A stretch of DNA of 61,704 nt, counting the filler. It is 7 parts of 7 records of this genome, joined end to end, with 100 filler letters (N's around TTAATTAATTAA, not from the genome) between each part and the next. Parts side by side here need not be neighbours in the genome. Positions count along the whole stretch, not along the records: positions 38,376 to 53,170 come from SRR31156797_20489; 6 more parts are not named here. One strand, 5' to 3'. Below the pieces are notes generated by a model that saw nothing but the letters and a program-made list of their open reading frames with translations, had not been told where the DNA came from and ran no database searches. Numbering within the stretch: position 1 is the stretch's first letter; every line of letters begins with the position of its first letter. A program made the translations under genes and the position numbers. This document shows positions 1-61,704 of this stretch, piece after piece.

Positions 1-1
1 C

Positions 2-1060
2 GGCATCGCCCATGATTTCAACAATATTCTTTCTTCCATGCTTGGATATACCCATATCGCCAAAAGCCATTTAGGGAATAATCCTTCAGCTGACTACGCA
101 CTGGATAATATTCTTTCAGCAGGTGAGCGAGCAGCAGATCTGATCCAGCAGATCTTAACCTTCAGTAGACAGGAAGAGTCACCTGAGCCCTATAACCCGC
201 TCAAAATACAATACATATTAAAAGAGGCTCTCAAGCTAATACGCGCATCACTGCCGGCAACCATCAAACTCGAGCAAGACATAGATAATAGTTGTGGCGC
301 AATTCTGGCTGATGCCGGAAAAATGCATCAAGTTATCACTAACCTCCTGGCAAATGCCAGAGAGGCTATCAAAGACGATTATGGCCTGCTCAGTGTCCAA
401 TTAAAACAACAGGAGGCCGGAAAAAAGGTCTGTCTCATAATTTCTGACAATGGCTGCGGAATGGACAGCCAAGCTGTCAAACGTATTTTTGATCCTTTTT
501 TCACCACCCAGCCAAAGAACCACGCCACAGGGCTTGGTATGTCGGTGGTGCACGGCATCGTAAAACAGCATGGCGGCACCATTGATGTACAAAGCCAGGT
601 CAACAAGGGGACGACCTTTACTCTTGTATTCCCGGCAATGAAGGTAAAAAAAATAAAAGCAAAACCCAAAACAGAACAGGTACCAGGAACCAATGAACAC
701 ATACTTATCGTTGACGACGAACCACAGATAGTTGAATTCCTCAGCTTTTTACTCAAAAAAACCGGATACAAAGTTACTCCCTTTACCGACAGCTTAGCGG
801 CTGTCAAACATTTCCGGAACAACAGTAACGACTTTGATTTAGTCATCACTGACCTGACCATGCCCGACATGACAGGAGCAGAGTTGACTAGAGAAGTTTT
901 ATCTCTTAGGCCATCCCTTCCGGTTATCCTCACTACAGGGTACAGTGACAGCATTAACAACGACAAAACCCAAAGGATAGGCATCAGGGAAATCATGGAA
1001 AAACCTCTGCGAAAAAACGACCTGATTCATACAATCAAAAAGGTGCTGGACAATGGCTGA
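2..1060 (+). CDS. Hybrid sensor histidine kinase (HisKA-HATPase-REC), 5'-truncated
   Basis: H-box GIAHDFNNIL read from nt 2; N box (QVITNLLANA), G1 (DNGCGM), F box (FDPFFTT), G2 (GLGMSVVHGIV); C-terminal receiver (LIVDDE...DLVITDLTMP). Confidence 0.93.
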   Translation, partial: GIAHDFNNILSSMLGYTHIAKSHLGNNPSADYALDNILSAGERAADLIQQILTFSRQEESPEPYNPLKIQYILKEALKLIRASLPATIKLEQDIDNSCGAILADAGKMHQVITNLLANAREAIKDDYGLLSVQLKQQEAGKKVCLIISDNGCGMDSQAVKRIFDPFFTTQPKNHATGLGMSVVHGIVKQHGGTIDVQSQVNKGTTFTLVFPAMKVKKIKAKPKTEQVPGTNEHILIVDDEPQIVEFLSFLLKKTGYKVTPFTDSLAAVKHFRNNSNDFDLVITDLTMPDMTGAELTREVLSLRPSLPVILTTGYSDSINNDKTQRIGIREIMEKPLRKNDLIHTIKKVLDNG

Positions 1061-2438
1061 CATTCTCATCCTTGATGATGACAAGGTCCTATGCAAAATG
1101 CTCTGCGAGCAGATGGAAAACAACGGTCATTCAGCCGCCATGACCTATACCCTAGGCACTGGAATTACCGCGGCACAAACGGGGTCTTTTGACGTGGTTC
1201 TCCTTGATGTAGAATTACCTGACGGCAACGGCCTGGAACATATCCAAAGCTTTAAAAAGAGTCCGTCAAATCCGGAAGTCATCATTATCACTGGTCAGGG
1301 AGAGGCCGATGGAGCAGAGCGTGCTGTTATCAGCGGTGCCTGGAGCTATATTGAAAAGCCACACGTTATCAGAGAGATTGACCTCCACCTGACAAGAGCC
1401 CTGCAGTATCGCAAAGAAAAACAAAAAATACAAAAAGTACCCGTTGCACTGAAAAGAGAGCGAATTATCGGCAGTAGTGCGGTACTCAATACCTGCTTCG
1501 ACCAGGTAGCCAGAGCAGCATCCTCTGACGTGAGCGTCCTGATAACCGGACCTACAGGAACAGGCAAAGAACTGTTTGCCAAGGCTATTCACGAAAACAG
1601 CGCCAGGCATAATGAAAATTTTGTTATTGTAGACTGCGCGGCTCTACCGGAAACGCTTATCGAGAGCACCCTCTTTGGTCATGTCAAGGGCGCTTTTACC
1701 GGGGCTGATAAAGGCCAGGATGGGCTGGTAAAGCACGCCCACCAGGGAACCCTTTTCCTGGACGAAGTTGGTGAACTCCCGTTATCAATCCAAAAAACCT
1801 TTCTTCGCTTACTCCAGGAACATGAATATCGCCCGGTGGGTTCATCGCGTCACCACTTCAGCAATTTCAGACTGGTTGCAGCCACCAATAGAAACCTTGA
1901 AGATATGGTCAGGGAGGGCAACTTCAGAAGCGACCTGCTTTTCAGACTTGAAGCCTTCACTCTCCAACTTCCTCCTCTCAAAGAACGTTTGGAAGACATC
2001 AGAGAACTGGTAACGTATTTTATCTCACAGCTCTGCGAACGCTATAACACCGAATCAAAAGGTATCGGCACCGACCTCATAGAAACCCTGGCCGCTTATG
2101 ACTGGCCAGGAAATGTGAGAGAGCTGTATCAGACCATAGAGCAACTTTTCACCAGTCCATCACTTGGGCCGACCTGTTTCTCCATCCACCTTCCTGAAAA
2201 ATTCAGAATATTGCAACTCCGCGCAGGTTTTAATGGCAGAAACGACCTCCCCTATTCCCCACAAGCATTACAAGATCCCCTCCCCTGGCGTGTTTTTAAA
2301 GAACAGTGCGAGAAGGAATATGTGAGTAAATTACGCTCTACTGCTCAAGGTAATGTCAGCCGGGCATGTAAACTCTCCGGACTCTCTCGGACCAGACTGT
2401 ACCAACTTATCAAAAAATACGATTTGCCGTTTTCATAA
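1053..2438 (+). CDS. NtrC-family sigma54-dependent response regulator (REC-AAA+-Fis HTH)
   Basis: Receiver N-terminus, Walker A GPTGTGKE, GAFTGA loop, LFLDEVGE, WPGNVREL, C-terminal HTH. Confidence 0.96.
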   Translation: MADILILDDDKVLCKMLCEQMENNGHSAAMTYTLGTGITAAQTGSFDVVLLDVELPDGNGLEHIQSFKKSPSNPEVIIITGQGEADGAERAVISGAWSYIEKPHVIREIDLHLTRALQYRKEKQKIQKVPVALKRERIIGSSAVLNTCFDQVARAASSDVSVLITGPTGTGKELFAKAIHENSARHNENFVIVDCAALPETLIESTLFGHVKGAFTGADKGQDGLVKHAHQGTLFLDEVGELPLSIQKTFLRLLQEHEYRPVGSSRHHFSNFRLVAATNRNLEDMVREGNFRSDLLFRLEAFTLQLPPLKERLEDIRELVTYFISQLCERYNTESKGIGTDLIETLAAYDWPGNVRELYQTIEQLFTSPSLGPTCFSIHLPEKFRILQLRAGFNGRNDLPYSPQALQDPLPWRVFKEQCEKEYVSKLRSTAQGNVSRACKLSGLSRTRLYQLIKKYDLPFS

Positions 2439-2638
2439 GCAACCGCACTTACAACAGCGGCTATGGCAACAGGAAATGGCTGCATTGAAGAAAGCCCCTC
2501 TTTCTGTCCACAAAAGTTAACACACACACGATAGTTTACACCCCTTTTGCCTCCCAAAAAATGATATCTGCTCTATCCTCCCTCTGAATCCCCACGAATT
2601 ACAGCAATATTTTATTTAGGCCACTGTCAGGCGCAAAA

Positions 2639-2654
2639 CGGCACACTTGCTGCA
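2639..2654 (+). promoter_or_regulatory. Sigma54 -24/-12 promoter
   Basis: CGGCAC-ACTTG-CTGCA with exact GG-N10-GC spacing, just downstream of a bEBP gene and about 90 bp upstream of the next operon. Confidence 0.7.
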
Positions 2655-2740
2655 ATTTCACTAGTAACAAATCAAATTGCTTTTAAAAGTGCACAGCAAT
2701 TTGTCCACTTACCAGACTATGCCATGAATATATCTATGCC

Positions 2741-3196
2741 ATGAATATATTTTTCTCATCCTCAATAAAAAACCCATGCAGCCATACCTGTTCTTTTCAG
2801 TCCTGTCCGGAAAAATACCTCTGCAAGCTCAGGGAAATCCCCTGCCTTGCCGAAATAAATCTGCTCCCCAACGACTTGCTTTTCAAACCTTCCCTTTCAT
2901 CGCCACTCAAAGGCGGAGACCTTCTTATTCTCCATATTGACACCCAGAAAGACCTGGAACAATTGATCGAAAGACGAAAGGCCGTGGAACAATTTCGTCT
3001 TATTCTCATCATCGGTGAACAAGCTTACCACAACTGCAGGAGTTACCATTTGCTTACCCCCCGCTTCATCATGACATCCGAACAAGACGTAACTGTGTTG
3101 AAAGACGTTGTTGGAAAAATGTCTGGTTATGCCCATGTTGCAGCTCCCGATCAGCAATCAGCTCACAACGCAACACTCAAACCTTCTGCCAGGTGA
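2741..3196 (+). CDS. Hypothetical protein, possibly degenerate receiver-like fold
   Basis: 151-aa ORF between the sigma54 promoter and cheW; no recognisable catalytic motif. Confidence 0.6.
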   Translation: MNIFFSSSIKNPCSHTCSFQSCPEKYLCKLREIPCLAEINLLPNDLLFKPSLSSPLKGGDLLILHIDTQKDLEQLIERRKAVEQFRLILIIGEQAYHNCRSYHLLTPRFIMTSEQDVTVLKDVVGKMSGYAHVAAPDQQSAHNATLKPSAR

Positions 3197-3200
3197 AACC

Positions 3201-4745
3201 ATGACTCAAGAAAAACTCTTTGCCTCGTTTTTGCTCGACAAAGCCCAGGGGGTGGAAATTGCTCTGAGAGCCGAACAGGTAACCGAAGCAACCCACATCC
3301 AGGGAGGTATCCAAAAACTGCCTGGCAGCGTCGATTTCCTTGAAGGGTTTATGCATCTTCGCGACGATGTCATCCCGGTGATCAACCTGAAAAAAAGGCT
3401 CGGCTTTACCCCTGAAAACTATCCCCCAGACGCCAAAGTAGCTGTCATTTCTCTTTTCAATACCCGCTACGGACTGCTGTTTGAGGACATCCGGGAAGTA
3501 TTCCGGGTAAAATCGGAAACAATAATACCCATCAACCCAGCACTGAGGACAAAGGATCAGGCAATTTCTGCTCTTATAAAAATTGAACCCGGCAAACGGG
3601 CTGTGGAAATACTTGACCTGAACCATCTGTTCATTAATCCCCCAGCAGACACCTCAGATCACGTAGGAGACCAAATTCCCCTGGAATCGGTTACCCGACA
3701 AACAACCTACTCACGCTATGTCATCTTCCGCTCGGGCCAGCAGGACTACGGCGTATCTGTTGACATAGCTAGGGAAATAACCTTTTGCAGTGAGATTAAC
3801 GAAATGTTCAAGAGCGGGATAATCGCCGGCGCGATTGAGCTCCGCGGCAGGTCCATCCCTGTAATGGACACCCAAGTCCTCCTTACCAACAGCGACGAGG
3901 AAGAGTTGGTCACCGGGGAGAACTCACGCATCCTGATTCTTGCCTCAGACAACTGTTCTGTCGGCCTGGTTGTGGATGAGATTAAAGAGATCACAACTGT
4001 TGCTGATGACTCAATCCTTCCCTTCCCCTATAGCGATAACGAGAACGTGAAAGGAATGCTGTCTGGACCTGGACAACAAAATACCATTCTGCTGGATGTA
4101 CACAACCTGATATGTACCCATACTGACGCCATTAAATCCATGGCAAACATCGGCAACAGCGGTAAGGAACAGGAAGCTGAGGATACCCATACGGGTTCCC
4201 CTGCCATTACCCACCACCTTATTACTGAAAACTGCTACCTGATATTCACCATCGGCAAAAATTTTGCCATCGAGATAAAAGACGTCAAGGAAATAATTGA
4301 AAGCGATCATGTCATGAAAGTGCCGGGGGCTTCCGGTTACAGTACAGAGGTCATTAACCTCCGCGGAAAAATTGTCCCGATCATAAACCTCAGGGCTTTT
4401 TATCAATTTGATATACACCAAAAAGCAGGGCCTAACAAACTGATCATCTGCAGTGCTCACGGCCAGACAGTAGCTCTGGAGGTGGACCAAATAGTAACAA
4501 TTTACAAGCAAGAACAATTCTATAACACGCCCTCTTTGGGTAATCAGCTACGCAGCAAAAAAGATACTCTGGACCGACTCATCGAATACCTCAATGATAT
4601 AGGGATCAACGAGCATGTCCTGGTACTGAACATACACAGCCTGATCCGTAATCACCTCCAACTTGAAACAAAAAGTCTACAGGCACCAGACGTGCGTGCT
4701 GATGAACGTGCCGACGATACAACAATTGAACAACCCAAGGGGTAA
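3201..4745 (+). CDS. cheW: Chemotaxis adaptor with three tandem CheW domains
   Basis: Three CheW signatures: GFMHLRDDVIPVINL, GAIELRGRSIPVMDT, EVINLRGKIVPIINL; start reassigned to ATG 3201 after AGGTG RBS. Confidence 0.88.
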   Translation: MTQEKLFASFLLDKAQGVEIALRAEQVTEATHIQGGIQKLPGSVDFLEGFMHLRDDVIPVINLKKRLGFTPENYPPDAKVAVISLFNTRYGLLFEDIREVFRVKSETIIPINPALRTKDQAISALIKIEPGKRAVEILDLNHLFINPPADTSDHVGDQIPLESVTRQTTYSRYVIFRSGQQDYGVSVDIAREITFCSEINEMFKSGIIAGAIELRGRSIPVMDTQVLLTNSDEEELVTGENSRILILASDNCSVGLVVDEIKEITTVADDSILPFPYSDNENVKGMLSGPGQQNTILLDVHNLICTHTDAIKSMANIGNSGKEQEAEDTHTGSPAITHHLITENCYLIFTIGKNFAIEIKDVKEIIESDHVMKVPGASGYSTEVINLRGKIVPIINLRAFYQFDIHQKAGPNKLIICSAHGQTVALEVDQIVTIYKQEQFYNTPSLGNQLRSKKDTLDRLIEYLNDIGINEHVLVLNIHSLIRNHLQLETKSLQAPDVRADERADDTTIEQPKG

Positions 4746-4748
4746 CCA

Positions 4749-5678
4749 ATGGAAACCAAGAAAGACACCACAACATCTGACATGAACACTTCGTACCTTA
4801 ACCTTATGATGAATCCCGGATTTATTGTCAATGATGAGCACATTATTACCTGGGCTAATGAGGCTTTCCTGGACCAGTTTAACCTGCAGCAAACTGATGT
4901 CATAGATAAAATGACTTGTGAAGAAGCCTGCCCTACAGAGCTTTGCGGCACAAAAGACTGCCCAGTAAGTAAGGCAACCAGGATCGGCAAGCCTGCATCA
5001 GCAGAGGTCATTTACAAAACTCCAGAGAACCAAATCCGCCAATTCCAATCCAGCGCCCGCCCGGTCAACGGCAAGGGAAACGGCACCTTTGTTTCCATGA
5101 ACGATATTTCAGAACTAAAAAGCACCCAGGCAGACCTACGCCAGGTTATGACAGATCTTAACGTGATTCCGACTCCTATCATAGAGATTGACAAGAATTT
5201 CTCGATTACTTTCATAAACCCGGCTGGGGCAGCTGTGGTTGGCTCAACCCCTGATGAGGTGGTTGGGAAAAAATGCTATGACCTGTTCAAAACCCCTCAT
5301 TGCAAAACCGACAAATGTGCCTGTGCAAGAGCCATGAAAACCGATTCTGTGGTAACCGAACACACCATTGCCAGGCCAAAAGATGGAGTGATTGTCCCTA
5401 TAAAATATACAGGAGCACCGATTAAAGATGCCAAGGGCAACATCAAGGGTGCAATTGAATATGTGGTAGACGTTACGGAAGAGACAAAGCAAAAACAGGC
5501 TGCTGATGAGAAAATCGAAAATCTCAACACCATACCTACTCCCATCATGTCGATTGACACTGACTACAATATCACTTTCATGAATCCTGCGGGAGCCGCT
5601 GTGGTCGGATCTACCCCGGACGAACTGGTAGGAAAAAAGTGTTACGATCTCTTTAAAACCCCCCACTGTAAAACAGAC
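4749..5678 (+). CDS. Multi-PAS protein with Cys-rich PAS repeats, probably a soluble chemoreceptor; 3'-truncated
   Basis: At least three PAS units, two near-identical (IPTPI..ID....ITF.NPAGAAVVGSTPDE.VGKKCYDLFKTPHCKTD); follows cheW. Confidence 0.8.
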
Positions 5679-5778
5679 NNNNNNNNNNNNNNNNNNNNNN
5701 NNNNNNNNNNNNNNNNNNNNNNTTAATTAATTAANNNNNNNNNNNNNNNNNNNNNNNNNNNNNNNNNNNNNNNNNNNN
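5679..5778. other. Artificial contig spacer
   Basis: N44-TTAATTAATTAA-N44; stops in all six frames; composition changes across it. Confidence 0.99.
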
Positions 5779-7634
5779 CCTCCCAGGGCGCGGTCGCTCT
5801 CTTCGGCCAGTTCTTTCAGGATGGCACTCAGTCGCTCCGTCTCTTCAAGGGCCTCCCGGTTGACCGTTCCGATGGAGGTTCCGGGCAGGATGTCATGGAA
5901 CTGAAGGGTGAGGAGCCCTTTCCAGCACTCCTCCAGCCTTACGGCATGGGCCCTGAGAAGGTCCTCCCGGCCTCCCCTGCGGAAGAGCCGCACCTCCCGG
6001 AGTTCCTGCTCCCTGAGAGCGTACTCCAGCTTGCGGTTCATCCTTTTCAGGGCAGCCATGGTCGTATACGTGCCCCTGTGAAGCTCCAGGTAGAGCTCTC
6101 CTTTGTATAGGGGAAGGGCTTCGGGATCGGGACAGATCTCTTCCAGGGCCTCGCTCAGGCCGGCCCAGCGGTTCCGGGGCAATCCCTGAAGGTCCTCCAT
6201 ACGCCTCATCATCTCGATATCGGCTCTCATGGTGCCGCCGCCTCCGTCCCCCTCTCCGATGGAACGGAGCAGGGCGTCCTGGCAGTCCTTGTGCTGAACC
6301 CTGTCCCAGGCCGCCTTCATCTGCTCGGGGCTGTTCAAGCCCTCGTAGGCGGTAGTGATAAAATGGGTGGGGATGACGGTCCCGTCGATCCCCTGCCAGC
6401 GGAAGAGATCGAAGGGGAAGCGGGTGGTATCGTTCCAGCTGATCTTGCTGGTGACGAAGCGCTTGATGCCGCAGCCCGCCAGGATCTGGGGCATGCCGGC
6501 GGTATAACCGAATACGTCGGGCAGCCAGAGCACGTCCCCTGTGTAGCCGAAGAGCTCTCTCGTGGCCTTCCGTCCCATCAGAAACTGCCGGATCAGGGAC
6601 TCCCCTCCCGCCAGGTTGCAGTCGGCCTCTACCCACATGCCCCCGTTGGGTTCCCACTGGCCTCTGTCCACAGCCCTCTTAACGCCAGCGAAGATCGCGG
6701 GGTAGTTCTCCTTCAGATCGACCATCTGCACCGGTTGGGAAAATAAAAAGCGGAACTCAGGGTACTCGTCCAGATAGCTGAGCATATTGGCGCAGGTCCG
6801 GGCGCTCTTCCGGGAGGTTTCGGCCATGGGCCAGAGCCAGGCATGGTCCAGATGGGCGTTGCCCAGCGAATAGATCCGGGGGGCCAGGCTGCCGTTCTTC
6901 AGCTTCAGCAGGGGCTTCAGGGCAGGCCGGACGGCGGCGCATTGCTCCCGCAGCTCTGTCTCGGAGGCCGTGAAATCGATATCCATAAGCCCACGGTGCA
7001 TATCCCGGACCAGGCGGCTGCGCAGGAGGCTCCCCTCTTCCTGGATACCGGCGGTCTCGAAAAGGACTTTCAGGTCATAGTAAAGATCATAGATCGCCCT
7101 TTCCCGCAGGAGGAGGCGGGGCTCCTCCAGGATAAGGGGATAAGAGCCCTGACGATGGGCCACGGTGGTCATCACCCGGGGGCCGTCGAAGGGGTGGTAA
7201 CCCGGGAAGGTATGACCCGCCCAGGCCTCAATGGCCACATCCAGTTTGCCGTCAATGACCTGCTCGGGCCGTAAACGGAGCTTTCCGTGGAAGGGATTGA
7301 GGGCGCCGGCGGGTTCGCCGTTTACAAATACCAGGCTGTCTGTCTGGGGCCGAGCCTCCAGGAAGAGCTCCCCGCCGGCCGCGATCCCGGGCTCTCCGAG
7401 AGCGATGCGGCTGCGGAACCACCAGCTTTTATGATCCTCTCCCCAGCTGTGGGGAAAGGCGTCAACGGGATGCCACTCCATATCCCGCTCCGTCGGCACG
7501 GAGCGATAGATCCTGTCTGTGATGCCGTACTCCCACCGCGCCGACAGGACGGCGGGCGGCAGGGCCCGATACTTCCTGCGGTCCAGAAACTCCAGATACT
7601 GGGCGATCCTCGCCTCGCTCTTCTTATAGATCAT
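5779..7634 (-). CDS. GH38 alpha-mannosidase, 3'-truncated
   Basis: GNAHLDHAWLWP, WLPDVFGY, YKGELYLELHRGTYTT, QFHDILPGTSI motifs. Confidence 0.93.
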
Positions 7635-7641
7635 ATGCCTT

Positions 7642-8820
7642 TTACCCTTTCACCCTCTCGAGGGCCTGCTCCAGATCCTTCAGCAGGAGGGCGCTGTCCT
7701 CCAGTCCCGCGTGGCAGCGGATCAGAGAGATCCTGTCATCGGGGATGTCATCCTTATCCGCCCACTTGACGGCGGCGGGAAAGATCAGGCTCTCATAGCC
7801 GCCCCAGCTGACGGCCCTTTTGAAAAAGCCCAGGGCATTGGTAAAGGCCTTTACGTCCTCCAGGTTCCTGCTCTTGAGGCGAAAGGAAAAGAGACCTGAT
7901 CCCCCCCTCATCTGCTCGCAGGCCAGACCGTACTGGGGATAGGATTCCAGGAAGGGATAGAGAACGCTCTCCACCTTGGGATGCTGCTCCAGATAGGCGC
8001 ATAGCTTCTTCGCATTCTCAAAGTGGACGGGCATACGGATATGCATGGTTCTCATGCTCCGCATCACCAGCCAGGCCAGCATGGGATCGGGTACGGGACC
8101 GTTCACCAGAAACTCGTCGTTGAAGATCCTCTTCACGTCCTCGTCGGAGCCGACGATCACGCCCCCTACCACATCCGAGTTGCCCCCCAGATACTTGCTG
8201 ACCGAATGGACGGCCAGGTCTATCCCCATCTCCAGGGGATTCTGGAACAGGGGGGTGGCCCAGGTATTGTCAATGATGGTCTTGATGCCCCTGGAACGGG
8301 CGAAAGAGCCGATCTCTTTCAGATTCTGCAGTTTGAAGGTGAAGGTGGTAGGGCTCTCCAGGATGATGATCCTGGTCTCGGGGCGCACGGCCTTCTGGAA
8401 ATCTTCGATCCGGCAGCCCTCCACGAATGTGCATCCGATTCCGAAGCGCTTCAGATAAACATCCGCCAGGTGGCGGGTCCAGGTGTAGCTGTCCTCAACG
8501 GCGACGATATGGTCCCCCGTTTTCAGGAAGGCGCTGGCCGCAAGGGTCATGGCCGCCACTCCGGAGGACACCAGCTTGGCCCGTTCCCCCTTTTCGAGGG
8601 CGGCGATCTTCTGCTCCGCCAGATTGACGGTGGGATTGTTTCCTCTGGTATAGAGGTAGCTCTTGCTCTCATCGGCCAGGGCGTCCCGAAAGTCCTCATA
8701 GGATTTGTAGCAGAAGATGGAGGTTTGAAATATGGGAGGGCTGACGGCCCCGAAGGGCAGTTCCCTCTCACCCTGATGATGAAGGATGGCGGTCAGGTCT
8801 TCCTGAGAATCGTATGTCAT
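7642..8820 (-). CDS. PLP-dependent Cys/Met metabolism (trans-sulfuration family) lyase
   Basis: PPIFQTS, YTRGNNPT, DNTWATP, HSVSKYLGGNSD (PLP lysine), AVSWGGYESL. Confidence 0.92.
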   Translation of the reverse strand: MTYDSQEDLTAILHHQGERELPFGAVSPPIFQTSIFCYKSYEDFRDALADESKSYLYTRGNNPTVNLAEQKIAALEKGERAKLVSSGVAAMTLAASAFLKTGDHIVAVEDSYTWTRHLADVYLKRFGIGCTFVEGCRIEDFQKAVRPETRIIILESPTTFTFKLQNLKEIGSFARSRGIKTIIDNTWATPLFQNPLEMGIDLAVHSVSKYLGGNSDVVGGVIVGSDEDVKRIFNDEFLVNGPVPDPMLAWLVMRSMRTMHIRMPVHFENAKKLCAYLEQHPKVESVLYPFLESYPQYGLACEQMRGGSGLFSFRLKSRNLEDVKAFTNALGFFKRAVSWGGYESLIFPAAVKWADKDDIPDDRISLIRCHAGLEDSALLLKDLEQALERVKG

Positions 8821-8842
8821 TTTATTCTTTCTTCCTTATTGA

Positions 8843-9679
8843 TTATCCTTTGACGCTGCCCTCGGTCAGACCGGCTACGATGTAACGCTGACCTATGCCG
8901 AAGACGACCATGGTGGGCAGGAGGGCGATGATGATCCCCGCGCTCATAACGTCCCAGCTTATACCCGCTTTGGAGATGAAGGAGTTCAGGGCCACGGGAA
9001 CGGTCATCTTCTCGTCCGAGAGAAGCAGCATCACCGCCAGGAACAGCTCGTTCCAGATATTGATGAAAGCAAAACTGAACAGAGCCGCCATACCCGGCAG
9101 GGTCACCGGCAGGATCACATGGGTCAGAGACTGAAAGGTGGAACAGCCGTCTATCATGGCCGCCTCCTCCAGACTCGCCGGTATTCTGTCAAAGAAACTC
9201 TTGGCCATGATTGTGGAAAAGGCGACCACCGTAGCGATATATACAACACCCAGTATCCCCAGGTTGTTCACCAGCCCCATCTTGGAGAGGGTGGTAAAGA
9301 GGGGAACCATCAGGATAAAGGTGGGTATGGTCTGAGTGAAATAGAGGGCCAGCAGGGTATTCTTTTTGAAGCTCCGCCCCTTGTATCGGCTCAGCGCGAA
9401 ACCGCTGGAGACCGATACCACCATGGCGCCGAAGGAGGCGCAGAGGGAGAGGCCGAGGGAGTTCATAAAATAGCGGCCGAAGCTTGAAAAAGAAAAGAGC
9501 TTCTGGTAGCTGGCCAGGGTCGGGGTTTCGGGCCAGTAGCGGAGAGGCCAGGTATAGATCTCTTTGGGGCCTTTGATGCTGGTCACGAAGATCCAGTAGA
9601 GGGGGCCGATGGCCATAAGTAGGAAGACGCCCAGAAGCACATGGCGCATGATCCTTTCGACAAGGGATTTCTGTTTCAT
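8843..9679 (-). CDS. Carbohydrate ABC transporter permease (MalG-like)
   Basis: Hydrophobic helices; EAA loop SLEEAAMIDGCS. Confidence 0.95.
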   Translation of the reverse strand: MKQKSLVERIMRHVLLGVFLLMAIGPLYWIFVTSIKGPKEIYTWPLRYWPETPTLASYQKLFSFSSFGRYFMNSLGLSLCASFGAMVVSVSSGFALSRYKGRSFKKNTLLALYFTQTIPTFILMVPLFTTLSKMGLVNNLGILGVVYIATVVAFSTIMAKSFFDRIPASLEEAAMIDGCSTFQSLTHVILPVTLPGMAALFSFAFINIWNELFLAVMLLLSDEKMTVPVALNSFISKAGISWDVMSAGIIIALLPTMVVFGIGQRYIVAGLTEGSVKG

Positions 9680-10560
9680 ACCTCACCCTCCTTGCGGGAC
9701 ATAATGTTCAGATAGAAGGTGGCGTAGGCAAACAGGAGAACCATGATGATAACGCCGATGGCGGCGCCCTGGCCGTAGTCGTACTCTTTGAAAATCTTAT
9801 TGATCATCTGCGTGGCCAGGATATTGGTCCTGTTCACGGGACCGCCGTTGGTCATGGCGTAGATGATGTCAGGAAAGTTGATGATCCACATGGTCCTCAG
9901 AAGGGTGGTGCTGACTATGGTGGGCCGGATATAGGGTATGGTCACGCTGAAGAGCTGATGGAACCGTCCGGCTCCGTCTATGGTTGCCGCTTCGTAGAGC
10001 TCACCGGGAACGGACTGCAGGGCCGCCAGAAGCATGATCCCGAAGAAGGGTACGCCGTACCAGACATTGGCGATGATTACCGAGACCATGGCCAGTTTGG
10101 GAGAGGAAATAAAGCCGATGGGCTCGGCGATGATCCCCATCCTGATCAGGACATCGTTCACAAGCCCGAACTGACCGTTAAAGAGCCAGGCCCAGGTCAG
10201 ACCGATGGCGAATCCCGAGAGGGCCCAGGCATAGAAGACCAGTCCCGAATAGATACCCCGTCCCTTAAAGGGCTCCTTCATAAGCATGGCCAGCAGAAAC
10301 CCCAGGAGAAACTGGAGGACCAGAGAGCCGACTACCCAGACCAGGGTATTCCATAGAATCTGGAGAAACCTGATATCCTTGTTGGTCATCACATTGAAAA
10401 AGTTTTCGAAACCATTGTAATGCAGGTTCGACAGATCGAACATATTATAGCTCTGAAACGCTATGGTCGCTCCCTTCAGAACCGGCAGATAGATGAACAG
10501 GATGAGCAGAGCCGCCGCCGGCAGGAGCATAATCCTGTGTGTATTACGCTCGGAAATCAT
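9676..10560 (-). CDS. Carbohydrate ABC transporter permease (MalF-like)
   Basis: EAA loop ELYEAATIDGAG; TNGGP motif. Confidence 0.95.
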   Translation of the reverse strand: MISERNTHRIMLLPAAALLILFIYLPVLKGATIAFQSYNMFDLSNLHYNGFENFFNVMTNKDIRFLQILWNTLVWVVGSLVLQFLLGFLLAMLMKEPFKGRGIYSGLVFYAWALSGFAIGLTWAWLFNGQFGLVNDVLIRMGIIAEPIGFISSPKLAMVSVIIANVWYGVPFFGIMLLAALQSVPGELYEAATIDGAGRFHQLFSVTIPYIRPTIVSTTLLRTMWIINFPDIIYAMTNGGPVNRTNILATQMINKIFKEYDYGQGAAIGVIIMVLLFAYATFYLNIMSRKEGEV

Positions 10561-10674
10561 GATGTCTCCTTGAAAAAGTAAAGAGGGACGCCCCGCCGTC
10601 GGGCAGGGCGCCGTTTTTTTTAATTATCCGGGGGCCCTCCCGAAGGAAGGAACCCCATTGCTATAGAATCGTTA

Positions 10675-11961
10675 TCAGTAAGCCCAGTACTCGGACCACT
10701 TGGCGATGGCTTCGTCCACGGAGATCTCGCCCAGGAGGAGAGACTGCATGTACTGCTCCTGAACCTGTCCCCATCCGGGGTACTTGGGAGAATCCAGGGG
10801 GTACTTGATGAACTCGTAGGTATCGGTGTCGCTCATGGTCTTTTCCCATGCCTTGTACACGCCGGAGCTGAAGTAGGGATCGGAAGCGTAGGTAGCGCCG
10901 TGGATGGGCAGGGGGCCGTAGGCCTTACAGAACTCGGCGTTCTTTTCGGCGCCGGTCATATAGGAGAGGAAGTCCCAGGCGGCGTCGGCTTTCTCGGTGT
11001 AGCTGGGGATACCCAGACCGGCGAAGCCGTAGTCCAGGTAGGACTTGCCGCTCTTTCCCACGGGAAGGGGGATAACGGTGTAGTTATCTTCACCCAGCTG
11101 CTCGTTAACCAGAGCTACCGTATCGGGGTCCTGGATCAGGAAGGGAGTGGTTCCGGAGATGAAAGCGTTAACCTGCTCGTTGAATCCCCAGTTGACACCG
11201 TCGGAGGGAACGGCCTTCTGGAAAAGCTCGACATAGTCGGCAACGGCCTGACGGGCCACGGGATTATTGAAGGCGAACTTACCGTCGCTTGTCTTGTAGA
11301 CATTGCTGCTGTCGATGTTGTCCACATCGGAGAGGATCATAACGTCGGAGATCTTGAAGGCGCTTCCCTTACCGCGGAAACCGAAACCGAACTGGGCGGC
11401 GTTCTTTCCGGAGATCTCGATGGCCATCTGATACATCTCTTCCATGGTGGCGGGCATCTTGTCGTAGCCGTACTGCTTGAGGATGTCGGTTCTGACGAAC
11501 AGGGCCTTTACGAAGAAGAACTGGGGGATCAGATAGGGGGTGTTGTCCACGGTATTGGCCGCAGAGACGGCCAGGGGCAGGAGGTCGCCGGCCTCATCCC
11601 ATTTGTCCATATAAGAAGTCAGGTCCATCAGCTTGCCGTTGTTTACAAACTGCTTGACCGTATGGTCGCGAACCTCGATCACGTCCAGATCCTGGTTGGA
11701 GGTGAGCATCAGGGTGAGCTTATTGTCAGCCTGCTCGTAGGGGGGAGAGATCAGATTCACCTCCGTGCCGGGATTGGCGGCCTTGTAATCGTCGATGATG
11801 GACTGAATGGTGGCGGTTCTGCCGGGACTGGTCATGGTTTCGAAAAAGGTAAGGGAAACCTTTTCGTCTCCTCCGGCCTCCTGCTGGCCTCCGGCAAACA
11901 GGGGGGCTGCGAATACACACAGTACAAGAACGGTCATAAGAACATTCTTTAAGCTTTTCAT
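10675..11961 (-). CDS. Carbohydrate ABC transporter solute-binding protein
   Basis: Signal peptide ending LFAGGQQE (spirochaete style); start reassigned to MKSLK at 11961 after GGAG RBS. Confidence 0.92.
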   Translation of the reverse strand: MKSLKNVLMTVLVLCVFAAPLFAGGQQEAGGDEKVSLTFFETMTSPGRTATIQSIIDDYKAANPGTEVNLISPPYEQADNKLTLMLTSNQDLDVIEVRDHTVKQFVNNGKLMDLTSYMDKWDEAGDLLPLAVSAANTVDNTPYLIPQFFFVKALFVRTDILKQYGYDKMPATMEEMYQMAIEISGKNAAQFGFGFRGKGSAFKISDVMILSDVDNIDSSNVYKTSDGKFAFNNPVARQAVADYVELFQKAVPSDGVNWGFNEQVNAFISGTTPFLIQDPDTVALVNEQLGEDNYTVIPLPVGKSGKSYLDYGFAGLGIPSYTEKADAAWDFLSYMTGAEKNAEFCKAYGPLPIHGATYASDPYFSSGVYKAWEKTMSDTDTYEFIKYPLDSPKYPGWGQVQEQYMQSLLLGEISVDEAIAKWSEYWAY

Positions 11962-11979
11962 GAAAGACTCCTTATATTT

Positions 11980-12175
11980 TGGTACAGCCAAATTAAGATT
12001 TGGTATTACCATTTTTAAATTACAATCTGAATTTGTCAAGAATTATTATGAAATATCTTAATCTGGCGCTTTAAATTTCGGATCTACCTACAATAATGTA
12101 GTTTTATATCTCCAAAAATACTTTTCCTTGCATTCCGGGGAATGAATGGTATACTGGTCAGAAATGGTATTACCA
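11980..12175. promoter_or_regulatory. GntR-type operators TGGT-N3-ACCA in a divergent promoter region
   Basis: TGGTATTACCA at 12001-12011 and 12165-12175, variant TGGTACAGCCA at 11980-11990; TTGACA on the minus strand at 12034-12039; TTGCAT-N16-TATACT on the plus strand at 12128-12155. Confidence 0.75.
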
Positions 12176-12203
12176 AAATAGAGGACAATGGATCAATTCA
12201 GAT

Positions 12204-13120
12204 ATGAAAGAATACAAGTTCGAGCAGATCAGCAACACCATCAGGCATCAGATCGGCGGTGGATTCTGGAAACCAGGTGATAGAATATACTCAGAACGAC
12301 AGCTCGCCGAGATCCATGATGTGAGCAGGCTTACGGTCAAGAGAGCCCTGTCCACCCTCGTTTCCGAAGGCATTTTAGAGTACAAGGAAGGCAGGCAGGG
12401 TACCTTTGTAGCCGAGACAAGCGGTCCGGAAGAAACGATTGAGGATGACGAAAAAGGGGTGCGCTTCATTGGTGTTGCCGTCGACAACCATACGCCCGCA
12501 TTTGCTTCTCATATCCTTCAGGGGATTCATGACGGTCTCTGGCAGAATGGCTATCACACGATTTTCTGCAACACCTACCAGGAGAATGAGTCCATCCTTG
12601 AGCAGGTCCGCAGCCTCATAATACACACCAGGATCAGGGGATTTATATTCACGCCCCTCCTCGGACCCGGATCAAAGAAGGCCAACAAGGACATCCTGAC
12701 CCTGCTGGAAAATCACTCGATCCCCTGCGTTCTTGTTGACCGCTACCACACGGAAAGAGAGGATCACCGCATCACCTTGAACAACAGGGACAGTTTTCGA
12801 ACCCTTGCCGAATACCTGAGGGATAATGATTTTCATCGGATTCTCCTGGTGAACGGTTTCGAATCCACAAGCTCCGCCGACAGAGTGAAAGGAGTGTACG
12901 ATGTCTATTCTTCAGGGGAAGAGGACGATCTCTTTGCTATGCAAATAGATCTTGACGAACGGGAACTCCATCTCCACGGCACAATCCCCCAGCACATTAT
13001 CCGGGAGGTTGAGAGGAAGGGGCCCTTCAGCGCTCTGTTAGGCCTCAACCAGCAGCTACTGGATGCGGGCAAAAAGATCATGAAAGAGTTGAATCAGAAG
13101 GCCCTGACGGCGACCATCGT
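12204..13120 (+). CDS. GntR HTH fused to a LacI-type sensor domain (AraR-like), 3'-truncated
   Basis: PGDRIYSERQLAEIHDVSRLTVKRAL...GTFV followed by a periplasmic-binding-like domain. Confidence 0.9.
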
Positions 13121-13220
13121 NNNNNNNNNNNNNNNNNNNNNNNNNNNNNNNNNNNNNNNNNNNNTTAATTAATTAANNNNNNNNNNNNNNNNNNNNNNNN
13201 NNNNNNNNNNNNNNNNNNNN
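13121..13220. other. Artificial contig spacer
   Basis: N44-TTAATTAATTAA-N44. Confidence 0.99.
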
Positions 13221-13571
13221 CACTGGGACTTTGAAAGGGCCCTCCCCGTTCTGGGAAACAGGGCGCATTCTGTCTGGGGCAACCTGGAAAGGGCCTGCGA
13301 GTCGGGAACCCGGGTCCTGGCCAGGATCACTGTGATCCCCGGATTCAACGACTCCGAAGAGGACATGAGGGAATTCGCCCGCAGGATTCACCCTTACGGG
13401 GGGCTAAGAAACTTCCGATTCGAGATGCTTTACTACCATGAATACGGCAGAGAGAAGTGGGAGGCCATAGGGAAGGATTACCGTGGTCCCGAAGGCAGCA
13501 TAAGCCAGGAGAGCAAAGAGCGTTTCATAAAGATTTTCGAGGACAGGGGCATTCCGGTGGTCACGAGCTGA
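13221..13571 (+). CDS. Glycyl-radical activating enzyme (radical SAM), C-terminal fragment
   Basis: RITVIPGFNDSEED...LYYHEYGREKW, typical of PflA-family C-termini; lies directly upstream of the GRE. Confidence 0.85.
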   Translation, partial: HWDFERALPVLGNRAHSVWGNLERACESGTRVLARITVIPGFNDSEEDMREFARRIHPYGGLRNFRFEMLYYHEYGREKWEAIGKDYRGPEGSISQESKERFIKIFEDRGIPVVTS

Positions 13572-13641
13572 AGGCCCCTGGGCCCTGTCCCCAAAAAACA
13601 CCTGAGCGCCAGTGGCGCTTAGGATAATAGGAGTAAAAACA

Positions 13642-16059
13642 ATGGATTGGCAGAGGATATACGATAACGATAGAGCGGCGGAGCTGGCGGACGGCTTCTT
13701 CAGGGAGCAGAAGGAGACGACTGTCCTGAACGGCTGGTTCAGGGTGCTGGAGATCCACAAAGACCTGATGGGCGATCTCCCCGAGGGCCTTTCCCCTGAG
13801 ATGCTGGCGGCCAGGAAGCTCAAGGCCGTGGCGGAGAACCTGCCCTTGAGCATCAGCGCCTCCGCCGTATTCGCCGGCAGCCAGAACGACGCCTTCTCCA
13901 GCAGCTACGCCCTGATCCATCCCTCCTTCAAGGTAGAGGAGTTCAAGGGCTACTGCGATCCCCTGGCTGTTTTCAGCGACCTGGGCGAGGAAGAGGGAAT
14001 GACCCCCCAGCGGATCGAATCAGTTAAGGACTACTACGCAGGAACCGCCTATGTCCGGGACCTGAAGAAGGCCTACAGGGGCTGCACCGAACAGACCGAA
14101 GAGGCCCTTTTCTTTATCGAGCAGGTGACAGGCCATCTCATCCCCGACTTCTCCCGCCTGATAAGGGAAGGCAGCGAGGCCGTCAGGGCGGACATACAGG
14201 CAAGGATTGCCTCCGAGGGGGACGAAGAGAAGAAGGAGGCCCTCGGGGCCATGCGCATCAGCCTGGGGGCTTTGGAGATCCTGGCCGGCCGTTACAGGGA
14301 AATAGCCATGTCCCGCAGGGACGGGGAGAGCGATCCCCGGAGACAGCAGGAGTGGGATCTGATGGCCCGAACCCTGGAAAAGATCCCCCGGAAGGGAGCG
14401 GAAAGCCTCTACGAGGCCATCCAGTTCTACATACTCTGCTGGCAGACCATGTGCCTGGAGCAGAGCCCCAATCCCTACGCCTTCTCGGCGGGGAATATCG
14501 ACCGCCTTTTCGAACCCTACAGGGCGAATGATAAGGCGGACAGATCCGCAGCGGCCGGACTCTTCCAGGCCCTTCTGGCCTTCTACAATGTGGGAGACCG
14601 AAGCTGGGCCATATCCCAGAACATGCTGCTCAGCGGCAGAAGCATGGATGGAAGGGATCTGACCAACGAGACGAGCTACGCCTTGCTCGACGCGTTCTAC
14701 AGGGGACGCTACCCCCAGCCCATCCTCTCCATGCGCCTGCACAAGAACAGCCCTGAGAAGCTCTTCCGGGAGACGGGACGCTTCTTCTTCACCCCGGGGC
14801 AGCTGACCCCCTCCCTCTTCAACGACGACTCCATGCTCCCCATCCTGACGGAGAGGGGCGTAAGCCCCGAGGACGCGGAGAACTACGCCGTCGCCGGCTG
14901 CCAGGAACCCCTGGTCATGGGCAAGGACAACGGAAACACCACCAACAGCTGGCTCAACCTGGCCAAGGTACTGGAGCTCACCCTGAACGAGGGGCGTTCC
15001 ACCATCACCGGACGGAAGCTGGCCTCCTCTCCGGGGGAACTGGACGGAAAGGCAAGCTCCGGAGAGGCCGCGGAAGAACCGCAAGCCCGGGAGCTGCTCT
15101 TCCGTATCCGGGAGTTCTATTACAAGCAGCTGGATAAAACGATGGACGCCATGTGCGCGGCCGCCGACGACTGCAGCCGGGCCCTCTCCCATCTGAGGGT
15201 CCCCTTCCTCTCCTGCGCCATGGGAGGGATCGAGTCGGCTGTTGACCTGAGGAACGATAGGAAACAGGGCACCCCCTACAACGGCAGCGGCTGCCTGATC
15301 CACGGCCTCTCCGTCCTGGCCGACTCCTTCCGCGCCCTCTCGGACTATGCTGACAACAAAACTGAGGAGGAGTGCCGTACCCTGCTCAAGGCCCTGAAGG
15401 AGGATTTCAGGGACGCCGACTCCCTGCGCCAGTACCTGCAGGAGAGCGCCAAGTTCGGCAACAACGACGGGAGCGTCGACGATGAGGCGGCGGAGATCGT
15501 CACCCGGGTATCCGACAGGCTGAGGGAGAGAAGGAACTACCTGGGCAATCCCTTCCGCCCGGACTGGAGCTCTCCCTCCACCCACCTCCTCTACGGCTAC
15601 TGGACCGGTGCCACCCCCGACGGACGGCAGGCCAGGAGCATGCTGGGATACGGGGTGGATCCCCTCTACGGAGAGGCCACCACGGGCATGAACTCCCGGC
15701 TCCTCTCCCTCCGCAAGCTCCCCTACGAGAAGATGGACGGCGGCTGCGCCTGCCATCTGGGCATCAATCCCGCTTACTTCCCCGAGGAGAGCCTGGAGGA
15801 GAAGGGAGCGGCCTTCCGCCGCAGGGTACTGGATCCCCTGTTCAACCTCAGCGCCGGTTCGGAGCGCATAGAGCCCTTCTACCTCTATGTGAACGTCACA
15901 ACCGCGGACACCCTGCGCAAGCTGCTGGCGGATCCGGAAAAGTACGCCCCCTCGGGGGTCTACATCATGAGGATACACGGGACCTTCGTGAACTTCCTGG
16001 ACCTCTCGCCGGCCATTCAGGAGGACATCATCCTGCGCCTGGACAGCAGCGCGGCATGA
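13642..16059 (+). CDS. Glycyl-radical enzyme (PFL-like family), divergent
   Basis: GHLIPDF, SAGNIDRLFEPY, QPILSMR, Cys loop AGCQEP, KFGNND, GATPDGR, C-terminal MRIHGTFVNF...QEDIILR; start at ATG 13642 after AGGAG. Confidence 0.88.
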   Translation: MDWQRIYDNDRAAELADGFFREQKETTVLNGWFRVLEIHKDLMGDLPEGLSPEMLAARKLKAVAENLPLSISASAVFAGSQNDAFSSSYALIHPSFKVEEFKGYCDPLAVFSDLGEEEGMTPQRIESVKDYYAGTAYVRDLKKAYRGCTEQTEEALFFIEQVTGHLIPDFSRLIREGSEAVRADIQARIASEGDEEKKEALGAMRISLGALEILAGRYREIAMSRRDGESDPRRQQEWDLMARTLEKIPRKGAESLYEAIQFYILCWQTMCLEQSPNPYAFSAGNIDRLFEPYRANDKADRSAAAGLFQALLAFYNVGDRSWAISQNMLLSGRSMDGRDLTNETSYALLDAFYRGRYPQPILSMRLHKNSPEKLFRETGRFFFTPGQLTPSLFNDDSMLPILTERGVSPEDAENYAVAGCQEPLVMGKDNGNTTNSWLNLAKVLELTLNEGRSTITGRKLASSPGELDGKASSGEAAEEPQARELLFRIREFYYKQLDKTMDAMCAAADDCSRALSHLRVPFLSCAMGGIESAVDLRNDRKQGTPYNGSGCLIHGLSVLADSFRALSDYADNKTEEECRTLLKALKEDFRDADSLRQYLQESAKFGNNDGSVDDEAAEIVTRVSDRLRERRNYLGNPFRPDWSSPSTHLLYGYWTGATPDGRQARSMLGYGVDPLYGEATTGMNSRLLSLRKLPYEKMDGGCACHLGINPAYFPEESLEEKGAAFRRRVLDPLFNLSAGSERIEPFYLYVNVTTADTLRKLLADPEKYAPSGVYIMRIHGTFVNFLDLSPAIQEDIILRLDSSAA

Positions 16060-17099
16060 GAAACCGGGAGGGGGACACGCTCTACCAGAGGATCCGGCTC
16101 GATTTCTTCAGCAGGGTCTACAGGGGGGAGATTGAACCGGGCCAACCGCTCCCCGCCGAGCGGAAGCAGGCCGAAGAGCTGTCGGTCAGCCGGGGAACGA
16201 TCCGCAAGGCCCGGAAGATGCTTGAGGAGGAGGGCTTTATCGCCAACACCCAGGGCAGCGCCGCCGTCTACACCCCCCTGACCGGCGGGGGCCGGGGCAA
16301 AAGCGAGATCGTCGCGGCGGTGGTTCCGGTCCACAATCCCTTCTTCATGTCCTACTACAGGGCCTTCGAACGGGAGGCGGAGAAAGAGGACATCCTGGTG
16401 ATGATCAAGCAGCTGGACCACAGCAACGCCGGGCGACTGGAGAAGGTGCTCTTCTCCCTCTTCCTCAAGGGCATACGGGATATCGTTCTGTGGCCCTACG
16501 ACATCCGCCCGGCCTACGAGTATATTGAGAGGCTCAGCGGGCTGGGCATGAATATCATCCTCTTCGATACGGTCCGGGACGCCCCCTTCTGCGATTACAT
16601 CAGCGTGGATAACAGGCATGCCGTAAAGAGCCTTTACGACTGTCTGAAACAGAGGGATTGCACCGCCGTCACCTATATAGGTTGGGACACCGGCTCCCTG
16701 ACCAGCAACAGCGAAAGGGAGGCTGTCTTTCGTGATCTCTGCGATGCTGACGACGGGATCATCAGGCTGCCCTGGAACCAGGAGCTCCTCACATCCCGGC
16801 AGCTGATGGAAAATCCCCTGATACGGGAGCTGCTGGAAACGGACGGGAACAGGGGGATCCTCTGCGGAAACGGCAAGATAGGCATAACCCTGGAACAGCT
16901 GCTCATACAGAGGGGCAGAGACGATCTCCAGCTGGTCTCCATGGACAACTTCGAGGAGTCCGAGGCCCTGGGAATGACGGTCTATGAACAGCCCTTTGAA
17001 AGGATGGGCGCAAAGACATTCGAGATCCTCAGCCGAAGGCACCGGGGAAAGGATATGCCCGGCAAACACTACATAGAAGGAAGGTTGGTAGAACGATGA
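16056..17099 (+). CDS. GntR HTH fused to a LacI-type sensor domain
   Basis: PGQPLPAERKQAEELSVSRGTIRKA, then a sugar-binding-like domain; ATGA overlap with the GRE. Confidence 0.9.
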   Translation: MRNREGDTLYQRIRLDFFSRVYRGEIEPGQPLPAERKQAEELSVSRGTIRKARKMLEEEGFIANTQGSAAVYTPLTGGGRGKSEIVAAVVPVHNPFFMSYYRAFEREAEKEDILVMIKQLDHSNAGRLEKVLFSLFLKGIRDIVLWPYDIRPAYEYIERLSGLGMNIILFDTVRDAPFCDYISVDNRHAVKSLYDCLKQRDCTAVTYIGWDTGSLTSNSEREAVFRDLCDADDGIIRLPWNQELLTSRQLMENPLIRELLETDGNRGILCGNGKIGITLEQLLIQRGRDDLQLVSMDNFEESEALGMTVYEQPFERMGAKTFEILSRRHRGKDMPGKHYIEGRLVER

Positions 17100-18363
17100 A
17101 TCTGATAGGACTGGATATCGGCACGACGACGATCTGCGGAGTGCTCTACTCCCTGGACAAGAACAGGACCGTAAACACCCTGGTAAGGGACAACGGTTTC
17201 ATCAGCGGCCCCGAGGGGGAGTACCTGCAGGATCCGGACAGGATCTTCGCCGATCTGAAGGCCCTGCTGGATGAGCTGATCGACGGCGCCGCCGGCCCGG
17301 TAGGGGGCATCTCCCTCAGCGCCCAGATGCACGGCATCCTCTACACCGACAAAGAGGGCCGGGCGGTCACGCCCTTCTACACCTGGCAGAACCAGAGGGG
17401 GAACCGCCTGGAACAGGGCCGCCAGTTGGATACCTCCCTGACGGAGAAACTGGGGTATCCGGTCTACTCGGGCTACGGCTTCGTGACCCACTACTCCCTC
17501 CATCATGAAGGGCTGATCCCCTCTGAAGCCGTCCGGTTCTGCAATATCGGAGACTATGTCTGCATGCGCCTGGCCGGACGGAGGCTGCCCGTAACGGACC
17601 TGACCCTGGGAGCCAGCATGGGCATCGCCGACATACGCGGCGGCGGACGGTCCGCCGGCCTGAAAGAGACAGGGCTGGGGGACGATGAGAGGATCCCCGA
17701 ACTGGTCTCGTCCACAGAGCTCCTGGGCGAGTACCGGGGCGTTCCTGTGGTACAGCCCATAGGAGACAACCAGGCCAGCTTCCTGGGATCGGTGAAGGAC
17801 AAGGGCGGCAGCCTGCTGATCAACTACGGCACCGCAGGCCAGATCTCCTTTCACAGAGACAGCTACGCCGATTATCCGGGCTTTGAGACCCGGGCCCTGG
17901 GCAATGAGGGCTACATCCATGCGGCCTTCTCCCTCTGCGGAGGCAAATCCTATATGGTGCTTGCGAACTTCCTGAAGGAGACGGCCCTCCTCTTCGGGGC
18001 CCCTGAGGAGACCGATCCCCTGAAGATCATGGATGCCATGGATCTGGACTTCTCCAAGACACCGGACGGGGAGGGTGAACAGCGGATAGAGGCCCTTCCC
18101 CTCTTCCTGGGCGAACGGGGGAAGGCGGAGAGCTACGCCTTCTTCAGAAACATCACCGACTGGAACTTCAATCCCCAGAATACGGTGAGGGCCCTGGTCC
18201 AGGGTATGATAGACGAGCTCAAACGCTTCTACGATCCCCTTCCCCCGGAGGTACGCAGCCCCATCGGCACCCTGGTGGGAGCCGGGAACGGCATCAGGAG
18301 GAATCCCCATCTGATCAGGGCCGCCTCCCAGTCCTACGGCATGCCCCTCTCCCTGCTGGATTT
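17096..18363 (+). CDS. FGGY-family carbohydrate kinase (sedoheptulokinase-like), 3'-truncated
   Basis: GLDIGTTTI, SAQMHGI, YTWQ, GDNQASFLG, LINYGTAGQIS, PLFLGER. Confidence 0.85.
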
Positions 18364-18463
18364 NNNNNNNNNNNNNNNNNNNNNNNNNNNNNNNNNNNNN
18401 NNNNNNNTTAATTAATTAANNNNNNNNNNNNNNNNNNNNNNNNNNNNNNNNNNNNNNNNNNNN
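18364..18463. other. Artificial contig spacer
   Basis: N44-TTAATTAATTAA-N44. Confidence 0.99.
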
Positions 18464-18604
18464 ATCATATGATCCAATAATCTACATGCGTTCACCCTGT
18501 ATCAGCGGGTTTGAAAAGGAATTGAGGTTGACTTTGGAACAATGTTGATTGATAGTAATTTTATGAACACCATTCAGCAATCAATAAAAAAGAGGAGGTA
18601 ATCC

Positions 18605-19309
18605 ATGATTTCAAAACAATTTGGTTGGCTGTTTTTGGTAATCACAATGGTTATACCCCTGTTGTTCGCCCCCATGGCGGCCGCCGAAACCTGGAGGATC
18701 ACCTCCCTGGACTGGCAGCCCTATTCCGGATCGGACATCAAGGACCAGGGCAAATCAATCGCAATCCTCAGAGACATTCTTACCCGGCACGACATTGAAT
18801 TGATCGTAGAGTTCTATCCCTGGAAGCGGGCCCAGAAACTTGCGAAAACCCGAAAATATGTGGGATATTTCCCCGCCTGGCCCGAGGAGGTGGCACCGGG
18901 ATTTCTCCCGTCCCTCCCGGTGGACTGGTCCTACATCGGTGTCCTGACCTACACGGGATCAAACCTTGCCTGGGAGAGCATCGACACGCTATATGAAGCA
19001 AACAAGGTGATCACCATTTCCACCTATGTCTATCCCACGGAGATCGAAAACGCCATGAAACGGTTTCCCGGAAATGTCATCACCTCTCCCGACGAAACCC
19101 TTTGTGCAAAGATGCTGGGTAAAAAGCGGGCCAGGGCCGCCATCACCGATCCCGACGTGATGCTTTACAACGCCCAGAAGGAGGGGATCAAAAACATCGA
19201 AATTCTGAAAAAAAATCTTCAAAAGAAAGAACTTGTCATCGCGTTCAGGGATGACGAGGCCAACAGGCAGAGACTCGAATTCCTGAACAAAATTCTCACT
19301 GAAAAATAA
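18605..19309 (+). CDS. Periplasmic solute-binding protein (family 3-like), copy 1
   Basis: Signal peptide (AAA-E); LDWQPYSG, FYPWKRA motifs. Confidence 0.85.
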   Translation: MISKQFGWLFLVITMVIPLLFAPMAAAETWRITSLDWQPYSGSDIKDQGKSIAILRDILTRHDIELIVEFYPWKRAQKLAKTRKYVGYFPAWPEEVAPGFLPSLPVDWSYIGVLTYTGSNLAWESIDTLYEANKVITISTYVYPTEIENAMKRFPGNVITSPDETLCAKMLGKKRARAAITDPDVMLYNAQKEGIKNIEILKKNLQKKELVIAFRDDEANRQRLEFLNKILTEK

Positions 19310-19486
19310 CCCTTGCCAAAGCCCCCGGCCCCCATTCCCCAGGGGTGTCACAGGGCTGTTATCAGCGGGTTTGGAAAAGAATTATGGTTGACTTTGAAAT
19401 GAAGTTAAACCATACTATTTTTTAAATCTGATTCAGGGTTCGACAGGAAACAAAGACCTTGGGGGACAACGATAAGGAGACGCTGC

Positions 19487-20191
19487 ATGGTTTTCAAACA
19501 ATTTGGCTCGCTTGTATTGGTTGTCACCATTGTTGCGCTCCTGCTGGTTCCAACCCTGGCCGTTGCCGAGACCTGGAGAATCACCTCCCTGGACTGGCAA
19601 CCCTATTCAGGATCGGACATGCGGGACCAGGGAAAATCAATCGCAATACTCAAGGAAGTTCTTGCCCGGAACGGCATTGAACTGATCGTTGAATTCTACC
19701 CCTGGAGACGGGCCCAATACCTTGCCAGGCAACCGCAATACCTGGGATATTTTCCGGCCTGGCCCGAGGAGGTGGCAGAGGGGTTTGTGGCGTCTCCCCC
19801 GGTGGACTGGTCCTACATCGGAGTCCTGACCCCCACCGGCTCCAACCTTGCCTGGGAAAACATTGACAAACTCTATGAGAACCACAAGGTGGCCACCATC
19901 GTAACCTACGCCTATCCAAAGGAAATCGAAGATGCCATGAAACGTTTTCCCGGCCACGTCATCACCTCTCCCAACGAAACCCTTTGCGCGAAGATGCTGG
20001 TGGGAAAACGGGCTGAGGCAGCCATCACCGATCCCAACGTGATGCTCTACAGCGCAAAGCAGGTGGGGATCACCAATATAGAAATTCTTAAAAAGGATCT
20101 CCGGAAAAAGGCGCTTGTCATCGCGTTGAGAGATGACGACGCCAACAGGGAGAGAATCGAGTTTTTGAATAAAATTCTCACTGAAAATTAA
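19487..20191 (+). CDS. Periplasmic solute-binding protein (family 3-like), copy 2 (tandem paralogue)
   Basis: Same length (234 aa) with long identical stretches shared with 18605-19309. Confidence 0.85.
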   Translation: MVFKQFGSLVLVVTIVALLLVPTLAVAETWRITSLDWQPYSGSDMRDQGKSIAILKEVLARNGIELIVEFYPWRRAQYLARQPQYLGYFPAWPEEVAEGFVASPPVDWSYIGVLTPTGSNLAWENIDKLYENHKVATIVTYAYPKEIEDAMKRFPGHVITSPNETLCAKMLVGKRAEAAITDPNVMLYSAKQVGITNIEILKKDLRKKALVIALRDDDANRERIEFLNKILTEN

Positions 20192-20256
20192 CCCCTGCCC
20201 AACCCCCCTCGCCCGGAGTTCGCTGGTTGCCAGGAGATCCCAAGGAGAGAAGCCAG

Positions 20257-23200
20257 ATGTTCGACCTAGTTCAAAAAAAGATCGCAGTGAAACTTGCCGG
20301 CATCATTGTTCTGGTCGTCACCCTTGTGAGCACCATCTCCGTCGTCTATTTCAACAGGACCAACAGCGCTCTTCTGATGGAAGACCTGGAAAAAGAGATC
20401 GCCAATGCCGTCAAACTCTCTGAAATGGTCTATTCCCAGTCCCTGTGGAATTTCGACGACAATGAAGTGAGCCGGTTGAACAATGCCCTGCTCAAAAACG
20501 ACATCGTCGTGGCAATCAATGTCTACAACATGGCCGGCCTTGTCAGGGCACACCGGAAGGACGGCCTGAACGCCATACAGTTAACCGCTCCCTTTGAACT
20601 CTCCGAAGAGAATCCCCTCCACAGAATGGTCACAAGCAAAATCAAACGGAACGATGAGCTTCTTGGCAATTTCGAGCTGTTTTACACCGAGGAGTTCATT
20701 GCCGCGGCCAACAAAGAGGCGAGCGTCAGGATGATCGTCTCCTTTGGCATCATCGCGGCCCTGATCACCGTGGTGGTCTTTTTCGTGCTGGACCGCCTCG
20801 CCATCCAGCCGGTGCTGACCCTGGCTAAACACTCCCGGACCATCGCCGAAACCAGTGACTACTCCGTAAAAATTGAGAAGCAGGATAGAAAGGATGAGGT
20901 CGGCACCCTGGTGAACGGCTTCATCAACATGCTCAAACAGATCAACACCAAGGACCGGGAACGGCAGGAGCTCTACACCACCCTCAAGGAGAGTGAAAAA
21001 AAATTTCGTTCCATCTTTGCCAAACTCCAGAAAGCCATCGACACGGATGACTACTCCCTGAGGATCACCCCTGAATCCAGGGATGACGACCTTGCCAACT
21101 CCCTGAACAAAATGATCCGGAGCCTGGAGGTGGCCGACATTGAATCCACCCGGCAGAACTGGCTCAAAACCGGACAGAACGAGCTGAACAGCATCATTGC
21201 CGGAGAACAGAACATCGAACGCCTCTGCCTCAAGGCGATCACCTATATTGCCGACTATCTGGGCGCCCAGGTGGGAACCTTTTTTGTGGAGGAGAAAAAA
21301 GACCTCTTCAAGCTGGTGGCAACCTATGCCTTTACCACGAGAAAGGGGATCGCCAACAAATTTGCCCCGGGTGAAGGACTGGCGGGCCAGGCAGCCCTTG
21401 AGAAAAAAAGAATTGTCTTCACCCAGGTGCCGGAATCCTACATCAAGATCAGCTCCTCCCTCGGCAATGCCCAGCCGACCAGCATCCTTGTCCTCCCCCT
21501 GGTATACGAAGACAGCGTCAAGGGGGTCATGGAGCTGGGGTCGATATCGGAATTCACGGACGATCAGCTCGCTTTTGTCGAAATGGCGGCAAGCACCCTC
21601 GGCGTCGCCATCAATACGGCCCTGTTCAACGAACAGCTTGCCGCCCTCCTGGACAGGACCCAGGAGCAGGCAGAGGAGTTGAGGGTCCAGCAGGAGGAAC
21701 TCAAGACAGCGAACCAGGAGCTGGAAGAACAGACAGAGAGCCTGAAGAAGTCGGAAGCCAAGCTTCAGCTCCAGCAGGAGGAACTCCAGGCAAGCAACGA
21801 GGAGCTGGAGGAAAAGACCGAGATGCTCGAGAGCCAGAAGGAGGAGATCGAGAAAAAGAACCGCATCCTCAAGGTCCAGCAGAAGGAGGTGGAAGAAAAG
21901 GCCGAGCAGCTTGAGATCGCCACCCGGTACAAATCGGAATTTCTGGCCAACATGTCCCATGAACTCAGGACCCCCCTTAACAGCCTGCTGATCCTCGCCA
22001 ATATGCTGGCCGAGAACCAGGAGAACAACCTCACCGAGGATCAGGTGGAATCGGCGGCATCGATTCACAGAAGCGGCCAGAACCTTCTCCACCTGATCAA
22101 CGACATCCTCGACCTCTCCAAGATCGAGGCCCGGAAGATCGAACTGAGCATTTCCGGCATCACCATGGAGAGCCTCTTATCCAACGTCAGAAGCGAATTC
22201 ATGCACGTGGCCAGAAAAAAGAACCTCGAGTTCACCACCCGTGTGATGGAGAACGTTCCAAACGCCATCACCACGGATGTTCACCGGCTGGAACAGATCC
22301 TGAGGAACCTGGTGGGCAATGCAATGAAGTTCACGAAACAGGGGTCGGTATCCCTTACGGTTTCAAGGCCTTCCCCCGGGATTTCCCTGACCCGGAAGGA
22401 GCTCGATCCCGACAGGACCATCGCCATTGCCATCGAGGATACGGGGCTGGGCATCTCCAGGGAAAAACTCGGGATCATCTTCGAGGCCTTTAAGCAGGTG
22501 GACGGCTCCATCAGCAGGCGCCACGGCGGCACCGGCCTTGGGCTCTCCATCTCCCGGGAGCTTGCCCTGCTTCTGGGGGGAGAAATCCAGGTGGAAAGCC
22601 AGCCCGGCAAGGGTACGGTCTTCACCCTCTACATCCCCGAGGTGCTCTCCCTTCCCGCCCCGGAAAAGAAGCCTGTTTCCGAACCCGTCCCCAAAACTGT
22701 TCCAACCCCTGTCCCGGCGCCTGAACCCTTGCCGCCCCGGCAGGCGGAGCCCCCAGGGCCGGAACCGGCCCCCGAAGATGCGCCGGCGGCCGATGTCCCC
22801 CCGGGTAAAAGGACCATCCTCATCATCGAAGATGACACGGAATTTGCCGGGATCCTCGCCAAGTTCTTCAAGCAGAACGGATACGACGCCATTGTGGCGG
22901 AGAACGGGGAAATCGGGATCAAACAGGCCATCGAACACAGGCCGACAGCCATCACCCTGGACATCGGCCTACCCGGCATCGACGGCTGGACAGTCCTGCA
23001 CGAACTGAAACACAACCCGGCAACCCGGCACATCCCGGTTCACATCATGTCCGCCTTTGACAATACCCGCCAGGGCCTGGAAAAAGGCGCCGTGGGCTAC
23101 CTGACAAAACCCATCAGCCAGGACGACCTGAAACAGGCCCTGGGCCGGATCGAAGGGATCCTTGCCAGCGATGTGAAGGAGCTTCTGGTGGTGGAGGATA

Positions 23201-23979
23201 ACACGGAACTCCGGAAGAGCATCCTCAAGCTGTTGACCACCCACGACATCAACGCCGTTGCCGTGGGCACCGGCAAGGAGGCCATCGGGCTGTTGAAAGA
23301 GAAACGGTTCGACTGCATGATCCTGGACCTTGGGCTTCCGGACATCTCGGGGTTTGAACTCCTGGACAGGATCAACAGTGACCATCGCCTGGAAACCACG
23401 CCGGTCATCATCTACACGGGACGGGAGCTGAGCGAGGAGGAGAATGAAAAGCTGGAACGCTATGCCTCAAGCATCGTCGTGAAAAGCGCCGTTTCCATGG
23501 AGCGGCTCCTTGACGAAACCGCCCTGTTCATGCACCGGGTAGAGAGCGACATGCCGGAACAGCACCAGAAGATGATTCAGAAGGTTCGGGACAAGGGCGG
23601 CGAAATCCTGCCCGGCAAACGGGTGCTCCTGGTGGATGACGACATGCGCAACGCCTTTGCCCTGAACAAATTTCTCAAATCCCGGGGCATGAAGGTCACC
23701 ATTGCCAACAACGGACAAAAGGCCCTGGAAATCCTGGACAAGGGGGAAAAGGTGGATATTGTCCTCATGGACATCATGATGCCGGTAATGGACGGCTATG
23801 AAACCATGAAACGGATCCGGAAGCAGGAGAAGTTCAAGTCCCTTCCCATCCTCGCCCTGACGGCAAAGGCCATGGAGACCGACCGTGAGGAATGCATCCG
23901 GTGCGGGGCCAACGACTACCTGTCCAAGCCGGTGGACACAAACAAATTGGTAACCATGCTCAGGGTATGGCTATACTGA
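20257..23979 (+). CDS. Membrane hybrid histidine kinase: TM-periplasmic-TM-HAMP-GAF-coiled coil-HisKA-HATPase-3xREC
   Basis: Two TM helices, DEVGTL HAMP, GEGLAGQAA GAF, SHELRTPLN H-box, GGTGLGL, three receiver domains; start at MFDL 20257. Confidence 0.94.
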   Translation: MFDLVQKKIAVKLAGIIVLVVTLVSTISVVYFNRTNSALLMEDLEKEIANAVKLSEMVYSQSLWNFDDNEVSRLNNALLKNDIVVAINVYNMAGLVRAHRKDGLNAIQLTAPFELSEENPLHRMVTSKIKRNDELLGNFELFYTEEFIAAANKEASVRMIVSFGIIAALITVVVFFVLDRLAIQPVLTLAKHSRTIAETSDYSVKIEKQDRKDEVGTLVNGFINMLKQINTKDRERQELYTTLKESEKKFRSIFAKLQKAIDTDDYSLRITPESRDDDLANSLNKMIRSLEVADIESTRQNWLKTGQNELNSIIAGEQNIERLCLKAITYIADYLGAQVGTFFVEEKKDLFKLVATYAFTTRKGIANKFAPGEGLAGQAALEKKRIVFTQVPESYIKISSSLGNAQPTSILVLPLVYEDSVKGVMELGSISEFTDDQLAFVEMAASTLGVAINTALFNEQLAALLDRTQEQAEELRVQQEELKTANQELEEQTESLKKSEAKLQLQQEELQASNEELEEKTEMLESQKEEIEKKNRILKVQQKEVEEKAEQLEIATRYKSEFLANMSHELRTPLNSLLILANMLAENQENNLTEDQVESAASIHRSGQNLLHLINDILDLSKIEARKIELSISGITMESLLSNVRSEFMHVARKKNLEFTTRVMENVPNAITTDVHRLEQILRNLVGNAMKFTKQGSVSLTVSRPSPGISLTRKELDPDRTIAIAIEDTGLGISREKLGIIFEAFKQVDGSISRRHGGTGLGLSISRELALLLGGEIQVESQPGKGTVFTLYIPEVLSLPAPEKKPVSEPVPKTVPTPVPAPEPLPPRQAEPPGPEPAPEDAPAADVPPGKRTILIIEDDTEFAGILAKFFKQNGYDAIVAENGEIGIKQAIEHRPTAITLDIGLPGIDGWTVLHELKHNPATRHIPVHIMSAFDNTRQGLEKGAVGYLTKPISQDDLKQALGRIEGILASDVKELLVVEDNTELRKSILKLLTTHDINAVAVGTGKEAIGLLKEKRFDCMILDLGLPDISGFELLDRINSDHRLETTPVIIYTGRELSEEENEKLERYASSIVVKSAVSMERLLDETALFMHRVESDMPEQHQKMIQKVRDKGGEILPGKRVLLVDDDMRNAFALNKFLKSRGMKVTIANNGQKALEILDKGEKVDIVLMDIMMPVMDGYETMKRIRKQEKFKSLPILALTAKAMETDREECIRCGANDYLSKPVDTNKLVTMLRVWLY

Positions 23980-23995
23980 TGAACACAGGTCGAAC

Positions 23996-24844
23996 ATGAT
24001 GAACAACGAAGAGATCGAGATACAAGTCCTGCTGAATGCGATCCAGCTGAAATACGGGTATGACTTTTCCCAGTATGCCAATGCGTCCCTGGTCCGGCGA
24101 ATCCACAAGAGCCTTGCCGACAGCGGTTACAAGCGGATATCGGAGATGATTCCCCCCATCATCCACGACAAGGATTTTTTCAACACTTTTCTCAACAACC
24201 TTACGGTCAATGTCACCGAGATGTTCCGGGATCCCCCTTTTTTCCGGGCCATACGGCAAAGGGTGATCCCCTACCTCAAGACCTTTCCCTTCATAAAGGT
24301 GTGGTCCGTGGGGGTTGCCACCGGCGAAGAGGTCTATTCCCTTGCCATCCTGCTCAAGGAAGAGGGCCTCTATGACAAGGCCCTGATCTATGCCACGGAC
24401 TTCAACGACACCGTCCTTGAAATCGCCCAGAAGGGAATCTATCCGGCCCAGTCCGTCAAGACCAGCACCCGGAACTACCAGAAATCCGGCGGAAAGCACT
24501 CCTTTGCGACCTACTATCACGCCGACTACGATTCGGTGATCTTTGACAGGGCCCTCAAGAAAAACATCGTGTTTGCAAACCACAATCTGGCAACCGACGG
24601 CGTGTTTGGAGAGATGAACCTGATTCTGTGCCGGAATGTGCTCATCTACTTTAACAGGGAACTCCAGGACCGGGTCCTTAATCTCTTCCACGATAGCCTT
24701 CGAACCAACGGCTTTTTATGCTTGGGAAGCAGGGAGACCATCGATTTTTCCACGGTTGCCGGCGCCTTTGTTCCCGTGAAAAAAAGACTTCGGATCTTCC
24801 AGAAAAAGATGGGCCAGGCCCAGGAGACAAACGATGAAGATTGA
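23996..24844 (+). CDS. cheR: CheR-type protein-glutamate methyltransferase
   Basis: TVNVTEMFRDP, VWSVGVATGEEVYS, LILCRNVLIYF. Confidence 0.95.
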   Translation: MMNNEEIEIQVLLNAIQLKYGYDFSQYANASLVRRIHKSLADSGYKRISEMIPPIIHDKDFFNTFLNNLTVNVTEMFRDPPFFRAIRQRVIPYLKTFPFIKVWSVGVATGEEVYSLAILLKEEGLYDKALIYATDFNDTVLEIAQKGIYPAQSVKTSTRNYQKSGGKHSFATYYHADYDSVIFDRALKKNIVFANHNLATDGVFGEMNLILCRNVLIYFNRELQDRVLNLFHDSLRTNGFLCLGSRETIDFSTVAGAFVPVKKRLRIFQKKMGQAQETNDED

Positions 24845-25424
24845 TTTCAACGCCGTTGTAATCGGGGTTTCCGCGGGAGGGTTCCAGGCCCTTCACACCA
24901 TCCTCCCCCTCCTGCCCAAGGATTTTCCAGCCCCTGTGATCGTTGTTCAGCACAGGATGGCCGGGGAGGACGACTTTTTCATCGATTCCCTGAACAGCAA
25001 ATCCCTTATCAAGGTCAAGGAGGCCGAAGAACGGGAGAAGATACGCCCGGGGACCGCCTACATCGCCCCCGGCGGGTACCATCTGCTCATTGAAAAGGAC
25101 CACACCTTCAGCCTTTCCGTGGACGAGCCGGTCTGCTATGCAAGGCCCTCCATCGATGTCCTGTTTGAAACCGCCGCCCGGGTCTGGGCCTCACGCCTGG
25201 TGGGAATCATCCTGACCGGAGCCAACAGCGACGGCAGCAACGGCATCAAAACCATCAAACAGGGAAACGGGCTCACCATCGCCCAGGATCCGGAAACGGC
25301 CGAGGTGAATCTCATGCCCCTGGCCGCCATCGCAACCCGTTGTGTTGATTTTATTCTACCCCTTGAAGATATTCCCCCGTTCCTGACAAACCTTGTGGAG
25401 GATACCCATGAAAACGCCCGATAA
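24834..25424 (+). CDS. cheB: CheB methylesterase, catalytic domain only (no receiver)
   Basis: GVSAGG, VVQH, RPSIDVLF, LTGANSDG. Confidence 0.95.
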   Translation: MKIDFNAVVIGVSAGGFQALHTILPLLPKDFPAPVIVVQHRMAGEDDFFIDSLNSKSLIKVKEAEEREKIRPGTAYIAPGGYHLLIEKDHTFSLSVDEPVCYARPSIDVLFETAARVWASRLVGIILTGANSDGSNGIKTIKQGNGLTIAQDPETAEVNLMPLAAIATRCVDFILPLEDIPPFLTNLVEDTHENAR

Positions 25425-26766
25425 CAGACCGACAATACTCATGGTGGACGACACCCCGGAAAACCTTCTTGCCCTGAAGCAGTTGACCAGGAAACTGGAT
25501 GTCAACGTCATCACTGCGACCTCGGGCAATGAGGCCCTGAACCTGACCCTCCACCACGACTTTTCCCTGATTCTCCTGGATGTGATCATGCCCGAAATGA
25601 GCGGATATGAAGTTGCCGAACTTCTCCAGAAGAATGAGAGAACCGCCTCCATTCCCATCATCTTCATCTCGGCCATGGACAAGAGCGATATCATGGAAAT
25701 CAAGGGATACAGCATGGGAGCCGTGGATTTCATCTTTAAACCCATCAACGAAACCGTGCTGACCAGCAAGATAAAGGTCCACCTGGAGCTTTACCAAATG
25801 AGACGCACTGTCGAGACAATGATGCATAAACAGAAAACAGAAAAACCCAAAATTCTCACCGTGGATGACCACCCGGAAAATCTCTTTGTCCTGGACAAGC
25901 TGCTGAAAAAGCTTGATGCCGACATCATCCAGGCAAACAGCGGAAACGAGGCCCTTGCAAAGGTGCTGGACCATGACTTTGCCCTGATCATCCTGGATGT
26001 CCAGATGCCGGAAATGGATGGTTACGAAGTGGCCGAGATCCTGAAGTACGATGACAGGACGGAAAAGATTCCCATCATCTTTGTCACGGCCATTGACCGG
26101 GATGACGCAAAGGAGATCAAGGGATATCACAAGGGAGCGGTGGACTTCATCTTCAAGCCCCTGAACGAATTCATTCTCCTGAGCAAGGTCAAGGTCTTTC
26201 TTGAACTGTACAAGATAAAACACGGGCTTGAACGTCTTGTGGCCGAACGAACCCACGAGCTGAAAAAAAACAACGAACAACTCAAGGCCCAGATCACCAA
26301 AAACGTCCTGGCCAAAGAGGAGCTTGCGGAATCCAGGACCTATCTCATGGATGTCATCAACGCCATCTCCTCCTCCCTGATCAGCGTGGATGCCGGGGGA
26401 AATGTCCTTGATATGAACAAGGCTGCGGAAAAACTCACAAGGATCCTTGCGGACGATGCCCGGGGAAAGCCCATCGGAGAACTCCTGCCATGGTTCGACT
26501 GGCTGACCCGGGAAGCGGTTCTGGCCATCGAGACAGGAACCCCCCTTGAAAAAACCCGGGTCGCCGTATCCATTGACGACAAACACCATGTGAACGATCT
26601 TGTCATCTACCCCTTGAGTTCCACCAAAAACCAGGGCGCGGTGGTCAGGATCGACGACGTTACGGACAGGGCCCGGATGGACGAGATCATGATCCAGTCT
26701 GAAAAGATGCTCTCCCTGGGAGGACTTGCCGGCGGAATGGCCCATGAGATCAACAATCCCCTGGCC
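25408..26766 (+). CDS. REC-REC-PAS-histidine kinase, 3'-truncated
   Basis: Two similar receivers (VDDTPENL / VDDHPENL), a PAS domain, and LAGGMAHEINNPL at the contig end. Confidence 0.92.
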
Positions 26767-26866
26767 NNNNNNNNNNNNNNNNNNNNNNNNNNNNNNNNNN
26801 NNNNNNNNNNTTAATTAATTAANNNNNNNNNNNNNNNNNNNNNNNNNNNNNNNNNNNNNNNNNNNN
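26767..26866. other. Artificial contig spacer
   Basis: N44-TTAATTAATTAA-N44. Confidence 0.99.
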
Positions 26867-26870
26867 ATAC

Positions 26871-26908
26871 AGGGTTGCGCTGCGGTTTGCGGCGCAGCCC
26901 TTTTTTTT
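26871..26908 (+). terminator. Rho-independent terminator of an upstream gene outside the contig
   Basis: GGGTTGCGCTGC...GCGGCGCAGCCC stem followed by T8. Confidence 0.8.
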
Positions 26909-26955
26909 GTCCCGGAGGATTTGAAAACAGTTAGAAAAATAGTTTAAAAAACTGA

Positions 26956-26983
26956 TTGACATATCCATGAGCCGTGCTAAGAT
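26956..26983 (+). promoter_or_regulatory. Sigma70 promoter of the ROK gene
   Basis: TTGACA-N16-TAAGAT with extended TG; ATG only 6 nt downstream. Confidence 0.6.
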
Positions 26984-26989
26984 TTTCAT

Positions 26990-28216
26990 ATGAACAGGAG
27001 AAGAACCGTCAAACAGAACAACAGGAAGATCATCCTCGATCTGGCCCGAAAGGCGGGCGGCTTCTCCATTGCGGAGATCTCAGGGAAGAGCGGAATCAGC
27101 AAGACCACGGTGAACAAGGTTCTGGATTTCTACATCGATCAGGGCCTGGTGCTGGAGGCGGGGAAGGGCGGATCCTCCGACGAGGGCGGCAAAAGGCCGG
27201 CCTTGTTTCAGTTCAACAGGAACTACGGATACGTGGCCTCCCTTCATGTGGGCCCGGGGTTCATCAAAGGGATACTGACGAACCTGACGGGAGAGATCGT
27301 CCACTCCGTTCACATGGCCCTGCCCGAACCGCAGGTCCATGAGATCGCCGGGCAGCTGGCCCTTCTGATCCGGGAGTTCAAAGACAGAGCGGATGAAGGC
27401 TCGGTCGCCCTGATCGCGGTGGTCCTCGGCCTGCCGGGGATCGTGGATCCCGATCTGGGGATCTCCGTATATTCTCCCCATTACGATTGCTGGGGGAACG
27501 ACGTGCCCATGCTGGATATGGTGAAGGATAAGCTTGATTTTTCTGTGCCCTTCTATATGGACAACATCAATCGCTTTCAGGCCTTTGCCGAGAAGGCCAT
27601 GGGCTGCGCGGAGCATGTGAGCAATTTCCTGATCCTCGACGCCATCGAGGAGGGGGTCGGCGCGGGGGTCGTGCTGAACGGCACCCTCCGGCACGGCGTG
27701 CATAACCTGTCCGGAGAGATCGGGCATATGGTGCTGCTTCCCCGGAGCGGCGACCTCTGCATATGCGGCGGGAGGGGCTGTTTCGAGGCCATGGTCTCCC
27801 GGAAGAGGATCGAGCGTCTGGCGGACGAGGGGCGCGGCAGGTTTCCCGGTTCCGCCGTATTCGCCGGGGCCGGGGGCTTCGAGCTGGACCATCTGTTCAA
27901 GGCCGCCAGGGAACGGGATCCCCTGGCCCGGGAGATCCTGGAGGATGTCGCCTCGTGGTTCGCCCTGGGACTGAACAACATCATCATGGTGAACGATCCC
28001 CATCTGGTGGTTATACAGGGGATCTATACGGATGCGGGCGACTGGTTCCTGGAGCGGATCAAGGAGGAGATCAGCCGTCTCTCCTATCCGGACATAGACC
28101 GCAGGCTGGACATCGTCTACTCCGAACTGGGCCCCGACCGGGGCGTGCTGGGCGGAGCGGCCTATGCGATCTGGGATTTCTTCGAAACCACCGATATATA
28201 CGGGCGGGTTTCCTGA
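26990..28216 (+). CDS. ROK-family transcriptional repressor (NagC/XylR-like)
   Basis: N-terminal HTH, GGKRP, GEIGHM...CICGGRGCFE zinc motif. Confidence 0.94.
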   Translation: MNRRRTVKQNNRKIILDLARKAGGFSIAEISGKSGISKTTVNKVLDFYIDQGLVLEAGKGGSSDEGGKRPALFQFNRNYGYVASLHVGPGFIKGILTNLTGEIVHSVHMALPEPQVHEIAGQLALLIREFKDRADEGSVALIAVVLGLPGIVDPDLGISVYSPHYDCWGNDVPMLDMVKDKLDFSVPFYMDNINRFQAFAEKAMGCAEHVSNFLILDAIEEGVGAGVVLNGTLRHGVHNLSGEIGHMVLLPRSGDLCICGGRGCFEAMVSRKRIERLADEGRGRFPGSAVFAGAGGFELDHLFKAARERDPLAREILEDVASWFALGLNNIIMVNDPHLVVIQGIYTDAGDWFLERIKEEISRLSYPDIDRRLDIVYSELGPDRGVLGGAAYAIWDFFETTDIYGRVS

Positions 28217-28267
28217 CAAAAGGTGAATCGCTATGCGCAGGCATAGTCAATATACAGGAGGAAAATT

Positions 28268-29320
28268 ATGAAGTGTAGGTTTTTCGCATTGGCAATGGCA
28301 GGACTGATGGCTCTATCGACAGGTCTGTTCGCCGCGGGGCAGCAGGAGGGCGGTTCGGGCGAAGCGACCCTGGGCACGGCTATCAGAACGCTCCAGAATC
28401 CCTATCAGGCGAATTACAAGGTTGGAGGAGACCTGTATGCCGCCGAGGCCGGCGGACTGGAGCATGTGGTTCTGACCTGCGAAGGAAGCAGTGAGAAGCA
28501 GCTGAACGATATCAAGGCCCTGGTCGCCAAGACCGGCGGGGATATGGTCCTTATGGTAGATCCCAACGAGGCGCCCAACGTCGTCCCCATCGGACGGGCC
28601 ATGGAGGACGCCGGCGTATACTGGGTTTCCTGGTGGAACAAGCCCGAGGAGGTAAAGGTGATGGACTACCCCCACTGGGTGGCGCATATCTCCTATGACG
28701 GACTCGGGGGCGGTGAGTTTACCGCTCAGGCTCTCGTAGACGCCATCGGCGGCGAAGGAAAGATCATCGCCCTGCAGGGAATGCTGGCCAACTCGGTCGC
28801 CCAGGACCGTTTTCAGGGTCTTCAGAATGTACTGGCCAAGAATCCCAAGGTCGAACTGGTCGCCTATGAGGCCGCCGACTGGGACAGATCCATCGCCTAT
28901 GACAAGACCATGAGCATGCTGGTGGCCAATCCCGATATCAAGGGCGTCTGGGCCGCCAACGACAATATGGCTCTGGGCGCTCTGGAAGCCCTGAGAAGCA
29001 AGGGCCTGGCCGGTAAGGTTCTGGTGACCGGACTGGACGGCGTGGAAGAGATCTTCACGGCCATCGAGAACGGCGAAGCCGCCGCGACCGTATACAACGA
29101 TTCCAAGTACCAGGCCGGTATCGCCCACGCCCTCGCCATGGCTGCCTACAAGGGCGATCTGGATGTGAAATCCCTCCCCGCTGAGAAGAGACAGTTCTTT
29201 GCCGAGGCCGTTAACGTAGACGCGTCAAACGTCAAAGAGGTGGTGGACGTCTATGTCAACGGAACGCCCGACTACGATTTCGGTGATCTGTTCGGATCCT
29301 GGGCCCGGGCCATGAAGTAG
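28268..29320 (+). CDS. Monosaccharide ABC transporter solute-binding protein (RbsB-like)
   Basis: Signal LFAAGQQE; ADWDR, WAANDNMALGA, VTGLDG. Confidence 0.93.
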   Translation: MKCRFFALAMAGLMALSTGLFAAGQQEGGSGEATLGTAIRTLQNPYQANYKVGGDLYAAEAGGLEHVVLTCEGSSEKQLNDIKALVAKTGGDMVLMVDPNEAPNVVPIGRAMEDAGVYWVSWWNKPEEVKVMDYPHWVAHISYDGLGGGEFTAQALVDAIGGEGKIIALQGMLANSVAQDRFQGLQNVLAKNPKVELVAYEAADWDRSIAYDKTMSMLVANPDIKGVWAANDNMALGALEALRSKGLAGKVLVTGLDGVEEIFTAIENGEAAATVYNDSKYQAGIAHALAMAAYKGDLDVKSLPAEKRQFFAEAVNVDASNVKEVVDVYVNGTPDYDFGDLFGSWARAMK

Positions 29321-29378
29321 GATTCTCCACAGGAGGGGGATCATCTCTCCCTCCTCATCCATTAAAAAAGAGGAAAGA

Positions 29379-30386
29379 ATGGAAGTTGAAACCATGGATA
29401 AACCGAATTTGAATCTAAAGGCCCTGTTTCTCAGGTTCAGGGAGATGACGACCGTCTCGGGCCAGATTATATCGTTGCTTATCGTATTTCTGATATTCGC
29501 CGTGGGAACAGGCGGGAACTACCTGTCCCTGAACAATATCGTCACCATACTCAGCCTTTCCGGGATCCCCATGATCATATGTCTCGGATTGCATCAGGTC
29601 ATCATCATGGGAGCCATGGACCTGTCCCTTGAAGGGATCATCGCTTTCTGCGCCGTCATATGCGGACTGCTGATCAGGAATCCCGAGACAACCATGGATA
29701 TTGGAATGGGAATATTCCCCGTCGTCATCATCGTGGGCATGGTCTGCGGTTATTTCAGCGGGTTGATCAATACAAAGCTGAAGATGCCCTCGTTTATCTC
29801 CACCCTGGGCATCAGCTGGATCACCTTCGGGCTGGCGGTCATCTTCAGCGGGGGGATCTCCATCCCCCTGGAGGACGACAGGTTCCAGCACATTATGAAC
29901 GGAACGATCGCCGGATTCCCCAACATCACCCTGATCGCTCTCTTCATATTCGCGCTCATGTATGTGTTCCAGAAGAAATCCAGCCTGGGGAAGCACATGT
30001 ACGCCATCGGGGGGGATGAGATCCTGGCCCGTCAGGCCGGAGTCAATGTAGACCGGGTCAAGATCATCGTCTTCGCCCTGGGCGGGGCCATCTACGGCAT
30101 CGCGGCGCTCTTTCTCGTCGCCCGGCTGAACAGCTCGGCCGCCCGCCTGGGGAACAACCTGCTCTTCCCCGCCATGACGGCTGTGGCGGTCGGAGGCGTT
30201 TCCCTGTCCGGCGGAGTGGGGACGGCCCTGAACGCCGTTCTGGGTACCCTGATCGTAACGTCCCTCAACAACGGAATGGTGCTGATGCATATCAGTCCCT
30301 TTATGCAGAATGCGGTGAACGGGGTCGTGCTGATCACGGCGGTGGCTCTGACCATCGACCGCAAGAAGATCGGACTTATCAAGTAG
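29379..30386 (+). CDS. Monosaccharide ABC permease (RbsC-like)
   Basis: GAMDLS, YAIGGDEILARQAGV, AVAVGGVSLSGG. Confidence 0.93.
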   Translation: MEVETMDKPNLNLKALFLRFREMTTVSGQIISLLIVFLIFAVGTGGNYLSLNNIVTILSLSGIPMIICLGLHQVIIMGAMDLSLEGIIAFCAVICGLLIRNPETTMDIGMGIFPVVIIVGMVCGYFSGLINTKLKMPSFISTLGISWITFGLAVIFSGGISIPLEDDRFQHIMNGTIAGFPNITLIALFIFALMYVFQKKSSLGKHMYAIGGDEILARQAGVNVDRVKIIVFALGGAIYGIAALFLVARLNSSAARLGNNLLFPAMTAVAVGGVSLSGGVGTALNAVLGTLIVTSLNNGMVLMHISPFMQNAVNGVVLITAVALTIDRKKIGLIK

Positions 30387-30399
30387 GCGGGAGAGGATT

Positions 30400-31920
30400 A
30401 TGAGTAAAGAATCGGTCATCAGCCTTAAGAACGTGACCAAGAGTTTTCCCGGTGTCAAGGCGCTCAAGGGATTCGATATGGAGATCTACAGGAACGAGAT
30501 CCTCGGGCTTGTAGGGGAAAACGGCGCCGGGAAGTCGACCCTGATGAAGATCCTGATCGGCATGTATCAGCTGGATCAGGGGACCATGTCCCTCCGGGGG
30601 GAAGAGCTCGTCTTCAGGGACGCCCAGCAGTCCATAAGACAGGGGGTGGGGATGGTGTTCCAGGAGGGATGCATGATTCCCAATCTGACCATCGCGGAGA
30701 ACCTGTTCCTCTGCCATGAACAGGATTTCAAATCCTGGGGACTGATCAGCAATAGGAAGATGACAGAGGCCGCCCGGGAGGCCTTAAAGCATGTGGAGCT
30801 GGACGTCGACCCCTCTACGCCCGTGCACAAGCTTACGCCGGCCCGGAGGCAGATGGTGGAGATCGCCAGGCTGCTCCTGCTCTGCCGCATGTACGGAAAG
30901 GAGAACCCCGTGCTTATCCTTGACGAGCCCACGACGGTTCTGCTGGAAAAGGAGGTGGACACCCTGTTCCGCATCCTCAATGAGATCAAAAAGGAAGCGA
31001 CCATCATACTGATCTCCCACAGGCTGGAAGAGGTTATCGAGAACTCTGACCGCATCGTCGTGCTCAAGGACGGCGACTATGTCACCGAGATGCCCGGCGG
31101 CGAGGCCGATATCCCCACCATCGAACAGCTGATGGTGGGCCGGGATCTGGCGGACGAGCACTACAGGGAGAGCGAGCAGACCAGGGGTGAGGAGGATACC
31201 TGCCTCTCCGTGAGGGCGCTCGGCCTGAAGGGGAAATTCGAGCCCATCTCCTTTGACGTCAGGAAGGGGGAGATCGTCAGCCTGGTCGGATTGATCGGTT
31301 CGGGGAAGGAGGAGCTCTGCCACTGCATAACGGGGGTGGAGACCGCCGACGAAGGCGAGATCCGTATGGACGGGAAGCCGGTGCGGATCAGCAATCCCAA
31401 TGATTCCATACAGAACAAGATCGGATACATTCCCATAGACAGGCGCAAAGAGGGCCTGGCCACCGATATGGATGTCTCCGAGAACATCAACCTGCTGGTC
31501 CTCGACCGTTTCAAGAAGGGCGGCCTGCTGAATCCGTCGGGAGAGAGGAAGAACGCATCCTACTGGGCCGGCGAGACCAGGGTGAAAACCCCTTCCCTGA
31601 AACAGAAGTGCGGAAACCTGAGCGGAGGGAACCAGCAGAAGGTCGTTCTTTCCAAGTGGCTGACCGCCGACTCCCGGCTCCTTATCCTGGAGCACCCCAC
31701 CAGGGGAATCGACGTTGGCGCGAAGGATGAGATCTACCACCATATCAGGGAGCTGGCCAGGAGCGGAAAGTCCATGCTGATCATGTGCGATACCCTGGAA
31801 GAGGATATCGGGCTGTGCAACCGCATGATCATCATGAAAGACGGCCGCTTCGTCAGAGAGCTGGACTGCCCGAAAGAGAGCAAGCCGACTCCGGCCGACA
31901 TTATCTCATCCATAGTATAG
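30400..31920 (+). CDS. Monosaccharide ABC ATPase (RbsA-like, two NBDs)
   Basis: GENGAGKST, LILDEPT, LSGGNQQKV, PTRGIDVGAK. Confidence 0.95.
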   Translation: MSKESVISLKNVTKSFPGVKALKGFDMEIYRNEILGLVGENGAGKSTLMKILIGMYQLDQGTMSLRGEELVFRDAQQSIRQGVGMVFQEGCMIPNLTIAENLFLCHEQDFKSWGLISNRKMTEAAREALKHVELDVDPSTPVHKLTPARRQMVEIARLLLLCRMYGKENPVLILDEPTTVLLEKEVDTLFRILNEIKKEATIILISHRLEEVIENSDRIVVLKDGDYVTEMPGGEADIPTIEQLMVGRDLADEHYRESEQTRGEEDTCLSVRALGLKGKFEPISFDVRKGEIVSLVGLIGSGKEELCHCITGVETADEGEIRMDGKPVRISNPNDSIQNKIGYIPIDRRKEGLATDMDVSENINLLVLDRFKKGGLLNPSGERKNASYWAGETRVKTPSLKQKCGNLSGGNQQKVVLSKWLTADSRLLILEHPTRGIDVGAKDEIYHHIRELARSGKSMLIMCDTLEEDIGLCNRMIIMKDGRFVRELDCPKESKPTPADIISSIV

Positions 31921-31930
31921 GAGTTCCAAG

Positions 31931-32911
31931 ATGAATAACCTTTTCAAGACCCTGTCGAGGGGGAAAGACGGTGCGGAGAAGAAGCAGATTCCCTCCATCT
32001 TTTACGCCCTGGGAATGCTGATCTTCTTTGTTCTGGTGTTCTCACTGGTCAATCCCTCGTTCTTCAAGCGCTATAATGTTATGACCATCGGGACGTCCAG
32101 CGTGATTCTCCTCGCCGTCGGCATGGGGCAGGTGTTCACCATCCTGACGGGAGGCATCGACCTGTCCGTGGGCGGGATCATGTCCCTGGTGTCCGTCGTC
32201 TTTATGATCACCCTGGAGCCCTTGGGCTACGGAGCCTATCCGGTCGCCCTGCTCGTCGGCCTGGCGGCCGGTTTCCTGAACGGCTACCTCAATGCCAAGC
32301 TCAGGATCCCTTCGTTTATCACGACCCTGGGGAGCGGGGGGATATTCGTCAGCATCGCCTATATGATCTCGGCCAAGCCCTTGTCCGCGCCGGCGCCGAG
32401 CTTCGGGGTACTGGAGTTTATCAACGGAAGCGCTCTGGGCGTTAAGAACATCATGCTTATCGGCGTGGTCATATTCGTTATCTTCTACATCATCCAGACC
32501 TATACGATCACGGGACGGCATATCATGTTTATGGGAAGCAACGAAAAGATGTCCTGGATGAGCGGCCTGGATATCTTCAAGCTCCGGGTACTGGCGTTCA
32601 CCCTGTCGGGTATCGGCGCCGGTCTGGCGGGGATCATGCTCTCCTCCACCCTCTACAGCGGATACCCCACCATGGGGAACGTCTATGTGCTCAACTCCAT
32701 CGCCACGGTCGTGGTGGGGGGGACGGCCATGACGGGAGGGGCCGGAGGGATTCTGAATACCCTTGTGGGCGCTCTTATCATGAGCGTGATCAACAACGGC
32801 ATGAACGTCATCGGCGTCGATGTGTACGCGCAGCAGAGCTTCCTGGGCGTGCTGATCATCATCGCCGTGGCCATCAGCTTCGACAGAAAGAAACTGACCG
32901 TAATCAAATAG
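31931..32911 (+). CDS. Monosaccharide ABC permease
   Basis: GGIDLSVG, TVVVGGTAMTGG. Confidence 0.93.
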   Translation: MNNLFKTLSRGKDGAEKKQIPSIFYALGMLIFFVLVFSLVNPSFFKRYNVMTIGTSSVILLAVGMGQVFTILTGGIDLSVGGIMSLVSVVFMITLEPLGYGAYPVALLVGLAAGFLNGYLNAKLRIPSFITTLGSGGIFVSIAYMISAKPLSAPAPSFGVLEFINGSALGVKNIMLIGVVIFVIFYIIQTYTITGRHIMFMGSNEKMSWMSGLDIFKLRVLAFTLSGIGAGLAGIMLSSTLYSGYPTMGNVYVLNSIATVVVGGTAMTGGAGGILNTLVGALIMSVINNGMNVIGVDVYAQQSFLGVLIIIAVAISFDRKKLTVIK

Positions 32912-32982
32912 CGGCTTTCCTGTATGGCCGGCGGCGGACATCCCTCTCCGCCGGCTTCCGCTACCAGCCATTGGAGGCAATC

Positions 32983-34413
32983 ATGAATCTCAAGATAGGA
33001 CTGGCCGGCGCGGTACATATCAATATGCCCGGCGACGATAGAGCTCTGTTCGCTCAGGTGAGCAGTGTGATGAAAGACAAGGAGAAGGATCTGGACTATG
33101 AACTGGTCCTGTGGACGGAAATCCTGACAAGCGAAGAGGGGAGCGCCAAGGCCCTCCGCTATTTCAGAGAACAGGGGGTCGACCTGATCCTTCTGTTCTG
33201 CGCCTCCCTTCCCTACGGCAGGGCGGTTCTCCCCTTCGCCGAGTTCGAGGGCGCCCTGGGGATCTGGTCCGTTCCCGAGCCGGCGAGCGGCGGTGTGCTG
33301 CAGCTGAACTCCTACTGCGGTCTGAATATGTTCGGTTCCATACTGAGGAACTACTTCCCCGAACGGGACCTGAAGTACAAGTGGTTCTACGGCATGCCCG
33401 ACGCGGAGATTTTCAACCGCCGTCTGGACGCCACCGTCCGGGCCCTGAAGGCCGTGAAGAGGCTGAAGGACCTCCGGATAGGACAGATCGGGGATCTGGC
33501 AGACGGTTTCGAGAACCTCTATGTGGATGAGCGGGTGCTTTACGACAGGCTGGGAACGAAGGTCTACGCCCGCCATACGGTGGAAGAGATCGTGGCCCGG
33601 GCCGAAACATACAGGACCGGCGGGGTGGAAGAGGAGATCCGCCGCATCCGCGCGGAGGGGCGCTGCGTAGGCCCCTCCGTCTCGGCGTCGCATCTGGAGA
33701 AGGCGGCCCGGATCAATCTGGCCCTGGCGGACTTCGCCCGTGAGAACCGCTACGACGCCCTGGCTGTCAGCTGCTGGAGCCGTTTCCAGGAGGTCTACGA
33801 TGTGGCCGTATGCGGCGCCATGAGCCGCTTGAACCAGATGGGGGTCGTCGCCCCCTGCGAGGCGGATATCAGCTCGGCGGTCGGCATGGTCATGCTGGGC
33901 GCCATGGGAGGAGGTCCCGCCTCGCTGAACGATATGGTGGCTCTGGATGAATCCGATACGAGTCTGGCCCTCTGGCACTGCGGCGTCGCCCCCGGCTGCT
34001 GGGCGGACGAAAGGGGCGTCTCCTGGGACGGGCACTTCAATATCGGACGCTATGAGGGGAAGGAATGGATCGGCAGCGGCGTCGTCGCCGACATGAATTT
34101 CAAGAGGGGCCTCAAGACCGTCTGCGCCCTGCGCAATGACTTCTCCAGCCTCTTCCTTCTGACAGGCGAGTCTCTGTCCGAGAAGAAAGGCTATGCCGGT
34201 TCGGGAGGATGGCTGGGGGACCTGAAGGTCAACGGAAGATCCGTCACCATCCCCGATCTGATCAACACCATTTCCGTCGGGCGGGTGAACCATCACTATC
34301 CCGCCGCCTTCGGGGACCTGAGCGCCTCTGTCAACGAGTTCGCCTTCTGGACGGGGATGAAGGTACAGGACGCCGTTCCCTATACGGACCATATGGTCGA
34401 TTTTTCGGACTGA
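32983..34413 (+). CDS. L-fucose/L-arabinose isomerase family protein
   Basis: LNSYCG, YDALAVSCW, PCEADI, LWHCG, HHY motifs; start at ATG 32983. Confidence 0.85.
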   Translation: MNLKIGLAGAVHINMPGDDRALFAQVSSVMKDKEKDLDYELVLWTEILTSEEGSAKALRYFREQGVDLILLFCASLPYGRAVLPFAEFEGALGIWSVPEPASGGVLQLNSYCGLNMFGSILRNYFPERDLKYKWFYGMPDAEIFNRRLDATVRALKAVKRLKDLRIGQIGDLADGFENLYVDERVLYDRLGTKVYARHTVEEIVARAETYRTGGVEEEIRRIRAEGRCVGPSVSASHLEKAARINLALADFARENRYDALAVSCWSRFQEVYDVAVCGAMSRLNQMGVVAPCEADISSAVGMVMLGAMGGGPASLNDMVALDESDTSLALWHCGVAPGCWADERGVSWDGHFNIGRYEGKEWIGSGVVADMNFKRGLKTVCALRNDFSSLFLLTGESLSEKKGYAGSGGWLGDLKVNGRSVTIPDLINTISVGRVNHHYPAAFGDLSASVNEFAFWTGMKVQDAVPYTDHMVDFSD

Positions 34414-34436
34414 GATACTGAGATAAGGATGGATAT

Positions 34437-35483
34437 ATGAAAGCTGTTGCGGTAATGAAACCGGGGCAAGCGGAGATCGTGGATCTTCCCGTTCCCGGGA
34501 TATCGGATTACGAGGTGCTGGTGCGGACGGAGATCTCTTTTATCTGCAACGCCACCGACAGAAAGGTCATGGACGGCCATTTCCCCGGGATGGGGACGGA
34601 GTGCTATCCCCTGATCCTGGGCCATGAGACCGTGGGGCGGGTGGAAGCCGTCGGCCCGAAGGTGAGGAGTTATAAAACCGGAGACAGAACCGTCGGCGGA
34701 CTTATGCTCGCTCCTCCGGGGGACGGGTTCAAGAGCGGATGGGGCGGCCACTCTGAGTATGTGATCATCACGGACGACCGCGCCATGAAGGAGGACGGCG
34801 CGGCCGATGAGGAGCACGGCTGGAACGACTCCCTCCAGATCATGCAGACCGTCCCCGAGGATATCTCTCTGGAGGCGGCCGGACTGCTCTGTACCTGGAG
34901 GGAGGTCTACGCCGGCATGTTTACGGATTTCAGCCTGAAGGCGGGGGACCATATCGTGGTGTTCGGCGCCGGTCCCGTGGGGTTGAGCTTTATCCGCTTC
35001 GCCCGTCTTACGGGGCTGGGAAGGGTCATCTCCGTAGACCCGCTTCAGGGCAAACGGGAGAGGGCCCTGGCCATGGGGGCGGATCAGGCCGTTGCGCCTG
35101 ACAGCGCCGAGCTGGAAGCCCTTGTACGGGAACAGAAAGGGGGATTCGATGCGGTGATCGACGCGGTGGGGCATGAGAATATCATCAACGCCGCCCTTCC
35201 CATGGTGAAGATGGCCGGTAAGATCTGCGTCTACGGCGTGGTGGGGGCTACCGAGATCACCCTCAAGAAAGACAGGGCTCCCTACAACTTCAATCTTCTC
35301 ATTCACCAGTGGCCCACCCGGGATGCCGAGGCCGCGGCCCAGGCCCCCCTGATCGAGTGGATCAGGCAGGGGAAGCTGAATGCGGATGATTTCGTGACCG
35401 GACGCTTTCCCATGGAGGAGTTCGAAAGGGCCGCTGAGGCGGTTAAGGATCCCGATTCCATCAAGACGATGCTGACATTCTAG
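34437..35483 (+). CDS. Zn-dependent medium-chain (polyol-type) dehydrogenase
   Basis: ICNATD, PLILGHE, GAGPVGL; the structural-zinc Cys cluster is absent. Confidence 0.9.
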   Translation: MKAVAVMKPGQAEIVDLPVPGISDYEVLVRTEISFICNATDRKVMDGHFPGMGTECYPLILGHETVGRVEAVGPKVRSYKTGDRTVGGLMLAPPGDGFKSGWGGHSEYVIITDDRAMKEDGAADEEHGWNDSLQIMQTVPEDISLEAAGLLCTWREVYAGMFTDFSLKAGDHIVVFGAGPVGLSFIRFARLTGLGRVISVDPLQGKRERALAMGADQAVAPDSAELEALVREQKGGFDAVIDAVGHENIINAALPMVKMAGKICVYGVVGATEITLKKDRAPYNFNLLIHQWPTRDAEAAAQAPLIEWIRQGKLNADDFVTGRFPMEEFERAAEAVKDPDSIKTMLTF

Positions 35484-35559
35484 AGAGAGGCCTTCAGGCC
35501 CTCTCCGTAAAAAATAGCCAGGGCGGCCGTGGCGTCCTGGCAGAATATGAGGAACAGAT

Positions 35560-37074
35560 ATGAAATCCTATCTTCTAGCCCATGACCTGGGTACCAGCGG
35601 CAACAAGGCCACACTCTTCGATCTGGAGGGGCGGCTTATAAAAAGCGAGACCTCGGCCTATGAGACCTTCTACAGCAACGGCAACTGGGCCGAACAGGAC
35701 CCCGCCGACTGGTGGCGGGCCGTCTGCGATTCCACCCGCAGCCTCCTGCAGGGCCTGGATCCGAACGAGATCGCGGCGGTCTGCTTCAGCGGGCAGATGA
35801 TGGGCTGCCTGCCCGTGGACCGGGAGGGCCGGCCCCTGCACCGCCATCTGCTCTACTGCGATCAGAGATCCACCGACCAGGAGAGGATCCTGGTGGAAAA
35901 ACTGGGGATGGAGGAGGTGTACAGGATTACCGGACACCGGGCCTCCGCCTCCTACGGCATCACGAAGATGCGCTGGTTCAGGGACAATCTTCCCCGGGTT
36001 TTCTCGGAGACCTCCAAGTTCCTGAACGCCAAGGACTATATGAACTTCAGGCTCACCGGCCGGATGGTGACCGACTACAACGATGCCTCGGGAAACAACG
36101 CCTTTGATATCCACGCCCTGGAGTGGTCCGGAGCGATACTGGAGGCCATGGAGATCCCTCCGGAGATGCTGCCCGAGGCCGTTTCGTCTACGGCTGTCGT
36201 CGGCACGGTGACCCGCGAGGCGGCGGAGGCCAGCGGCTTGAAGGCCGGTACCCCCGTTATCGCCGGTGCCGGCGACGGCGGCTGCGCCACCGTGGGGGCG
36301 GGGTCGGTCAGGCCGGGGAAGGCCTACAACTACCTGGGCTCCTCCTCCTGGATCTCCACCACCAGCAAGGGCGTTGTGAGCGATCCCGAGATGAAGACCT
36401 TCACCTGGGTCCATCCCGTTCCGGGATACCTGCAGCCCTGCGGGACCATGCAGACCGCCGGAAGCTCCTACAACTGGCTGATGAGAGAGCTCTCCCTCAG
36501 GGAAGCGGATCTGGCCTCCGAGTCGGGAAAGAGCATCCATCTGATCCTTGAAGAGCTGATGGCTCTGTCCCCCGCAGGGGCCAATGGGGTGCTCTTCCTT
36601 CCCTATATGCTGGGGGAGAGGAGCCCCCGCTGGAATCCCGATGCCAGGGGGGCCTTCCTGAACCTGAACCTCGAGACCACCCGGGCCGATATGTTCCGGG
36701 CCGTCCTGGAGGGGGTGACCATGAACCTGGACATCATTCTGGAGATCTTTCAGAAGGAGCTCCCCATAGAAAGCCTCCTGGTCATCGGAGGGGGGGCACA
36801 GGGACGGTTCTGGAATCAGCTGATGGCCGACATCTTCGGCATCCCCATCCAGGTTCCCCGTTACCTTGAGGAGGCCACCAGCATGGGAGCGGCCATCATC
36901 GGCGGCGTGGGATGCGGCGCCTTTGACGATTTCAGTGCGGCCGAGCGATTCATCGAGGTCGATCGGGTCGTAGAGCCTTCGGAAGCCCAGGCCGCGTATG
37001 GGCCTTTGAGATCGGTGTTCGACCGGGCATACGGGGCAGTTGAGCCTCTATTTACCGACTTTAAAACGATTTAA
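35560..37074 (+). CDS. xylB: Xylulokinase-like FGGY kinase
   Basis: AHDLGTSGNKA, EQDPADWW, SGQMMG, GAGDG, PYMLGERSP. Confidence 0.82.
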   Translation: MKSYLLAHDLGTSGNKATLFDLEGRLIKSETSAYETFYSNGNWAEQDPADWWRAVCDSTRSLLQGLDPNEIAAVCFSGQMMGCLPVDREGRPLHRHLLYCDQRSTDQERILVEKLGMEEVYRITGHRASASYGITKMRWFRDNLPRVFSETSKFLNAKDYMNFRLTGRMVTDYNDASGNNAFDIHALEWSGAILEAMEIPPEMLPEAVSSTAVVGTVTREAAEASGLKAGTPVIAGAGDGGCATVGAGSVRPGKAYNYLGSSSWISTTSKGVVSDPEMKTFTWVHPVPGYLQPCGTMQTAGSSYNWLMRELSLREADLASESGKSIHLILEELMALSPAGANGVLFLPYMLGERSPRWNPDARGAFLNLNLETTRADMFRAVLEGVTMNLDIILEIFQKELPIESLLVIGGGAQGRFWNQLMADIFGIPIQVPRYLEEATSMGAAIIGGVGCGAFDDFSAAERFIEVDRVVEPSEAQAAYGPLRSVFDRAYGAVEPLFTDFKTI

Positions 37075-37141
37075 ATTGAATGGCAGCCTCCTGTTCCGCA
37101 GGGGGCGCCTGGCCGGTTCCGATGATGTTCAAGAATAGAAT

Positions 37142-37171
37142 TTGACAGATTTGAAAAAGGGGTGATACAAT
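37142..37171 (+). promoter_or_regulatory. Sigma70 promoter
   Basis: TTGACA-N18-TACAAT with extended TG. Confidence 0.6.
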
Positions 37172-37214
37172 CTGAAACGTTTTAGGTTATATGGAGGTAA
37201 AGCGTTCCGCCCCT

Positions 37215-38275
37215 ATGAATAAGACGATTCTCATTGTAGACGACAACTTCAGGGCCTTTAAAAGCCTTACCCTCAACTTCAGGTCCCAGGGCTACGACAC
37301 CCGCTACGCCTCATGCGGAGAGGAGGCCGTCTCCGCCCTGAGACGGGAGCCCTTCTGCATCGTCCTTCTCGACCTTATGCTGGGGGATGAGGACGGCCTG
37401 GATGTGCTGGAACGGATCAGGGCCCTCTCCGACGCCCCCCCCGTGATCATGATCACCGGTTACGCCGGCATTGATTCGGCGGTGGACTCCATCAAAAGGG
37501 GGGCCTTCAACTATCTGCAGAAACCCGTTGATTTCGATCGTCTGCTGGATATGATCGAGACGGTCATGGCGGGAGAGTCGGGGGGAGTCCGGCTTCAGGC
37601 CTTCGAAACAGAGCTCTATAAAACCCGGTCTCCCGAGATGAAGCGGGTGATGGAAAAGGCCCGGAAGCTCGCGGCCACCGACTTCCCCGTGCTGATCCTG
37701 GGAGAGAACGGAACGGGGAAGGAGCTGATGGCCGAGTACATCCACCGGCACTCGGTCCGGAAGGACGCGGATCTCCATAAGATCAACTGCGCCGCCTTTC
37801 AGGAGAGCATCCTGGACAACGAGCTGTTCGGCCATAACAAAGGGGCCTACACCGGGGCCGACGACGATTTTAAGGGAATCTTCGAACTGGCCGACGGCCA
37901 GACCCTCTTTATGGACGAGATCGGGGACATGTCCCTGGCCATACAGGCCAAGATCCTCAGGACATTGCAGAACCGCGAGATCCGCCGCATAGGCGGGAAC
38001 AGGGTCATCACCGTGGACGTCCGCTTCATCGCGGCCACCAACAAGGACATCGAGGCTATGATCGGAGCGAAGGAGTTCCGGCAGGACCTCTACTACCGCC
38101 TGAACACGGCGATCGTCCACATCCCCCCTCTCCGGGAACGACTGGATGACATAGACTATCTGGCGGATATCTTCCTGAAGGATCAGCCCGGCGGCGATGA
38201 CAGGGGCTTCTCGGAAGAGGTGTTGGAGATCTTCCGGGAATACGGCTGGCCCGGCAATGTGAGGGAGCTGAAGAA
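37215..38275 (+). CDS. NtrC-family sigma54 response regulator, 3'-truncated
   Basis: REC, GENGTGKE, GAYTGA, LFMDEIGD, WPGNVREL; start could be 37191. Confidence 0.94.
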
Positions 38276-38375
38276 NNNNNNNNNNNNNNNNNNNNNNNNN
38301 NNNNNNNNNNNNNNNNNNNTTAATTAATTAANNNNNNNNNNNNNNNNNNNNNNNNNNNNNNNNNNNNNNNNNNNN
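38276..38375. other. Artificial contig spacer
   Basis: N44-TTAATTAATTAA-N44. Confidence 0.99.
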
Positions 38376-38456
38376 ATGTTTCTTCATTCTTAATCTACCT
38401 CTTCCTCTTTGGTGGCTCTATGGATTGAGTCGCCCTTTTTTTGTCTCTAATACCTA

Positions 38457-38499
38457 TTGACTGTGAAAGGATATAGTAGTATCATAGAACATACATTCG
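38457..38499 (+). promoter_or_regulatory. SigA promoter with a Firmicutes LexA (Cheo) box
   Basis: TTGACT-N17-TATCAT followed at once by AGAACATACATTCG (GAAC-N4-GTTC with one mismatch). Confidence 0.7.
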
Positions 38500-38540
38500 A
38501 ATGTATCAAATGCAACTTCAAGAAGTAGAGGTAAATAGAT

Positions 38541-38759
38541 ATGAACACGGTTGGTTACAGAATTAAAAAGCATAGGATGGGTAATATGCTATCGAGAAGA
38601 GAGCTTGCAGAGAAAGTGGACATTACTCCGGAAGCAGTAAGGAACTATGAGGTAAACAAAAGGCTGCCCCGGATGGGCATCGCTATTAGGTTATCAGATG
38701 TATTGGGTGTAAGTTTAGATGATTTGTTCAGGGATGGTGCAGAGGATGAAGAAAAATGA
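38541..38759 (+). CDS. XRE-family HTH regulator
   Basis: LSRRELAEKVDITPEAVRNYEVNKRLP; GAGGT RBS. Confidence 0.9.
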   Translation: MNTVGYRIKKHRMGNMLSRRELAEKVDITPEAVRNYEVNKRLPRMGIAIRLSDVLGVSLDDLFRDGAEDEEK

Positions 38760-38871
38760 GGGTGAGAGAGAAAAAAGACAAAACATATTGATGAGCAATA
38801 TAAAATACATAATAATTGGTAATGAACGGATTAAAAGTGTGCTATGGAATAATAAAGAGAAGAATGAGTAG
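38746..38871 (+). CDS. Possible 41-aa ORF (MKKNEGERE...NKEKNE)
   Basis: Overlaps the 3' end of the XRE gene and ends at the terminator; weak RBS. Confidence 0.35.
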   Translation: MKKNEGEREKRQNILMSNIKYIIIGNERIKSVLWNNKEKNE

Positions 38872-38893
38872 GGGATTGTTATAATCCCCTTTA
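38870..38893. terminator. Hairpin terminator between the convergent XRE and higA genes
   Basis: AGGGGATT-GTTAT-AATCCCCT followed by a T-rich tract. Confidence 0.65.
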
Positions 38894-38915
38894 TTCTATG
38901 CAAAAGTATAGTTGT

Positions 38916-39965
38916 TTATATATAGTTGAATTGTTCATATCCGATTAATTCATCGTGTTGTAAAAAGCCGACAATAATACATGGTAGTATATTTTGTTTC
39001 TTAGCAAATCCCGTTATGCTTTGTTTTGTAAAAACTTTCTTTGAAGTAAATTCTGCGTAATCATCAAGATTTACAAGTAAACTACGTGCAAAATCATTCG
39101 CTTCTTTTTCTTTTGGTTTAGATTCTTTAGTTTCTTCTTCCATTGAGATTATTGGTTCTTTTGAATCATAATGAAGAAACAGATGTGCTATTTCGTGCAT
39201 GAAGGCAAACCACCGATGTGAGTGACTTTTAAAACGTCCACTTAGGTATATTGTGGGAAGCCCTTTATAAGTGGTGAGTGCACCTCTAACTTTACTATTT
39301 GTTATAGCTTCACAAATGACTAAGTAAATACCTAGTTTATTACATAATCTACGGCAACTATTTAGTGATAGTTCAGTTTCGTGATTGGTAGATAAAAGCT
39401 TGAATTTATCAAAATTCTTTTTTAATTCAGATTTATTATAAGTTTTCTCACCTAATTCTTTGTTTTGAATTTCTATTTCAGTTTCACACAAATTCATCCA
39501 TATTGCAATTGCTTCTTTTTCGCCGCCATCTTCCATGAAGTCTGCGTTTATATTTGCATAAGCAGCTTCAAACTGACTAAACTTACTTATTTTTAGTAAC
39601 TTCAACATTTCTATTGCTTGTTCTACTAGGCTCAAACCTAAACCTTCAAAAACTTCTTTAAATCTAAATCTATTTGCTGTAGCTTTTAAATTGATATTAT
39701 TTAAATCGCCCTTTTCTTTCTCCCTTGCTAAGTATTCCCTATATTTACTTTCATAATTTATCCAATACGAAGCCTCAATACCTGTTAATACTTTTTCAAG
39801 TTTTAATGCAAATTCTACAGTTAAAACGCTTTTATCGTTAAGCACATTAGATATATGTTTTTCTGTCATTCCAGTTCTCTTAGCTAATTCTTTTTGACTA
39901 ATTTTATACTCATCAAGATATTCTTTTATTAAATTTCCTGTTGGTGAAATATATATGTTTTTCAT
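38916..39965 (-). CDS. higA: HigA antitoxin HTH fused to an ImmA/IrrE (M78) metallopeptidase
   Basis: PTGNLIKEYL...SQKELAKRTG...ALKLEKVL...YWINY; FMHEIAH (HExxH) and EKEANDFA. Confidence 0.9.
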   Translation of the reverse strand: MKNIYISPTGNLIKEYLDEYKISQKELAKRTGMTEKHISNVLNDKSVLTVEFALKLEKVLTGIEASYWINYESKYREYLAREKEKGDLNNINLKATANRFRFKEVFEGLGLSLVEQAIEMLKLLKISKFSQFEAAYANINADFMEDGGEKEAIAIWMNLCETEIEIQNKELGEKTYNKSELKKNFDKFKLLSTNHETELSLNSCRRLCNKLGIYLVICEAITNSKVRGALTTYKGLPTIYLSGRFKSHSHRWFAFMHEIAHLFLHYDSKEPIISMEEETKESKPKEKEANDFARSLLVNLDDYAEFTSKKVFTKQSITGFAKKQNILPCIIVGFLQHDELIGYEQFNYI

Positions 39966-39981
39966 ATCTTCACAGCCTTTC

Positions 39982-40296
39982 TTAATGGTAGTCTTCTAAG
40001 TTGATTATTCTTATATCAGTTATAGTTGTTAAGTCGTTAATATTGAAATCGCCAATTGGCTCAATGATAAATCGATGATTTCTTGAGTAATCAACACCCC
40101 AATGATCTTTTAAATCACCTTCTAACTTGTGTCTTCTTGGGGGCGGAATATGAGGTATTTTTTTTAAATTGTCCACATTTTTTAATTCTGAATGCCTATT
40201 AAGTATATTTTTCCAATGTTTAGTATAGTGCTTTTTAATTAGTCTTGGGTCTGATAGTATTTTCTCCAATTTAGTTGATGAGTATTTTATATTCAT
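39982..40296 (-). CDS. higB: HigB/RelE-family toxin
   Basis: MNIKYSSTKLEK...RHKLEGDLKDHWGVD...RFIIEP...IINLEDYH; upstream of higA; start reassigned to 40296. Confidence 0.88.
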   Translation of the reverse strand: MNIKYSSTKLEKILSDPRLIKKHYTKHWKNILNRHSELKNVDNLKKIPHIPPPRRHKLEGDLKDHWGVDYSRNHRFIIEPIGDFNINDLTTITDIRIINLEDYH

Positions 40297-40311
40297 GAAG
40301 CTCCCCCCGTC

Positions 40312-40387
40312 GTTACATATTTTAACATAATTAACCTCATAGGTCAATTTTATATTTGTTTATATATTGTAACATTTTTGTTATAAT
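40312..40387. promoter_or_regulatory. Divergent promoters of higBA and the sce7726-like gene
   Basis: Minus strand: TTGACC(40347-40342)-N17-TAAAAT overlapped by GTTA-N7-TAAC. Plus strand: extended -10 TGTTATAAT inside the palindrome ATTGTAACA-N4-TGTTATAAT (40366-40387). Confidence 0.6.
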
Positions 40388-40414
40388 ATAAATTGAAAGA
40401 TAGGTAGGTACGAG

Positions 40415-41224
40415 ATGAATAATATAAACGACAAAGAGCCAACATTGAGTGATGTGCAAAGGCTAAATGCGGTTTACTCAACAATTGAATTAAAAAAGAA
40501 TTTATATAACAACTTGAATGAAACACTTGATTCAAGATATCTTGATGCCTTATCAGAGTATAATGTTCATCAAATCTATAATCATGTCATATTAAAATAT
40601 TATCCCAATGAAGTAAGCGTAAAATCAACTTTTATCAACCAAGTACTACTAAAAGGGAAGTCACATATTAGTATATTCGAGTTACCTATAGTAAATAGTC
40701 GTGCAGATTTGTGCAAAATAAATGGTGAAAGTGTAGTATATGAGATTAAAACTGATTTAGATAATTTTACCAGGTTATCAAAACAAATCAACGATTACAA
40801 GAAGGTATTTGATAAAGTATATGTTATATGCTCAACAAATAGATTAGAACAAATGAAGAATCACATATCAAAAGATATTGGTATATATACTTATAGAATT
40901 ACTAAAAGTAGTCGCTATATATATAAGCTAGAGAGAAAAGCGCTAAAGAATGATAATTTGGATAACGAAGAGCAATTAAAGGTACTATGGAAAAAAGAAT
41001 TACGTGCCCTAGTAAATAACAGTATTGAATCAAAAGAAGAAATGATTGAATTTTTATTGAATACAATGGATAGAAACCAAATTAACAGCATATTTAAAGA
41101 ACAATTAAAGAAACGTTATCAGAAGAAGTGGGATTTCTTTAAGGAAAATCATGAACAATTACTTGAAATCGATTATCAATGGTTTTATAAAAATACATTC
41201 AATCCGGAATTCATATATCATTGA
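40415..41224 (+). CDS. sce7726-family PD-(D/E)xK nuclease-like protein
   Basis: FELPIVNSRADLCKING...VYEIKTDLDNFTRLSKQINDYKKVFDKVYVI. Confidence 0.82.
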   Translation: MNNINDKEPTLSDVQRLNAVYSTIELKKNLYNNLNETLDSRYLDALSEYNVHQIYNHVILKYYPNEVSVKSTFINQVLLKGKSHISIFELPIVNSRADLCKINGESVVYEIKTDLDNFTRLSKQINDYKKVFDKVYVICSTNRLEQMKNHISKDIGIYTYRITKSSRYIYKLERKALKNDNLDNEEQLKVLWKKELRALVNNSIESKEEMIEFLLNTMDRNQINSIFKEQLKKRYQKKWDFFKENHEQLLEIDYQWFYKNTFNPEFIYH

Positions 41225-42315
41225 TTTAAGTATTTGAATATTTGATGTATATATCGTCTAATACAAATATTTTTCCAAGTAGCCCAACTTCCATATTTAG
41301 GTATAGAGTCTATTTCTTTGTACCCTATACAATCGTTATTGATATCTAAAGTCTCTCTCATATCAAGCACTTTGGGCAATACATATTTGTAGCCCAGTAT
41401 GCCCATTTTTCTATTTTTATGAGTACATACCCAGAAATGGTTCTCGCTATAATCATAAAGTAGTGCAATTGCTGCACCTTCAGAAGGTTCTTTAATTGAA
41501 GGCAATTTATCTCTTATTCCACAGTAATCACCGAAACCGTTAAAAGTGTAATCCTCTATTATTAATCTTGCAGAAGTATCGATTAAATCAGTATACCCTG
41601 CCTCAGGATATTTGTTGTTATATATTTTAACTCGTACCGGAGAATTGAGCAGTATTTTGCATGCTTTTATATCCATATCTTCCAATTCAGACAATTCAGT
41701 AAATTTTGTATCAGGTTTCTGTTCCTGAATATCAAATAATAAAAAATCATTGTCCCTTAAATTGCTTTTTAATATTGTTTCATACTTATCTAAAAATTCT
41801 TCAGTAATTCTTAAAGCAATTTTGGTGTTTTTATTTTGCAAATCAGTAATAAAGGACTTTAACTCGCTCATAGCTAGCTCAAAACCTTTTTTTATTGAAA
41901 TAACCGGTATGAAATTTTGATATTTTGATACTTCATTCAATCTCTTCATGTATAAATCAAGATTATTATTTAGGTTGAATGATAACGCAACTTTATTAAC
42001 ATCTATATCTTTACCATATTTATCAATGGTAAACCTAAAAAAGTCTATAAATGCAAGTTTACTGTCCACTCTTTCGTTTATGCAGTCTAGTGTAACAATA
42101 TCATCTTCTGTGGGGTCTTCTTTTTCTCTTATTCTACGTTTACCGCATTGCTTATAAACATAATCACCAGTTTTTGGATTGATTTTAAAATCTAAATCAT
42201 ACTCATCATTTAATATTTCAATCAGGGGTATAATTGTATCTGAAAAACAATAATTAAGTGCTTTTGCAACTCTCATTTCTTCTTGCCTAGTTTTTAACAT
42301 TGGTACATATATCAT
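41218..42315 (-). CDS. Beta-family (P4 beta / sce7725-like) protein
   Basis: N-terminal MIYVPMLKTRQEE, IIPLIEI, IPVISI, IALRI, GFGDYCG, C-terminal GSWATWKNICIRRYI; start at 42315 after GGAGGT. Confidence 0.78.
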   Translation of the reverse strand: MIYVPMLKTRQEEMRVAKALNYCFSDTIIPLIEILNDEYDLDFKINPKTGDYVYKQCGKRRIREKEDPTEDDIVTLDCINERVDSKLAFIDFFRFTIDKYGKDIDVNKVALSFNLNNNLDLYMKRLNEVSKYQNFIPVISIKKGFELAMSELKSFITDLQNKNTKIALRITEEFLDKYETILKSNLRDNDFLLFDIQEQKPDTKFTELSELEDMDIKACKILLNSPVRVKIYNNKYPEAGYTDLIDTSARLIIEDYTFNGFGDYCGIRDKLPSIKEPSEGAAIALLYDYSENHFWVCTHKNRKMGILGYKYVLPKVLDMRETLDINNDCIGYKEIDSIPKYGSWATWKNICIRRYIHQIFKYLNQ

Positions 42316-42353
42316 CTCTCCCACCTCCATATTTCTTCTTTTGTATTTATATC

Positions 42354-43058
42354 CTAGTACACATTATAGTATTTAGGGTCTAACTCATAAAAATCCCATT
42401 GACCGTGGGTTTCATTGTAACCCACATATTTCTCCTTCATTTCAGCTAATGTCATAAGGTTATCAACACCTGAGTAAACATAAACTATAAATGTCTCTTG
42501 ACCAGTTTTATTACCATTATAAACGTATCTTAAAGTAAATATATAAGGTCTACCAGATTCATCCTCATTAGTTGTAAATCTATACTCATAGTTTGGATCT
42601 TTATCATTCCACCAATCTTCATAATGAAAAACCAGAATTTTTTTAGTAATTGAGTTTTTATTTAACCAAAATGTATTTGCTATTGTATAAGTTCTATCTA
42701 AGTCCTCTAAACTTATTTCTTCCAGCTCTCCTGTAAGACTAAAAATGACTTCCTCTTCTTCGGTATCTGGTAAAATCTTGCCAGTTGCATTATCCTTTAT
42801 AGCTTTTTGTATATGAAGTTTGACCTCAGTTATTTCTTCGTCTTTAAAACTTAGGCAATCCCAGTTTAGAGGGAAAATAATATGATCAGATGGCCAATTC
42901 TTAAATTCTCTAACAAATACTACCATTCTTGGTTCATAAACATTTACTCCAAAGCGTGGAGCAACATATGCTATTGTTACTGATACTATAATTGTAACTA
43001 TTGTTAGTATACATGCAATAAGACCTATTTTTATATCTCGCTTCTCATATATTGACAT
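42354..43058 (-). CDS. Hypothetical protein with an N-terminal membrane anchor
   Basis: Single hydrophobic helix at about aa 11-33, then a soluble domain. Confidence 0.7.
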   Translation of the reverse strand: MSIYEKRDIKIGLIACILTIVTIIVSVTIAYVAPRFGVNVYEPRMVVFVREFKNWPSDHIIFPLNWDCLSFKDEEITEVKLHIQKAIKDNATGKILPDTEEEEVIFSLTGELEEISLEDLDRTYTIANTFWLNKNSITKKILVFHYEDWWNDKDPNYEYRFTTNEDESGRPYIFTLRYVYNGNKTGQETFIVYVYSGVDNLMTLAEMKEKYVGYNETHGQWDFYELDPKYYNVY

Positions 43059-43388
43059 TTTAGTCTTGCTCTTCGGATTACTCCTTATGCTCTTTATATA
43101 GTTTACGAGTTTATAATATTCATTCTTAATAGTTTCACCTCTATATTTCCTATTTTGTATTAATATCCCACCTATATTTCAAAAAAAAATATTATGCCTA
43201 TATTGCTTATTATTTAATTTATATCCCCGCATCTATTACAGCATCTTTTAGTCTTTGAAAATTTTTAGAGTTACTATTCTTCGTTCTAGAATACCCTGAC
43301 AATGATTTCGGGGCAAAATCAGGTAACTTCCTTATTATCTGTTTATACTCTTTTTCAGCATTTTCCATCCCTATATGTTCCTGTACTG

Positions 43389-44280
43389 TTAACGTACTAT
43401 CTCAACAAATAATTCAGTCATATTGCTGTAGATATGTTTCCCTATTTCAATTATATATTCACCATCACCTGAGTACTCAACAATAAAGTAAGTGTCGTAT
43501 ACCGCACCAGAACGAATGTCTATTAGCCAATCGTTTGGATAATCATCATCAAGGTACATGCTGCGGTCTTCGTACTTGATACCGTCTTGTGAGAATACGT
43601 TGATATGAGTGCCCATCCATAAGTTTTGTGTTTTGTCACTGTTATTTTCTATAGTCACAGAAAAACTATTATACTATCTGACTAAACCCAATAATTATCA
43701 CAAGTAGCTACCTCGTAGCCTGTAAAAGTAACAAGAAGGCCATCTACATCAACAGGATAATTCAAAGAGGGCTTAGGGGTAGAAGTAGGCTCTGGTGTTG
43801 ACGTATTTGTGGGCGTAGGTTTAGGTGAGTTGGTTTGAGTAGGTGTAACTTCTTCTTGAATATGCACACCTTCCAATGTTGGGGTTGACTCTATAGTGGT
43901 TTTTTCACACCTGTATAACGAACAACAACAAATATTATTACCACTATAAGACCTGAAAAAATGTAGATACCAATTGGGGGTATATTTGTTAGTTGTTCGT
44001 CAGGATTTAAAACAGAGTCATTCACATTTTCTGAGCCTTGTAAATCTATTCTCTCTTTTTTTGTAATTGCTTCACGCTTCACGTTTTTCGTTGAAAGAAC
44101 TATGTTCAGTGCCATTTAGTTTATGGAAGTTCGCAATATTTTTTGCTCCAAGCATCATAAGTACGAAGCCAGTAAGAAGTATGATTAAAAATATGGCTCC
44201 TATTTAAAAAGCATAATAAAAGAACCTATTATTAAAAGTAGACCAATGTTAGTTTATACTGTTCCATTTTTTACATATTT
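43389..44280 (-). pseudogene. Fragmented membrane-anchored surface protein (TM, P/T linker, DUF4352-like domain)
   Basis: Collinear fragments in different frames; frameshifts at the A6 run (43900-43905) and the T5 run (about 43661-43665), plus in-frame TAG at 43682-43684; upstream limit approximate. Confidence 0.65.
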
Positions 44281-44447
44281 ATTTTTCAATTTACTACATC
44301 TTAATTATTTTTATGTTTAATTACCACTAACTAACTACTGTAATTATTACCAATCAATTTTCCTTGTTCCTAAACTGCCTATCATTTATCCTGTTTTATA
44401 TTTACTGTAGGTCTAAATCCATTTTGCTTCGTTTTTACGCATTGATA

Positions 44448-45911
44448 TTAATCCATAATGCTATCTATTAATAGTCTGCTGTCTTCGAACATCTGAGAAT
44501 AAGTGTATATTGTTTCAAACGCTTTTATTTCTTTTTGAGTTAATTCATAATCCAGCTTGGAGCCATCATCATTAAAAAATCTCATATATGGATTCTCTGC
44601 ATTGAGCACTTTTTCGTAATCGTCATCAAGTAAGTTGAGTTCACATCTTTCAGTTATTCCGTAATCTACTGTTCTGACTACATCATCATAGCTAAAAGAA
44701 TCGTATATGTACTCACTGTCGTTTACATATAACTTAACATTTTCCATAAAGAACCAAGAACTTCTTTTGAAGCCAATCTCAACACTCATGCCCAAGTCGA
44801 AGAATGGTATAAAGTGATTACTGTAGGATATTTCACTTAGCCCTTTAGCGAACAATGTATTATCTTCTTCTGTGAAATTGCTATATCCATACTCCAAATA
44901 TGTGTTTATGTACTCACTCATAACCGTTAGATTCTCTGTTATTACATCCCAATCGTTATTGGGAAGATATTCTTCTAGATACCACCTATTATCAACGACA
45001 AAGCTAATGGCATCTTCAATTTGAATTTGATTGGAGTAAAAAAGTATTCTGATTTCATTATAAGCCCTGAAGCATAACGCATTGTTAAATGCAGTGATAT
45101 TGGTGATGTTGTTTGAACTGATGAACAAATCCATGTCTTCAAAAACTGAATCTATGCCCTCTGATTTAATTAAATCCTCATACTCTTTAGACAAGAGGAA
45201 GTCGCTAAGCCTAACTTCAATATCTGCTTTTGCATTGATAAAACTATATTTGTCAAAGTAGGTGATTATTGTATTAGAATACTTTTCTTTATTATATCGT
45301 GATATTTCGTCGAAATCAGTTTCTAGTTTGCTAATAATCATATTTTCGAACTCTTCAAGTGCAAATTCTTTTAGAAATTCTTCATATTCTTCAAATTCGC
45401 TAAGTTCATCTTCCGCTATATTCCAAAATGATTGTGTGAATAGTGTGAGTTCACCGAAGTTAGTATTTAGTTCGTCTAAAAACTCTTGTTTTAGGCCTTC
45501 TTGCCTCTCTAATTCGATTTCTAATTCGATTTCTTGTCTAGCAGTTTCTCTTGACGCTGAATTATCGTTTACTTCCCCGGTAAGTGACTCGATATAATCA
45601 CCTACTATATAATTGAATGTCGAATCTATATCTTCAAAGTAAGATATAATTGAACTATCTGGTATTTGTATGTCGTCATTGTATGTCTTATACTCAGCGT
45701 CTATATGGCTTATCAGAATATTACGTAATTCCTCTTGCTGCTCTGTTGCAAATGCCTTTTCGTAGTTGTTTTCTAAAATTAGCTCATTTGCAGCATCATA
45801 TTCATATTTAGATAAGTGTGTTGTAATCTCGTTGTATGTTTCTTCGCTTATAGAGCAAGCGGAAAAAACTAGTACGATAGTTAAAAGTAAAATAACATGA
45901 ATTTTTTTCAT
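44448..45911 (-). CDS. Large acidic lipoprotein of unknown function
   Basis: MKKIHVILLLTIVLVFSA-C lipobox; very D/E-rich; start reassigned to 45911. Confidence 0.8.
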   Translation of the reverse strand: MKKIHVILLLTIVLVFSACSISEETYNEITTHLSKYEYDAANELILENNYEKAFATEQQEELRNILISHIDAEYKTYNDDIQIPDSSIISYFEDIDSTFNYIVGDYIESLTGEVNDNSASRETARQEIELEIELERQEGLKQEFLDELNTNFGELTLFTQSFWNIAEDELSEFEEYEEFLKEFALEEFENMIISKLETDFDEISRYNKEKYSNTIITYFDKYSFINAKADIEVRLSDFLLSKEYEDLIKSEGIDSVFEDMDLFISSNNITNITAFNNALCFRAYNEIRILFYSNQIQIEDAISFVVDNRWYLEEYLPNNDWDVITENLTVMSEYINTYLEYGYSNFTEEDNTLFAKGLSEISYSNHFIPFFDLGMSVEIGFKRSSWFFMENVKLYVNDSEYIYDSFSYDDVVRTVDYGITERCELNLLDDDYEKVLNAENPYMRFFNDDGSKLDYELTQKEIKAFETIYTYSQMFEDSRLLIDSIMD

Positions 45912-46123
45912 AATCATCTCTCCATTTTTGTTATTTATATTAATCACATATGCTAGATGTGTAATTTTTACTAATCAATTTTCCTTGTTTCTAAACTCCC
46001 CGTTTTTGCACCTAAACTAGCGGTAATTACCATGTATTTACATTGACATATATTACCTTGGGTTTTATTATACAATTTAATGAAATATTCACATATTAAA
46101 AAATATATATTAAATATATCTAC

Positions 46124-46166
46124 TTGACTACACAACACATAGAGCGTAGTATAGAACATACGTTCT
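46124..46166 (+). promoter_or_regulatory. SigA promoter with a perfect Firmicutes LexA box, pointing into the 3' end of cI
   Basis: TTGACT-N17-TAGTAT then AGAACATACGTTCT (46153-46166). Confidence 0.8.
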
Positions 46167-46196
46167 TTTAATAGAAAAATATAAGGGAGTACGAAT

Positions 46197-46343
46197 ATGA
46201 AGATGAAGAGAGAAGAAGGTACAATTACAATCAATAAATATCGCAACTGCACAAAACAACACAAAACAACTATTCGCCTCTTTCTAGCATTTTATTTATG
46301 GACTTTAAGAAAGCTTTCGCAATGCCCCTTTGGTCAGAACTAA
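46197..46343 (+). CDS. 48-aa SOS-controlled microprotein, candidate antirepressor (absent from the ORF track)
   Basis: AAGGGAG RBS; MKMKREEGTITINKYRNCTKQHKTTIRLFLAFYLWTLRKLSQCPFGQN; overlaps the cI 3' end antisense. Confidence 0.6.
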   Translation: MKMKREEGTITINKYRNCTKQHKTTIRLFLAFYLWTLRKLSQCPFGQN

Positions 46344-46611
46344 GCTCATTATACATTCTAAGAAACTCCTGCTCATCAGGTGTTAAATCACTCTCGTTTG
46401 AGGGTGATTTTTTATTGTCCGAAAGTCCTAAGAGGAAATCTGTGGAGCACTCAAACAAAGACGCTAACTTTTCTAATGTTAATGCATCTGGAATACTCAC
46501 ACCTCGTTCATACGAACTATATGTTTGGCGCTTAACCTTTAAGTAGTCGGCTACATCTTGTTGGCTATAAGGTGTGTTTTTTCGAGCTTTTTTTAAATTT
46601 TCACTTAGCAT
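46270..46611 (-). CDS. CI-like prophage repressor (XRE HTH plus short helical C-terminal domain, no S24 peptidase)
   Basis: SQQDVADYLKVKRQTYSSYERG...STDFLLG; divergent from cro; start is 46611 or 46629. Confidence 0.9.
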   Translation of the reverse strand: MLSENLKKARKNTPYSQQDVADYLKVKRQTYSSYERGVSIPDALTLEKLASLFECSTDFLLGLSDNKKSPSNESDLTPDEQEFLRMYNELSSDQRGIAKAFLKSINKMLERGE

Positions 46612-46635
46612 ATTATTCTCACAATACATTTATTG

Positions 46636-46763
46636 TAGCAAATAATAATTGCTAATACAATATATGAAATAATAAATTGCAATAAAGCAAATATACATTG
46701 CAATTAGTGTTGACAAAGCAATTATAATTTGCTATTATATGAATATAGCAATTTTAAATTGCG
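46636..46763. promoter_or_regulatory. Phage switch operator array (five GCAA-N7-TTGC sites) and lytic promoter
   Basis: Sites at 46636-46654, 46665-46681 (degenerate), 46686-46702, 46717-46734 and 46746-46763; TTGACA(46710)-N17-TATTAT(46733). Confidence 0.85.
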
Positions 46764-46770
46764 GAAAGGA

Positions 46771-46980
46771 GTGATTGTTCTGAGAAACTGGTTAGTGGAG
46801 CAACGTAAGAAATGTGGTCTCTCGCAATCTGAAGTTGCGAAAAAGGTGGGAGTGACTAGGCAGATGGTAAGCGCAATAGAGCGTGGTGAAAATCCGTCAG
46901 TGGACACAGCAAAGAAACTCGGTAAAGCACTTGATGTTGACTGGACAAGATTCTACGATGAAGAGAGAAAAGGGGCGTGA
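46771..46980 (+). CDS. Cro-like XRE regulator
   Basis: LSQSEVAKKVGVTRQMVSAIERGENPSV; start uncertain (GTG 46771 or CTG 46780 after AAGGAG). Confidence 0.88.
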   Translation: MIVLRNWLVEQRKKCGLSQSEVAKKVGVTRQMVSAIERGENPSVDTAKKLGKALDVDWTRFYDEERKGA

Positions 46981-46983
46981 TGG

Positions 46984-47106
46984 ATGCCATATTACAGCGA
47001 AGATGAACAAGAAGCCTTAAACCTATACAGAGAGTTAAAGCATAGAGAGACTGTAATAGCTAAATTGCTTTGCGTGATACTAAACCGAATATTAGAAAGG
47101 AATTAA
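46984..47106 (+). CDS. 40-aa microprotein homologous to the CI C-terminal domain (absent from the ORF track)
   Basis: AAGGGG RBS; MPYYSEDEQEALNLYRELKHRETVIAKLLCVILNRILERN; 15/36 ungapped identities with the CI C-terminus. Confidence 0.78.
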   Translation: MPYYSEDEQEALNLYRELKHRETVIAKLLCVILNRILERN

Positions 47107-47108
47107 TT

Positions 47109-47270
47109 ATGCCAAATGTTGAAGATTTAAAAGTGAATATATCCATGAAAAATTCCAGGAAATTTGAGAGGAAATGCAAGCAAGTTATTTCAGCGGTAAG
47201 CGAACTACAAGAGTGCATTAGTAGTTCTCCAGATGTGAAAAAATTGCTTGCATCATTCTTAGAATTCTAG
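47109..47270 (+). CDS. Small phage hypothetical protein
   Basis: GAAAGGA RBS, then MPNVEDLKV... Confidence 0.55.
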   Translation: MPNVEDLKVNISMKNSRKFERKCKQVISAVSELQECISSSPDVKKLLASFLEF

Positions 47271-47560
47271 TTTTTTTGTGCGTATAAGGTGCCTGCAGTG
47301 CTAAGCATATCTCCCCATGAATCGAACGAAGTCACACTACTAATGTACTCGTCAAAATCTTCATCGGGTATAGCTTTAAAATCTTCCTGTGATTTCACTG
47401 TCCACTTACTGTTATTAAGCAGGTCGTAAAATGAAGAGAACTTTGAGTGCTTTTGCATGAAAGACTTTGTGAAGAGTTCCGAAAACTCAAACTCACCTGA
47501 TAAGCTTTGAATTCTATCGTTGAGTTCTTTTAATACAGAGTCATCAAATTCGAAAGACAT
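47267..47560 (-). CDS. Phage hypothetical protein on the antisense strand of the early lytic operon
   Basis: AAAGGGG RBS; MSFEFDD...ELFTKSFMQKHSKFSSF...FDSWGDML. Confidence 0.7.
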   Translation of the reverse strand: MSFEFDDSVLKELNDRIQSLSGEFEFSELFTKSFMQKHSKFSSFYDLLNNSKWTVKSQEDFKAIPDEDFDEYISSVTSFDSWGDMLSTAGTLYAQKN

Positions 47561-47635
47561 AAATTTCCCCCTTTCTATATTACTTGCCATAAATAGTAAC
47601 ATATATGGAAAATAACGACAAGAAAGGAGAAACAC

Positions 47636-48391
47636 TTGGAACAATTAACCAAGACATTATCTAGCCTAGAAGTGGCTGAAATGGTAGGAAAGCAGCACAA
47701 GGAATTGTTGAGAGACATAAGAACTTATATTTCTCACCTTAACGAGAGCAAAGATGCGCTGGTTGTAGGAGAGCGCAAAATTGCGCTTACCGATTTTTTT
47801 ATTGAAAGTTGCTACAAAACTTTACAAAACAAAAAACTACCATGTTACCTGTTAACCAAAAAAGGTTGTGAACTCGTAGCTAATAAACTAACAGGTGAAA
47901 AGGGAACTAGATTTACTGCAACATATGTTAATAAGTTTAACGAGATGGAACAGCAGAATATTTCAGTAGAACAGTTACTGCAAGACCCTGACACAATCAT
48001 CAGGTTGGCGACTAACTGGAAAGAAGAGAAAACCAAAAGGTTGATGCTGGAAGAAAAGATAGAGCAGGACAAGCCGTATACAGAATTCGGTATCGCTATT
48101 GGTAATGCAAGTGAAGCAGTAAAGATTGGTACATTTGCTAAATCACTCGCTAATGCAGGCATTGACACAGGACAAAATCGACTTTTTAAATGGCTAAGGG
48201 TGAACGGTTACTTAGAAAGCAATAACGAGCCTTACCAAAGGTATGTATCAATGGGATTGTTCAAAATAAAAGTTAATAAAGTGAAACCAGCATATGGCGA
48301 TCCTTTCTTTACTTATACAACATTAATTACAGGTAAAGGACAAAAGTATTTCTATGAAAAGCTGAAAGTAAAAAAGCAGAAAGGAGCATAA
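47636..48391 (+). CDS. Phage antirepressor, Rha N-terminal domain plus ANT/KilAC C-terminal domain
   Basis: LSSLEVAEMVGKQHKELLRDI, YLLTKKGCELVANKLTGEKG; TGQNRLFKWLR...ITGKGQKYF; TTG start after AAAGGAG. Confidence 0.92.
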   Translation: MEQLTKTLSSLEVAEMVGKQHKELLRDIRTYISHLNESKDALVVGERKIALTDFFIESCYKTLQNKKLPCYLLTKKGCELVANKLTGEKGTRFTATYVNKFNEMEQQNISVEQLLQDPDTIIRLATNWKEEKTKRLMLEEKIEQDKPYTEFGIAIGNASEAVKIGTFAKSLANAGIDTGQNRLFKWLRVNGYLESNNEPYQRYVSMGLFKIKVNKVKPAYGDPFFTYTTLITGKGQKYFYEKLKVKKQKGA

Positions 48392-48393
48392 CA

Positions 48394-48624
48394 GTGAAAT
48401 TATCAGTACCAGAAACAGCAAAGATACTTGAATGCTCACCAGACCATGTAAGGCAGAGCATGAAGCAGGGCAATTTGAATATTGGCTCATGGGCGCAGCA
48501 CTCAGGGAGATGCTCATACAATATTCAGTCTGGCGCATTGGCAAGACACATGAATGTGGCAGAGCAGGTAATCATAACAATAGTTTTGAAGATGAGAGAT
48601 GAAAAAAATCTAGAGGTCGCATAA
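48394..48624 (+). CDS. Small excisionase-like HTH protein
   Basis: LSVPETAKILECSPDHVRQSMKQG..IG. Confidence 0.65.
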   Translation: MKLSVPETAKILECSPDHVRQSMKQGNLNIGSWAQHSGRCSYNIQSGALARHMNVAEQVIITIVLKMRDEKNLEVA

Positions 48625-48739
48625 GCAACCTCAAAACAGAAACGAAAAGTGAGAGGGGAGTGATAGGGCAAAAAGTGAGAGTGAATGAGGAATTCAATAG
48701 GCTATACCAATATATTAGCAGAAAGGAGGAAGTGAAAAC

Positions 48740-49306
48740 ATGACACAAACAGCCCTAAATACACCAGTAAGCGGACAATGTATTACAGGTTCTGTGTACA
48801 AGCGAAAAATACATGCTGTAGGTAAGACGATTACTCAGTTTGTTGATGAACTTAATAACAGAAGCTTACCATACTGTGAGCGCAATGTACGAAAAAAGCT
48901 AAGTGACAATGAGCCGGGGGAGCCATCACCAGAAATGGTAGCAATAATGGTTGAAGAACTGGGATTTGATTACGAATTAGCTTATATGTATCTGAGAGAT
49001 AATCCTGTGGCTAAGTTAATATTACCGGAGAAGGTAAGTAAAAAGCCCTTAGCCCAAGTGGCTATAACGCTGATGGTAGTTTCGGATATGATGCAGAGTA
49101 AAAGCAAGATGCTGCTAGAGATAGCTACAGATGGGGTAATCTCGCCAGATGAGGAAGAACAATTTGATGAGTACATGGAAACCATGGATAAAATGATGGC
49201 ATCGTGCCTTGAATTGTTATTTATAGATGGTGTGAAGTACAAAATGAAAAAGAACGGATTACAGATGCCCGGTCACCAAACTAAGCACTGTAATTCCATT
49301 CCTTAA
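48740..49306 (+). CDS. Phage regulatory (CII-like) protein
   Basis: HTH-like N-terminus and LLEIATDGVISPDEEEQF motif; strong RBS. Confidence 0.6.
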   Translation: MTQTALNTPVSGQCITGSVYKRKIHAVGKTITQFVDELNNRSLPYCERNVRKKLSDNEPGEPSPEMVAIMVEELGFDYELAYMYLRDNPVAKLILPEKVSKKPLAQVAITLMVVSDMMQSKSKMLLEIATDGVISPDEEEQFDEYMETMDKMMASCLELLFIDGVKYKMKKNGLQMPGHQTKHCNSIP

Positions 49307-49344
49307 AGACAACCAAATTATATCACGAAAGGGGATATAGCACA

Positions 49345-49518
49345 ATGCCAAAAGAAAAACACTGGAACGGATGCTTTAATTCTAAGGAAAGCAAACATGT
49401 ACCTAAGCATACAAAGACAAGATGTCGCTTTTGTGGTGAATATGGATATGTAGTATGCCCTGAATGTGTGAAAGAAATAAATGCTTCAATTGGAAATTCG
49501 AAGGAAGTGGCTGTATGA
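49345..49518 (+). CDS. 57-aa zinc-ribbon phage protein (absent from the ORF track)
   Basis: AAAGGGG RBS; CRFC...CPEC; ATGA overlap with the next gene. Confidence 0.65.
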   Translation: MPKEKHWNGCFNSKESKHVPKHTKTRCRFCGEYGYVVCPECVKEINASIGNSKEVAV

Positions 49519-49751
49519 GCAAAATTTCAGTTTTCCCCAAATATATCTGGACAGTTGATAACAATTGGACTACTCACCATGAAGTAAAGGAAGTCAAAAT
49601 TGACGAGGACGGCAAGAGAATATTTATATGTAAGTTTGCTGGTAAGGACAGTTTGCTGTTTCCAATTTACGAATCTGTGCAAAAGGTATTCTTTACTGAG
49701 GAGGAAGCAGAAGTGAGGATAAACCCCAATGAAAGGAGTGGGTTCAGGTGA
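49515..49751 (+). CDS. Phage hypothetical protein
   Basis: Start reassigned to MSKIS by ATGA coupling. Confidence 0.6.
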   Translation: MSKISVFPKYIWTVDNNWTTHHEVKEVKIDEDGKRIFICKFAGKDSLLFPIYESVQKVFFTEEEAEVRINPNERSGFR

Positions 49752-49855
49752 GTAATTATACATGCCCTTATTGTGGCTCAAATTACGATACAGTCACAGA
49801 AGTTCATAACTGTGATTGCCAAGAGGATAAAGAAAGTGAGGAAGATGATGAGTGA
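49748..49855 (+). CDS. 35-aa Cys-rich phage protein (absent from the ORF track)
   Basis: GTGA overlap, AAAGGAG RBS; CPYCG...CDC with an acidic tail. Confidence 0.55.
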   Translation: MSNYTCPYCGSNYDTVTEVHNCDCQEDKESEEDDE

Positions 49856-50078
49856 CTTTGACAATTGGCTATATATGCAAGCTGATAAACAATATGATGA
49901 ATCAAACCAAGAACCAGAACTTATCTGCGACGAATGCGGTGAACCAATATATGAATATGACTTGTACTTAGACCTGCCTAACGGCATGAGAGTACACGTA
50001 GATTGTATTAATCCAGAGCATGTGGACGAAGAGTACCTGGCTGAAGATGTGCTGGAAGAGTGTAGGAGGATAGCATGA
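49845..50078 (+). CDS. Phage zinc-finger-like protein
   Basis: ICDECGEPIYE...HVDC; start reassigned to MMSDF. Confidence 0.65.
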   Translation: MMSDFDNWLYMQADKQYDESNQEPELICDECGEPIYEYDLYLDLPNGMRVHVDCINPEHVDEEYLAEDVLEECRRIA

Positions 50079-50905
50079 GTGAAGCTACTATTGATAGCAA
50101 GGAAATGATTATCGTTGAACAGCTGCCAATAATAACTGAAAAGCTGATAAACGTAAGCTTATTAATTGAGGAGAGAGTAAACCATGCTCTTTCCCTCGAT
50201 GTAACGGAAACAACACTGTCAGAAGTGAAGAAAGTACGAGCAGGGTTAAATAAAGACAAAGCCGACTTAGAGAACAGGAGAAAAGACGTAAAAAAGGCGG
50301 TTATGGACCCGTACAGTCAGTTTGAAACAGTATACAAAGACTTGGTTCTGAATAAATTCACTAAAGCAGACACAGAACTCAAATCCAAGATTAGTAATGT
50401 AGAAAACGGTATAAAGAGAAAAAAGCGTGAAAAAGTTGAACAGTATTTCAATGAATATGCTCAAAGTAAGGATATTAATTTTATCAGCTTTACTGATGCT
50501 AAGTGTAATGTAACGCTGTCAGCTTCCGTTAAATCGCTTAAAGAAGGCTGTAAAGACTTCATTGACAGTATATCTGCAGGACTGGAACTGATTGAAACTC
50601 AGGATCACAAAGATGAAATACTTGTTGAGTTTAAGAAAAATCTAAATGCTGCTGTAGCCATTACGACTGTAGTCAATAGATATAAAGCTATTGGAGAAGA
50701 GAAAGCACGCAGGGAAGCAGCTAAGGCTCAAAAGGAACAAAAGAAAGAAGCTGTAAAGAAAGTAGAAGCTATACAAGCAGAGACAGTGCCGGTAGTAGAT
50801 GATTCACAGGAAATTGTGATACTAAATTTAAGGGTCAAAGCAACCAAGGAAAAACTTAGGGCATTAAAGACATTTTTATTACAAGGAGGATATGAAATTG
50901 AGTAA
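50075..50905 (+). CDS. DUF1351-family phage protein
   Basis: EQLPIITEKL...VKKVRAGLNK...ENRRKDVKKAVMDPY; usual position upstream of the recombinase. Confidence 0.8.
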   Translation: MSEATIDSKEMIIVEQLPIITEKLINVSLLIEERVNHALSLDVTETTLSEVKKVRAGLNKDKADLENRRKDVKKAVMDPYSQFETVYKDLVLNKFTKADTELKSKISNVENGIKRKKREKVEQYFNEYAQSKDINFISFTDAKCNVTLSASVKSLKEGCKDFIDSISAGLELIETQDHKDEILVEFKKNLNAAVAITTVVNRYKAIGEEKARREAAKAQKEQKKEAVKKVEAIQAETVPVVDDSQEIVILNLRVKATKEKLRALKTFLLQGGYEIE

Positions 50906-51584
50906 TGAAGTAGCTGTTGTTTACAGTATAGGTGATTCAGAAATTAAGCTAACACCGAGTATAGTACAAAATTACATAGTAGGCTCAAATGCAGAAATAA
51001 GCATGCCTGAGTTTAAGATGTTTACCGAGCTATGTAAGGTTAGAAAATTAAATCCATTTCTGAAAGAAGCATACTGCATCAAATACGGCAATGAACCAGC
51101 ACAGGTAGTAGTTGGTAAAGATGTTTTCGTCAAGAGGGCTGTATTGCATCCAGATTACGATGGTAAGGAGTCAGGGCTAATTGTAAAGAACGATAAGGGC
51201 AAGATAGAAGAGCGACAAGGGTGCTTCTATTTAGATGATGAAGAGATAGTAGGTGCATGGGCTAGAGTGTTCAGAAAGAGCTGGGAGCATCCTGAATATG
51301 TAAGTGTTGCCTTTGATGAGGTTGCAAAGCGTAAGAAAAGCGGTGAACTAAACAGTAACTGGCTAAGACAGGGGGCAACTATGGTTGTAAAAGTTGCAAC
51401 AGTTAGAGCACTTAGAGAATCTTTTGTTGATGATTTAGGCGGTATGTATGTCGAGGAAGAGTTTACACAGGTTGATAATTCCATAGTAGATATTACTCCT
51501 TCACAAGACCCTGTATTCACTGAACCAATACCACCTCAGAACGACTTCACAGACAACGATCAGGTAACTCTAGATGATTTATGA
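50892..51584 (+). CDS. bet: Phage recombination protein Bet (RecT/Red-beta family)
   Basis: LCKVRKLNPFLKEAYCIKYG...VGAWARVFRK...W....ATMVVKVATVRALRESF...GMY. Confidence 0.9.
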   Translation: MKLSNEVAVVYSIGDSEIKLTPSIVQNYIVGSNAEISMPEFKMFTELCKVRKLNPFLKEAYCIKYGNEPAQVVVGKDVFVKRAVLHPDYDGKESGLIVKNDKGKIEERQGCFYLDDEEIVGAWARVFRKSWEHPEYVSVAFDEVAKRKKSGELNSNWLRQGATMVVKVATVRALRESFVDDLGGMYVEEEFTQVDNSIVDITPSQDPVFTEPIPPQNDFTDNDQVTLDDL

Positions 51585-52215
51585 TGTCATAGCTTCATCC
51601 AGTTATGGTAATGCTACGGTCATCGAGAATACAGTTCTAATAGACTGTGGTATGCCGTACAAAGCTATATCAAAATATGTGGACAGGCTAAAAATAGTTT
51701 TGCTTACCCATAGTCATAAAGATCATTTTAATAAGAAAACAATAGCTAGGCTATCAAGACAAAGACCTATGCTGAGATTTGGCTGCGGTAAATGGCTTGT
51801 ACTTCATTTGCTGGATTGCGGAGTATCAAAAGCCAATATTGATGTCTATGATATGGATGTTTGCTATAACTATAAATCATTAAAAATCATTGCATTTAAG
51901 TTATTTCATAACGTTCCAAACTGTGGATATAAGCTGATGATTAACCATCAAAAGGCTATCTACGCAACAGACACTAACAGGATAGAAACCACAGCTAAGA
52001 ACTATGATTTGTACTTAATTGAAGCTAACTATGGCGATAAGGAAATCCAGCAGAGAATAAGAAATAAACGCTTTCAGCCATATATATATGAGCTTGGTGT
52101 GCTGAAAAACCACTTGTCAGAATCAAAGGCATTTGACTTTATTATGAGTAATGCAGGTCCAAATAGTAGGTACAGGCTTATGCATCAGCATGCAGAGAGA
52201 AAGAAGGCGAATTAA
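51574..52215 (+). CDS. MBL-fold metallo-hydrolase, putative phage exonuclease partner
   Basis: ASSSYGN, LIDCG, THSHKDH, YATDT, IEANY, NHLS. Confidence 0.88.
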   Translation: MIYDVIASSSYGNATVIENTVLIDCGMPYKAISKYVDRLKIVLLTHSHKDHFNKKTIARLSRQRPMLRFGCGKWLVLHLLDCGVSKANIDVYDMDVCYNYKSLKIIAFKLFHNVPNCGYKLMINHQKAIYATDTNRIETTAKNYDLYLIEANYGDKEIQQRIRNKRFQPYIYELGVLKNHLSESKAFDFIMSNAGPNSRYRLMHQHAERKKAN

Positions 52216-52490
52216 TGAAGTCGATTATACAAGATGATAAAGCCTGCTATATAACAGGCTCTACAGACAACTTACATGAACATCATATTTTTGGTGGCAG
52301 TAATCGTAAATGGAGTGAAAAATTCGGTTTGAAGGTATGGCTTAGAGCAGACTGGCACAATATGTCTGACTATGGAGTACATTTCAATAAAAATTTTGAC
52401 AGACAACTTAAGAAAACAGGGCAGATGTTTTTTGAAAAAACATATTCACATGAAGAATTTATGCAGTATTTCAGGAGGAACTATCTATGA
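52215..52490 (+). CDS. Small HNH-like phage protein
   Basis: CYITG...HEHHIFGGSNRKWSEKFGLKVWL...H...GVH. Confidence 0.7.
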   Translation: MKSIIQDDKACYITGSTDNLHEHHIFGGSNRKWSEKFGLKVWLRADWHNMSDYGVHFNKNFDRQLKKTGQMFFEKTYSHEEFMQYFRRNYL

Positions 52491-52861
52491 CACAAGCATC
52501 AAGTGAGTTTAAAGAAGTTAAGAAACTAGAGGGCAGTCCTTTTCAGATAGCGTGTGAAGAAGATTGCAAGATATATTCAAGAATGCTTGATGTATATATG
52601 GGACTGCAAGGTGATACTGTAAATGCTGCACAGGCGAATAATATCGCAAATACAGCTCTTGTACTTGCTTCCAGATGGTCAGATATTTGTTCTTACTCGA
52701 AAAGCATAAGCCTGAGATTTGGGTTTGGAAAGTCTGATTTTAGTATGTGGGCACATGAACGCTATTCCGTGCTAAAGGATATCCATATACATGCCAGAAT
52801 GATATGGAGTAAAGCGGAGGACGAATACAGGGAAACCATGAAATATGGCGGACAGACTTAG
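52487..52861 (+). CDS. Phage hypothetical protein
   Basis: ATGA-coupled ORF in the early operon. Confidence 0.65.
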   Translation: MTQASSEFKEVKKLEGSPFQIACEEDCKIYSRMLDVYMGLQGDTVNAAQANNIANTALVLASRWSDICSYSKSISLRFGFGKSDFSMWAHERYSVLKDIHIHARMIWSKAEDEYRETMKYGGQT

Positions 52862-52867
52862 AGAGGT

Positions 52868-53170
52868 ATGGATATGAATAACAACAACTACTATACAATC
52901 CAAGGCTGGATGAGGAATATGCTCCAATTAAAGGGGAATGAGTTAATGCTTTTTGCATTGATATATGGATTTTCACAAGATGGAGAAACGGTATTCAATG
53001 GAAGCTTAACATATATGGAAAAAGCAATAGGAGCAACAAGACCTACTGTTGTTAAGACACTAAACGCATTAGTAGAGAAAGGACTGATTACACGAATCAG
53101 CAGTAAAAAAGGTAATAAATACTTTACTAGTAAAGAAACTAAACTAGTTAAAAATCTTTCAGAAACTAGT
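52868..53170 (+). CDS. Phage replication initiator (N-terminal wHTH), 3'-truncated
   Basis: NYYTIQGWM...LKGNELMLFALIYGFSQDGE..FNGSL.Y. Confidence 0.8.
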
Positions 53171-53270
53171 NNNNNNNNNNNNNNNNNNNNNNNNNNNNNN
53201 NNNNNNNNNNNNNNTTAATTAATTAANNNNNNNNNNNNNNNNNNNNNNNNNNNNNNNNNNNNNNNNNNNN
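53171..53270. other. Artificial contig spacer
   Basis: N44-TTAATTAATTAA-N44. Confidence 0.99.
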
Positions 53271-53467
53271 GTGAAACTCCACTCCCGGAGTCCGCCTGAA
53301 TTCCCTCATGGGGATAATCGAATAGAAGCCTTGTACATGCATATTGAAATCGCTCATACCTGAATTCTAGTGCCCGGGAAAAGGGAAAGCAAACAGGATA
53401 TCCCGGGGGGAACGGGATAGGAACAGGAAAGCCAGAGGCCCTTGCTGCCGGATAGGGTATCGCCTTG

Positions 53468-55267
53468 CTACCCAAGGACGGGAATGGTTATCTTGAACTC
53501 GCATCCCCCCTTCTCCAGGTTCCGGAATTGCATCTCGCCCTTGTATTTTCTGATGATTCCGTAACTCATGGGGAGGCCCAGCCCCATATTGCTCCCGGTT
53601 TTCTCCTTTTTCGTCGAATAAAAAGGCAGAAAGATCGATTCCCTGTCCCTCTCGCTTATTCCGGGGCCGCTGTCCGTAATCAAGAGGATCAGGGCGTCTT
53701 TTTCCGTCTCCGTCTCGATCTCGATCCGGCCGCCCCCCTGCATAACCTCAAAACTGTTCTTGATCAGATTCAGCAGAACCTGTCGGATCTCAGTCTTGCC
53801 GGCGTCTATGAAGATCTCATCGTAAGAAGAGCCGAAACGGCATTGGATCTTCCGCTCCCCCGCAGCGGGTTCCAGCAGGGTCAGGGTCTGTCGGATAAGC
53901 TGATTCACATCGAAGACGGTCGTCCTGCTCTCCCTGCTTCCCGAAAAAGAGACCAGGTTGGAGACGATTTGCTTGATCCCGTCCATCTCCTCTTCAAGCA
54001 TGACCACGACCTCGGAGGCCTTTTCCCGGGGAGGGTTCATCCTCAGAAAACTGAGATAGTTGTAGATGATTTCCAGGGGATTGTTAATCTCATGAGCCAC
54101 CCCCGCCGCCAGAAGGCCCAGGGAAGCCAGGTTCTCGGACAGGTTCATCCTCTGCCGCATCTCTTCCTGTTCGGTGATGTCCTCGATGATCGTTATGTTT
54201 CCGATGGGAAAGCGGCCGTCGAAGATCGGGTAGATCTTGATATTCGTCAGGACCTCTCCTATCTTCAGATGAAGCAGATTGGATTCCTCGTTCCTGTTGA
54301 AACAGTGCTGGATCCGTTCCAGAGAGTCTTTGTCGGGGATGATGACATCCAGCGGGCGATTCAGAAAAGCTTCAGGTTCGGAATGGAAGAAAAGCATTCC
54401 CTGGTCATTTATCATCTTAATCCGATTGTCGTCATCCGTAACGATCAGGGTGATGGGCAGATTCTTCAGTATCGCCTCGTTGTAACGCAGAAGCTGATAG
54501 AACTCCTTGTTCAGATCCTCCGACTCGGCGCTCCGGGCCACCTGTGTATAGCAGAGCTTGATCAGATTCAGACGGTCCATATTCCCCGTCGCATCGGTCA
54601 GAAGGATCTTCCCGTCCCGGATGACAGAGATTTTATCAGCCAGATCATACACGTCGTCGATGCGGTGGCTGATGCAGATGACAGCCAGTCCTTCGGCGGC
54701 TTTCCGTTTCAGGATGCGGATGACCTTGTCGAAATGCGCTCCGTTCAGCTTTGCCAGCGCTTCGTCGATGATCAGCAACTTCGGCTCTCTGAATAGGCAG
54801 CGCAGGAAGTCCAAAACCACCTTTTCCGACATGGTCAGGCCGGCATACTGGTCATGGGGATCGAGATCGAAACCGTATTCCCTTATGACCTTCTCCGCCT
54901 GCTGATACATTTTCCTTCTGCCGTTAAAGGGAAAGGGACGGAAGATCTTTTCGGGAAGGAACATATTCTCGGCAACCGTGAAGTAATCGATGAGCCCTTC
55001 GTCCTGAAAGATGATCTGGACCCCCGGATTCTGCATGGACTGGAACCTGCGGAACCGCATCTCCCTGCTGTCCCAGACTATGGTTCCGTCGGAGGGTTTC
55101 TGATTGAGGGCCATCAGCATACCGATCGTGGATTTTCCCGTCCCCCTGTCGCCGATCAGCGCATGGATCTCTCCCCTTCTCAGGGAAAAATCAAGACCCC
55201 TGATCTCCGGGAGCCCTTCCGATGAAAGGCTGATGTTTCTGAGTTCCAGGATCGGATCAGCCGTCAT
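53468..55267 (-). CDS. Fusion protein: sugar-ABC ATPase domain, PAS, histidine kinase (HisKA-HATPase)
   Basis: Walker A GDRGTGKST, Q-loop IIFQD, Walker B LLIIDE, H-loop ISHR; PAS (ILKNLPITLIVTD...ITIIEDITE); H-box GVAHEINNPL, QVLLNLIKNS, DSGPGI, FLPFYSTK, GLGL. Confidence 0.92.
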   Translation of the reverse strand: MTADPILELRNISLSSEGLPEIRGLDFSLRRGEIHALIGDRGTGKSTIGMLMALNQKPSDGTIVWDSREMRFRRFQSMQNPGVQIIFQDEGLIDYFTVAENMFLPEKIFRPFPFNGRRKMYQQAEKVIREYGFDLDPHDQYAGLTMSEKVVLDFLRCLFREPKLLIIDEALAKLNGAHFDKVIRILKRKAAEGLAVICISHRIDDVYDLADKISVIRDGKILLTDATGNMDRLNLIKLCYTQVARSAESEDLNKEFYQLLRYNEAILKNLPITLIVTDDDNRIKMINDQGMLFFHSEPEAFLNRPLDVIIPDKDSLERIQHCFNRNEESNLLHLKIGEVLTNIKIYPIFDGRFPIGNITIIEDITEQEEMRQRMNLSENLASLGLLAAGVAHEINNPLEIIYNYLSFLRMNPPREKASEVVVMLEEEMDGIKQIVSNLVSFSGSRESRTTVFDVNQLIRQTLTLLEPAAGERKIQCRFGSSYDEIFIDAGKTEIRQVLLNLIKNSFEVMQGGGRIEIETETEKDALILLITDSGPGISERDRESIFLPFYSTKKEKTGSNMGLGLPMSYGIIRKYKGEMQFRNLEKGGCEFKITIPVLG

Positions 55268-56549
55268 GGCCCATTCCGAATTTATCCAGCTTGTTGTAGA
55301 GGGTTTTCCGGCTGATGTTCAGCATCTCTGCGGCGCGCTTCTTGTTGTTTCCGGCGGCGCTGAGGGTTTGGAGTATCAGGGTCCTTTCCTGCTCCTCAAG
55401 GGAGCTGAAGGAGGAGGGCATATCTTCCTGTTCCCATATGCCATGGGGAAGGTCCGCCGGGGATATCTCATCCCCCGTAGCCAGGGCTCCCGCGTAATGG
55501 ACCGCGTTTCTCAGTTCCCTGATGTTTCCGGGCCAGGGATAGTGGAGCAAGGCGGCGACGGCTTCGCTGGAGAAGCGCAGAGGCCGTTCGGTAAAATGCT
55601 GTTCCAGGAAATGCTCTGCCAGCGGAAGTATGTCCTCGGGCCTCTCCTTGAGGGAAGGGATATGCAGAATGGCCGTGCTCAGACGGTAGTACAGATCCTC
55701 CCGGAAGCGCTTCAGACCCATCATCTCTTTCAGGTTTTTATTGGTCGCCCCGATGAAACGGACATCGATGCGAATGTTCCCGTTGCCGCCGATACGGCGG
55801 ATTTCCTGATTCTGAAGGGTTCTGAGAATCTTAGCCTGGGTCTGCAGGGACATATCCCCCAGCTCGTCCATGAACAGGGTCCCCCCGTCGGATCGCTCAA
55901 AGATACCGGCGAACCGACTGTCCGCCCCCGTATAAGCCCCTTTCTCATGTCCGAAAAGCTCGTTGTCCAGAAGATTCTCCGGGAAGGCCGCGCAGTTGAT
56001 GCTGTGCAGCTCCCTTGAGCCGCGCTTTGAATGCTGATGCAGGAAGTAGGCGAGCCTCTCCTTTCCCGTTCCGCTGTCTCCGGTAATGAGAACCGGAAAA
56101 TCCGTTTGAGCCAGCCGTTCCGCCTTCGCAAGCAGATTGACCATAATCTTGGACTTGGTGATGATCCGCTCTCCCTCCCCGGGCTCCCTGCGCTTGAGGG
56201 TATGCTCAATGATCTTCAGAAGATTGGGGAAGTTCAAGGGTTTCTGTACGTAATCGGATGCGCCCCGCTTCATGGCGATCACCGCCGTTTCGATGGATCC
56301 GTATCCGGTTATCATGATAACCGGCAGCTTGGGATACAGACGCCTTATCTTCACAAGGACGTCCAAACCGCTTTCCTCTTTCAGGGAGAGATCCAGTAAA
56401 ACGATATCCGGCAGGCTTCTGCCCAGCTTCCCGAGGGCATCGGAACTGTTCAGCGCGTAATGATAACTGAAACCGAGCTGTTGAAAATTCATCTCAAGGC
56501 TCTTACAGAGTTTCTCTTTGTCGTCGATTACAAGTACTGCTTTATTCAT
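55257..56549 (-). CDS. NtrC-family sigma54 response regulator
   Basis: REC, GDSGTGKE, GAYTGA, WPGNIREL, Fis HTH; start reassigned to MNKAV 56549; overlaps the kinase start. Confidence 0.95.
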   Translation of the reverse strand: MNKAVLVIDDKEKLCKSLEMNFQQLGFSYHYALNSSDALGKLGRSLPDIVLLDLSLKEESGLDVLVKIRRLYPKLPVIMITGYGSIETAVIAMKRGASDYVQKPLNFPNLLKIIEHTLKRREPGEGERIITKSKIMVNLLAKAERLAQTDFPVLITGDSGTGKERLAYFLHQHSKRGSRELHSINCAAFPENLLDNELFGHEKGAYTGADSRFAGIFERSDGGTLFMDELGDMSLQTQAKILRTLQNQEIRRIGGNGNIRIDVRFIGATNKNLKEMMGLKRFREDLYYRLSTAILHIPSLKERPEDILPLAEHFLEQHFTERPLRFSSEAVAALLHYPWPGNIRELRNAVHYAGALATGDEISPADLPHGIWEQEDMPSSFSSLEEQERTLILQTLSAAGNNKKRAAEMLNISRKTLYNKLDKFGMGHDG

Positions 56550-56628
56550 GGTCCCGCCCGAAGAAGAGTGACATCCGCCGATGGATCTGTCAAGAGAAAA
56601 ATCAGTACCCGAAAAAGGACGGAGAAGC

Positions 56629-56680
56629 TGTGTAAAACTTACACATATCAGGGCCCCAGGGGCTGTGTATTTTCTACCCA
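56629..56680. promoter_or_regulatory. Tandem bEBP enhancer sites TGTGTA-N5-TAC(A/C)CA
   Basis: TGTGTAAAACTTACACA (56629-56645) and TGTGTATTTTCTACCCA (56664-56680), 35 bp apart and about 110-160 bp upstream of the -24 element. Confidence 0.75.
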
Positions 56681-56788
56681 TACCCCACCGGTTCATCATA
56701 GAGTCATGGCGGATTCGGGAAAGGGATCCGGCCTTTAATACCGGGCAGCCAAGCATTTAAAAAGAAAAAGTTTTCAATGTTCAGAAAT

Positions 56789-56804
56789 TGGCATATCATT
56801 TGCA
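56789..56804 (+). promoter_or_regulatory. Sigma54 -24/-12 promoter of the ABC operon
   Basis: TGGCAT-ATCAT-TTGCA with exact GG-N10-GC spacing, 33 nt before the SBP start codon. Confidence 0.88.
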
Positions 56805-56837
56805 TTTGTAGCGGAAAACAACAGAAAGGAGATTTAT

Positions 56838-57791
56838 ATGAAAAAGAATCTGGTACTCGCATTGCTGATTGCCGCAATCCTTACGGTCGCTCCCGCGCTG
56901 TTTGCGGGCGGACAGGCCGATAAGGCCGACGACGGGAAAACCACGGTAGGTTTCGCTCAGATCAAGGAAGACAGTCCCTGGCGGACAACCGAAACCAACT
57001 CGGTTCAGCAGGAAGCCGAGCGCCTGGGTATCGAGCTGAAGCTTTCCGTAACGGATCAGGCCGGCCAGATCGCCGCCCTCCGTGACTTCATCGCCCAGGG
57101 CGTTGACGGCATCCTTCTCGCTCCTCAGACCGCAAGCGGCTGGGATGAAGTTCTGATGGAAGCCAAGGACGCAGGCATTCCCGTGGTCCTTCTGGACAGG
57201 GGCCTCGATTCGCCCGAAGAGCTCTGGGTCACTCAGATCTCATCGGACTTCGCGTTCGAGGGACGGGAAGCCGGAAAATGGATTGCCGAGCGACTGGACG
57301 GCAAGGGAAAGGTCGTTGAGCTCTTCGGCGATCCCGCCGCAGATCCCGCCATCAAGCGGAGCGAAGGCTTTATGGAGATCATGGCCGACTATCCCGGTAT
57401 CAAGGTGGTGGAATCCAAGACCGGAGAATGGAGCCAGGACAAGGGCCGCCAGGTCGTGGAAGCATGGCTTGCCGCCGGCGTGGAGTTTGACCTTATCTAC
57501 GCCCATAACGACGGTATGGCTCTGGGCGCCATCGAGGCCCTCAAGGCCGCCGGCAAGGATCCCGGAAAGGATGTTCAGATCATCTCCATCGATGCGATAA
57601 AGGCCGCCTTCGAGGCCATCGAGCGGGGCGATATGAACGCGACCGTCGAGTGCAGTCCCCTTCTGGGTCCCATGGGTTTTGAAGCCCTTCTGGCCGCTAT
57701 TGACGGCAAAGAGGTTGATCAGTACATCATCACCCCCGACTCCCTCTATGACGAGAGCAACTACAAAGATCATCCCACCGGCGGATTCTGA
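56838..57791 (+). CDS. Sugar ABC solute-binding protein, YtfQ (galactofuranose)-like
   Basis: VGFAQ..E.SPWRT, GWDEVLMEAKDAGIPV.LLDR, SDFAFEG, AHNDGMALGA, ATVECSPLLGP. Confidence 0.88.
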   Translation: MKKNLVLALLIAAILTVAPALFAGGQADKADDGKTTVGFAQIKEDSPWRTTETNSVQQEAERLGIELKLSVTDQAGQIAALRDFIAQGVDGILLAPQTASGWDEVLMEAKDAGIPVVLLDRGLDSPEELWVTQISSDFAFEGREAGKWIAERLDGKGKVVELFGDPAADPAIKRSEGFMEIMADYPGIKVVESKTGEWSQDKGRQVVEAWLAAGVEFDLIYAHNDGMALGAIEALKAAGKDPGKDVQIISIDAIKAAFEAIERGDMNATVECSPLLGPMGFEALLAAIDGKEVDQYIITPDSLYDESNYKDHPTGGF

Positions 57792-57821
57792 TTTCCCGTC
57801 AGGTCCTTAGCGTAATGAACC

Positions 57822-57851
57822 GGACCGGTCTTCCGGAAGGAGGGCCGGTCC
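57822..57851 (+). terminator. Intercistronic stem-loop after the SBP gene (mRNA stabiliser or partial terminator)
   Basis: GGACCGGTCTTCC-GGAA-GGAGGGCCGGTCC followed by TTT. Confidence 0.55.
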
Positions 57852-57938
57852 TTTCTCGGAATGCGTTCGCAAATGAAATGAAAGGGCGATCCCCTTTGCG
57901 GGACGCGGACTCTTATATGTAAAGAAAAGGATGAAATC

Positions 57939-59438
57939 ATGGGAGAAATCCTTAGCGTAAAAAAAATCAACAAGTCCTTTGTCGGTGTGAAGGCTCTGGA
58001 CGATGTGGATTTCGACCTGGAAGAGGGAGAGATCCACGGCTTGATGGGAGAGAACGGAGCGGGGAAATCCACGCTCATAAAGGTGATCACAGGCTTTTAC
58101 ACCCGGGATAGCGGATCGGTCTATCTGAACGATGAAGCCGTCTCCTTTCAGTCCCCCAACGAAGCGGTGGATCATGGGATCAGCACGGTCTATCAGGAAA
58201 TCAACCTGATCCCCATGCTATCGGTGGCAGAGAATATCTTTCTCGGAAGGCAGCCGAAGAGAAAGAACGGAGCCATCGACTGGAAGAGCATGAACCGGCG
58301 GGCCGCCGAGGCGGTGAGACGCCTGGAGCTGGACCTGGACGTGACCCTTCCCCTGAACAGCTACTCCGTAGCCATTCAGCAGATGGTATCCATAGCCAGG
58401 GCCCTGGACGTGCAGGCGAAGGTTCTGATCCTCGATGAGCCGACGTCCAGCCTGGACCAGTTTGAGGTGGAGCAGCTGTTCAAGGTGATGAGGAAACTCC
58501 GAAGCCGGGGGATCAGCATCATCTTCATCACCCATTTCCTGGATCAGGTGTTCGAGATAACCGACCGGATTTCCGTCCTGCGGGACGGCAGATTCGTAGG
58601 CGTATTCCAGACCCGTGGCCTGGACCGGATCCAACTGATATCGCAGATGCTGGGAAAGGAGCTGAAAGAGCTGGACAGCTCTCTGTGGAGGGACGGATCC
58701 TCGGAGAGCGGAGAAACCCTGGTCTCTCTGAAGAACGTCGCCAAGGCCGAGTACATCCAGCCCTTTGACCTTGAGCTGAAGAAGGGCGAGGTCCTGGGAC
58801 TGGCGGGCCTTCTCGGCTCCGGTCGCACGGAGATAGCGAATCTCCTCTACGCGGTGACCCGCCCCGACAGCGGAGAGATCAGAGTAAAGGGCGTCAGGGC
58901 CAGGCTGAAGTCACCCCGGGACGCCATCTTCGCAGGCATGGGCTACTGCCCCGAAGACCGGAAAGAGGAGGGCATCATCCCCGAGCTCAGCGTCCGGGAA
59001 AATATCATTCTGGCCCTTCAGGCCAAACGGGGGATCTTTCGTTTTCTGTCAAAAAGGAAGCGCGACGAGATCGCGGAAAAGTACATCAGGGCCCTGGGGA
59101 TAAAGACCCCCGACGCCGACAAGAGCATCAAGGGCCTGAGCGGCGGGAACCAGCAGAAGTGCATCCTCGCCCGATGGCTGGCCGCCAATCCCGAGCTCCT
59201 CATACTGGACGAGCCCACGCGCGGTATCGATGTGGGAGCGAAGGTGGAGATCCAGAAGGAAATCCTGGACCTGAAGAACAAGGGGCTTTCCATATTATTC
59301 ATCTCTTCAGAACTGGAGGAGGTCGTGCGGGTGTCCAACCGCGTCTCCATTCTGCGGGACCGAAAGGTCGTGGGAGAGTTAAACTCTACGGAAATAAGCG
59401 AGCAGGCAATCATGCGCGCTATAGCTGAAAATGAATAA
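57939..59438 (+). CDS. Sugar ABC ATPase, YtfR-like
   Basis: GENGAGKST, YSVAIQQMV, LSGGNQQK, DEPTRGIDVGAK. Confidence 0.94.
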   Translation: MGEILSVKKINKSFVGVKALDDVDFDLEEGEIHGLMGENGAGKSTLIKVITGFYTRDSGSVYLNDEAVSFQSPNEAVDHGISTVYQEINLIPMLSVAENIFLGRQPKRKNGAIDWKSMNRRAAEAVRRLELDLDVTLPLNSYSVAIQQMVSIARALDVQAKVLILDEPTSSLDQFEVEQLFKVMRKLRSRGISIIFITHFLDQVFEITDRISVLRDGRFVGVFQTRGLDRIQLISQMLGKELKELDSSLWRDGSSESGETLVSLKNVAKAEYIQPFDLELKKGEVLGLAGLLGSGRTEIANLLYAVTRPDSGEIRVKGVRARLKSPRDAIFAGMGYCPEDRKEEGIIPELSVRENIILALQAKRGIFRFLSKRKRDEIAEKYIRALGIKTPDADKSIKGLSGGNQQKCILARWLAANPELLILDEPTRGIDVGAKVEIQKEILDLKNKGLSILFISSELEEVVRVSNRVSILRDRKVVGELNSTEISEQAIMRAIAENE

Positions 59439-60516
59439 TAAAAAGGACTCTAATATGAATAAAACACTGTTAAGCATACAGGATCCCCTGGCCAAGCGCC
59501 TGCTGTGGGCGCTGTTCGGCCTCTTCGGGATTCTGGTATTGAACCTGCTTATTTCCCCGGAGTTCTTCGAGGTCTCCCTTCAGGAAGGGGGCAGGCTGCA
59601 CGGAAACCTGATAAGCATACTTCGCAACGGCGCCCGGGTCGCCATCCTCGCCGTGGGCATGACCCTGGTCTACGCCACGGGGGGAATAGACCTTTCCGTG
59701 GGATCGGTGATGGCCGTGTCCGGCGGAATGGCCGCCCTGATTATCAGGCCGGGGTATCTGCAGGGCCTGCCGGTGGTGGATCCGCAGCCGGCCCTGATCA
59801 GCATCATCCTCCTGCCCCTGCTTATATCGATGCTCCTGGGACTGATCAACGGCGTCATGGTGGCCGTGGTGAAGGTACAGCCTATCATCGCGACGCTGAT
59901 CATGATGTACACGGCCCGGGGGCTGGCCGCGCTGATGGTCAAAGGCCAGACCCCCACCTACTACGGCGTGCCCTTCACCAGGATCGGAACCGGCTACTTC
60001 GCCGGTTTTCCCATACCCGTATGGATCGCCCTGATCATATTCCTGACCACCCTGCTCATAGTGAAAAGGACGGCCATCGGGATCTTTATAGAGGCGGTGG
60101 GAGAGAACAAGACGGCCAGCCGCTTCGTCGGAATCAAAACGACCTCCATCATCATCTCGTCCTATGTGTTCTGCGCCCTGCTGGCGGGCGTCGCGGGGCT
60201 TGTCCATGTCTCCGGCGAGTCCAGTACCAATCCCTACAGCACGGGCTTCATGATCGAGCTGGACGCCATCGCGGCGGTCATCATAGGCGGCAGTATCAAC
60301 GGAGGCCGCTTTACCCTGACCGGATCGCTGATCGGCGCCTATATCATACAGAGCCTGTCCACCACGGTTTACTTTCAGCGCTGGCCCTACGAGTATTCCC
60401 TCGTGTTCAAGGCCATTGTCATCATCGCGGTGGCTTTGATCCAATCCGAAGCCCTGCGGAAGAAACTGATGGAACTGTTCAGGACGCCCGGCGGAGCGAA
60501 AGGAGAGGAACGATGA
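59431..60516 (+). CDS. Sugar ABC permease, YtfT-like
   Basis: GRLHGNLISIL, ATGGIDLSVG, QPIIATLI, ELDAIAAVIIGG. Confidence 0.9.
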   Translation: MNNKKDSNMNKTLLSIQDPLAKRLLWALFGLFGILVLNLLISPEFFEVSLQEGGRLHGNLISILRNGARVAILAVGMTLVYATGGIDLSVGSVMAVSGGMAALIIRPGYLQGLPVVDPQPALISIILLPLLISMLLGLINGVMVAVVKVQPIIATLIMMYTARGLAALMVKGQTPTYYGVPFTRIGTGYFAGFPIPVWIALIIFLTTLLIVKRTAIGIFIEAVGENKTASRFVGIKTTSIIISSYVFCALLAGVAGLVHVSGESSTNPYSTGFMIELDAIAAVIIGGSINGGRFTLTGSLIGAYIIQSLSTTVYFQRWPYEYSLVFKAIVIIAVALIQSEALRKKLMELFRTPGGAKGEER

Positions 60517-61514
60517 ACCGGAAGCATTTACTGAAAAACCTGAGACCCAATGTCAGCAACATCCCCATTCTGACGACGGTCTTTATCTTCCTGTTGATGT
60601 ATACGGCGGCGTCTCTGCTCTTTGACGGCTTCTTCAGCCTCTATAACTTCGTCAACATCATCAAGGCCGTGGCCTATATAGGCATCATCGCCGTGGGAAT
60701 GACCTTTGTCATCATCTCGGGCGGGATAGACCTGTCCGTTGGTTCGGTGGTTGCGTTCACATCGATCTTCATTGCCAAGATGACCAACGTATGGGGTTAC
60801 CCGTCCTGGTTCTCCATGCTGATCTGCCTGGGGATAGGGATCCTCATGGGCTACATGGTCGGCGTGCTGATCGCCCATTTCGAACTGCCCCCGTTTCTGG
60901 TGACCCTGGTCATGATGTTCCTGATGCGGGGTCTGGCCTATATGGTTCACCAGGGTACGCTGAGCATACAGTCGGATCCCTTTATCTCCTTTATGAAAAG
61001 GACGGGGTTGAAATTCGGTCCCGCCAGGCTGAGCCTCTATGTGATGATTTTCTTTCTGATCCTCCTGCTGGGCATCATCGTCTCCCGATACACGAAATTC
61101 GGAAGGACCGTGTACGCCATCGGAGGGAACGAAAAATCGGCCGTAATGATGGGCCTCCCGGTCCTGCGCTCCAAGGTGCTGATCTATACGATCAGCGGTT
61201 TCCTCAGCGCCCTGGGAGGGATCGTGTTCACCATCCATGTCGCTTCGGGCAAGCCCCATAACGCCCTGGGCCTGGAACTGGATGTCATCGCCTCGGTCGT
61301 CATAGGAGGGACGCTCCTGTCCGGCGGTTCGGGTTACGTCATAGGAAGCTTCTTCGGCGTCCTGATCTACGGACTGGTCTTCAAGCTGCCCTCCTATATC
61401 TCTTCCTTCAGGGAGTGGTGGGCCCAGATCCTTGTGGGACTGCTGGTTCTCGGATTTATACTGATACAGACCTATATAACCAGGAACTCCTCAAAACTGG
61501 CTAGACGCTCCTAG
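60513..61514 (+). CDS. Sugar ABC permease, YjfF-like
   Basis: GMTFVIISGGIDLSVG, YAIGGNEKSAVMMGLPV, ELDVIASVVIGG; true start is ATG 60513, not 59505. Confidence 0.92.
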   Translation: MNRKHLLKNLRPNVSNIPILTTVFIFLLMYTAASLLFDGFFSLYNFVNIIKAVAYIGIIAVGMTFVIISGGIDLSVGSVVAFTSIFIAKMTNVWGYPSWFSMLICLGIGILMGYMVGVLIAHFELPPFLVTLVMMFLMRGLAYMVHQGTLSIQSDPFISFMKRTGLKFGPARLSLYVMIFFLILLLGIIVSRYTKFGRTVYAIGGNEKSAVMMGLPVLRSKVLIYTISGFLSALGGIVFTIHVASGKPHNALGLELDVIASVVIGGTLLSGGSGYVIGSFFGVLIYGLVFKLPSYISSFREWWAQILVGLLVLGFILIQTYITRNSSKLARRS

Positions 61515-61523
61515 CCCTGTCCA

Positions 61524-61570
61524 CTCAGCACCGGCGGTCCCTTCCCCGCCGCCGGTGCTGAGCTTTATTT
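61524..61570. terminator. Terminator hairpin between convergent genes
   Basis: CTCAGCACCGGCGG...CCGCCGGTGCTGAG stem, then TTTATTT. Confidence 0.8.
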
Positions 61571-61589
61571 AAAAATCCCACTTGAAAAC

Positions 61590-61704
61590 CTAATGGCTCT
61601 CGGACTGGTCTATCCTCTCGAGATGCTCTTCCGCCTCCTGGAGAGAGGAATACCCCGCGCCTTCGGCCATGGCCTTGAGGATCTTCAGGGCAAGGTTCTC
61701 CCCC
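61590..61704 (-). CDS. 3' end of an unidentified gene
   Basis: Open frame ...ENLALKILKAMAEGAGYSSLQEAEEHLERIDQSESH* ending just before the terminator. Confidence 0.5.
   Translation of the reverse strand, partial: GENLALKILKAMAEGAGYSSLQEAEEHLERIDQSESH

Follow-up and report, generated by a model that had tools for sequence, protein, structure and literature searches.

A Large Uncharacterised Branch of Glycyl Radical Enzymes with RIHGT and GCQEP Loops, Usually Encoded beside a Sugar Kinase

Introduction

Which reaction is catalysed by a glycyl radical enzyme (GRE) whose radical and cysteine loops both depart from the usual motifs, and which is encoded together with an activase, a sugar-type regulator, and a carbohydrate kinase? 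GREs let anaerobes use substrates closed to ordinary acid-base chemistry, and newly assigned members have each revealed a pathway, as for choline to TMA, hydroxyproline, sulfonates, and anhydro-sugars. The preliminary description of this locus proposed an uncharacterised GRE class acting on a phosphorylated sugar or polyol. No paper characterising the family with the RIHGT and GCQEP loops was found in the literature on glycyl radical enzymes with sugar kinases, sugar alcohols, or anhydro-sugars. YbiW and PflD are the only characterised sugar-acting GREs; they are the isomerases of 'anhydroglycolysis' (1,5-anhydroglucitol-6-P and 1,5-anhydromannitol-6-P C-O lyases), which keep the CxE motif and cleave the C-O bond next to the carbinol (PMC13450708).

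Materials and Methods

The window, i.e., the whole stretch of DNA that was analysed, is 61,704 nucleotides long and consists of seven contigs joined via N44-TTAATTAATTAA-N44 spacers. Positions 13221-18363 are one complete contig of 5143 bp with a spacer on each side, as read from the sequence. Genes were called greedily as the longest ORFs, by which some high-GC genes were mis-called, e.g., the regulator of related locus L001. Twelve of 86 related loci had no full-length GRE call and were removed ahead of counting. Kinase linkage was counted in 28 de-replicated loci in which the GRE is flanked by at least two genes on either side.

Results

Gene organisation

The contig holds a translationally coupled operon of activase, GRE, sugar-responsive regulator, and FGGY kinase, truncated at both ends in the window (Table 1). 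The same four genes had been named in the preliminary description, together with ATGA overlaps joining the last ones, and these were seen at both junctions, GRE/regulator (16056-16059) and regulator/kinase (17096-17099). The activase and the kinase are cut off because the contig ends at artificial spacers, and for the same reason sequence outside 13221-18363 is not usable as gene context. Physical adjacency of the preceding contig, with its GH38, Cys/Met PLP enzyme, ABC transporter, and GntR regulator, thus cannot be claimed. The regulator at 12204-13120 belongs to that different contig, and it is 28% identical to the operon regulator over 81 residues only.

Table 1. Features of the GRE contig and its borders, in positions of the window.
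Feature	Position	Strand	Basis or remark
Artificial spacer, contig join	13121..13220	.	N44-TTAATTAATTAA-N44; non-biological
Radical-SAM GRE activase, 3' fragment, last 116 codons and stop	13221..13571	+	TIGR02494, E 7e-13, positions 186-291 of 293
Shine-Dalgarno-like AGGAG, 8 nt 5' of GRE ATG	13629..13633	+	Read from sequence
Glycyl radical enzyme, RIHGT/GCQEP family, 805 aa	13642..16059	+	Profile matches, AF2 model, Foldseek
His165 codon, aligned with glycerol dehydratase His164	14134..14136	+	HMMER alignment
Cys loop A418-G-C420-Q421-E422-P423	14893..14910	+	Catalytic Cys, clade-specific Gln, Glu of CxE
Gly loop and rest of fingerprint, M776-R777-I778-H779-G780-T781, x6, L788, x4, Q793, x2, I796, x2, R799	15967..16038	+	
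Regulator, 347 aa, GntR winged-helix HTH and LacI/PBP-type sugar-binding domain	16056..17099	+	Pfam
Sedoheptulokinase-like FGGY carbohydrate kinase, first 422 codons, C-terminus cut by contig end	17096..18363	+	FGGY_N
Artificial spacer, next contig join	18364..18463	.	

The activase fragment, which is without the N-terminus including the CX3CX2C part, shares 65% identity with the complete activase of L001 (290 aa). Full activases stand at position -1 in 33 of the 41 de-replicated related loci with an upstream gene. The regulator combines GntR (residues 10-69, 44.6 bits) with Peripla_BP_3 (residues 197-347, 27.6 bits), the architecture that we take the name AraR to denote, and its orthologue was found at +1 in 8/44 loci. 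The kinase fragment has FGGY_N with 53.6 bits and is 85% identical to the 456-aa kinase of L001. FGGY_C reached 34.1 bits in the orthologue of locus L073, above the cut-off, and 23.6 bits in that of L001, below the cut-off of 27. Kinase equivalogs were not reached (XylB, 46 bits against 380), and the kinase's closest clusters in the ESM Atlas carry the automatic name 'sedoheptulokinase family protein'.

Motifs and structure of the GRE

By fold, radical glycine, catalytic cysteine, and nearby activase, the protein is a member of the GRE superfamily, in its PFL-like division. Pfam matched the PFL-like barrel domain PF02901 with E 1.6e-93; this was the only domain listed, and PF01228 (Gly_radical) did not appear at E <= 0.01. 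HMMER aligns RIHGT of the Gly loop MRIHGTF to RVAGY of glycerol dehydratase 1r8w, with Gly780 (codon 15979-15981) as the radical residue. In the Cys loop AGCQEP, GCQEP is aligned to GCVEP of the same protein, with Cys420 (codon 14899-14901) at its Cys433 and Glu422 at its Glu435. Both loops are thus as they had been read from the sequence at first.

The Cys loop is of the single-cysteine type, C420-Q421-E422 preceded by G419, and as the Cys-Cys pair is absent, formate lyase identity is ruled out. CxE is retained in all characterised eliminases and isomerases with its Glu bonded to the substrate hydroxyl (PMC13450708), and His164 of glycerol dehydratase is the proposed general acid (PMC13450708, section 5.6.1). 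The strict GRE fingerprint, RVxG[FWY]x6-8[FL]x4Qx2[IV]x2R (PMC13450708), is departed from by I778 in place of V and by T781 in place of the aromatic residue; R777, G780, L788, Q793, I796, and R799 fit. The departure concerns these two positions, and the domain is not lost. In an alignment of 50 diverse GREs, G164, H165, C420, R777, G780, L788, and R799 are invariant, and Q793 and I796 nearly so. R-I-H-G-T and G-C-Q-E-P are carried by all 121 sequences of a set of the query and its 120 best homologues, which are 53-91% identical, and this is more than a chance occurrence.

The AF2 model of the GRE has pLDDT of 91.7 and pTM of 0.92. Foldseek gave TM of 0.80-0.84 to more than 30 solved GREs with the ten-stranded barrel fold, GRE propanediol and glycerol dehydratases, CutC, HypD, PflD, and YbiW being the top matches. 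Identity to solved eliminases is only 18-24% despite TM of about 0.83. S282, Y339, D447, and Y640 of glycerol dehydratase, its presumed glycerol-contact positions, are replaced by small or polar residues that are invariant in the clade (A280, S325, T434, and S/N643), and a two-residue insertion, P276-N277, is clade-specific. These replacements suggest a pocket predicted to be roomier than that of glycerol dehydratase. Arg537 and His554 are invariant in the clade and rare among other GREs.

Placement within the superfamily and occurrence

The GRE falls outside every characterised class tested. The best solved relative is glycerol dehydratase, with 200 bits, E 7e-58, and 24% identity. All NCBIfam equivalogs stayed far below their cut-offs: HypD was the best with 180 bits against 1100, and CutC, HpsG, HpfG, PRK09983 (PflD-type), PFL, and the indoleacetate and 4-HPA decarboxylases gave 45-174 bits against 994-1150. 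The model TIGR01774 of the PFL2-3 subfamily (glycerol/propanediol dehydratase) was not reached either (237 bits, cut-off 678.2), and it scores 650-910 bits in many other uncharacterised representatives. A FastTree phylogeny of 65 rows puts the family in a group of 18 rows; E. coli YbiW and PflD belong to another group, which has 46 rows and 100% support. The proposal of an uncharacterised class in the preliminary description is upheld by these results; its phosphorylated substrate is less certain, as the FGGY kinase could equally act on the GRE product.

The radical glycine is present in 109 of 110 representatives, with a gap in the remaining one. Nine of the 110 carry His at G-1, and all nine have Gln at C+1. 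Thr after Gly is subclade-specific, sister clades having RVHG[YMF]S, and the deeper clade marker is His(G-1) with Gln(C+1) and not the full RIHGT string. Co-evolution of His and Gln is unsupported because all nine His carriers are on or next to a single branch, and the pair is a single derived state that they have in common; it did not co-vary repeatedly.

The family is large, with 3390 proteins scoring at E <= 1e-10 among the candidates examined. Named members are from Spirochaetota, Verrucomicrobiota, Bacteroidota, and Clostridia, and others are from human-gut metagenomes and the cultured gut species Claveliimonas bilis. Only three of the 401 Spirochaetota genomes sampled have the family. 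Most members are annotated as 'pyruvate formate lyase family protein' or 'hypothetical protein'.

Gene neighbourhoods in other genomes

Proximity to a sedoheptulokinase-like FGGY kinase is also seen in other loci, including ones from Spirochaetota and Verrucomicrobiota genomes. An orthologue of the operon kinase (30-36% identity, >=150 bits) is located within three genes of the GRE in 18 of the 28 well-flanked loci, and any FGGY kinase in 22; six have none nearby. In human-gut loci, a canonical xylulokinase is in place of the sedoheptulokinase-like kinase. A cupin similar to phosphomannose isomerase (PMI) was found in 9/44 loci, with 79 bits in the manA model, whose cut-off is 116. Further neighbours are sugar ABC or TRAP transporters, Zn-dependent alcohol dehydrogenases, class II aldolases, a fructose-6-phosphate aldolase equivalog, an aldose epimerase, and several glycoside hydrolases; the Pfam scan detected both Zn-dependent and Fe-dependent alcohol dehydrogenases. 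Neither a microcompartment shell gene nor an aldehyde dehydrogenase was present among the neighbours scanned with Pfam. The sole PTS-related hit among them was an HPr domain in locus L004, several genes downstream, and no PTS permease gene was found near the GRE. Because many loci of the family are surrounded by housekeeping genes, neighbours more than three or four genes away carry no useful information.

Discussion

Proposed function

The GRE is most likely an uncharacterised C-O-cleaving eliminase or isomerase of a sugar, polyol, or anhydro-sugar, judging from its active-site residues and gene partners. The radical-SAM activase would install a radical on Gly780. From there, it would pass to Cys420, whose thiyl radical would take hydrogen from a carbinol carbon of the sugar-like substrate. 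Glu422 of the C-Q-E loop would deprotonate that hydroxyl, and the neighbouring C-O bond, to a hydroxyl or to a ring or ether oxygen, would break with the help of His165. Return of the hydrogen to the product radical would then give a deoxy-carbonyl sugar. This chemistry is modelled on that of GRE 1,2-eliminases and isomerases. The kinase may phosphorylate the GRE product, which is slightly favoured, or the substrate beforehand, and in other genomes the PMI-like isomerase or aldolases may then feed central metabolism. The account as a whole, i.e., a coupled operon, radical C-O cleavage of a sugar-like substrate, and a kinase acting on product or substrate, seems to us rather probable.

A possible opposite order of kinase and GRE

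It is possible, but in our judgement not the better guess, that the kinase works first and a sugar or polyol phosphate formed by it is the GRE substrate, just as YbiW and PflD act on 1,5-anhydrohexitol 6-phosphates. This is the version given in the preliminary description. The known sugar-acting GREs do use phosphorylated substrates, kinase and GRE genes are closely linked, Arg537 and His554 are candidates for binding an anion, and the PMI-like partner resembles sugar-phosphate enzymes. However, YbiW and PflD are far off in the tree, and the GRE scores 174 bits in PRK09983 against a cut-off of 1109. Moreover, the phosphate in E. coli comes from the PTS (frw/ptsA genes), which in the loci compared here is represented among Pfam-scanned neighbours by the HPr domain of L004 only. 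The gene order, GRE before kinase, is neutral. As FGGY kinases use free sugars, the product of the GRE is an equally possible substrate for this one.

Compared directly, YbiW and PflD (PDB 8id7, 8id0, 8yjo) are 20-22% identical to the GRE. A fructose-6-phosphate aldolase gene is near theirs in E. coli, as it is near the GRE in human-gut loci of the RIHGT/GCQEP family. They differ from the family in canonical RVAGY and GC[IV]E loops, in their position on the opposite side of the 100%-support branch, and in a substrate phosphorylated via the PTS, while here an FGGY kinase is the neighbour.

If, in contrast, the GRE precedes the kinase, the His(G-1)/Gln(C+1) clade might represent a new GRE functional class at the head of a hitherto undescribed anaerobic pathway that needs no PTS. 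A free sugar derivative would undergo radical conversion to a deoxy-ketose, the starting compound being, for instance, an anhydro-alditol, a polyol, or an ether-linked sugar. A ketose-type FGGY kinase would capture the product, and a candidate His779-Gln421 bridge of the Gly and Cys loops might alter radical storage or transfer. Taken with all its details, this extension is speculative and, in our estimate, has even a little less in its favour than the kinase-first order.

Relation to dehydratases of small alcohols

Sequence and fold both place glycerol and 1,2-propanediol dehydratases closest among solved relatives. B12-independent glycerol dehydratase of C. butyricum (1r8w/1r9d) is the best sequence match, with TM of 0.83, and glycerol and GRE 1,2-propanediol dehydratases (5i2g, 9rco) share with the GRE the single Cys, the Glu of CxE, the counterpart of His164, the C-terminal radical Gly, and the partner activase. 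It is nevertheless improbable that a small non-carbohydrate alcohol (diol, amino alcohol, or sulfonate) is the substrate and that the kinase shares the regulon of the GRE and not its pathway. The six well-flanked loci without a nearby FGGY kinase would fit this, but identity to these dehydratases is only 23-24%, their loops are RVAGY and GCVEP in contrast to RIHGT and GCQEP, and they are encoded with 1,3-propanediol or microcompartment genes, not with a sugar kinase and a sugar regulator. Other residues stand at the glycerol-binding positions here (A280, S325, T434, and S643), the P276-N277 insertion is present, and the Pfam-scanned neighbours hold neither shell nor aldehyde dehydrogenase genes. 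In addition, the kinase link extends across several phyla, and the ligand domain of the regulator is of the sugar type.

Integrity of the radical site

Decay of the Gly loop in a degenerate homologue that forms no glycyl radical, to which the undetected PF01228, RI instead of RV, and the missing aromatic residue after Gly could be ascribed, is hardly credible, as the motif is invariant across the 121 sequences, all remaining fingerprint positions are kept, most loci have a dedicated activase upstream, and the ORF is intact and coupled by start/stop overlap to the downstream gene.

GRE homologues with a non-canonical Gly loop, detected by sequence mining and with function not known, have been described before as aminoacyl radical enzymes (AAREs), in which the radical Gly itself is changed to Ala, Ser, or Thr (Fu et al. 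2024, PMC11528403). The likeness ends there: Gly780 is kept in all family members and the flanking residues differ instead, so AARE identity is ruled out.

Conclusions

The family is a large, uncharacterised branch of the oxygen-sensitive GREs, usually encoded beside a sugar kinase. Its conserved yet non-canonical radical-loop flanks test how strictly the GRE fingerprint should be applied. The invariant RIHGT and GCQEP signature and the recurrent kinase partner allow members to be picked out readily from genome sequences and offer a clear point of departure in the search for the family's function. For the anaerobes that carry it, the operon points to an unrecognised oxygen-free breakdown route for some sugar-like compound.

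Gene layout of the contig

The GRE region (13221-18363) is exactly one contig, 5143 bp long and with G+C content of 0.61, and valid context is limited to its four genes, all coded on the plus strand. Seven contigs with G+C content from 0.34 to 0.61 make up the window (1-61704), joined by N44-TTAATTAATTAA-N44 spacers, and gene adjacency across these is meaningless. The ATGA start/stop overlap of regulator and kinase reported in the preliminary description is present, and the GRE/regulator junction has one likewise. Long antisense ORFs over the GRE are a chance product of a gene with 61% G+C.

Features of the GRE contig and artificial joins in the window
Feature	Position	Strand	Remark
GRE-activating radical-SAM enzyme, last 116 codons	13221-13571	+	TIGR02494, profile positions 186-291 of 293
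AGGAG preceding the GRE	13629-13633		
GRE P0001, 805 aa	13642-16059	+	
Cys420 codon	14899-14901		within A-G-C-Q-E-P
Gly780 codon	15979-15981		within M-R-I-H-G-T-F
Regulator, 347 aa	16056-17099	+	GntR HTH and Peripla_BP_3 domain
FGGY kinase, first 422 codons	17096-18363	+	cut by contig end
Spacers	5679-5778, 13121-13220, 18364-18463, 26767-26866, 38276-38375, 53171-53270		artificial joins

Motifs and conservation

The Gly loop MRIHGTF and the Cys loop AGCQEP of P0001 (the 805-aa GRE) were confirmed at the codons read earlier; their HMMER-aligned counterparts in glycerol dehydratase 1r8w are RVAGY and GCVEP. Against the fingerprint RVxG[FWY]x6-8[FL]x4Qx2[IV]x2R, as printed in a review (PMC13450708), P0001 has the expected residues at R777, G780, L788, Q793, I796, and R799, and departs from it with I778 instead of V and T781 instead of an aromatic residue; the free position before Gly is His. 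Pfam at E ≤ 0.01 reported PF02901 alone in P0001 and did not find PF01228, and precomputed Pfam assignments of all 120 homologues listed are likewise PF02901 only.

Of 8000 candidates scored in a word-indexed search, 3390 proteins reached E ≤ 1e-10; identity to P0001 is 53-91% in the 120 best of them. The possibility, raised in the preliminary description, that RIHGT is not conserved in homologues is not borne out, as R-I-H-G-T and G-C-Q-E-P occur in 121 of 121 sequences (P0001 and these 120). The Gly loop reads IMRIHGT in 107, IVRIHGT in 13, and IIRIHGT in one, and the Cys loop AGCQEPL in 116 and GGCQEPI in five.

In an exhaustive search, 3357 representatives passed E ≤ 0.001, including 526 with E ≤ 1e-30; the 110 representatives of 650-1100 aa among the matches listed were aligned. 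Gly780 is kept in 109 of them, with a gap in one, and is followed by an aromatic residue in 99, Thr in three, Met in three, Leu in two, Gln in one, and gaps in two. His precedes Gly in nine representatives, all nine with Gln after Cys; Gln without His was found in three, and neither residue in 98. The distant His-bearing representatives are P0125 (RIHGQ), P0130 and P0142 (RVHGM), P0137 and P0138 (RVHGY), and P0171 (RVHGF), with 31-41% identity to P0001; the value for P0138 (34%) comes from the representative search, as this sequence is outside the alignment behind the other identities. Their residues are those of P0001 at pocket positions of the alignment (H165, Y279, A280, S282, S325, Q326, N327, and T434). 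Judged from the alignment, His(G-1) together with Gln(C+1) is the marker of a deep clade, and Thr(G+1) that of the subclade in the window. Because all carriers are on or beside one tree branch, repeated co-variation of the two residues was rejected in favour of one inherited His/Gln state. We infer that His and Gln may be in physical contact between the Gly and Cys loops.

Representative P0129 (746 aa), inside the family clade, has Asp at the catalytic Cys position and RVPGA in the Gly loop, and may be a degenerate, non-radical derivative.

Relation to characterised GREs

By sequence, glycerol dehydratase (200 bits) is the closest solved relative of P0001; next come 1,2-propanediol dehydratase 9rco, Archaeoglobus GRE 2f3o, HypD, and PflD. 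Structure prediction, proposed as a check in the preliminary description, gave an AF2 model (pLDDT 91.7, pTM 0.92) whose fold matches those of eliminases, isomerases, and CutC to about the same degree (TM 0.80-0.84, identity 18-24%).

P0001 scored far below the cut-off of every NCBIfam equivalog, and reached 237 bits with the broad PFL2-3 subfamily model (cut-off 678). Equivalog cut-offs were likewise missed by all of the nearest 62 full-length representatives, many of which pass the PFL2-3 model. A FastTree tree of 65 rows was computed from 12 family members, seven rows of the wider clade, 45 further representatives (one row being common to both lists), and YbiW and PflD translated from E. 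coli K-12. In this tree, which is midpoint-rooted, from FastTree only, and with YbiW and PflD as sole characterised anchors, the family is one side of a branch with support 94, and together with P0125 and P0129 it lies within a 100%-supported group, on a branch of length 0.87. A separate group of 46 rows, also with 100% support, includes YbiW and PflD. The clustering with a characterised GRE that had been considered earlier was thus found neither with YbiW/PflD nor by equivalog scores.

Catalytic residues and pocket

Cys420, Glu422, and His165 of P0001 are at positions aligned with the catalytic residues of glycerol dehydratase, and G164 and H165 are invariant across 50 diverse GREs. According to PMC13450708, CxE is kept in all characterised 1,2-eliminases and isomerases, with Glu hydrogen-bonded to a substrate hydroxyl, and His164 of glycerol dehydratase protonates the leaving hydroxyl. 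Formate-lyase chemistry is excluded because the Cys loop of P0001 has no Cys-Cys pair. An aminoacyl radical enzyme is excluded too, since these have Ala, Ser, or Thr in place of the radical Gly (PMC11528403), and P0001 retains Gly.

The clade has A280, S325, T434, and S/N643 where glycerol dehydratase 1r8w has S282, Y339, D447, and Y640. The latter four we take to be its glycerol contacts. These replacements and a clade-specific two-residue insertion, P276-N277, suggest a larger pocket in the clade than in glycerol dehydratase. W322, R537, H554, Y651, and Y670 are further clade-specific invariant residues in the alignment.

Gene neighbourhood in other genomes

Of the genomes searched, Oceanispirochaeta MAGs come closest, with 84%, 75%, and 74% identity, and a Verrucomicrobiota MAG has 55%. 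A metagenome scan with representative P0122 gave 80 loci from varied metagenomes, human gut and activated sludge being among the record titles. Neighbour genes were called as ORFs by a greedy procedure and their proteins clustered by BLAST. A full GRE call was obtained in 74 of 86 loci, de-replicated at 88% GRE identity to 44; L006, L007, L026, L028, L032, L033, L036, L048, L056, L065, L071, and L080 were left out as having no full GRE call.

Of 41 de-replicated loci with an upstream gene, 33 have an activase at -1. Among 28 loci with at least two genes on each side, an orthologue of the window kinase (150 bits or more; identity 30-36%, and 85% for the one in L001) is within three genes of the GRE in 18 and any FGGY kinase in 22, with none at this distance in six. 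A GntR-PBP regulator is at +1 in 8/44 loci, and a PMI-like cupin, with 79 bits to the manA model (cut-off 116), is present in 9/44, mostly at +2. The kinase's nearest ESM Atlas clusters have the automatic name 'sedoheptulokinase family protein', and its best solved relative is gluconate kinase (69 bits). Further neighbours are TRAP transporters, DHDPS-family aldolase, KDPG aldolase, aldose epimerase, and glycoside hydrolases (GH38, GH51-type arabinofuranosidase, GH94, GH4, GH39, GH3); housekeeping genes surround many family loci.

Human-gut loci L008, L013, and L017, whose protein cluster includes Claveliimonas bilis, have no sedoheptulokinase-like kinase. They encode a true xylulokinase equivalog (479 bits vs 380), a fructose-6-phosphate aldolase equivalog (301 vs 214), a ribose-type ABC transporter, ROK proteins, a Zn-dependent alcohol dehydrogenase, and a class II aldolase. 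The sedoheptulokinase-like kinase is absent also from L002 (Oceanispirochaeta MAG). Activase and GRE there have genes for 2-hydroxyacid dehydrogenase, class II aldolase, and two FGGY kinases of canonical type to one side, and for DHDPS-family aldolase and TRAP transporter to the other (4247-9015 and 13486-17327). In L042 (7379-9931), the protein directly upstream of the GRE is 851 aa long, and its radical-SAM activase domains are confined to the C-terminal third (residues 577-781); it may be a fused activase or two genes merged by gene calling.

Other contigs of the window

On contig 5779-13120, a GH38 alpha-mannosidase fragment is accompanied by genes for a Cys/Met-metabolism PLP enzyme, a CUT1-type ABC transporter, and a GntR regulator that the contig end truncates. 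GH38 is just upstream of activase and GRE in L004, and the kinase is followed by a Cys/Met PLP enzyme in L058 and L076; adjacency of this contig to the GRE contig cannot be shown. Contig 26867-38275 has ROK, ribose-type binding protein, permease, ABC ATPase, Zn-dependent alcohol dehydrogenase, and canonical FGGY kinase genes, kinds that recur directly before activase and GRE in L008, L013, and L017. Contig 38376-53170 (G+C 0.34) has phage-type genes for an HTH and M78 (ImmA/IrrE-like) protein, Rha/KilAC antirepressor, DUF1351, RecT, and a beta-lactamase-fold protein. This contig is probably either part of a prophage or foreign to the bin. The two 234-aa proteins encoded in tandem at 18605-19309 and 19487-20191 clearly resemble each other, have hydrophobic N-termini, and gave no Pfam match; after them come a 1250-aa hybrid histidine kinase (GAF, HAMP, three receiver stretches) and then CheR.

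Putative function

An activase, the GRE, and a ketose-type FGGY kinase make up the conserved unit, to which a sugar-binding regulator or PMI-like isomerase is often added. P0001 is fairly probably a functional GRE that cleaves a C-O bond of a carbohydrate-like compound in the manner of eliminases or isomerases. We slightly favour an order in which the free compound would be the GRE substrate and the kinase would then trap a (deoxy)ketose product, because FGGY kinases take free sugars as substrates, the partner kinase types are named for ketoses (xylulokinase, sedoheptulokinase-like), and no PTS permease gene was found close to the GRE. Of the preliminary interpretation, the distinctness of the GRE from the classes compared stands on the equivalogs and the tree; its phosphorylated GRE substrate is a live but less probable rival.

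Full-text literature searches found no paper on the RIHGT/GCQEP family, and subscription papers or supplements may still contain one. No GRE of this description is among those listed in the accessible text of the 2026 review (PMC13450708), according to which whole GRE clades remain unvalidated. The RIHGT/GCQEP GRE, though unsurprising to a GRE specialist, is a good target for function discovery.

Follow-up and report, generated by a model that had tools for sequence, protein, structure and literature searches.

Four genes on a prophage contig form a conserved unit which is obligately linked within its clade. They encode a HigA-type helix-turn-helix (HTH) protein fused to an M78 peptidase, a HigB-like protein, a PD-(D/E)xK nuclease and a beta protein. 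Judged by sequence, the cassette is a hybrid: it combines parts of PD-lambda-2 and of P4 gop-beta-cII, both validated defences in E. coli. It is probably a defence unit of the beta/TIM-B class, i.e., the PD-lambda-2 trio plus a P4 cII-type nuclease, conserved and carried by a temperate Firmicutes phage on its lysogeny side. We infer its anti-phage activity; according to the present analysis an abortive-infection defence related to the two E. coli systems is most likely.

Four genes on a prophage contig

The window, i.e., the whole stretch of DNA analysed (61,704 nucleotides), consists of contigs concatenated via N44-TTAATTAATTAA-N44 linkers. Because contigs are joined in this way, the true neighbours of the cassette are only those genes which lie on its own 14.8-kb contig (38376-53170). 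The GC content of this contig is low, 0.28-0.39 versus 0.55-0.63 in the adjacent contigs, and the organism may differ between them. The contig's other genes (cI-like, cro-like, Ant, RecT, replication initiator) form the early region of a temperate phage, and the cassette sits on the repressor side of this region. Given these genes, the initial annotation was fair in speaking of a prophage accessory region. The features are:

38870-38890, no strand: terminator-like hairpin, bidirectional, directly 3' of gene A (sequence)
38916-39965, minus strand: gene A, HigA-type HTH plus ImmA/IrrE (M78) metallopeptidase, 349 aa (HTH_3, Peptidase_M78, PADLOC)
39982-40296, minus strand: gene B, predicted HigB/RelE fold, 104 aa (family profile and fold)
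40297-40414, no strand: divergent control region, 118 bp, between the starts of C and B
40331-40347, no strand: operator-like palindrome TTGACC-N5-GGTTAA (higB strand), overlapping the -35 element of the higB promoter
40415-41224, plus strand: gene C, sce7726/P4 cII-type PD-(D/E)xK nuclease, 269 aa (NF033832, PADLOC, fold)
41218-41224, no strand: 7-bp overlap, TCATTGA, in which the stop codons of C and D meet tail to tail (sequence)
41218-42315, minus strand: gene D, beta/TIM-B protein PF14350, 365 aa (Beta_protein)

The overlap of beta and nuclease genes and the shared divergent region were both described at the outset and are borne out. The same holds for all four gene identities, by Pfam, PADLOC and NCBIfam, and for B by family profile and fold. 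Two further candidate components, a 234-aa membrane protein upstream of D and a small XRE gene (38541-38759), were discarded; either has a homologue in 0/22 genome loci.

Gene A matches HTH_3 (1.2e-10) and Peptidase_M78 (2.4e-9) in Pfam and, over nearly the full length of the profile (positions 64-383 of 402), PD-Lambda-2_B of PADLOC (8.2e-33). Its N-terminus resembles solved HigA antitoxins in a profile search (1e-9 to 1e-5). Against the HigA antitoxin HTH model TIGR02607 it scores 47.4 bits at a cut-off of 47.7; with its 349 aa, A is a fusion protein rather than a free antitoxin. The HExxH motif (H257-E258-x-x-H261) and E286 are invariant in 22/22 sequences.

The open reading frame of gene B extends from 39982 to 40347. 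The start was assigned to ATG 40296, not to TTG 40347, because 21/21 homologues are 103-105 aa long. Pfam yields a weak HigB match (E 0.02), and nothing significant was obtained in Pfam, PADLOC, NCBIfam or PHROGs. The PADLOC models, PD-Lambda-2_A included, matched 0/22 members of the B family at E up to 1. Since the standard model sets gave nothing significant, gene B is identified by its family profile and its fold. The profile finds HigB of P. vulgaris (4mct, E 1.4e-3), and the top five matches are all HigB. The predicted structure (pLDDT 91.7) has ribosome-bound HigB as its best structural match (4w4g, TM 0.71/0.79, rmsd 2.7). In the alignment of homologues R55-H56-K57 and the C-terminal D102-Y103-H104 are invariant. 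We take H56 and D102-Y103-H104 to be the equivalents of H54, D90, Y91 and H92 of HigB; PDB titles which name Y91A and delta-H92 variants support the equivalence. At the level of the structural model, a RelE/HigB fold with the catalytic His and a C-terminal Asp-Tyr-His is confirmed for gene B.

Gene C is a bona fide sce7726 family member (NF033832, 2.8e-42, 144.7 bits, cut-off 70). It matches the PADLOC model 'cll' at 1.9e-22 and P4 cII, itself a sce7726 family protein by RefSeq name, at E 1e-9. Its sequence profile found no solved relatives and a fold search was needed. The predicted structure (pLDDT 91) has helical N- and C-terminal extensions and matches 3dnx (Z 11.5, residues 61-269), PaqCI (Z 10.1, 63-253) and NucS (Z 8.9, 65-168). 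The E...D...ExK motif, i.e., E89, D98 and E110-x-K112, is invariant in 23 sequences, and a C-terminal DYQWF..KN region is conserved.

The open reading frame of gene D extends from 41218 to 42330; its start was assigned to ATG 42315 behind the ribosome-binding site GGAGGTG. It matches Beta_protein (PF14350) above cut-off and almost end to end (6.3e-10, profile positions 1-338 of 342). The PADLOC model PD-Lambda-2_C matches 27/27 members of the D clade (best 2e-7) and the P4 beta model 9/27; the window's own gene D matches both weakly (beta 3e-4, PD-Lambda-2_C 1.1e-3). Among 27 sequences 38 positions are invariant, many of them polar. No solved relatives were found with the sequence profile, the Atlas yielded beta-family clusters only and no model, and tblastn against phage records gave no match, P4 beta included. 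The D profile scores P4 beta at 2.8e-5, and the two appear to be distantly related. With 17.4 bits against a cut-off of 60, D is not a member of the sce7725 family (NF033831); hhalign aligns beta with sce7725 at 86% (E 5e-6) over 75 columns only. On these profile comparisons beta is a probable remote homologue of sce7725 and fills its partner role.

Linkage, gene orders and the control region

In 22 Firmicutes genome loci sampled by gene D, C and B are adjacent in 22/22 and A is present in 21/22; the single locus without A ends at a contig edge. Metagenome loci sampled by gene B contain the complete set in 51 of 80. When only the 32 assessable loci are considered (at least 2.2 kb to the left and at least 3.1 kb to the right), 31 have all four genes. 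Within the lineage, co-occurrence thus is far beyond chance (22/22 and 31/32). The clade spans Clostridia and Bacilli, with protein identities down to about 40%.

Four gene orders were seen: D C' B A, B A D C', C B A D (L017) and C D' B A (L126). The first, that of the window, and the second, a sister type in which B A D is combined with a convergent nuclease, are the main ones and each represents one clade. The sister order is that of PD-lambda-2 (HigB, HTH-M78, beta) plus the P4 beta/cII arrangement. The linkage was kept through at least three rearrangements and through an IS insertion in L005. Pairwise identities of the four proteins correlate (r 0.92-0.96), a value inflated by shared descent; as the main orders are each one clade, the linkage itself amounts to few independent events. 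The gap between the tails of C and D ranges from -15 to +69 bp in relatives, one IS insertion excepted. The flanks vary by locus and comprise integrases, lysis genes, IS elements, other defence-type genes and housekeeping genes. Non-prophage settings exist as well, with housekeeping neighbours in L002, L005 and L021 and with Mrr, SIR2 or Schlafen-type genes elsewhere.

One may ask whether two independent modules, a prophage-stabilising HigB/HigA-M78 toxin-antitoxin pair and a separate beta/cII pair, were merely joined by descent in a mobile island. Either pair does occur alone. L128 has only B and A, without beta and nuclease. On plasmids of Cyanobacteria, Bacteroidota and Spirochaetes, a full-length HTH-M78 fusion is immediately preceded by a small RelE/HigB-type gene, and 4/4 of the distant HTH-M78 plasmid loci viewed are without beta and nuclease. 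Conversely, beta and nuclease without B and A are found in four phage loci (L027-L030), on one E. coli plasmid and in P4. That either main gene order is a single clade also fits this explanation. Against it stand the linkage in 31/32 and 22/22 loci of a clade which reaches from Clostridia to Bacilli and down to about 40% identity, and its persistence through rearrangements and IS insertion while flanking genes turn over completely. Further, according to Vassallo et al. (2022, PMC9519451), PD-lambda-2 defence needs the beta-like gene together with the HigB/HTH-peptidase pair. We regard two independent modules as unlikely and a single defence unit as the better description.

Sampling of phage contigs with the A alignment gave four loci, two of them already known. 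Among 25 phage loci sampled by gene C only three have the complete four-gene set; a beta or sce7725 neighbour is present in 12, i.e., three four-gene loci, four with beta only and five with sce7725. The co-occurrence of sce7725 and sce7726 genes, mentioned in the initial annotation, is seen here too: they adjoin in 5/25 of these loci, with a RES protein in two of them.

No promoter-like sites in the stretch score better than the two which stand back to back in the divergent region, each with 10 of 12 positions. The predicted higB promoter is TTGACC-17-TAAAAT (minus strand, 40347-40319) and that of C is TTTATA-17-TATAAT with TG (plus strand, 40359-40387). The extended -10 of C recurs in 14/22 intergenic regions of the genome loci. 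The palindrome TTGACC-N5-GGTTAA is present in 17/22 of them by regular expression and in 19-20/22 by k-mer count. In the metagenome loci it lies 44-68 bp upstream of B in 47/71, in both gene orders; across the 504 kb of these loci there are only 73 occurrences, both strands counted. Its spacing to the extended -10 of C is 48 nt in 10/11 loci which have both elements. The palindrome over the higB -35 appears to be a conserved operator-like site and a putative target of the HTH domain.

Relation to known defence systems

PD-lambda-2 of E. coli ECOR42 is an abortive-infection defence which requires its beta-like component (Vassallo et al., 2022, PMC9519451). It is described there, in agreement with the initial annotation, as a trio of a HigB-like protein, a peptidase with a HigA-type HTH and a third protein related to P4. 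The small HigB-like protein, the fusion of HigA-HTH and ImmA/IrrE peptidase and the beta-like protein are common to the cassette. The differences are equally clear. The cassette has a fourth linked gene, the cII-type nuclease, and its host is a Firmicute. Whereas PD-lambda-2 has three co-directional genes (HigB, HTH-peptidase, beta), the window has beta, inverted nuclease, HigB and HTH-peptidase, so that in its clade beta and nuclease are placed upstream, with the nuclease gene in reverse orientation between those of beta and HigB. Moreover, the B family is unmatched by the PD-Lambda-2_A model (0/22). The cloned PD-lambda-2 fragment (Tables S1/S2) has a flank of <400 bp, which is too short to contain a full nuclease gene; it follows that PD-lambda-2 works without a full cII-type gene. 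In the same source the HTH-peptidase is the toxic partner and is rescued by HigB, and hence the roles of A and B in the cassette may be reversed.

P4 gop-beta-cII confers protection from the phages lambda and P1 (Rousset et al., 2022, PMC9122126; Ghisotti, 1990, as cited therein). In P4 beta neutralises the Gop toxin, and Gop is not a nuclease (PMC9122126). The trigger of the system is a phage accessory gene. Both P4 and the cassette have beta and, convergent with it and almost adjoining, a cII/sce7726-type nuclease gene, with an overlap of 7 bp here versus a 27-bp gap in P4, and both are cargo of a temperate mobile element beside the integration/immunity region. The cassette lacks Gop and has the HigB/HTH-M78 pair in its place. 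The PADLOC gop model had no match among six proteins scanned, and the membrane protein encoded upstream of D is unrelated and not conserved in relatives. For the convergent pair of beta and nuclease, P4 beta/cII is the nearest precedent. The sce7725/sce7726 pairs, in contrast, are co-directional. Two-gene HigB plus HigA-M78 ('Xre-peptidase') pairs resemble A and B, yet are without beta and nuclease.

A Firmicutes variant joining both modules with an inverted nuclease had been proposed. The linkage supports this; a separate sce7725 partner is absent, and beta fills its role. As to a full match with a described system, neither PD-lambda-2 nor P4 gop-beta-cII provides it, whereas a TIM-B preprint of October 2026 (bioRxiv 10.64898/2026.10.19.760177) lists the components together. 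In its accessible text PF14350 is coupled to a HigB RNase, an HTH-metallopeptidase lies between effector and TIM-B, and a convergent overlapping REase has helical extensions. The preprint places TIM-B near the deazaguanine transglycosylases, among them the DNA insertase DpdA, and predicts a nucleobase transfer. All four components of the window fit this description, and the building blocks of the cassette are to this extent already in the preprint. The accessible text stops short of stating explicitly the four-gene combination, the window's inverted gene order, the operator or any contact between TIM-B and nuclease; the four-gene architecture may be displayed in Figure 6B or the supplements. 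The sce7726/sce7725/PF14350 literature found consists of genome reports and this one preprint, and the four-gene set is absent from the titles and abstracts listed.

Proposed working and alternatives

A complex model supports binding of beta to nuclease C. The predicted D-C complex reaches an ipSAE of 0.61 versus 0.00 for the best control, a mark reached by 51/78 solved complexes and 2/108 mismatched pairs. The model was run without the family alignments of this study, and 7/44 blind neighbouring gene pairs pass the same test. Between model runs at least 90% of the contacts are shared, and the partner's pLDDT is at least 87. The predicted interface is small, about 32 contacts, and takes in the conserved DYQWF..KN region of C.

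From gene identities, intact catalytic motifs, obligate linkage, the conserved operator and the predicted D-C interface we infer the following functional steps. As long as the lysogen is uninfected, the HTH domain of A would bind the palindrome over the higB -35 and repress the higB-A operon. A and B would neutralise each other in a toxin-antitoxin-like manner, and beta would keep nuclease C inactive by direct contact with its helical N- and C-terminal extensions; convergent transcription perhaps adds to this hold. A phage cue would disturb beta and/or activate the M78 peptidase. Two effectors would then be set free, B as a ribosome-dependent mRNA endonuclease and C as a DNA nuclease, and the infected cell would halt growth or die ahead of completion of the phage cycle, i.e., abortive infection.

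A more specific version is possible and is put forward tentatively. Beta/TIM-B may be a hub which clamps the PD-(D/E)xK nuclease via the helical extensions while licensing HigB/HigA-M78, with repressor occupancy and convergent transcription as a switch which chooses the effector. In the gene order of the window the nuclease gene would be antisense inside a beta-to-higB transcription unit and its promoter kept at a constant distance of 48 nt to the HigA operator. If so, a single sensor would set free both an mRNA endonuclease and a DNase, effectors which differ in their chemistry.

Many restriction-modification gene pairs are convergent, and the cassette's orientation resembles theirs. Beta/TIM-B could then be a nucleobase-exchange enzyme which marks host nucleic acid while the cII-type nuclease cuts unmarked DNA, with HigB and HTH-M78 as controller or back-up. 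The kinship of TIM-B with deazaguanine transglycosylases including DpdA and the nucleobase transfer predicted in the preprint point this way, as do the invariant polar residues in which D is rich and the recurrence of beta or sce7725 beside sce7726-type nucleases (12/25 phage loci). However, no deazapurine synthesis genes were found among the open reading frames of the contig, P4 beta neutralises a toxin which is not a nuclease, and the complex model favours direct protein contact. Such a pair is very improbable in our estimate.

Among the substrates which M78 ImmA/IrrE peptidases cleave are repressors in mobile elements. The cI/cro/Ant region adjoins the cassette, and the preprint draws a DdrO-IrrE parallel; nevertheless, that A is an ImmA-like anti-repressor protease of the phage's own lysogeny switch or of prophage addiction, and not defence against other phages, is the least probable explanation, as the phage carries separate cI-like and cro-like genes, the cassette also occurs in the non-prophage settings described above and the conserved operator sits at the cassette's own promoter.

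As a probable defence unit, the cassette bears on both E. coli systems. PD-lambda-2 and P4 gop-beta-cII are validated defences, each of which raises the question of what beta does, and this Firmicutes family unites their parts as a single obligate unit. Handles for experiments are the conserved operator, the catalytic motifs which three proteins retain intact, the predicted interface of beta and nuclease, and the two natural gene orders, which can be compared. Current PADLOC models would miss the cassette, because its HigB component is unrecognised and the beta match of the window is weak. Consequently, the defence content of prophages in Clostridia and Bacilli is probably undercounted.

Layout and identity of the four genes

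The cassette consists of four genes, here called A to D.

38916-39965, minus strand: gene A, HTH_3 plus Peptidase_M78
39982-40296, minus strand: gene B, HigB fold
40415-41224, plus strand: gene C, nuclease of the sce7726 family
41218-42315, minus strand: gene D, PF14350 Beta_protein, ATG start after GGAGGTG

C and D share 7 bp at their stop codons (TCATTGA), and 118 bp separate the starts of B and C. The tail-to-tail overlap and the divergent region reported in the initial annotation are present as described according to the ORF coordinates, as are all other features it had listed. A start of B at TTG 40347 was dropped; it is used by no homologue, and all homologues have 103-105 aa.

The four gene identities proposed there are upheld by families and profiles and, for B and C, by structure models. 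A matches HTH_3 and Peptidase_M78 in Pfam and the PADLOC model PD-Lambda-2_B (8.2e-33). Over residues 1-90 it matches solved HigA antitoxins. The HExxH motif, which begins with H257 and E258, and a Glu further downstream are unchanged in all 22 sequences compared. A direct search of B against HigB remained sub-threshold (E 0.02); a profile of the B family (22 members) matched P. vulgaris HigB at 1.4e-3, the best five matches all being HigB. The model of B (pLDDT 91.7) is best superposed on ribosome-bound HigB (TM 0.71/0.79, rmsd 2.7). An Arg-His-Lys triplet, with H56 as its His, and a C-terminal Asp-Tyr-His are invariant in the B family, and these we take to be the counterparts of the HigB catalytic residues. 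C belongs to the sce7726 family (144.7 bits, cut-off 70) and matches the PADLOC 'cll' model (1.9e-22) and P4 cII itself (1e-9); the RefSeq name for P4 cII is sce7726 family protein. The C model (pLDDT 91) displays a PD-(D/E)xK core with Z of 11.5 to 3dnx, 10.1 to PaqCI and 8.9 to NucS, and E89, D98 and E110-x-K112 are invariant. D exceeds the gathering score of PF14350; D268 and D274 are among its invariant acidic residues. PD-Lambda-2_C is matched by 27/27 members of the D clade, the P4 beta model by 9.

Linkage and control DNA

Related loci were sampled in three independent ways. With D as the query and a single genome taken for each species, 22 loci were obtained; B yielded 80 from metagenomes and C 25 from phage contigs. 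The genome loci are from Firmicutes by record title, except for one MAG labelled Bacteroidales. C and B adjoin D in 22/22 and A does so in 21/22, with L008, a partial locus, stopping within B. The gene order of the window (D, convergent C, B, A) is present in 21/22, L008 and L005 included; L017 has C B A D. L005, from a Lachnospiraceae genome, has an insertion between beta and nuclease, an ISL3-family transposase covered by two ORFs (7245-9043), which sets these otherwise adjoining genes 2070 bp apart.

All four genes are found in 51/80 metagenome loci, 31 of them in the order B A D with convergent C, 19 in the window's order and 1 as C D' B A. When enough sequence is available on both sides, the set is complete in 31/32 loci; the lone exception, L128, has only B and A, flanked by tRNA synthetase and subtilase genes. 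Among the 25 phage loci three have all four genes, four have C and a convergent beta only, and five have a sce7725 neighbour. A RES gene is present in one of these five and in one further locus; the remaining loci have neither beta nor sce7725. The association of sce7726 with sce7725 and RES named in the initial annotation was seen in phage contigs L045, where sce7726, sce7725 and then a RES-domain protein follow one another (4602-7626), and L041 (sce7726 with RES, 957-3842). In L033, one of a group of near-identical phage contigs, the ORF at 3286-4275, upstream of a lone sce7726-type gene, matches the Pfam ATLF metallopeptidase domain family (3.9e-12).

These counts bear on a rival explanation in which the cassette would be two independent neighbouring modules. 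B plus A and C plus beta each occur alone, and taken together the three samplings demonstrate that the four-gene set is obligate in one lineage of a wider modular family. Within this lineage the claimed co-occurrence is borne out. Identity between members goes down to ~40%, and their flanking genes are entirely different. The pairwise identities of the four proteins are correlated (r 0.92-0.96). A concatenated tree places each of the two main orders in a clade of its own (32 and 22 unique loci), the window being in the first. Thus, the orders reflect few events, and the identity correlations are in part due to shared descent.

Between B and C, the two top-scoring promoter-like sites of the stretch stand back to back. 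The palindrome TTGACC-N5-GGTTAA (window 40331-40347) is common to B-C intergenic regions which are otherwise divergent. It is present in 17/22 genome loci by regular expression, in 19-20/22 by k-mer count, and 44-68 bp upstream of B in 47/71 metagenome loci of both gene orders; it occurs only 73 times in 504 kb, both strands counted. The palindrome and the -35 of the predicted higB promoter overlap. An extended -10 of C (TGnTAnAAT) is present in 14/22 loci; of the 11 loci with both elements, 10 have them at a spacing of exactly 48 nt. We infer that A binds the palindrome through its HigA-type HTH and autoregulates the higB-A operon.

Setting in a temperate-phage contig

Linkers of the form N44-TTAATTAATTAA-N44 (n=6) split the window into separate contigs.

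5679-5778, 13121-13220, 18364-18463, 26767-26866, 38276-38375, 53171-53270: artificial linkers

The cassette contig (38376-53170) has a GC of 0.28-0.39 and the flanking contigs 0.55-0.63; over all window contigs GC ranges from 0.28 to 0.64. The contigs may come from different source organisms. Since the window joins separate contigs that differ widely in GC, adjacency across a linker is meaningless. Nothing about the host of the cassette contig can be read from its neighbours. PHROG scans of the cassette contig reveal a temperate-phage early region.

46270-46629, minus strand: cI-like repressor
46729-46980, plus strand: cro-like gene
47636-48391: Ant
50892-51584: RecT
in the early region: metal-dependent hydrolase
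truncated by the contig end: replication initiator

The cassette is positioned on the repressor side, the usual site of prophage cargo genes. The gene 38 bp upstream of beta (42354-43058, minus strand), possibly on a common transcript, codes for 234 aa including an N-terminal membrane helix; its product has no family match in Pfam, PADLOC, NCBIfam or PHROGs, and a homologue is absent from all 22 related genome loci. Between the cassette and the cI-like repressor follows further cargo, a minus-strand ORF series (43219-46264) with nearly no family matches, comprising a 499-aa protein (44448-45947) and several ORFs of 49-97 aa. On the other side an XRE/RstR-like HTH gene of 72 aa (38541-38759, plus strand) is convergent with A and separated from it by a bidirectional terminator-like hairpin (38870-38890). 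It is not kept in the relatives, and only 165 bp of the contig remain upstream of it.

Known systems and a possible mechanism

A complex model of D and C, made without the alignments, scored 0.61 in three runs (0.60-0.62); the best of three controls scored 0.00. This mark was reached by 51/78 solved complexes and 2/108 mismatched pairs, and 7/44 blind neighbouring pairs passed the same test. The runs have at least 90% of their contacts in common, with partner pLDDT of at least 87. The predicted interface is small (C 22-29 and 259-266, D 101-122); on C it is formed by helical extensions, including the conserved DYQWF..KN stretch. The model supports a predicted binding of D to C.

PD-lambda-2, described as an abortive-infection system, is made up of a HigB-like protein, a HigA-HTH/peptidase and a third, P4-related protein; HigB rescues the toxicity of the peptidase fusion, defence depends on the third gene, and the cloned fragment carries a flank of <400 bp according to Tables S1/S2 (Vassallo et al. 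2022, PMC9519451). P4 gop-beta-cII is reported to protect against lambda and P1 (Rousset et al. 2022, PMC9122126), and a 2023 preprint describes its toxicity as triggered by a phage accessory gene. In P4, beta and cII are convergent with a 27-bp gap, whereas D and C overlap by 7 bp. Modularity is also seen outside these systems: an E. coli plasmid has beta and nuclease alone. In L134, a B. thuringiensis plasmid (CP020005, 2692-6769), the divergent position beside the convergent beta/sce7726 core is taken by a 162-aa protein and a Ser/Thr protein kinase, whereas the window has HigB and HTH-M78 there; this looks like an effector-module swap. A remote relationship between sce7725 and beta is suggested by hhalign (86%, E 5e-6, 75 columns).

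None of the 4 regions viewed around distant HTH-M78 fusions, on plasmids from other phyla, had an annotated beta or nuclease; a small gene lies just upstream in 3/4, two of these being annotated as killer-suppression or RelE/ParE-type. The full-length fusions of a Pantoea plasmid (L136) and a Leptospira plasmid (L137) are followed by convergent hypothetical genes and thymidylate synthase, which may be a different recurrent neighbourhood.

The best-supported reading is a two-effector abortive-infection system. What the analysis shows are the identities of the genes, their motifs and linkage, the operator and a predicted interface, and all functional steps are inferred. A would repress its own operon and pair with B. 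Beta would restrain the nuclease C and, as in PD-lambda-2, would also be needed for activation. A phage cue would then release an mRNA endonuclease and a DNase. The toxin and antitoxin parts may also be swapped between A and B, as in E. coli.

An October 2026 preprint renames beta TIM-B and relates it to deazaguanine transglycosylases (10.64898/2026.10.19.760177). This proposed kinship would favour another rival, a restriction-modification-like pair in which beta would modify nucleic acid; the predicted contact of beta with C speaks against it. A third rival, in which the cassette would serve to control the lysogeny of its own phage, would suit the position next to the repressor. The TIM-B partners named in the preprint include HigB, an HTH-metallopeptidase and a convergent REase; to the extent of its available text, it anticipates the four-gene cassette in outline, with 0 occurrences of 'PD-lambda-2' by name.

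The interpretation put forward in the initial annotation is supported by identities and linkage. The present PADLOC models do not capture the four-gene cassette, which is a Firmicutes lineage fusing PD-lambda-2 with the P4 beta/cII pair.

Follow-up and report, generated by a model that had tools for sequence, protein, structure and literature searches.

A putative LexA-controlled antirepressor unit convergent on a short, non-cleavable phage repressor

Introduction

How might a prophage respond to DNA damage when its repressor is not of the self-cleaving kind? The locus analysed here raises this question, since its CI repressor is without the C-terminal Peptidase_S24 domain carried by lambda-type CI, and a candidate LexA-controlled promoter is directed towards the 3′ end of its gene. 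To our knowledge, short non-cleavable repressors are common in Gram-positive phages, the route by which DNA damage induces them is mostly not known, and the only worked-out case of the layout described below is tied to arbitrium in Bacillus. In Gram-negative phages, LexA-controlled antirepressors are well established (Tum of 186 and Fels-2, AntC of N15, and those of Gifsy), a non-cleavable repressor being inactivated in each case by a small protein.

The original prediction for this DNA drew its comparison from enterobacterial phages only and proposed that a LexA-box promoter firing into cI produces a second CI-tail-like microprotein. AimX of phi106 and Sar of SPbeta and phi3T are closer, Gram-positive precedents. 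In phi106, induction is governed through a LexA site that precedes a 29-aa ORF sharing 30 bp with aimC; a start-to-stop mutation in this ORF abolished the mitomycin C response, recoding of the overlap had no effect, and AimX bound AimC, blocking its oligomerisation and DNA binding (Kabel et al., 10.1101/2025.11.23.689978). Models of the AimX:AimC complex with ipTM >0.8 have been reported. In an earlier preprint, lexA(ind-) and box mutants confirmed LexA control, and the site was kept in 81/81 clade-1 systems (10.1101/2021.09.20.460909). The aimX gene had originally been proposed to exert antisense control. Sar/SroF of SPbeta-like phages is a small antirepressor that is SOS-derepressed via LexA, with Sar mimicking DNA (10.1101/2025.11.27.690993).

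Results

A candidate promoter, LexA-type box and small ORF face the cI gene

The window, that is, the whole 61.7-kb stretch of DNA analysed, consists of contigs concatenated through N/TTAATTAATTAA linkers. The locus lies on a contig of 14,795 bp (38376-53170) with 34% GC, flanked by unrelated contigs of about 50-60% GC. A blastn comparison of this contig with phages found no close relatives, and Rfam gave no match at E<=1 between 45800 and 47400. A fraction of 0.90 of the locus words was present in one DNA run, and next to none in a second run of the same sample; no RNA sequencing run carrying the locus was found among the runs listed. The features around the 3′ end of cI were as follows.

46124..46152, plus strand: candidate sigma-A promoter P2, with -35 TTGACT (46124-46129), a 17-nt spacer and -10 TAGTAT (46147-46152), matching the consensus at 9/12 positions
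46153..46166, no strand assigned: candidate LexA (Cheo) box, palindromic over 14 bp (AGAACATACGTTCT; core GAAC-N4-GTTC at 46154-46165)
46183..46189, plus strand: Shine-Dalgarno-like AAGGGAG as read from the sequence, 7 nt 5′ of the ATG
46197..46343, plus strand: ORF48 (48 aa, ATG at 46197), candidate AimX-like antirepressor
46385..46418, plus strand: intrinsic-terminator-like hairpin with an 11-bp stem (46385-46410) followed by UUUUUUAUU, -14.3 kcal/mol
46219..46252, minus strand: stable hairpin on the strand of cI, directly 3′ of its stop codon, -13.8 kcal/mol
46270..46629, minus strand: cI, coding for a 119-aa XRE-type repressor (113 aa if the second ATG is used), Pfam HTH_3 only (9.7e-14)
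44448..45911, minus strand: lipoprotein-like gene of 499 aa, with a signal peptide ending in SAC read from the sequence, located 3′ of cI and transcribed away from ORF48

The elements originally described (promoter TTGACT-N17-TAGTAT, box, ribosome-binding site and 48-aa ORF) were all recovered, and their anatomy followed a gene-like order: promoter, operator at the start site, Shine-Dalgarno sequence, ATG, ORF and terminator. Because the box begins 1 nt past the -10 of P2, it is expected to cover the transcription start, and its GAAC-N4-GTTC core lies 31 nt 5′ of the ORF48 ATG. Compared with the Firmicutes consensus CGAACRNRYGTTYC, also written GAACn4GTTC (PMC2248561), AGAACATACGTTCT agreed at 12/14 positions and over the full core, although this consensus may not be that of the host.

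The box by itself was not significant, since its count stood at chance level: the perfect core occurred once in the 61.7-kb window versus 0.95 expected, and at least once in 65/100 shuffles. Promoter-like sites were also about equally common in the contig (46) and in its shuffles (37.3 expected). What raises the P2 unit above chance is that the contig carries a second, identically built pair of promoter and box, located upstream of an XRE gene.

38457..38499, plus strand: second promoter and box unit, TTGACT-N17-TATCAT-A-GAACATACATTC-G
38541-38759: 72-aa XRE gene (Pfam HTH_3, 2.6e-13)

The two units had an identical -35 hexamer and spacing but different spacers; besides the -35, only the box and part of the -10 were conserved. 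With a loose definition, two boxes adjoining promoter-like sites arose in 19/500 Markov simulations of the contig; with the strict architecture, whose definition was set after the data had been seen, one unit arose in 1/400 simulations and two in 0/400. The minus strand was read as well. Beyond the P2 box it holds a TATACT -10 (46152-46147) with a -35 of just 2/6, and the palindromic box could serve such a leftward promoter; at the second unit, it presents a promoter-like site TTGATA-17-TATGAT (38509-38481, 10/12) with the GAACATACATTC box in its spacer. A further promoter upstream, at 46043, looks stronger than P2 (11/12) and was dropped as evidence because at least two such sites appeared in 88/400 simulations. 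All in all, we regard the box as probably a working LexA operator on the rightward promoter.

ORF48 is an orphan overlapping the 3′ end of cI

The predicted transcript would be antisense to cI, as described originally: ORF48 and the 3′ end of cI have 74 nt in common, the 25 C-terminal codons of ORF48 being antisense to the last cI codons. Its C-terminal half is thus dictated by the antisense of cI; the N-terminal half, basic and hydrophilic, lies in intergenic DNA. Pfam and PHROG families gave no match to ORF48, a word search returned no homologues, the ESM Atlas had no usable match, and no likeness was seen to the small ORF of the related locus L053 described below. An exhaustive phmmer search found no small-protein homologue; all four matches were repetitive proteins 444-1195 aa long, each aligned over 5-13 stretches, which probably reflect repeats or low complexity. 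Since ORF48 is an orphan, its coding is not demonstrable by conservation. The similarity proposed earlier, in which the ORF core would share its register with the CI tail, found no counterpart in BLASTP, which produced no local alignment of ORF48 with CI at E<=100. With neither CI likeness nor small-protein relatives, the description of ORF48 as a second CI-tail-like microprotein was wrong. A structure prediction of the CI and ORF48 complex, run without controls, scored 0.01 against a mark of 0.34, which lends no support to an interaction and does not speak against one either.

Both hairpins were more stable than all of their 200 shuffles (0/200 equally stable in each case), with z -4.34 for 46385..46418 and z -4.91 for 46219..46252. 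The former lies 42 nt 3′ of the ORF48 stop, within the cI stretch that codes for a disordered linker. The latter sits within ORF48 codons 8-19, has a C/U-rich tail and no clean U run, and may be the 3′ end or an attenuator of the cI transcript. On the other side of P2, the product of the lipoprotein-like gene belonged to no Pfam or PHROG family; the gene is likely a lysogeny-expressed accessory gene, judging from its sequence.

The repressor carries a helical tail that is copied in the lytic operon

The genes and sites on the other side of cI, together with the only M78 domain, were the following.

46637..46762, no strand assigned: four operator-like palindromes AGCAA-N7-TTGC, at 46637, 46686, 46717 and 46747, in the cI-cro intergenic region
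46710..46738, plus strand: PR-like early lytic promoter, TTGACA-17-TATTAT with TG before the -10, 11/12
46780..46980, plus strand: cro-like HTH gene in the aimL position (Pfam HTH_3, 2.4e-17); the listed frame opens at 46729
46984..47106, plus strand: ORF40, a free-standing copy of the C-terminal helix pair of CI, encoded directly 3′ of cro within the lytic operon
47636-48391, plus strand: Rha/KilAC Ant protein (PHROG 63, 4.5e-56)
38916-39965: HTH-M78 protein (Pfam Peptidase_M78), fused to its own HTH

The claim that CI is without an S24 domain was borne out, as only HTH_3-type Pfam domains were found and S24 was absent at E<=0.01. In the AF2 model (mean pLDDT 84), HTH helices spanned residues 4-67, residues 72-78 formed a low-confidence, disordered linker, and helices 84-94 and 98-117 closed the protein as a two-helix hairpin. 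CI proved homologous to gp85 of the arbitrium phage IEBH (37% identity over 104 aa, tail included; pairwise E 6e-21). The gp85 gene adjoins, on the opposite strand, the AimR gene gp83 (Pfam AimR, 1.2e-43) and an AimP-like ORF, and it is by this position, not by the paper, that we label it AimC. The nearest full-length relative among named phages was phiFL4A gp04 (38% identity over 89% of CI), which is followed by the ImmA protease gp03, and the repressor of L081/L150, loci of the IMG/VR set below, was also a full-length homologue (31% identity over 90 aa for L081; E 2e-13).

All four exact AGCAA-N7-TTGC sites of the window fell in the cI-cro region, and they are distinct from the GAAC box. For the cro-like gene, CTG 46780 appears to be the only start with usable Shine-Dalgarno spacing; Ant, DUF1351, RecT and an MBL-fold protein are encoded 3′ of it on the same strand. 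The original prediction that 46984-47106 resembles the CI tail was confirmed by BLASTP (15/34 identical to CI residues 85-118, 44%, E 7e-8). ORF40 had no homologues of 22-70 aa and no match to Pfam SinI at E<=0.1; by analogy, it is a candidate SinI-like antirepressor. The M78 gene lies 6.3 kb from cI, in another gene cluster and with no box.

The layout recurs in some phage loci but not among the distant CI relatives retrieved

Conservation of the box, ORF and cI arrangement, which had been proposed as a check, gave a divided answer. In L053, TTGACG-N17-TAATAT-AGAACGCAAGTTCT and a Shine-Dalgarno sequence precede a small basic ORF; a convergent gene for a 197-aa HTH-only repressor shares 108 nt at its 3′ end with this ORF. 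Among the 80 IMG/VR loci listed with a -10 and box, the box lay within the spacer of a consensus promoter in 33, and 23 of those 33 had an ORF of 35-41 aa, all belonging to a single conserved family; in 16/80, a short XRE gene (102-148 aa) ran convergently and ended 98-568 nt downstream. No AimR-sized gene stood upstream of the small ORFs among the loci listed. The conserved 35-41-aa family is itself absent from Pfam and PHROGs. ORF48 did not fit the profile built from its 21 unique members (-1.3 bits, with 1451/2000 shuffles scoring as high), and the best of 372 contig frames reached E 0.038. The idea that these micro-ORFs copy the tails of their cognate repressors was dropped (best BLASTP E 0.036-0.38 over 13 distinct pairs). 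From a first pattern scan, 8/14 loci were set aside as coding coincidences, as they shared one conserved sequence context, which in the five with long enough flank lay inside an ORF of roughly 485-490 aa on the other strand.

On the negative side, a CI-based search yielded only distantly related loci, 40 in all (2 from viruses, 23 from genomes and 15 from metagenomes), and the first 300 nt downstream of the repressor contained no box in any of them; in four, a box lay 385-830 nt away. Closer examination of 13 of them revealed no convergent, Shine-Dalgarno-led ORF with a box. In an Ant-based search, 1/23 loci had a perfect box, in a divergent region. The layout is not general for this repressor type.

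Discussion

The locus shares the anatomy of the phi106-type module: a repressor of 80-140 aa with a single HTH, a linker, a helical C-terminal domain and no autocleavage domain; a divergent cro-like gene (aimL) heading the early genes; and, running towards the repressor gene and overlapping its 3′ end, a small ORF (29-80 aa) with a LexA site just upstream. As experiments on Bacillus phages have already established that this layout activates the virus, the locus looks like a variation on a known switch. There are clear differences. The arbitrium module has aimR/aimP 5′ of the small ORF on the same strand, whereas here the lipoprotein-like gene lies there on the opposite strand, and no Pfam match to AimR was found among the 25 contig ORFs scanned. 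The arbitrium small ORF depends on AimR, while ORF48 has its own sigma-A promoter; the overlap with the repressor gene is 74 nt instead of 30 nt; an extra copy of the CI tail, ORF40, follows cro; and ORF48 is unrelated by sequence to anything found. Finally, the phi106-type modules are from Bacillus phages and the host here may differ.

By analogy with these phages, the locus may be an SOS-derepressed, AimX-like antirepressor unit without arbitrium, a reading for and against which we find the scales about even. In the lysogen, host LexA on the Cheo box would keep P2 shut. Upon DNA damage and LexA cleavage, P2 would give a transcript of ~260 nt that encodes ORF48 and ends at the hairpin inside cI. 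ORF48 would then bind the two-helix oligomerisation tail of CI, as AimX does with AimC, and the release of CI from the four operators would open PR for cro and the lytic genes. LexA would be the sole input, acting on an autonomous sigma-A promoter with no aimR/aimP. After PR has fired, ORF40 could act as a SinI-like second inhibitor, which would correspond to the commitment step of the two-step cascade originally put forward. Provided that the operator works, the unit rather likely acts on CI and thereby promotes induction; if that is also granted, action through the peptide rather than through RNA alone is somewhat favoured. Either route, protein or antisense, may operate, and the convergent transcripts could add antisense or collision effects on cI over their overlap. 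The originally proposed SOS switch, in which a LexA-box promoter fires into a non-cleavable repressor gene, therefore keeps its outline, which matches the aimX/aimC layout of phi106 and recurs in phages, and loses the CI-tail mimicry by ORF48.

Other known systems resemble parts of this arrangement. The Gram-negative antirepressors share its logic, a small-protein gene repressed by host LexA (predicted here), but have a LexA motif of the CTG-N10-CAG type, another gene position and no overlap with the repressor gene, and ORF48, with no Pfam or PHROG match, shows no sequence relation to them. Sar/SroF resembles the candidate unit here as a small antirepressor of a Gram-positive phage that the SOS response derepresses through LexA; its target is an integrase-fold repressor, whereas CI belongs to the XRE HTH proteins and ends in a helical tail. 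ImmR/ImmA of ICEBs1 and many Firmicutes prophages combines a short XRE repressor of the sequence type of CI with induction without S24 autocleavage, and differs in that the M78 protease gene adjoins, and is co-transcribed with, that of the repressor, where here a lipoprotein-like ORF comes after cI. In Bacillus subtilis, SinI copies the helical oligomerisation domain of SinR and forms an inactive heterocomplex with it, as cited in the phi106 report (10.1101/2025.11.23.689978). This pair resembles ORF40 and CI, not ORF48, with ORF40 placed in a phage lytic operon.

Three alternatives were weighed against an antirepressor peptide. The unit could act through RNA only, with ORF48 fortuitous or irrelevant: either the ~260-nt transcript would serve as a cis-antisense RNA against the final ~150 nt of the cI message, or convergent transcription would collide with that of cI, and cI expression would fall after DNA damage. 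In favour of this, the hairpin of each transcript falls within the opposing unit, so that ~200 nt (46219-46418) are predicted to overlap; ORF48 lacks conservation, with half of it constrained by cI; and antisense was the first proposal for aimX itself. Nevertheless, recoded overlaps, start-to-stop mutants and expression in trans found the antisense route inconsequential in phi106 and phiW23 (10.1101/2025.11.23.689978); a good Shine-Dalgarno sequence and ATG at the proper distance would be left unexplained; and the whole predicted transcript was not unusually structured (z -0.41). Induction by this route would also be slow, since reduced synthesis of new cI product leaves existing CI in place. 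We consider it unlikely. Alternatively, promoter, box and ORF could be a chance combination in AT-rich intergenic DNA, and induction, should this phage be SOS-inducible at all, could proceed via Ant, ORF40, or cleavage of CI by HTH-M78 in an ImmA/ImmR-like manner. The chance-level box, the unenriched promoter-like sites and the orphan ORF48 are consistent with this, as are the Ant (PHROG 63) and M78 domain encoded on the contig and the pairing of the 38%-identical CI of phiFL4A with ImmA. The two units of identical build on 14.8 kb (0/400 simulations) and the terminator 42 nt after ORF48 speak against coincidence, the M78 gene is distant, fused to its own HTH, in another cluster and without box, and ant, as part of the PR operon, cannot be the first trigger. 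The chance reading thus strikes us as quite unlikely.

The remaining alternative, to our minds the least probable of the three, is a working LexA operator unconnected to CI, serving an accessory peptide, leftward control of the lipoprotein gene, or read-through into cro and the lytic operon. The box is palindromic, TATACT is placed as the -10 is in the IMG/VR promoters, and the second unit has its 10/12 minus-strand promoter around the box. Phages put various genes under Cheo boxes, including, as judged from sequence, a lipoprotein (L041) and an HExxH protein (L045). Against this, the leftward -35 matches at 2/6 positions, while the rightward unit has a 5/6 -35, Shine-Dalgarno sequence, ATG and its own terminator, which disfavours read-through as the main purpose; moreover, the position facing a non-cleavable repressor recurs and is functional in phi106.

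If the antirepressor reading is right, the core of repressor and micro-antirepressor can run on LexA alone and exists outside arbitrium phages, and SOS-inducible prophages could be predicted by looking for a promoter with a Cheo box that points at the 3′ end of the gene for a short XRE repressor. A bolder version, which we hold to be improbable, is a two-stage, protein-only switch with neither arbitrium nor cleavage, in which ORF48 would loosen CI and ORF40 titrate the rest, making the decision irreversible; LexA box, micro-ORF and convergent short XRE gene would then be a common module of gut Firmicutes phages, with aimX/aimC as one elaborated branch. For the contig itself the value is limited, ORF48 having no relatives. 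The related loci suggest that the layout is common in metagenomic (gut-type) phages, with micro-ORFs missing from the family databases. A divergent lipoprotein gene was also found at the same position in four of these loci (L084, L107, L117 and L158).

The phage contig and its repressor

Six N...TTAATTAATTAA...N linkers (window positions 5723, 13165, 18408, 26811, 38320 and 53215) join separate contigs, and the phage contig occupies 38376-53170 (14,795 bp, 33.9% GC). Its neighbours have about 50-60% GC and code for sigma-54 activators, sugar kinases and ABC transporters. The phage contig may therefore be mis-binned and, because the window is a chain of separate contigs of unlike GC, the adjoining ones are no guide to the phage host. 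In gene content the contig is the lysogeny and early part of a temperate phage of the low-GC Gram-positive type. As read with the help of Pfam and PHROG searches, it carries an HTH-M78 fusion, a 'Beta protein', a lipoprotein-like gene, cI, a divergent cro-like gene, a Rha/KilAC antirepressor, DUF1351, RecT and an MBL-fold protein, and the named-phage relatives of RecT and CI belong to phages of Listeria, Clostridium, Lactococcus, Enterococcus and Bacillus. The cluster at 38916-42330 (HTH-Peptidase_M78 fusion, 121-aa ORF, 269-aa ORF and Pfam 'Beta protein', PF14350) would be better described as an accessory or defence-type island than as an ImmA partner of cI. The elements relevant here were:

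38457-38499 (+), unit 1, a second promoter and box of the same build, upstream of a 72-aa XRE gene
46124-46152 (+), P2, candidate promoter
46153-46166, LexA (Cheo) box upstream of ORF48
46197-46343 (+), ORF48, 48 aa
46270-46629 (-), cI, 119-aa XRE-type repressor
46780-46980 (+), cro-like gene (HTH_3)
46984-47106 (+), ORF40, 40 aa

CI carried an HTH domain only (Pfam search). Its AlphaFold2 model (mean pLDDT 84, 11-row alignment) comprised five HTH helices (4-67), a low-confidence linker (72-78) and two C-terminal helices (84-94 and 98-117). Over 104 residues that take in the tail, CI shared 37% identity with gp85 of Bacillus phage IEBH. The gp85 gene adjoins, on the opposite strand, a Pfam AimR gene (1.2e-43) and an AimP-like 50-aa ORF, which is the position of aimC in the literature, and gp85 was therefore read as AimC. 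Its identity to the cI product of Enterococcus phage phiFL4A was 38%, and there an ImmA protease gene comes next. Since its relatives pair with AimR/AimP-type genes or with ImmA, repressors of this type work with different induction devices. In IEBH (L079, 880-1180, -), a bidirectional terminator and only very short ORFs of 25 and 31 aa separate the aimP-like ORF from the AimC-position gene. No GAAC-N4-GTTC box was seen by eye in this stretch, in agreement with the many extended arbitrium systems described without a LexA site (10.1101/2025.11.23.689978).

A LexA-type box and a small ORF convergent on cI

A sequence check located every element named in the original prediction. The GAAC box fits the Firmicutes LexA consensus as given in PMC2248561. 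The phage's own operators, AGCAA-N7-TTGC palindromes, number four and all lie between cI and cro, so the box is not a CI or Cro site. A hairpin with a U-run (46385-46418; -14.3 kcal/mol, z -4.3, none of 200 shuffles equally stable) lies 42 nt past the end of ORF48, where cI encodes the CI linker, and a similarly stable hairpin on the other strand (46252-46219) lies 3′ of the cI stop and within ORF48. The two convergent units thus interdigitate, with a predicted RNA overlap of about 200 nt. P2 is preceded at 80 nt, on its own strand, by a near-consensus promoter-like site (TTGACA-17-TATTAT, 46043-46071, +), from which transcription would run across the LexA box; in a contig this AT-rich, such a site is not statistically unusual.

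An alignment of P2 and its box with unit 1 matched mainly at the -35, the box and part of the -10, with unlike spacers, which favours a shared regulator over duplication. The unit 1 box variant fits GAACnnnnnTTC, the form used for clostridia (PMC4234289). At the left end of the contig (38457-38759), the rightward promoter of unit 1 faces the 72-aa XRE gene, itself convergent on the HTH-M78 gene. This box also lies in the spacer of a leftward 10/12 promoter, directed at a gene with its start at 38387 that extends beyond the contig end.

The idea that ORF48 mimics the CI tail proved wrong, as BLASTP returned no alignment between them at E<=100. ORF48 did not resemble ORF40 either, belonged to no family in Pfam or PHROG searches, and a word-indexed search of 5.8 billion clusters turned up no small proteins related to it. 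An exhaustive phmmer search (1.84 billion representatives) gave four matches, all of them long proteins with 5-13 matched stretches.

Recurrence of the layout in IMG/VR phages

The pattern TTGAC-N18-TANNAT-AGAAC-N4-GTTC retrieved 14 IMG/VR loci. Eight were set aside because they had one conserved sequence context in common, which in the five with long enough flanks fell within an ORF of about 485-490 aa on the other strand. Among the other six, the architecture is seen again in L053 (53% GC), where a promoter, the box AGAACGCAAGTTCT and an SD precede a small basic ORF, listed as 68 aa, or 60 aa if begun at the ATG behind the SD. This ORF shares 108 nt with the 3′ end of a convergent gene for a 197-aa HTH-only protein, a gene that is in turn divergent from another operon.

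A looser pattern, TANNAT-AGAAC-N4-GTTCT, matched at least 117 stretches, and 80 loci with flanks were obtained among the matches listed; as loci were chosen by the box pattern itself, the counts that follow, all among those matches, denote recurrence and not frequency. The box lay in the spacer of a near-consensus other-strand promoter, TTGA(C/T)...AGAAC-N4-GTTC-TATAAT, in 33 of the 80. In 23 of these 33 we found an SD-led ORF of 35-41 aa forming one clearly conserved family (21 unique sequences; L081, L084, L100, L106, L107, L110, L117, L118, L121, L123, L129, L130, L135-L137, L139, L142, L144, L148, L150, L151, L158 and L160), with an N-terminal EEY..KIIELI motif and two predicted amphipathic stretches, many members being convergent on short XRE repressors. 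Nine carried a different conserved ORF, of 60 aa and with the start MECINIRVNNG (L089, L095, L098, L104, L114, L127, L146, L155 and L156); these phage contigs have about 50% GC, and the ORF stands directly behind a TTGATT...AGAAC-N4-GTTC-TATAAT promoter.

According to an HTH profile, 16 of the 80 loci had a convergent XRE gene (102-148 aa) ending 98-568 nt past the box, and in six of them (L117, L118, L121, L129, L142 and L144) the micro-ORF overlapped the repressor end by 4-10 nt. The upstream neighbours were divergent lipoprotein or lysis genes, with no AimR-sized gene. The L081/L150 repressor is homologous to CI along its full length, including the tail (31% over 90 aa, E 2e-13), and the L144 and L107 tails align with the same motif. 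The micro-ORFs had no match in Pfam or PHROGs, and as putative copies of their cognate repressor tails they were rejected for want of detectable resemblance. By profile comparison, ORF48 is not a member of the 35-41-aa family, nor was one found elsewhere on the contig.

Comparison with aimX/aimC and alternative explanations

In Bacillus phage phi106, the preprint 10.1101/2021.09.20.460909 reports that aimX is damage-inducible, that induction is lost with a non-cleavable LexA, that a two-base mutation of the LexA site makes expression constitutive, and that the site between aimR and the antisense repressor is kept in 81 of 81 clade-1 systems. As described in 10.1101/2025.11.23.689978, the AimC repressor (80-140 aa) has no cleavage domain and the active agent of phi106 is a 29-aa ORF that lies just 3′ of the LexA site and shares 30 bp with aimC; recoding the overlap changed nothing, while a start-to-stop mutation abolished the response both to MMC and to the peptide. 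AimX binds AimC, blocking its oligomerisation and removing it from DNA, a mechanism its authors compare to SinI/SinR; AimX candidates are 29-80 aa, highly divergent and in some cases overlap aimC. SPbeta-like phages are reported to have Sar, another small LexA-controlled antirepressor (10.1101/2025.11.27.690993). Given these preprints, LexA-controlled micro-antirepressors of Gram-positive phages and the convergent overlapping layout were already known, and the functional idea of the original prediction is reasonable but not new in kind.

The layout reported in the two Bacillus preprints is that of our contig. However, the arbitrium module has aimR and aimP, whereas this locus has neither: none of the contig ORFs scanned matched Pfam AimR, and the gene upstream of P2 is divergent and lipoprotein-like. 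Also unlike the arbitrium module, a candidate sigma-A-type promoter of its own precedes the small ORF, which would leave LexA as the sole input. The locus would be a LexA-only, arbitrium-free variant of the aimX/aimC design. On sequence anatomy, repressor build and homology, and recurrence of the layout, the most favoured reading, at about an even chance, is that the ORF48 region is an SOS-derepressed AimX-like antirepressor unit without arbitrium. LexA would bind the box, damage would induce transcription, ORF48 would be translated and its product would act on CI. Within such a unit the peptide would probably be the agent, since it was decisive in the two phages where both routes were tested; effects of the RNA only would be somewhat less probable.

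That the locus acts solely by antisense or collision, which the predicted RNA overlap would allow, seems unlikely in view of the same phi106 mutants. Slightly less likely still, the features could be fortuitous, with induction through Ant, ORF40 or the M78 protease: the 46153-46166 box alone is at chance level (one found, 0.95 expected), but two boxes (<=1 mismatch) beside promoter-like sites arose in 19 of 500 simulations and the exact architecture common to both units, as defined after the data were seen, once in 1 of 400 and twice in none. Least probable is that the LexA promoter is genuine but serves some other end, such as leftward transcription of the lipoprotein gene.

ORF40 and the start of the cro-like gene

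More interesting by-products are the unannotated LexA-boxed micro-ORF family of metagenomic phages and ORF40 as a SinI-like copy of a repressor tail. ORF40, located directly after cro in the lytic operon, is a genuine copy of the CI tail (15/34 identical, 44% over 34 aa, E 7e-8), and the alignment covers exactly the two C-terminal helices of CI. No homologue of similar length was found. ORF40 stands to CI as SinI does to SinR, here within a lytic operon. No ATG, GTG or TTG of the cro-like gene is suitably spaced from the SD, GGAAAGGAG (46763-46771); an in-frame CTG at 46780 has normal SD spacing and suggests a rare start codon.

What the first reader, a model, noticed from the sequence alone, without database searches (positions are those of the whole stretch)
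46984..47106. Unannotated 40-aa gene after cro is a stand-alone copy of the CI C-terminal domain
Seen: MPYYSEDEQEALNLYRELKHRETVIAKLLCVILNRILERN aligns without gaps to the CI tail TPDEQEFLRMYNELSSDQRGIAKAFLKSINKMLERG at 15/36 identities (DEQE.L..Y.EL......IAK......N..LER). It has its own RBS and is the second gene of the lytic operon. Established: B. subtilis SinI inactivates SinR by mimicking its oligomerisation helices. Inference: a dominant-negative antirepressor that poisons CI oligomers and locks in lysis, which would be a SinI-like commitment step in a phage switch.
Basis: partly seen in the sequence, partly recalled or inferred. Interest (0 to 1): 0.85.

Follow-up and report, generated by a model that had tools for sequence, protein, structure and literature searches.

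The report
Tail-only copy of phage repressor
A 40-residue gene right after cro in a phage fragment is a genuine, old copy of the repressor's C-terminal helical tail, apparently made by splitting a second repressor-like gene in two, and it probably switches the repressor off by pairing with its tail.

Summary
ORF40 (46984..47106, +) matches the CI tail without gaps: 15/34 identities, E 7e-8, and 0 of 2000 shuffles reach its score. It has a Shine-Dalgarno site and lies in a cro-ORF40-ORF53 unit behind a strong promoter flanked by GCAA-N7-TTGC operators.

- ORF40 is in frame with cro, separated only by TGA-TGG. Read through, cro+ORF40 aligns collinearly with the whole of CI (35/106 identities, E 9e-13). 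The pair is therefore a CI paralogue split into an HTH-only Cro and a tail-only peptide.
- The tail is a widespread module of short XRE and S24-type repressors. In every other case examined it is fused to an HTH.
- Small antirepressors that bind the C-terminal oligomerisation domain of a phage repressor were described in 2025 (AimX-AimC).

Third codon positions are saturated, so the protein similarity has been kept by selection. The predicted CI-tail/ORF40 complex gets only weak support (0.56; best control 0.00). No relative exists in any collection searched, and the only DNA evidence is a contig at about 5x depth. There are no expression or binding data.

Verdict: a plausible SinI/AimX-like antirepressor, a new variant of a known kind. 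A broken gene is the main rival.

The parts
46270..46629 (-). CI-like repressor, 119 aa from the first ATG (a second in-frame ATG at 46611 would give 113 aa). XRE-type HTH at residues 12-66, followed by a roughly 40-aa helical tail. No peptidase domain.
   Evidence: Pfam HTH_3 E 9.7e-14 and nothing else significant. phrog_8 transcriptional regulator E 6.6e-23. The PDB matches 7t8i and 9iaq cover the HTH only.
46273..46389 (-). CI C-terminal tail module (residues 81-119), containing the motif DEQE.L..Y.EL......IAK......N..LER.
   Evidence: AF2 single-sequence model places helices at 84-94 and 98-117, with pLDDT 67-73 in that region. Related tails occur in other HTH repressors.
46638..46652 (.). 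Operator-like palindrome GCAA-N7-TTGC, overlapping the leftward promoter-like site.
46687..46701 (.). Operator-like palindrome GCAA-N7-TTGC, just upstream of the -35 of the rightward promoter.
46710..46738 (+). Rightward early promoter TTGACA-17-TATTAT (11 of 12, with TG). The operator 46718-46732 lies in its spacer.
46748..46762 (.). Operator-like palindrome GCAA-N7-TTGC, just downstream of the -10.
46771..46980 (+). cro-like HTH-only gene, about 66-69 aa, ending in TGA at 46978-46980. The start codon is uncertain: in-frame GTG 46771, ATT 46774 or CTG 46780 follow the SD AAAGGAG at 46764-46770. The TTG at 46729 lies inside the promoter. A fifth GCAA-N7-TTGC lies inside the gene at 46824-46838.
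   Evidence: Pfam HTH_3 E 2.4e-17. Sequence read directly..
46970..46975 (+). Shine-Dalgarno site AAGGGG for ORF40, inside the 3' end of cro.
46984..47106 (+). ORF40: a 40-aa tail-only paralogue of CI, in the same frame as cro and separated from it by TGA-TGG.
47109..47270 (+). ORF53, third gene of the unit, with its own SD (AAAGGA). No family match. It converges on a minus-strand gene (47267..47560).
47636..48391 (+). Rha + KilAC/ANT-type antirepressor-family protein, first gene of the next rightward unit.
   Evidence: Pfam Phage_pRha E 3.3e-27 and ANT E 2e-21.

Best explanation
ORF40 is a separately translated, tail-only paralogue of the phage repressor. An ancestral second regulator had the same HTH-linker-tail layout as CI. 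It was split by a stop codon plus a restart site into an HTH-only Cro and a 40-aa helical peptide.

The peptide is made from the CI-repressed rightward promoter together with Cro. It pairs with the C-terminal helices of CI in place of a second CI subunit. CI:ORF40 heteromers carry a single HTH and cannot bind the palindromic GCAA-N7-TTGC operators cooperatively. Any firing of the lytic promoter therefore titrates CI and reinforces itself. This is a SinI/SinR-like or AimX/AimC-like antirepression wired as positive feedback.

Shown here: the homology, collinearity, reading frame, RBS, operon position and ancient divergence under protein-level constraint. Inferred: translation, binding, and loss of CI oligomerisation and DNA binding.
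For: - Tail homology: E 7e-8, and 0 of 2000 shuffles reach the score.
- Collinearity: cro read through its TGA aligns with the whole of CI (35/106 identities, E 9e-13). The only gaps fall inside the HTH, so the distance from the last HTH helix to DEQE is the same in both.
- Old divergence with constraint: third-position identity is 9/34, against 0.26 expected from composition. Only 4 of the 15 identical residues share a codon, yet amino-acid identity is 44%.
- Restart context: the SD energy of -8.8 kcal/mol would rank about 10th among 18 likely starts. It is matched by 0.47% of 3225 internal positions and by 1 of 71 internal ATGs.
- Reciprocal best match: among 12 related tails, ORF40's best match is its own neighbour's CI tail, and the reverse also holds. 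It is the only alignment spanning both helices (33 aa).
- Predicted complex of CI 72-119 with ORF40: weak support. Scores were 0.56/0.56/0.57 and the best of 3 controls was 0.00. The runs agree in at least 90% of contacts and partner pLDDT is 79-80. The mark was reached by 51 of 78 solved complexes and 2 of 108 mismatched pairs. At 0.60 or under it was reached by only 5 of those 78 and by all 4 mismatches that passed.
- CI has no peptidase domain and no adjacent ImmA gene, so some antirepressor route is expected.
- Precedents: AimX (29-80 aa) binds the C-terminal oligomerisation domain of AimC and blocks its oligomerisation. SinI and SinR share the heterodimer-forming residues (abstract of PMC3163267 in the listing).
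Against: - No relative of ORF40 or of this CI tail was found in 5.8 billion clustered proteins or in 1.84 billion representatives (the one hit is spurious). The phage, viral, genome and metagenome searches also found none. Conservation and co-variation are therefore untested.
- The stand-alone form was seen nowhere else. It was absent from all 7 profile matches in 399 Clostridia genomes, from the 7 repressor-linked motif hits in viral contigs, and from the 56 tails of 43 loci. Among 12,595 ORFs, only a weak, out-of-context 60-aa hit turned up.
- The sequence rests on one run, probably the source, at depth about 5. A recent nonsense mutation or an assembly error cannot be excluded.
- By the tool's own calibration, a complex score at or under 0.60 is more often wrong than right unless the pairing was likely beforehand.
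- AF2 models ORF40 alone as one continuous helix, but the CI tail as two helices in a low-confidence model.
- The same module also sits between the HTH and an S24 peptidase domain in other repressors, so its role as the oligomerisation surface is assumed, not shown.
- There are no expression data.
Confidence: 0.45

Rival explanations
1. Broken gene. The phage's second regulator is normally a full-length HTH+tail protein, a CI paralogue comparable to the tail-sharing pairs seen in other phages. In this one assembly it carries a recent nonsense mutation or a base-calling error at 46978-46980. ORF40 would then be only the untranslated or functionless 3' part.
For: ORF40 is in the same frame as cro, with one stop between them and full collinearity with CI. 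Full-length regulators sharing a tail do sit side by side in Brevibacillus phage Abouo (gp49/gp50, tail E 1.7e-7) and in L039 (three tandem copies, E down to 4.5e-11). There is a single low-depth source, no stand-alone copy elsewhere, and the protein-level constraint would be explained equally well by a former life as part of a longer protein.
Against: A good SD and an ATG lie one codon after the stop. The joint frequency of such a context at internal in-frame positions of the contig is about 3 in 10,000. No unsplit relative was found: one search gave 1 hit, HTH only, and one search gave 0 of 30 phage records covering 80% or more. The longest of those, H63, is an unrelated 235-aa HTH protein. 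The contigs of the one run show no alternative base.
Confidence: 0.28
2. Two products by design. Most ribosomes stop at the TGA and make Cro, but occasional read-through yields a long Cro with the CI-type tail. This long form can homodimerise or pair with CI. ORF40 may or may not also be made by restart.
For: The stop and restart are in frame, and the read-through product would have exactly the CI architecture. Low-level UGA read-through as Trp in Firmicutes is recalled from the literature and was not checked here.
Against: TGA is an ordinary stop in this contig, used by 10 of 27 ORFs, several of them overlapping the next start. No read-through signal was identified. The SD and ATG argue for restart rather than read-through.
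Confidence: 0.07
3. ORF40 binds tail modules but is not a simple CI poison. It might block only dimer-dimer cooperativity between neighbouring operators, stabilise CI, or target the related tails of repressors of other prophages or host XRE regulators (cross-talk or anti-immunity).
For: The module is widespread in HTH repressors of phages and Clostridia. Helix 1 of ORF40 matches foreign tails nearly as well as its own CI: 27.3 bits against 30.8. Operator centres lie 31 and 30 bp apart, about three helical turns, which suggests cooperative binding (inference).
Against: The full-length, two-helix match is to the cognate CI only. Nothing in the data points to another target.
Confidence: 0.12

Closest known systems
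SinI-SinR of Bacillus subtilis, with the paralogous pair SlrA-SlrR
   Same: A small helical protein shares sequence with the C-terminal oligomerisation helices of a neighbouring XRE-type HTH repressor. It is thought to act by forming a heteromer that removes the repressor from DNA. The SinR/SinI description comes from the abstract of PMC3163267 in the listing. SlrR/SlrA is known to me only from the title of PMC3917956 and from recall. A full-length tail-sharing paralogue (SlrR-like) is what cro+ORF40 would be if read through.
   Different: There is no detectable membership in the Pfam SinI family. The setting is a phage lysis-lysogeny switch rather than a host developmental switch. ORF40 sits in the repressed operon itself, giving positive feedback, rather than under a separate signal-controlled promoter. 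It appears to have arisen by fission of the Cro-position gene.
AimX-AimC of extended arbitrium modules in Bacillus phages (bioRxiv 10.1101/2025.11.23.689978; abstract, passages, sections 9 and 11 read)
   Same: A very small (29-80 aa), mostly helical phage protein is reported to bind the C-terminal oligomerisation domain of a short HTH repressor and to block its oligomerisation and operator binding. The AimC-type repressor has an HTH, a linker and a short helical C-terminal domain. The window's CI matches the HTH of PDB 9iaq, which I take to be AimC (E 2e-6).
   Different: AimX lies downstream of aimP under AimR control. The text I read does not describe it as a sequence homologue of the AimC tail. 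ORF40 lies after cro, is a recognisable paralogue of the tail, and no arbitrium genes were seen among the contig proteins scanned. The CI tail here does not match the 9iaq C-terminal domain.
Other small phage antirepressors: Qtip and the TF-smORF modules of Vibrio phages, P1 Coi, TP901-1 MOR
   Same: All are small phage proteins that inactivate a CI-type repressor without cleaving it (passages of the review PMC11323111; listing of PMC10432266).
   Different: According to the passages read, those proteins show little or no homology to each other or to their targets. MOR carries its own HTH and acts on operator binding. None is described there as a copy of the repressor's own tail.
Tail-sharing full-length regulator pairs in phages (Brevibacillus phage Abouo gp49/gp50; three tandem copies in metagenome locus L039)
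   Same: Neighbouring XRE regulators have C-terminal tails that are clearly homologous to each other. This is the state that cro+ORF40 would represent before the split.
   Different: In those cases every copy keeps its HTH. None is reduced to the tail alone.

Membership tests
SinI antirepressor family (Pfam PF08671 SinI domain) | Sequence match to the SinI domain model | tested here: not met
   hmmscan against Pfam-A at E <= 1 gave 0 families for ORF40 and no SinI hit for CI.
SinI antirepressor family (Pfam PF08671 SinI domain) | Small protein homologous to the oligomerisation helices of its neighbouring HTH repressor | tested here: met
   15/34 identities, E 7e-8. 0 of 2000 shuffles reach the score. 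Reciprocal best match among 12 tails.
SinI antirepressor family (Pfam PF08671 SinI domain) | Forms a heteromer with the repressor that abolishes DNA binding | not testable with these tools
   Only a prediction is available: weak support, 0.56 against a best control of 0.00. Biochemistry is needed.
AimX-type small antirepressor (extended arbitrium module) | Size 29-80 aa and mostly helical | tested here: met
   40 aa. AF2 places a helix at 6-39 with pLDDT 95.2.
AimX-type small antirepressor (extended arbitrium module) | Encoded downstream of aimP and controlled by AimR | tested here: not met
   ORF40 follows cro in the rightward operon. None of the contig proteins scanned resembled arbitrium components. 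The contig is a fragment, so such genes could lie outside it.
AimX-type small antirepressor (extended arbitrium module) | Binds the C-terminal oligomerisation domain of the HTH repressor | tested here: inconclusive
   Weak support only.
C-terminal tail module of short XRE / CI repressors (unnamed; motif DEQELL..Y.EL followed by a second helix) | Sequence similarity to tails that follow an HTH in independent repressors | tested here: met
   ORF40 against L061 gives 27.3 bits, against L058/L060 26.2, and against L073 21.6. Those ORFs carry HTH domains. Caveat: the viral examples were fished with helix 1's own motif.
C-terminal tail module of short XRE / CI repressors (unnamed; motif DEQELL..Y.EL followed by a second helix) | Fused to an N-terminal HTH in the same polypeptide | tested here: not met
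   A TGA separates it from the cro HTH, and TGA is a normal stop in this contig.
Pseudogene fragment of a split regulator | In frame and collinear with the upstream piece | tested here: met
Pseudogene fragment of a split regulator | No translation signals of its own | tested here: not met
   An SD and an ATG lie one codon after the stop. Such a context occurs at about 3 in 10,000 internal positions.

The most novel reading that the evidence does not exclude
This locus may catch the birth of a SinI-type antirepressor inside a phage switch. A CI paralogue in the Cro position has been cut by a stop-and-restart into an HTH-only Cro and a tail-only microprotein. The microprotein titrates CI from within the operon that CI represses, giving a self-locking commitment to lysis. 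If so, fission of tail-sharing regulator pairs would be a general route by which XRE repressors acquire cognate antirepressors. Tail-only ORFs too small to be annotated may then be a hidden layer of control over the very common HTH+tail repressors.
Probability: 0.4. Interest if true: 0.7.

Novelty: new variant of a known kind. Interest (0 to 1): 0.55.

Why it matters
Small antirepressors that block repressor oligomerisation have only just been shown in arbitrium phages, and their origin is unknown because they have no recognisable relatives. Here the antirepressor candidate is visibly a copy of its target's tail, and the way it was made (gene fission with translational restart) can be read from the sequence.

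That gives a concrete evolutionary route linking Cro, CI and SinI-like proteins. It also gives a simple, cheap experimental system: three small genes and a 150-bp operator region. Finally, it argues for scanning the space after cro-like genes for tail-only ORFs that gene callers skip.

If the stop is only a lesion in one low-coverage assembly, the locus is an ordinary pair of tail-sharing regulators.

Tried and rejected
**Searches for relatives**
- ORF40 in the 5.8-billion-cluster collection, lengths 22-70 aa: no candidate.
- CI residues 70-119 in the same collection: no candidate.
- phmmer of ORF40 against 1.84 billion representatives: one hit, a 924-aa protein matched three times over residues 8-22. 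I judge it spurious. The PDB search gave the same kind of summed hits to designed pentatricopeptide repeats.
- tblastn of ORF40 against phages: 2 records at E 6, which is chance level.
- CI against viral, genome and metagenome contigs: 2, 23 and 15 loci, nearly all matching the HTH only. The closest, L026 (44% over residues 9-109), has a different tail, an ImmA-like neighbour and an unrelated 25-aa ORF after cro.
- cro and ORF53 against viral contigs: 2 distant loci and none.

**Search for an unsplit form of cro+ORF40**
- One hit, HTH only.
- 0 of 30 phage records covered 80% or more.
- H63 turned out to be an unrelated 235-aa protein.

**Other leads that gave nothing**
- Recoded TGA: rejected. 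Stops are TGA 10, TAA 10 and TAG 7 of 27 ORFs.
- Solved structures for the tail profile: nothing below E 0.2.
- ESM Atlas: best score 0.85, below the level at which a hit counts.
- Earlier findings of this scan: none for this genome.
- L057's 60-aa ORF carrying the motif sits among unrelated genes and is taken as chance.

**Sequencing runs**
- One DNA holder, probably the source, plus a second run of the same sample holding next to none of the words. No RNA holder is listed.
- The holder's two contigs are identical to the window at depth about 5. This is not independent support.

**Steps that could not be run**
- No whole genome is held for the window.
- A broader alignment-based viral scan was not conserved enough to run.
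- A looser motif scan had too few specified bases. I dropped the looser scan.

**Literature searches**
- 'SinI-like' plus 'phage': 0 papers.
- 'dominant negative / truncated repressor / prophage induction / dimerization domain': 2 irrelevant papers.
- Searches found the AimX preprint and the small-protein papers, but nothing describing a tail paralogue after cro.

Full report
**What is there.**
The window is not one piece of DNA. Six N44-TTAATTAATTAA-N44 spacers join separate contigs. The region of interest lies on a 14.8-kb AT-rich contig (38376..53170, GC about 0.29-0.41) set between GC-rich contigs (about 0.54-0.60).

The contig carries the early region of a temperate phage.
- A leftward CI-like XRE repressor at 46270..46629. 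Pfam finds HTH_3 only, E 9.7e-14.
- A 150-bp control region.
- A rightward cro-like HTH gene ending at 46980, then ORF40 (46984..47106) and ORF53 (47109..47270).
- A convergent minus-strand gene.
- A second rightward unit with a Rha+ANT antirepressor-family protein, a DUF1351 protein, a RecT-like protein and a metal-dependent hydrolase.

The control region has a near-consensus promoter, TTGACA-17-TATTAT with TG, at 46710-46738. GCAA-N7-TTGC occurs five times in the window, all within 46638-46838, against 0.84 expected; 0 of 100 shuffles reach five. One copy sits in the promoter spacer, one just upstream of the -35 and one just downstream of the -10. This is a classical bidirectional switch.

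BLASTP aligns ORF40 7-40 with CI 85-118: 15/34 identical, no gaps, E 7e-8. The best ungapped score is 68. None of 2000 shuffles of ORF40 reached it (mean 22.1, sd 3.7, maximum 45).

ORF40 has an SD (AAGGGG) 8 nt before its ATG. With a generic anti-SD, its pairing energy of -8.8 kcal/mol would rank about tenth among 18 likely gene starts of the contig. Only 0.47% of 3225 internal in-frame positions match it, and only 1 of 71 internal ATGs does.

The cro stop (TGA, 46978-46980) is followed by TGG and then the ATG of ORF40, all in one frame. Read through with X at the stop, cro+ORF40 aligns with CI end to end: 35/106 identities, E 9e-13. The only gaps fall inside the HTH, so the unconserved linker has the same length in both proteins.

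The simplest history is that the Cro-position gene was once a full-length paralogue of CI (HTH, linker, tail) and has been cut in two. TGA is an ordinary stop here: it ends 10 of 27 ORFs, several overlapping the next start. A recoded genetic code is therefore not the explanation.

**The divergence is ancient and constrained.**
Over the 34 aligned codons, third-position identity is 9/34. Base composition predicts 0.26, so synonymous sites are saturated. Only 4 of the 15 identical residues use the same codon. Keeping 44% amino-acid identity over that distance means the ORF40 sequence has been under protein-level selection. That selection could have acted on it as a separate peptide or, until recently, as part of a longer protein.

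**The tail is a common module, but only here is it alone.**
A scan of viral contigs for helix 1's motif (DEQE.L..Y.EL) found 14 stretches. Seven lie just after an HTH in repressor-like ORFs.
- Four have a C-terminal extension. Pfam confirmed Peptidase_S24 in the two tested, L053 and L064.
- Three are short proteins of 126-135 aa. An HTH was confirmed in L058 and L061.

A profile of seven tails was searched in 399 scored Clostridia genomes (2 further genomes were not scored). It matched in 7, and every match lay in an ORF of 114-265 aa after an HTH-like region. Pfam confirmed the HTH in L067 and L071.

I then tested 56 tails from 43 of the 49 loci then in hand, plus the window. Six loci had tails under 22 aa, and some loci are duplicates of the same sequence. 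Only the window's CI tail hit a small separate ORF.

The same scan showed full-length regulators sharing a tail side by side: Brevibacillus phage Abouo gp49/gp50 (E 1.7e-7) and three tandem genes in L039. That is the unsplit state.

Among 12,595 ORFs of all 76 sources held, the only short ORFs matching the profile were ORF40 itself, which is part of the profile, and a weak 60-aa hit in an unrelated context. Among 12 tails, ORF40's best match is its own CI tail, and the reverse also holds. It is the only alignment covering both helices. One caveat applies: the viral tails were selected by helix 1's motif.

**No relatives.**
No search returned a homologue of ORF40, of this CI tail, or of an unsplit cro+ORF40. 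One sequencing run, probably the source, holds the stretch. Its contigs are identical at depth about 5. Conservation, co-variation and the reality of the stop in a population therefore cannot be judged.

**Structure and binding.**
- AF2 without an alignment models CI poorly (pLDDT 53.5) but places helices at 84-94 and 98-117.
- ORF40 alone is modelled as one confident helix, residues 6-39, pLDDT 95.2.
- The complex test of CI 72-119 with ORF40 gave weak support. Scores were 0.56, 0.56 and 0.57, and the best of 3 controls was 0.00. The runs agree in at least 90% of contacts and partner pLDDT is 79-80.
- By the tool's calibration, 51 of 78 solved complexes and 2 of 108 mismatched pairs reach the mark. 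At 0.60 or under, only 5 of those 78 solved complexes do, along with all 4 mismatches that passed.
- This nudges the odds up but proves nothing.

**Mechanism proposed.**
CI has no peptidase domain and no adjacent ImmA gene. The only M78 peptidase of the contig is fused to its own HTH 6 kb away. Inactivation by a binding partner is therefore expected.

I propose that ORF40 is translated, probably coupled to cro, and pairs with the CI tail in place of a second CI subunit. That leaves CI with one HTH per complex, unable to hold palindromic, closely phased operators; their centres are 31 and 30 bp apart. Because ORF40 is transcribed from the promoter that CI represses, this is a positive feedback that acts alongside Cro.

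The steps from translation onward are inference.

**Comparison with what is known.**
- SinI-SinR is the textbook case of a small protein that shares its repressor's oligomerisation helices. I saw the abstract of PMC3163267 in the listing. The 1998 structure paper linking SinR to phage repressors is recalled, not seen. ORF40 works like SinI on this model but is not a detectable member of the Pfam SinI family.
- The closest phage precedent is the AimX-AimC pair (bioRxiv 10.1101/2025.11.23.689978; abstract, passages and sections 9 and 11 read). AimX proteins of 29-80 aa bind the C-terminal oligomerisation domain of a short HTH repressor and prevent oligomerisation and DNA binding. The authors themselves compare this to SinI-SinR. 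ORF40 differs in position (after cro, not after aimP), in wiring (self-reinforcing, not signal-controlled), and in being a visible paralogue of its target.
- Other small antirepressors (Qtip, Coi, MOR) are unrelated in sequence and mode, according to passages of PMC11323111.
- My searches found no paper describing a tail paralogue after cro. Supplements were closed.

**Verdict.**
The feature is real, and its evolutionary reading as a split CI paralogue is well supported. The antirepressor function is plausible (about 0.45), with a broken gene as the main rival (about 0.28). It is a new variant of a known kind and rests on a single low-coverage contig.

Noticed in passing
window 5679-5778, 13121-13220, 18364-18463, 26767-26866, 38276-38375, 53171-53270: Six N44-TTAATTAATTAA-N44 spacers show that the window is a chain of separate contigs. 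The phage piece (38376..53170, GC about 0.29-0.41) differs sharply in composition from its GC-rich neighbours (0.54-0.60) and may not belong to the same organism.
   Followed up: partly
window 46764-46782: The cro start codon is unclear. After the SD AAAGGAG (46764-46770), the only in-frame candidates are GTG 46771 (no spacing), ATT 46774 and CTG 46780. The TTG at 46729 listed by the ORF finder lies inside the promoter.
   Followed up: partly
window 46605-46641: The leftward promoter-like site (TTGCTA-18-AATAAT, 46641-46612) overlaps the first ATG of CI (46629). The second in-frame ATG (46611) lies right at the -10, so CI may start there, possibly on a leaderless or very short-leader mRNA.
   Followed up: no
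window 38916-40347: A 349-aa protein combines an N-terminal HTH with an IrrE/ImmA-type M78 peptidase domain. It is preceded on the same strand by a 121-aa ORF with no family match. This could be a toxin-antitoxin-like or ImmA-like module far from CI.
   Followed up: partly
window 40415-42330: A 370-aa 'Beta protein' (PF14350, E 6.3e-10) converges on and overlaps a 269-aa ORF with no Pfam match. The pair's function is unknown.
   Followed up: no
L043 (Brevibacillus phage Abouo) 2492-3529; L039 1646-2823: Neighbouring full-length XRE regulators share homologous C-terminal tails: Abouo gp49/gp50 at E 1.7e-7, and three tandem genes in L039 at E down to 4.5e-11. They might form mixed oligomers.
   Followed up: partly
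L053 567-1268, L064 568-1323, and the same motif in L055 and L062: The same DEQELL..Y.EL helical module sits between the HTH and a Peptidase_S24 domain in LexA/CI-type repressors. No Pfam family covers it and no solved structure matched its profile.
   Followed up: partly
window 37191-38275 and 55257-56756: The GC-rich contigs on either side of the phage contig each end in or carry a sigma-54-type response regulator (NtrC-like by sequence appearance). They are unrelated to the finding.
   Followed up: no
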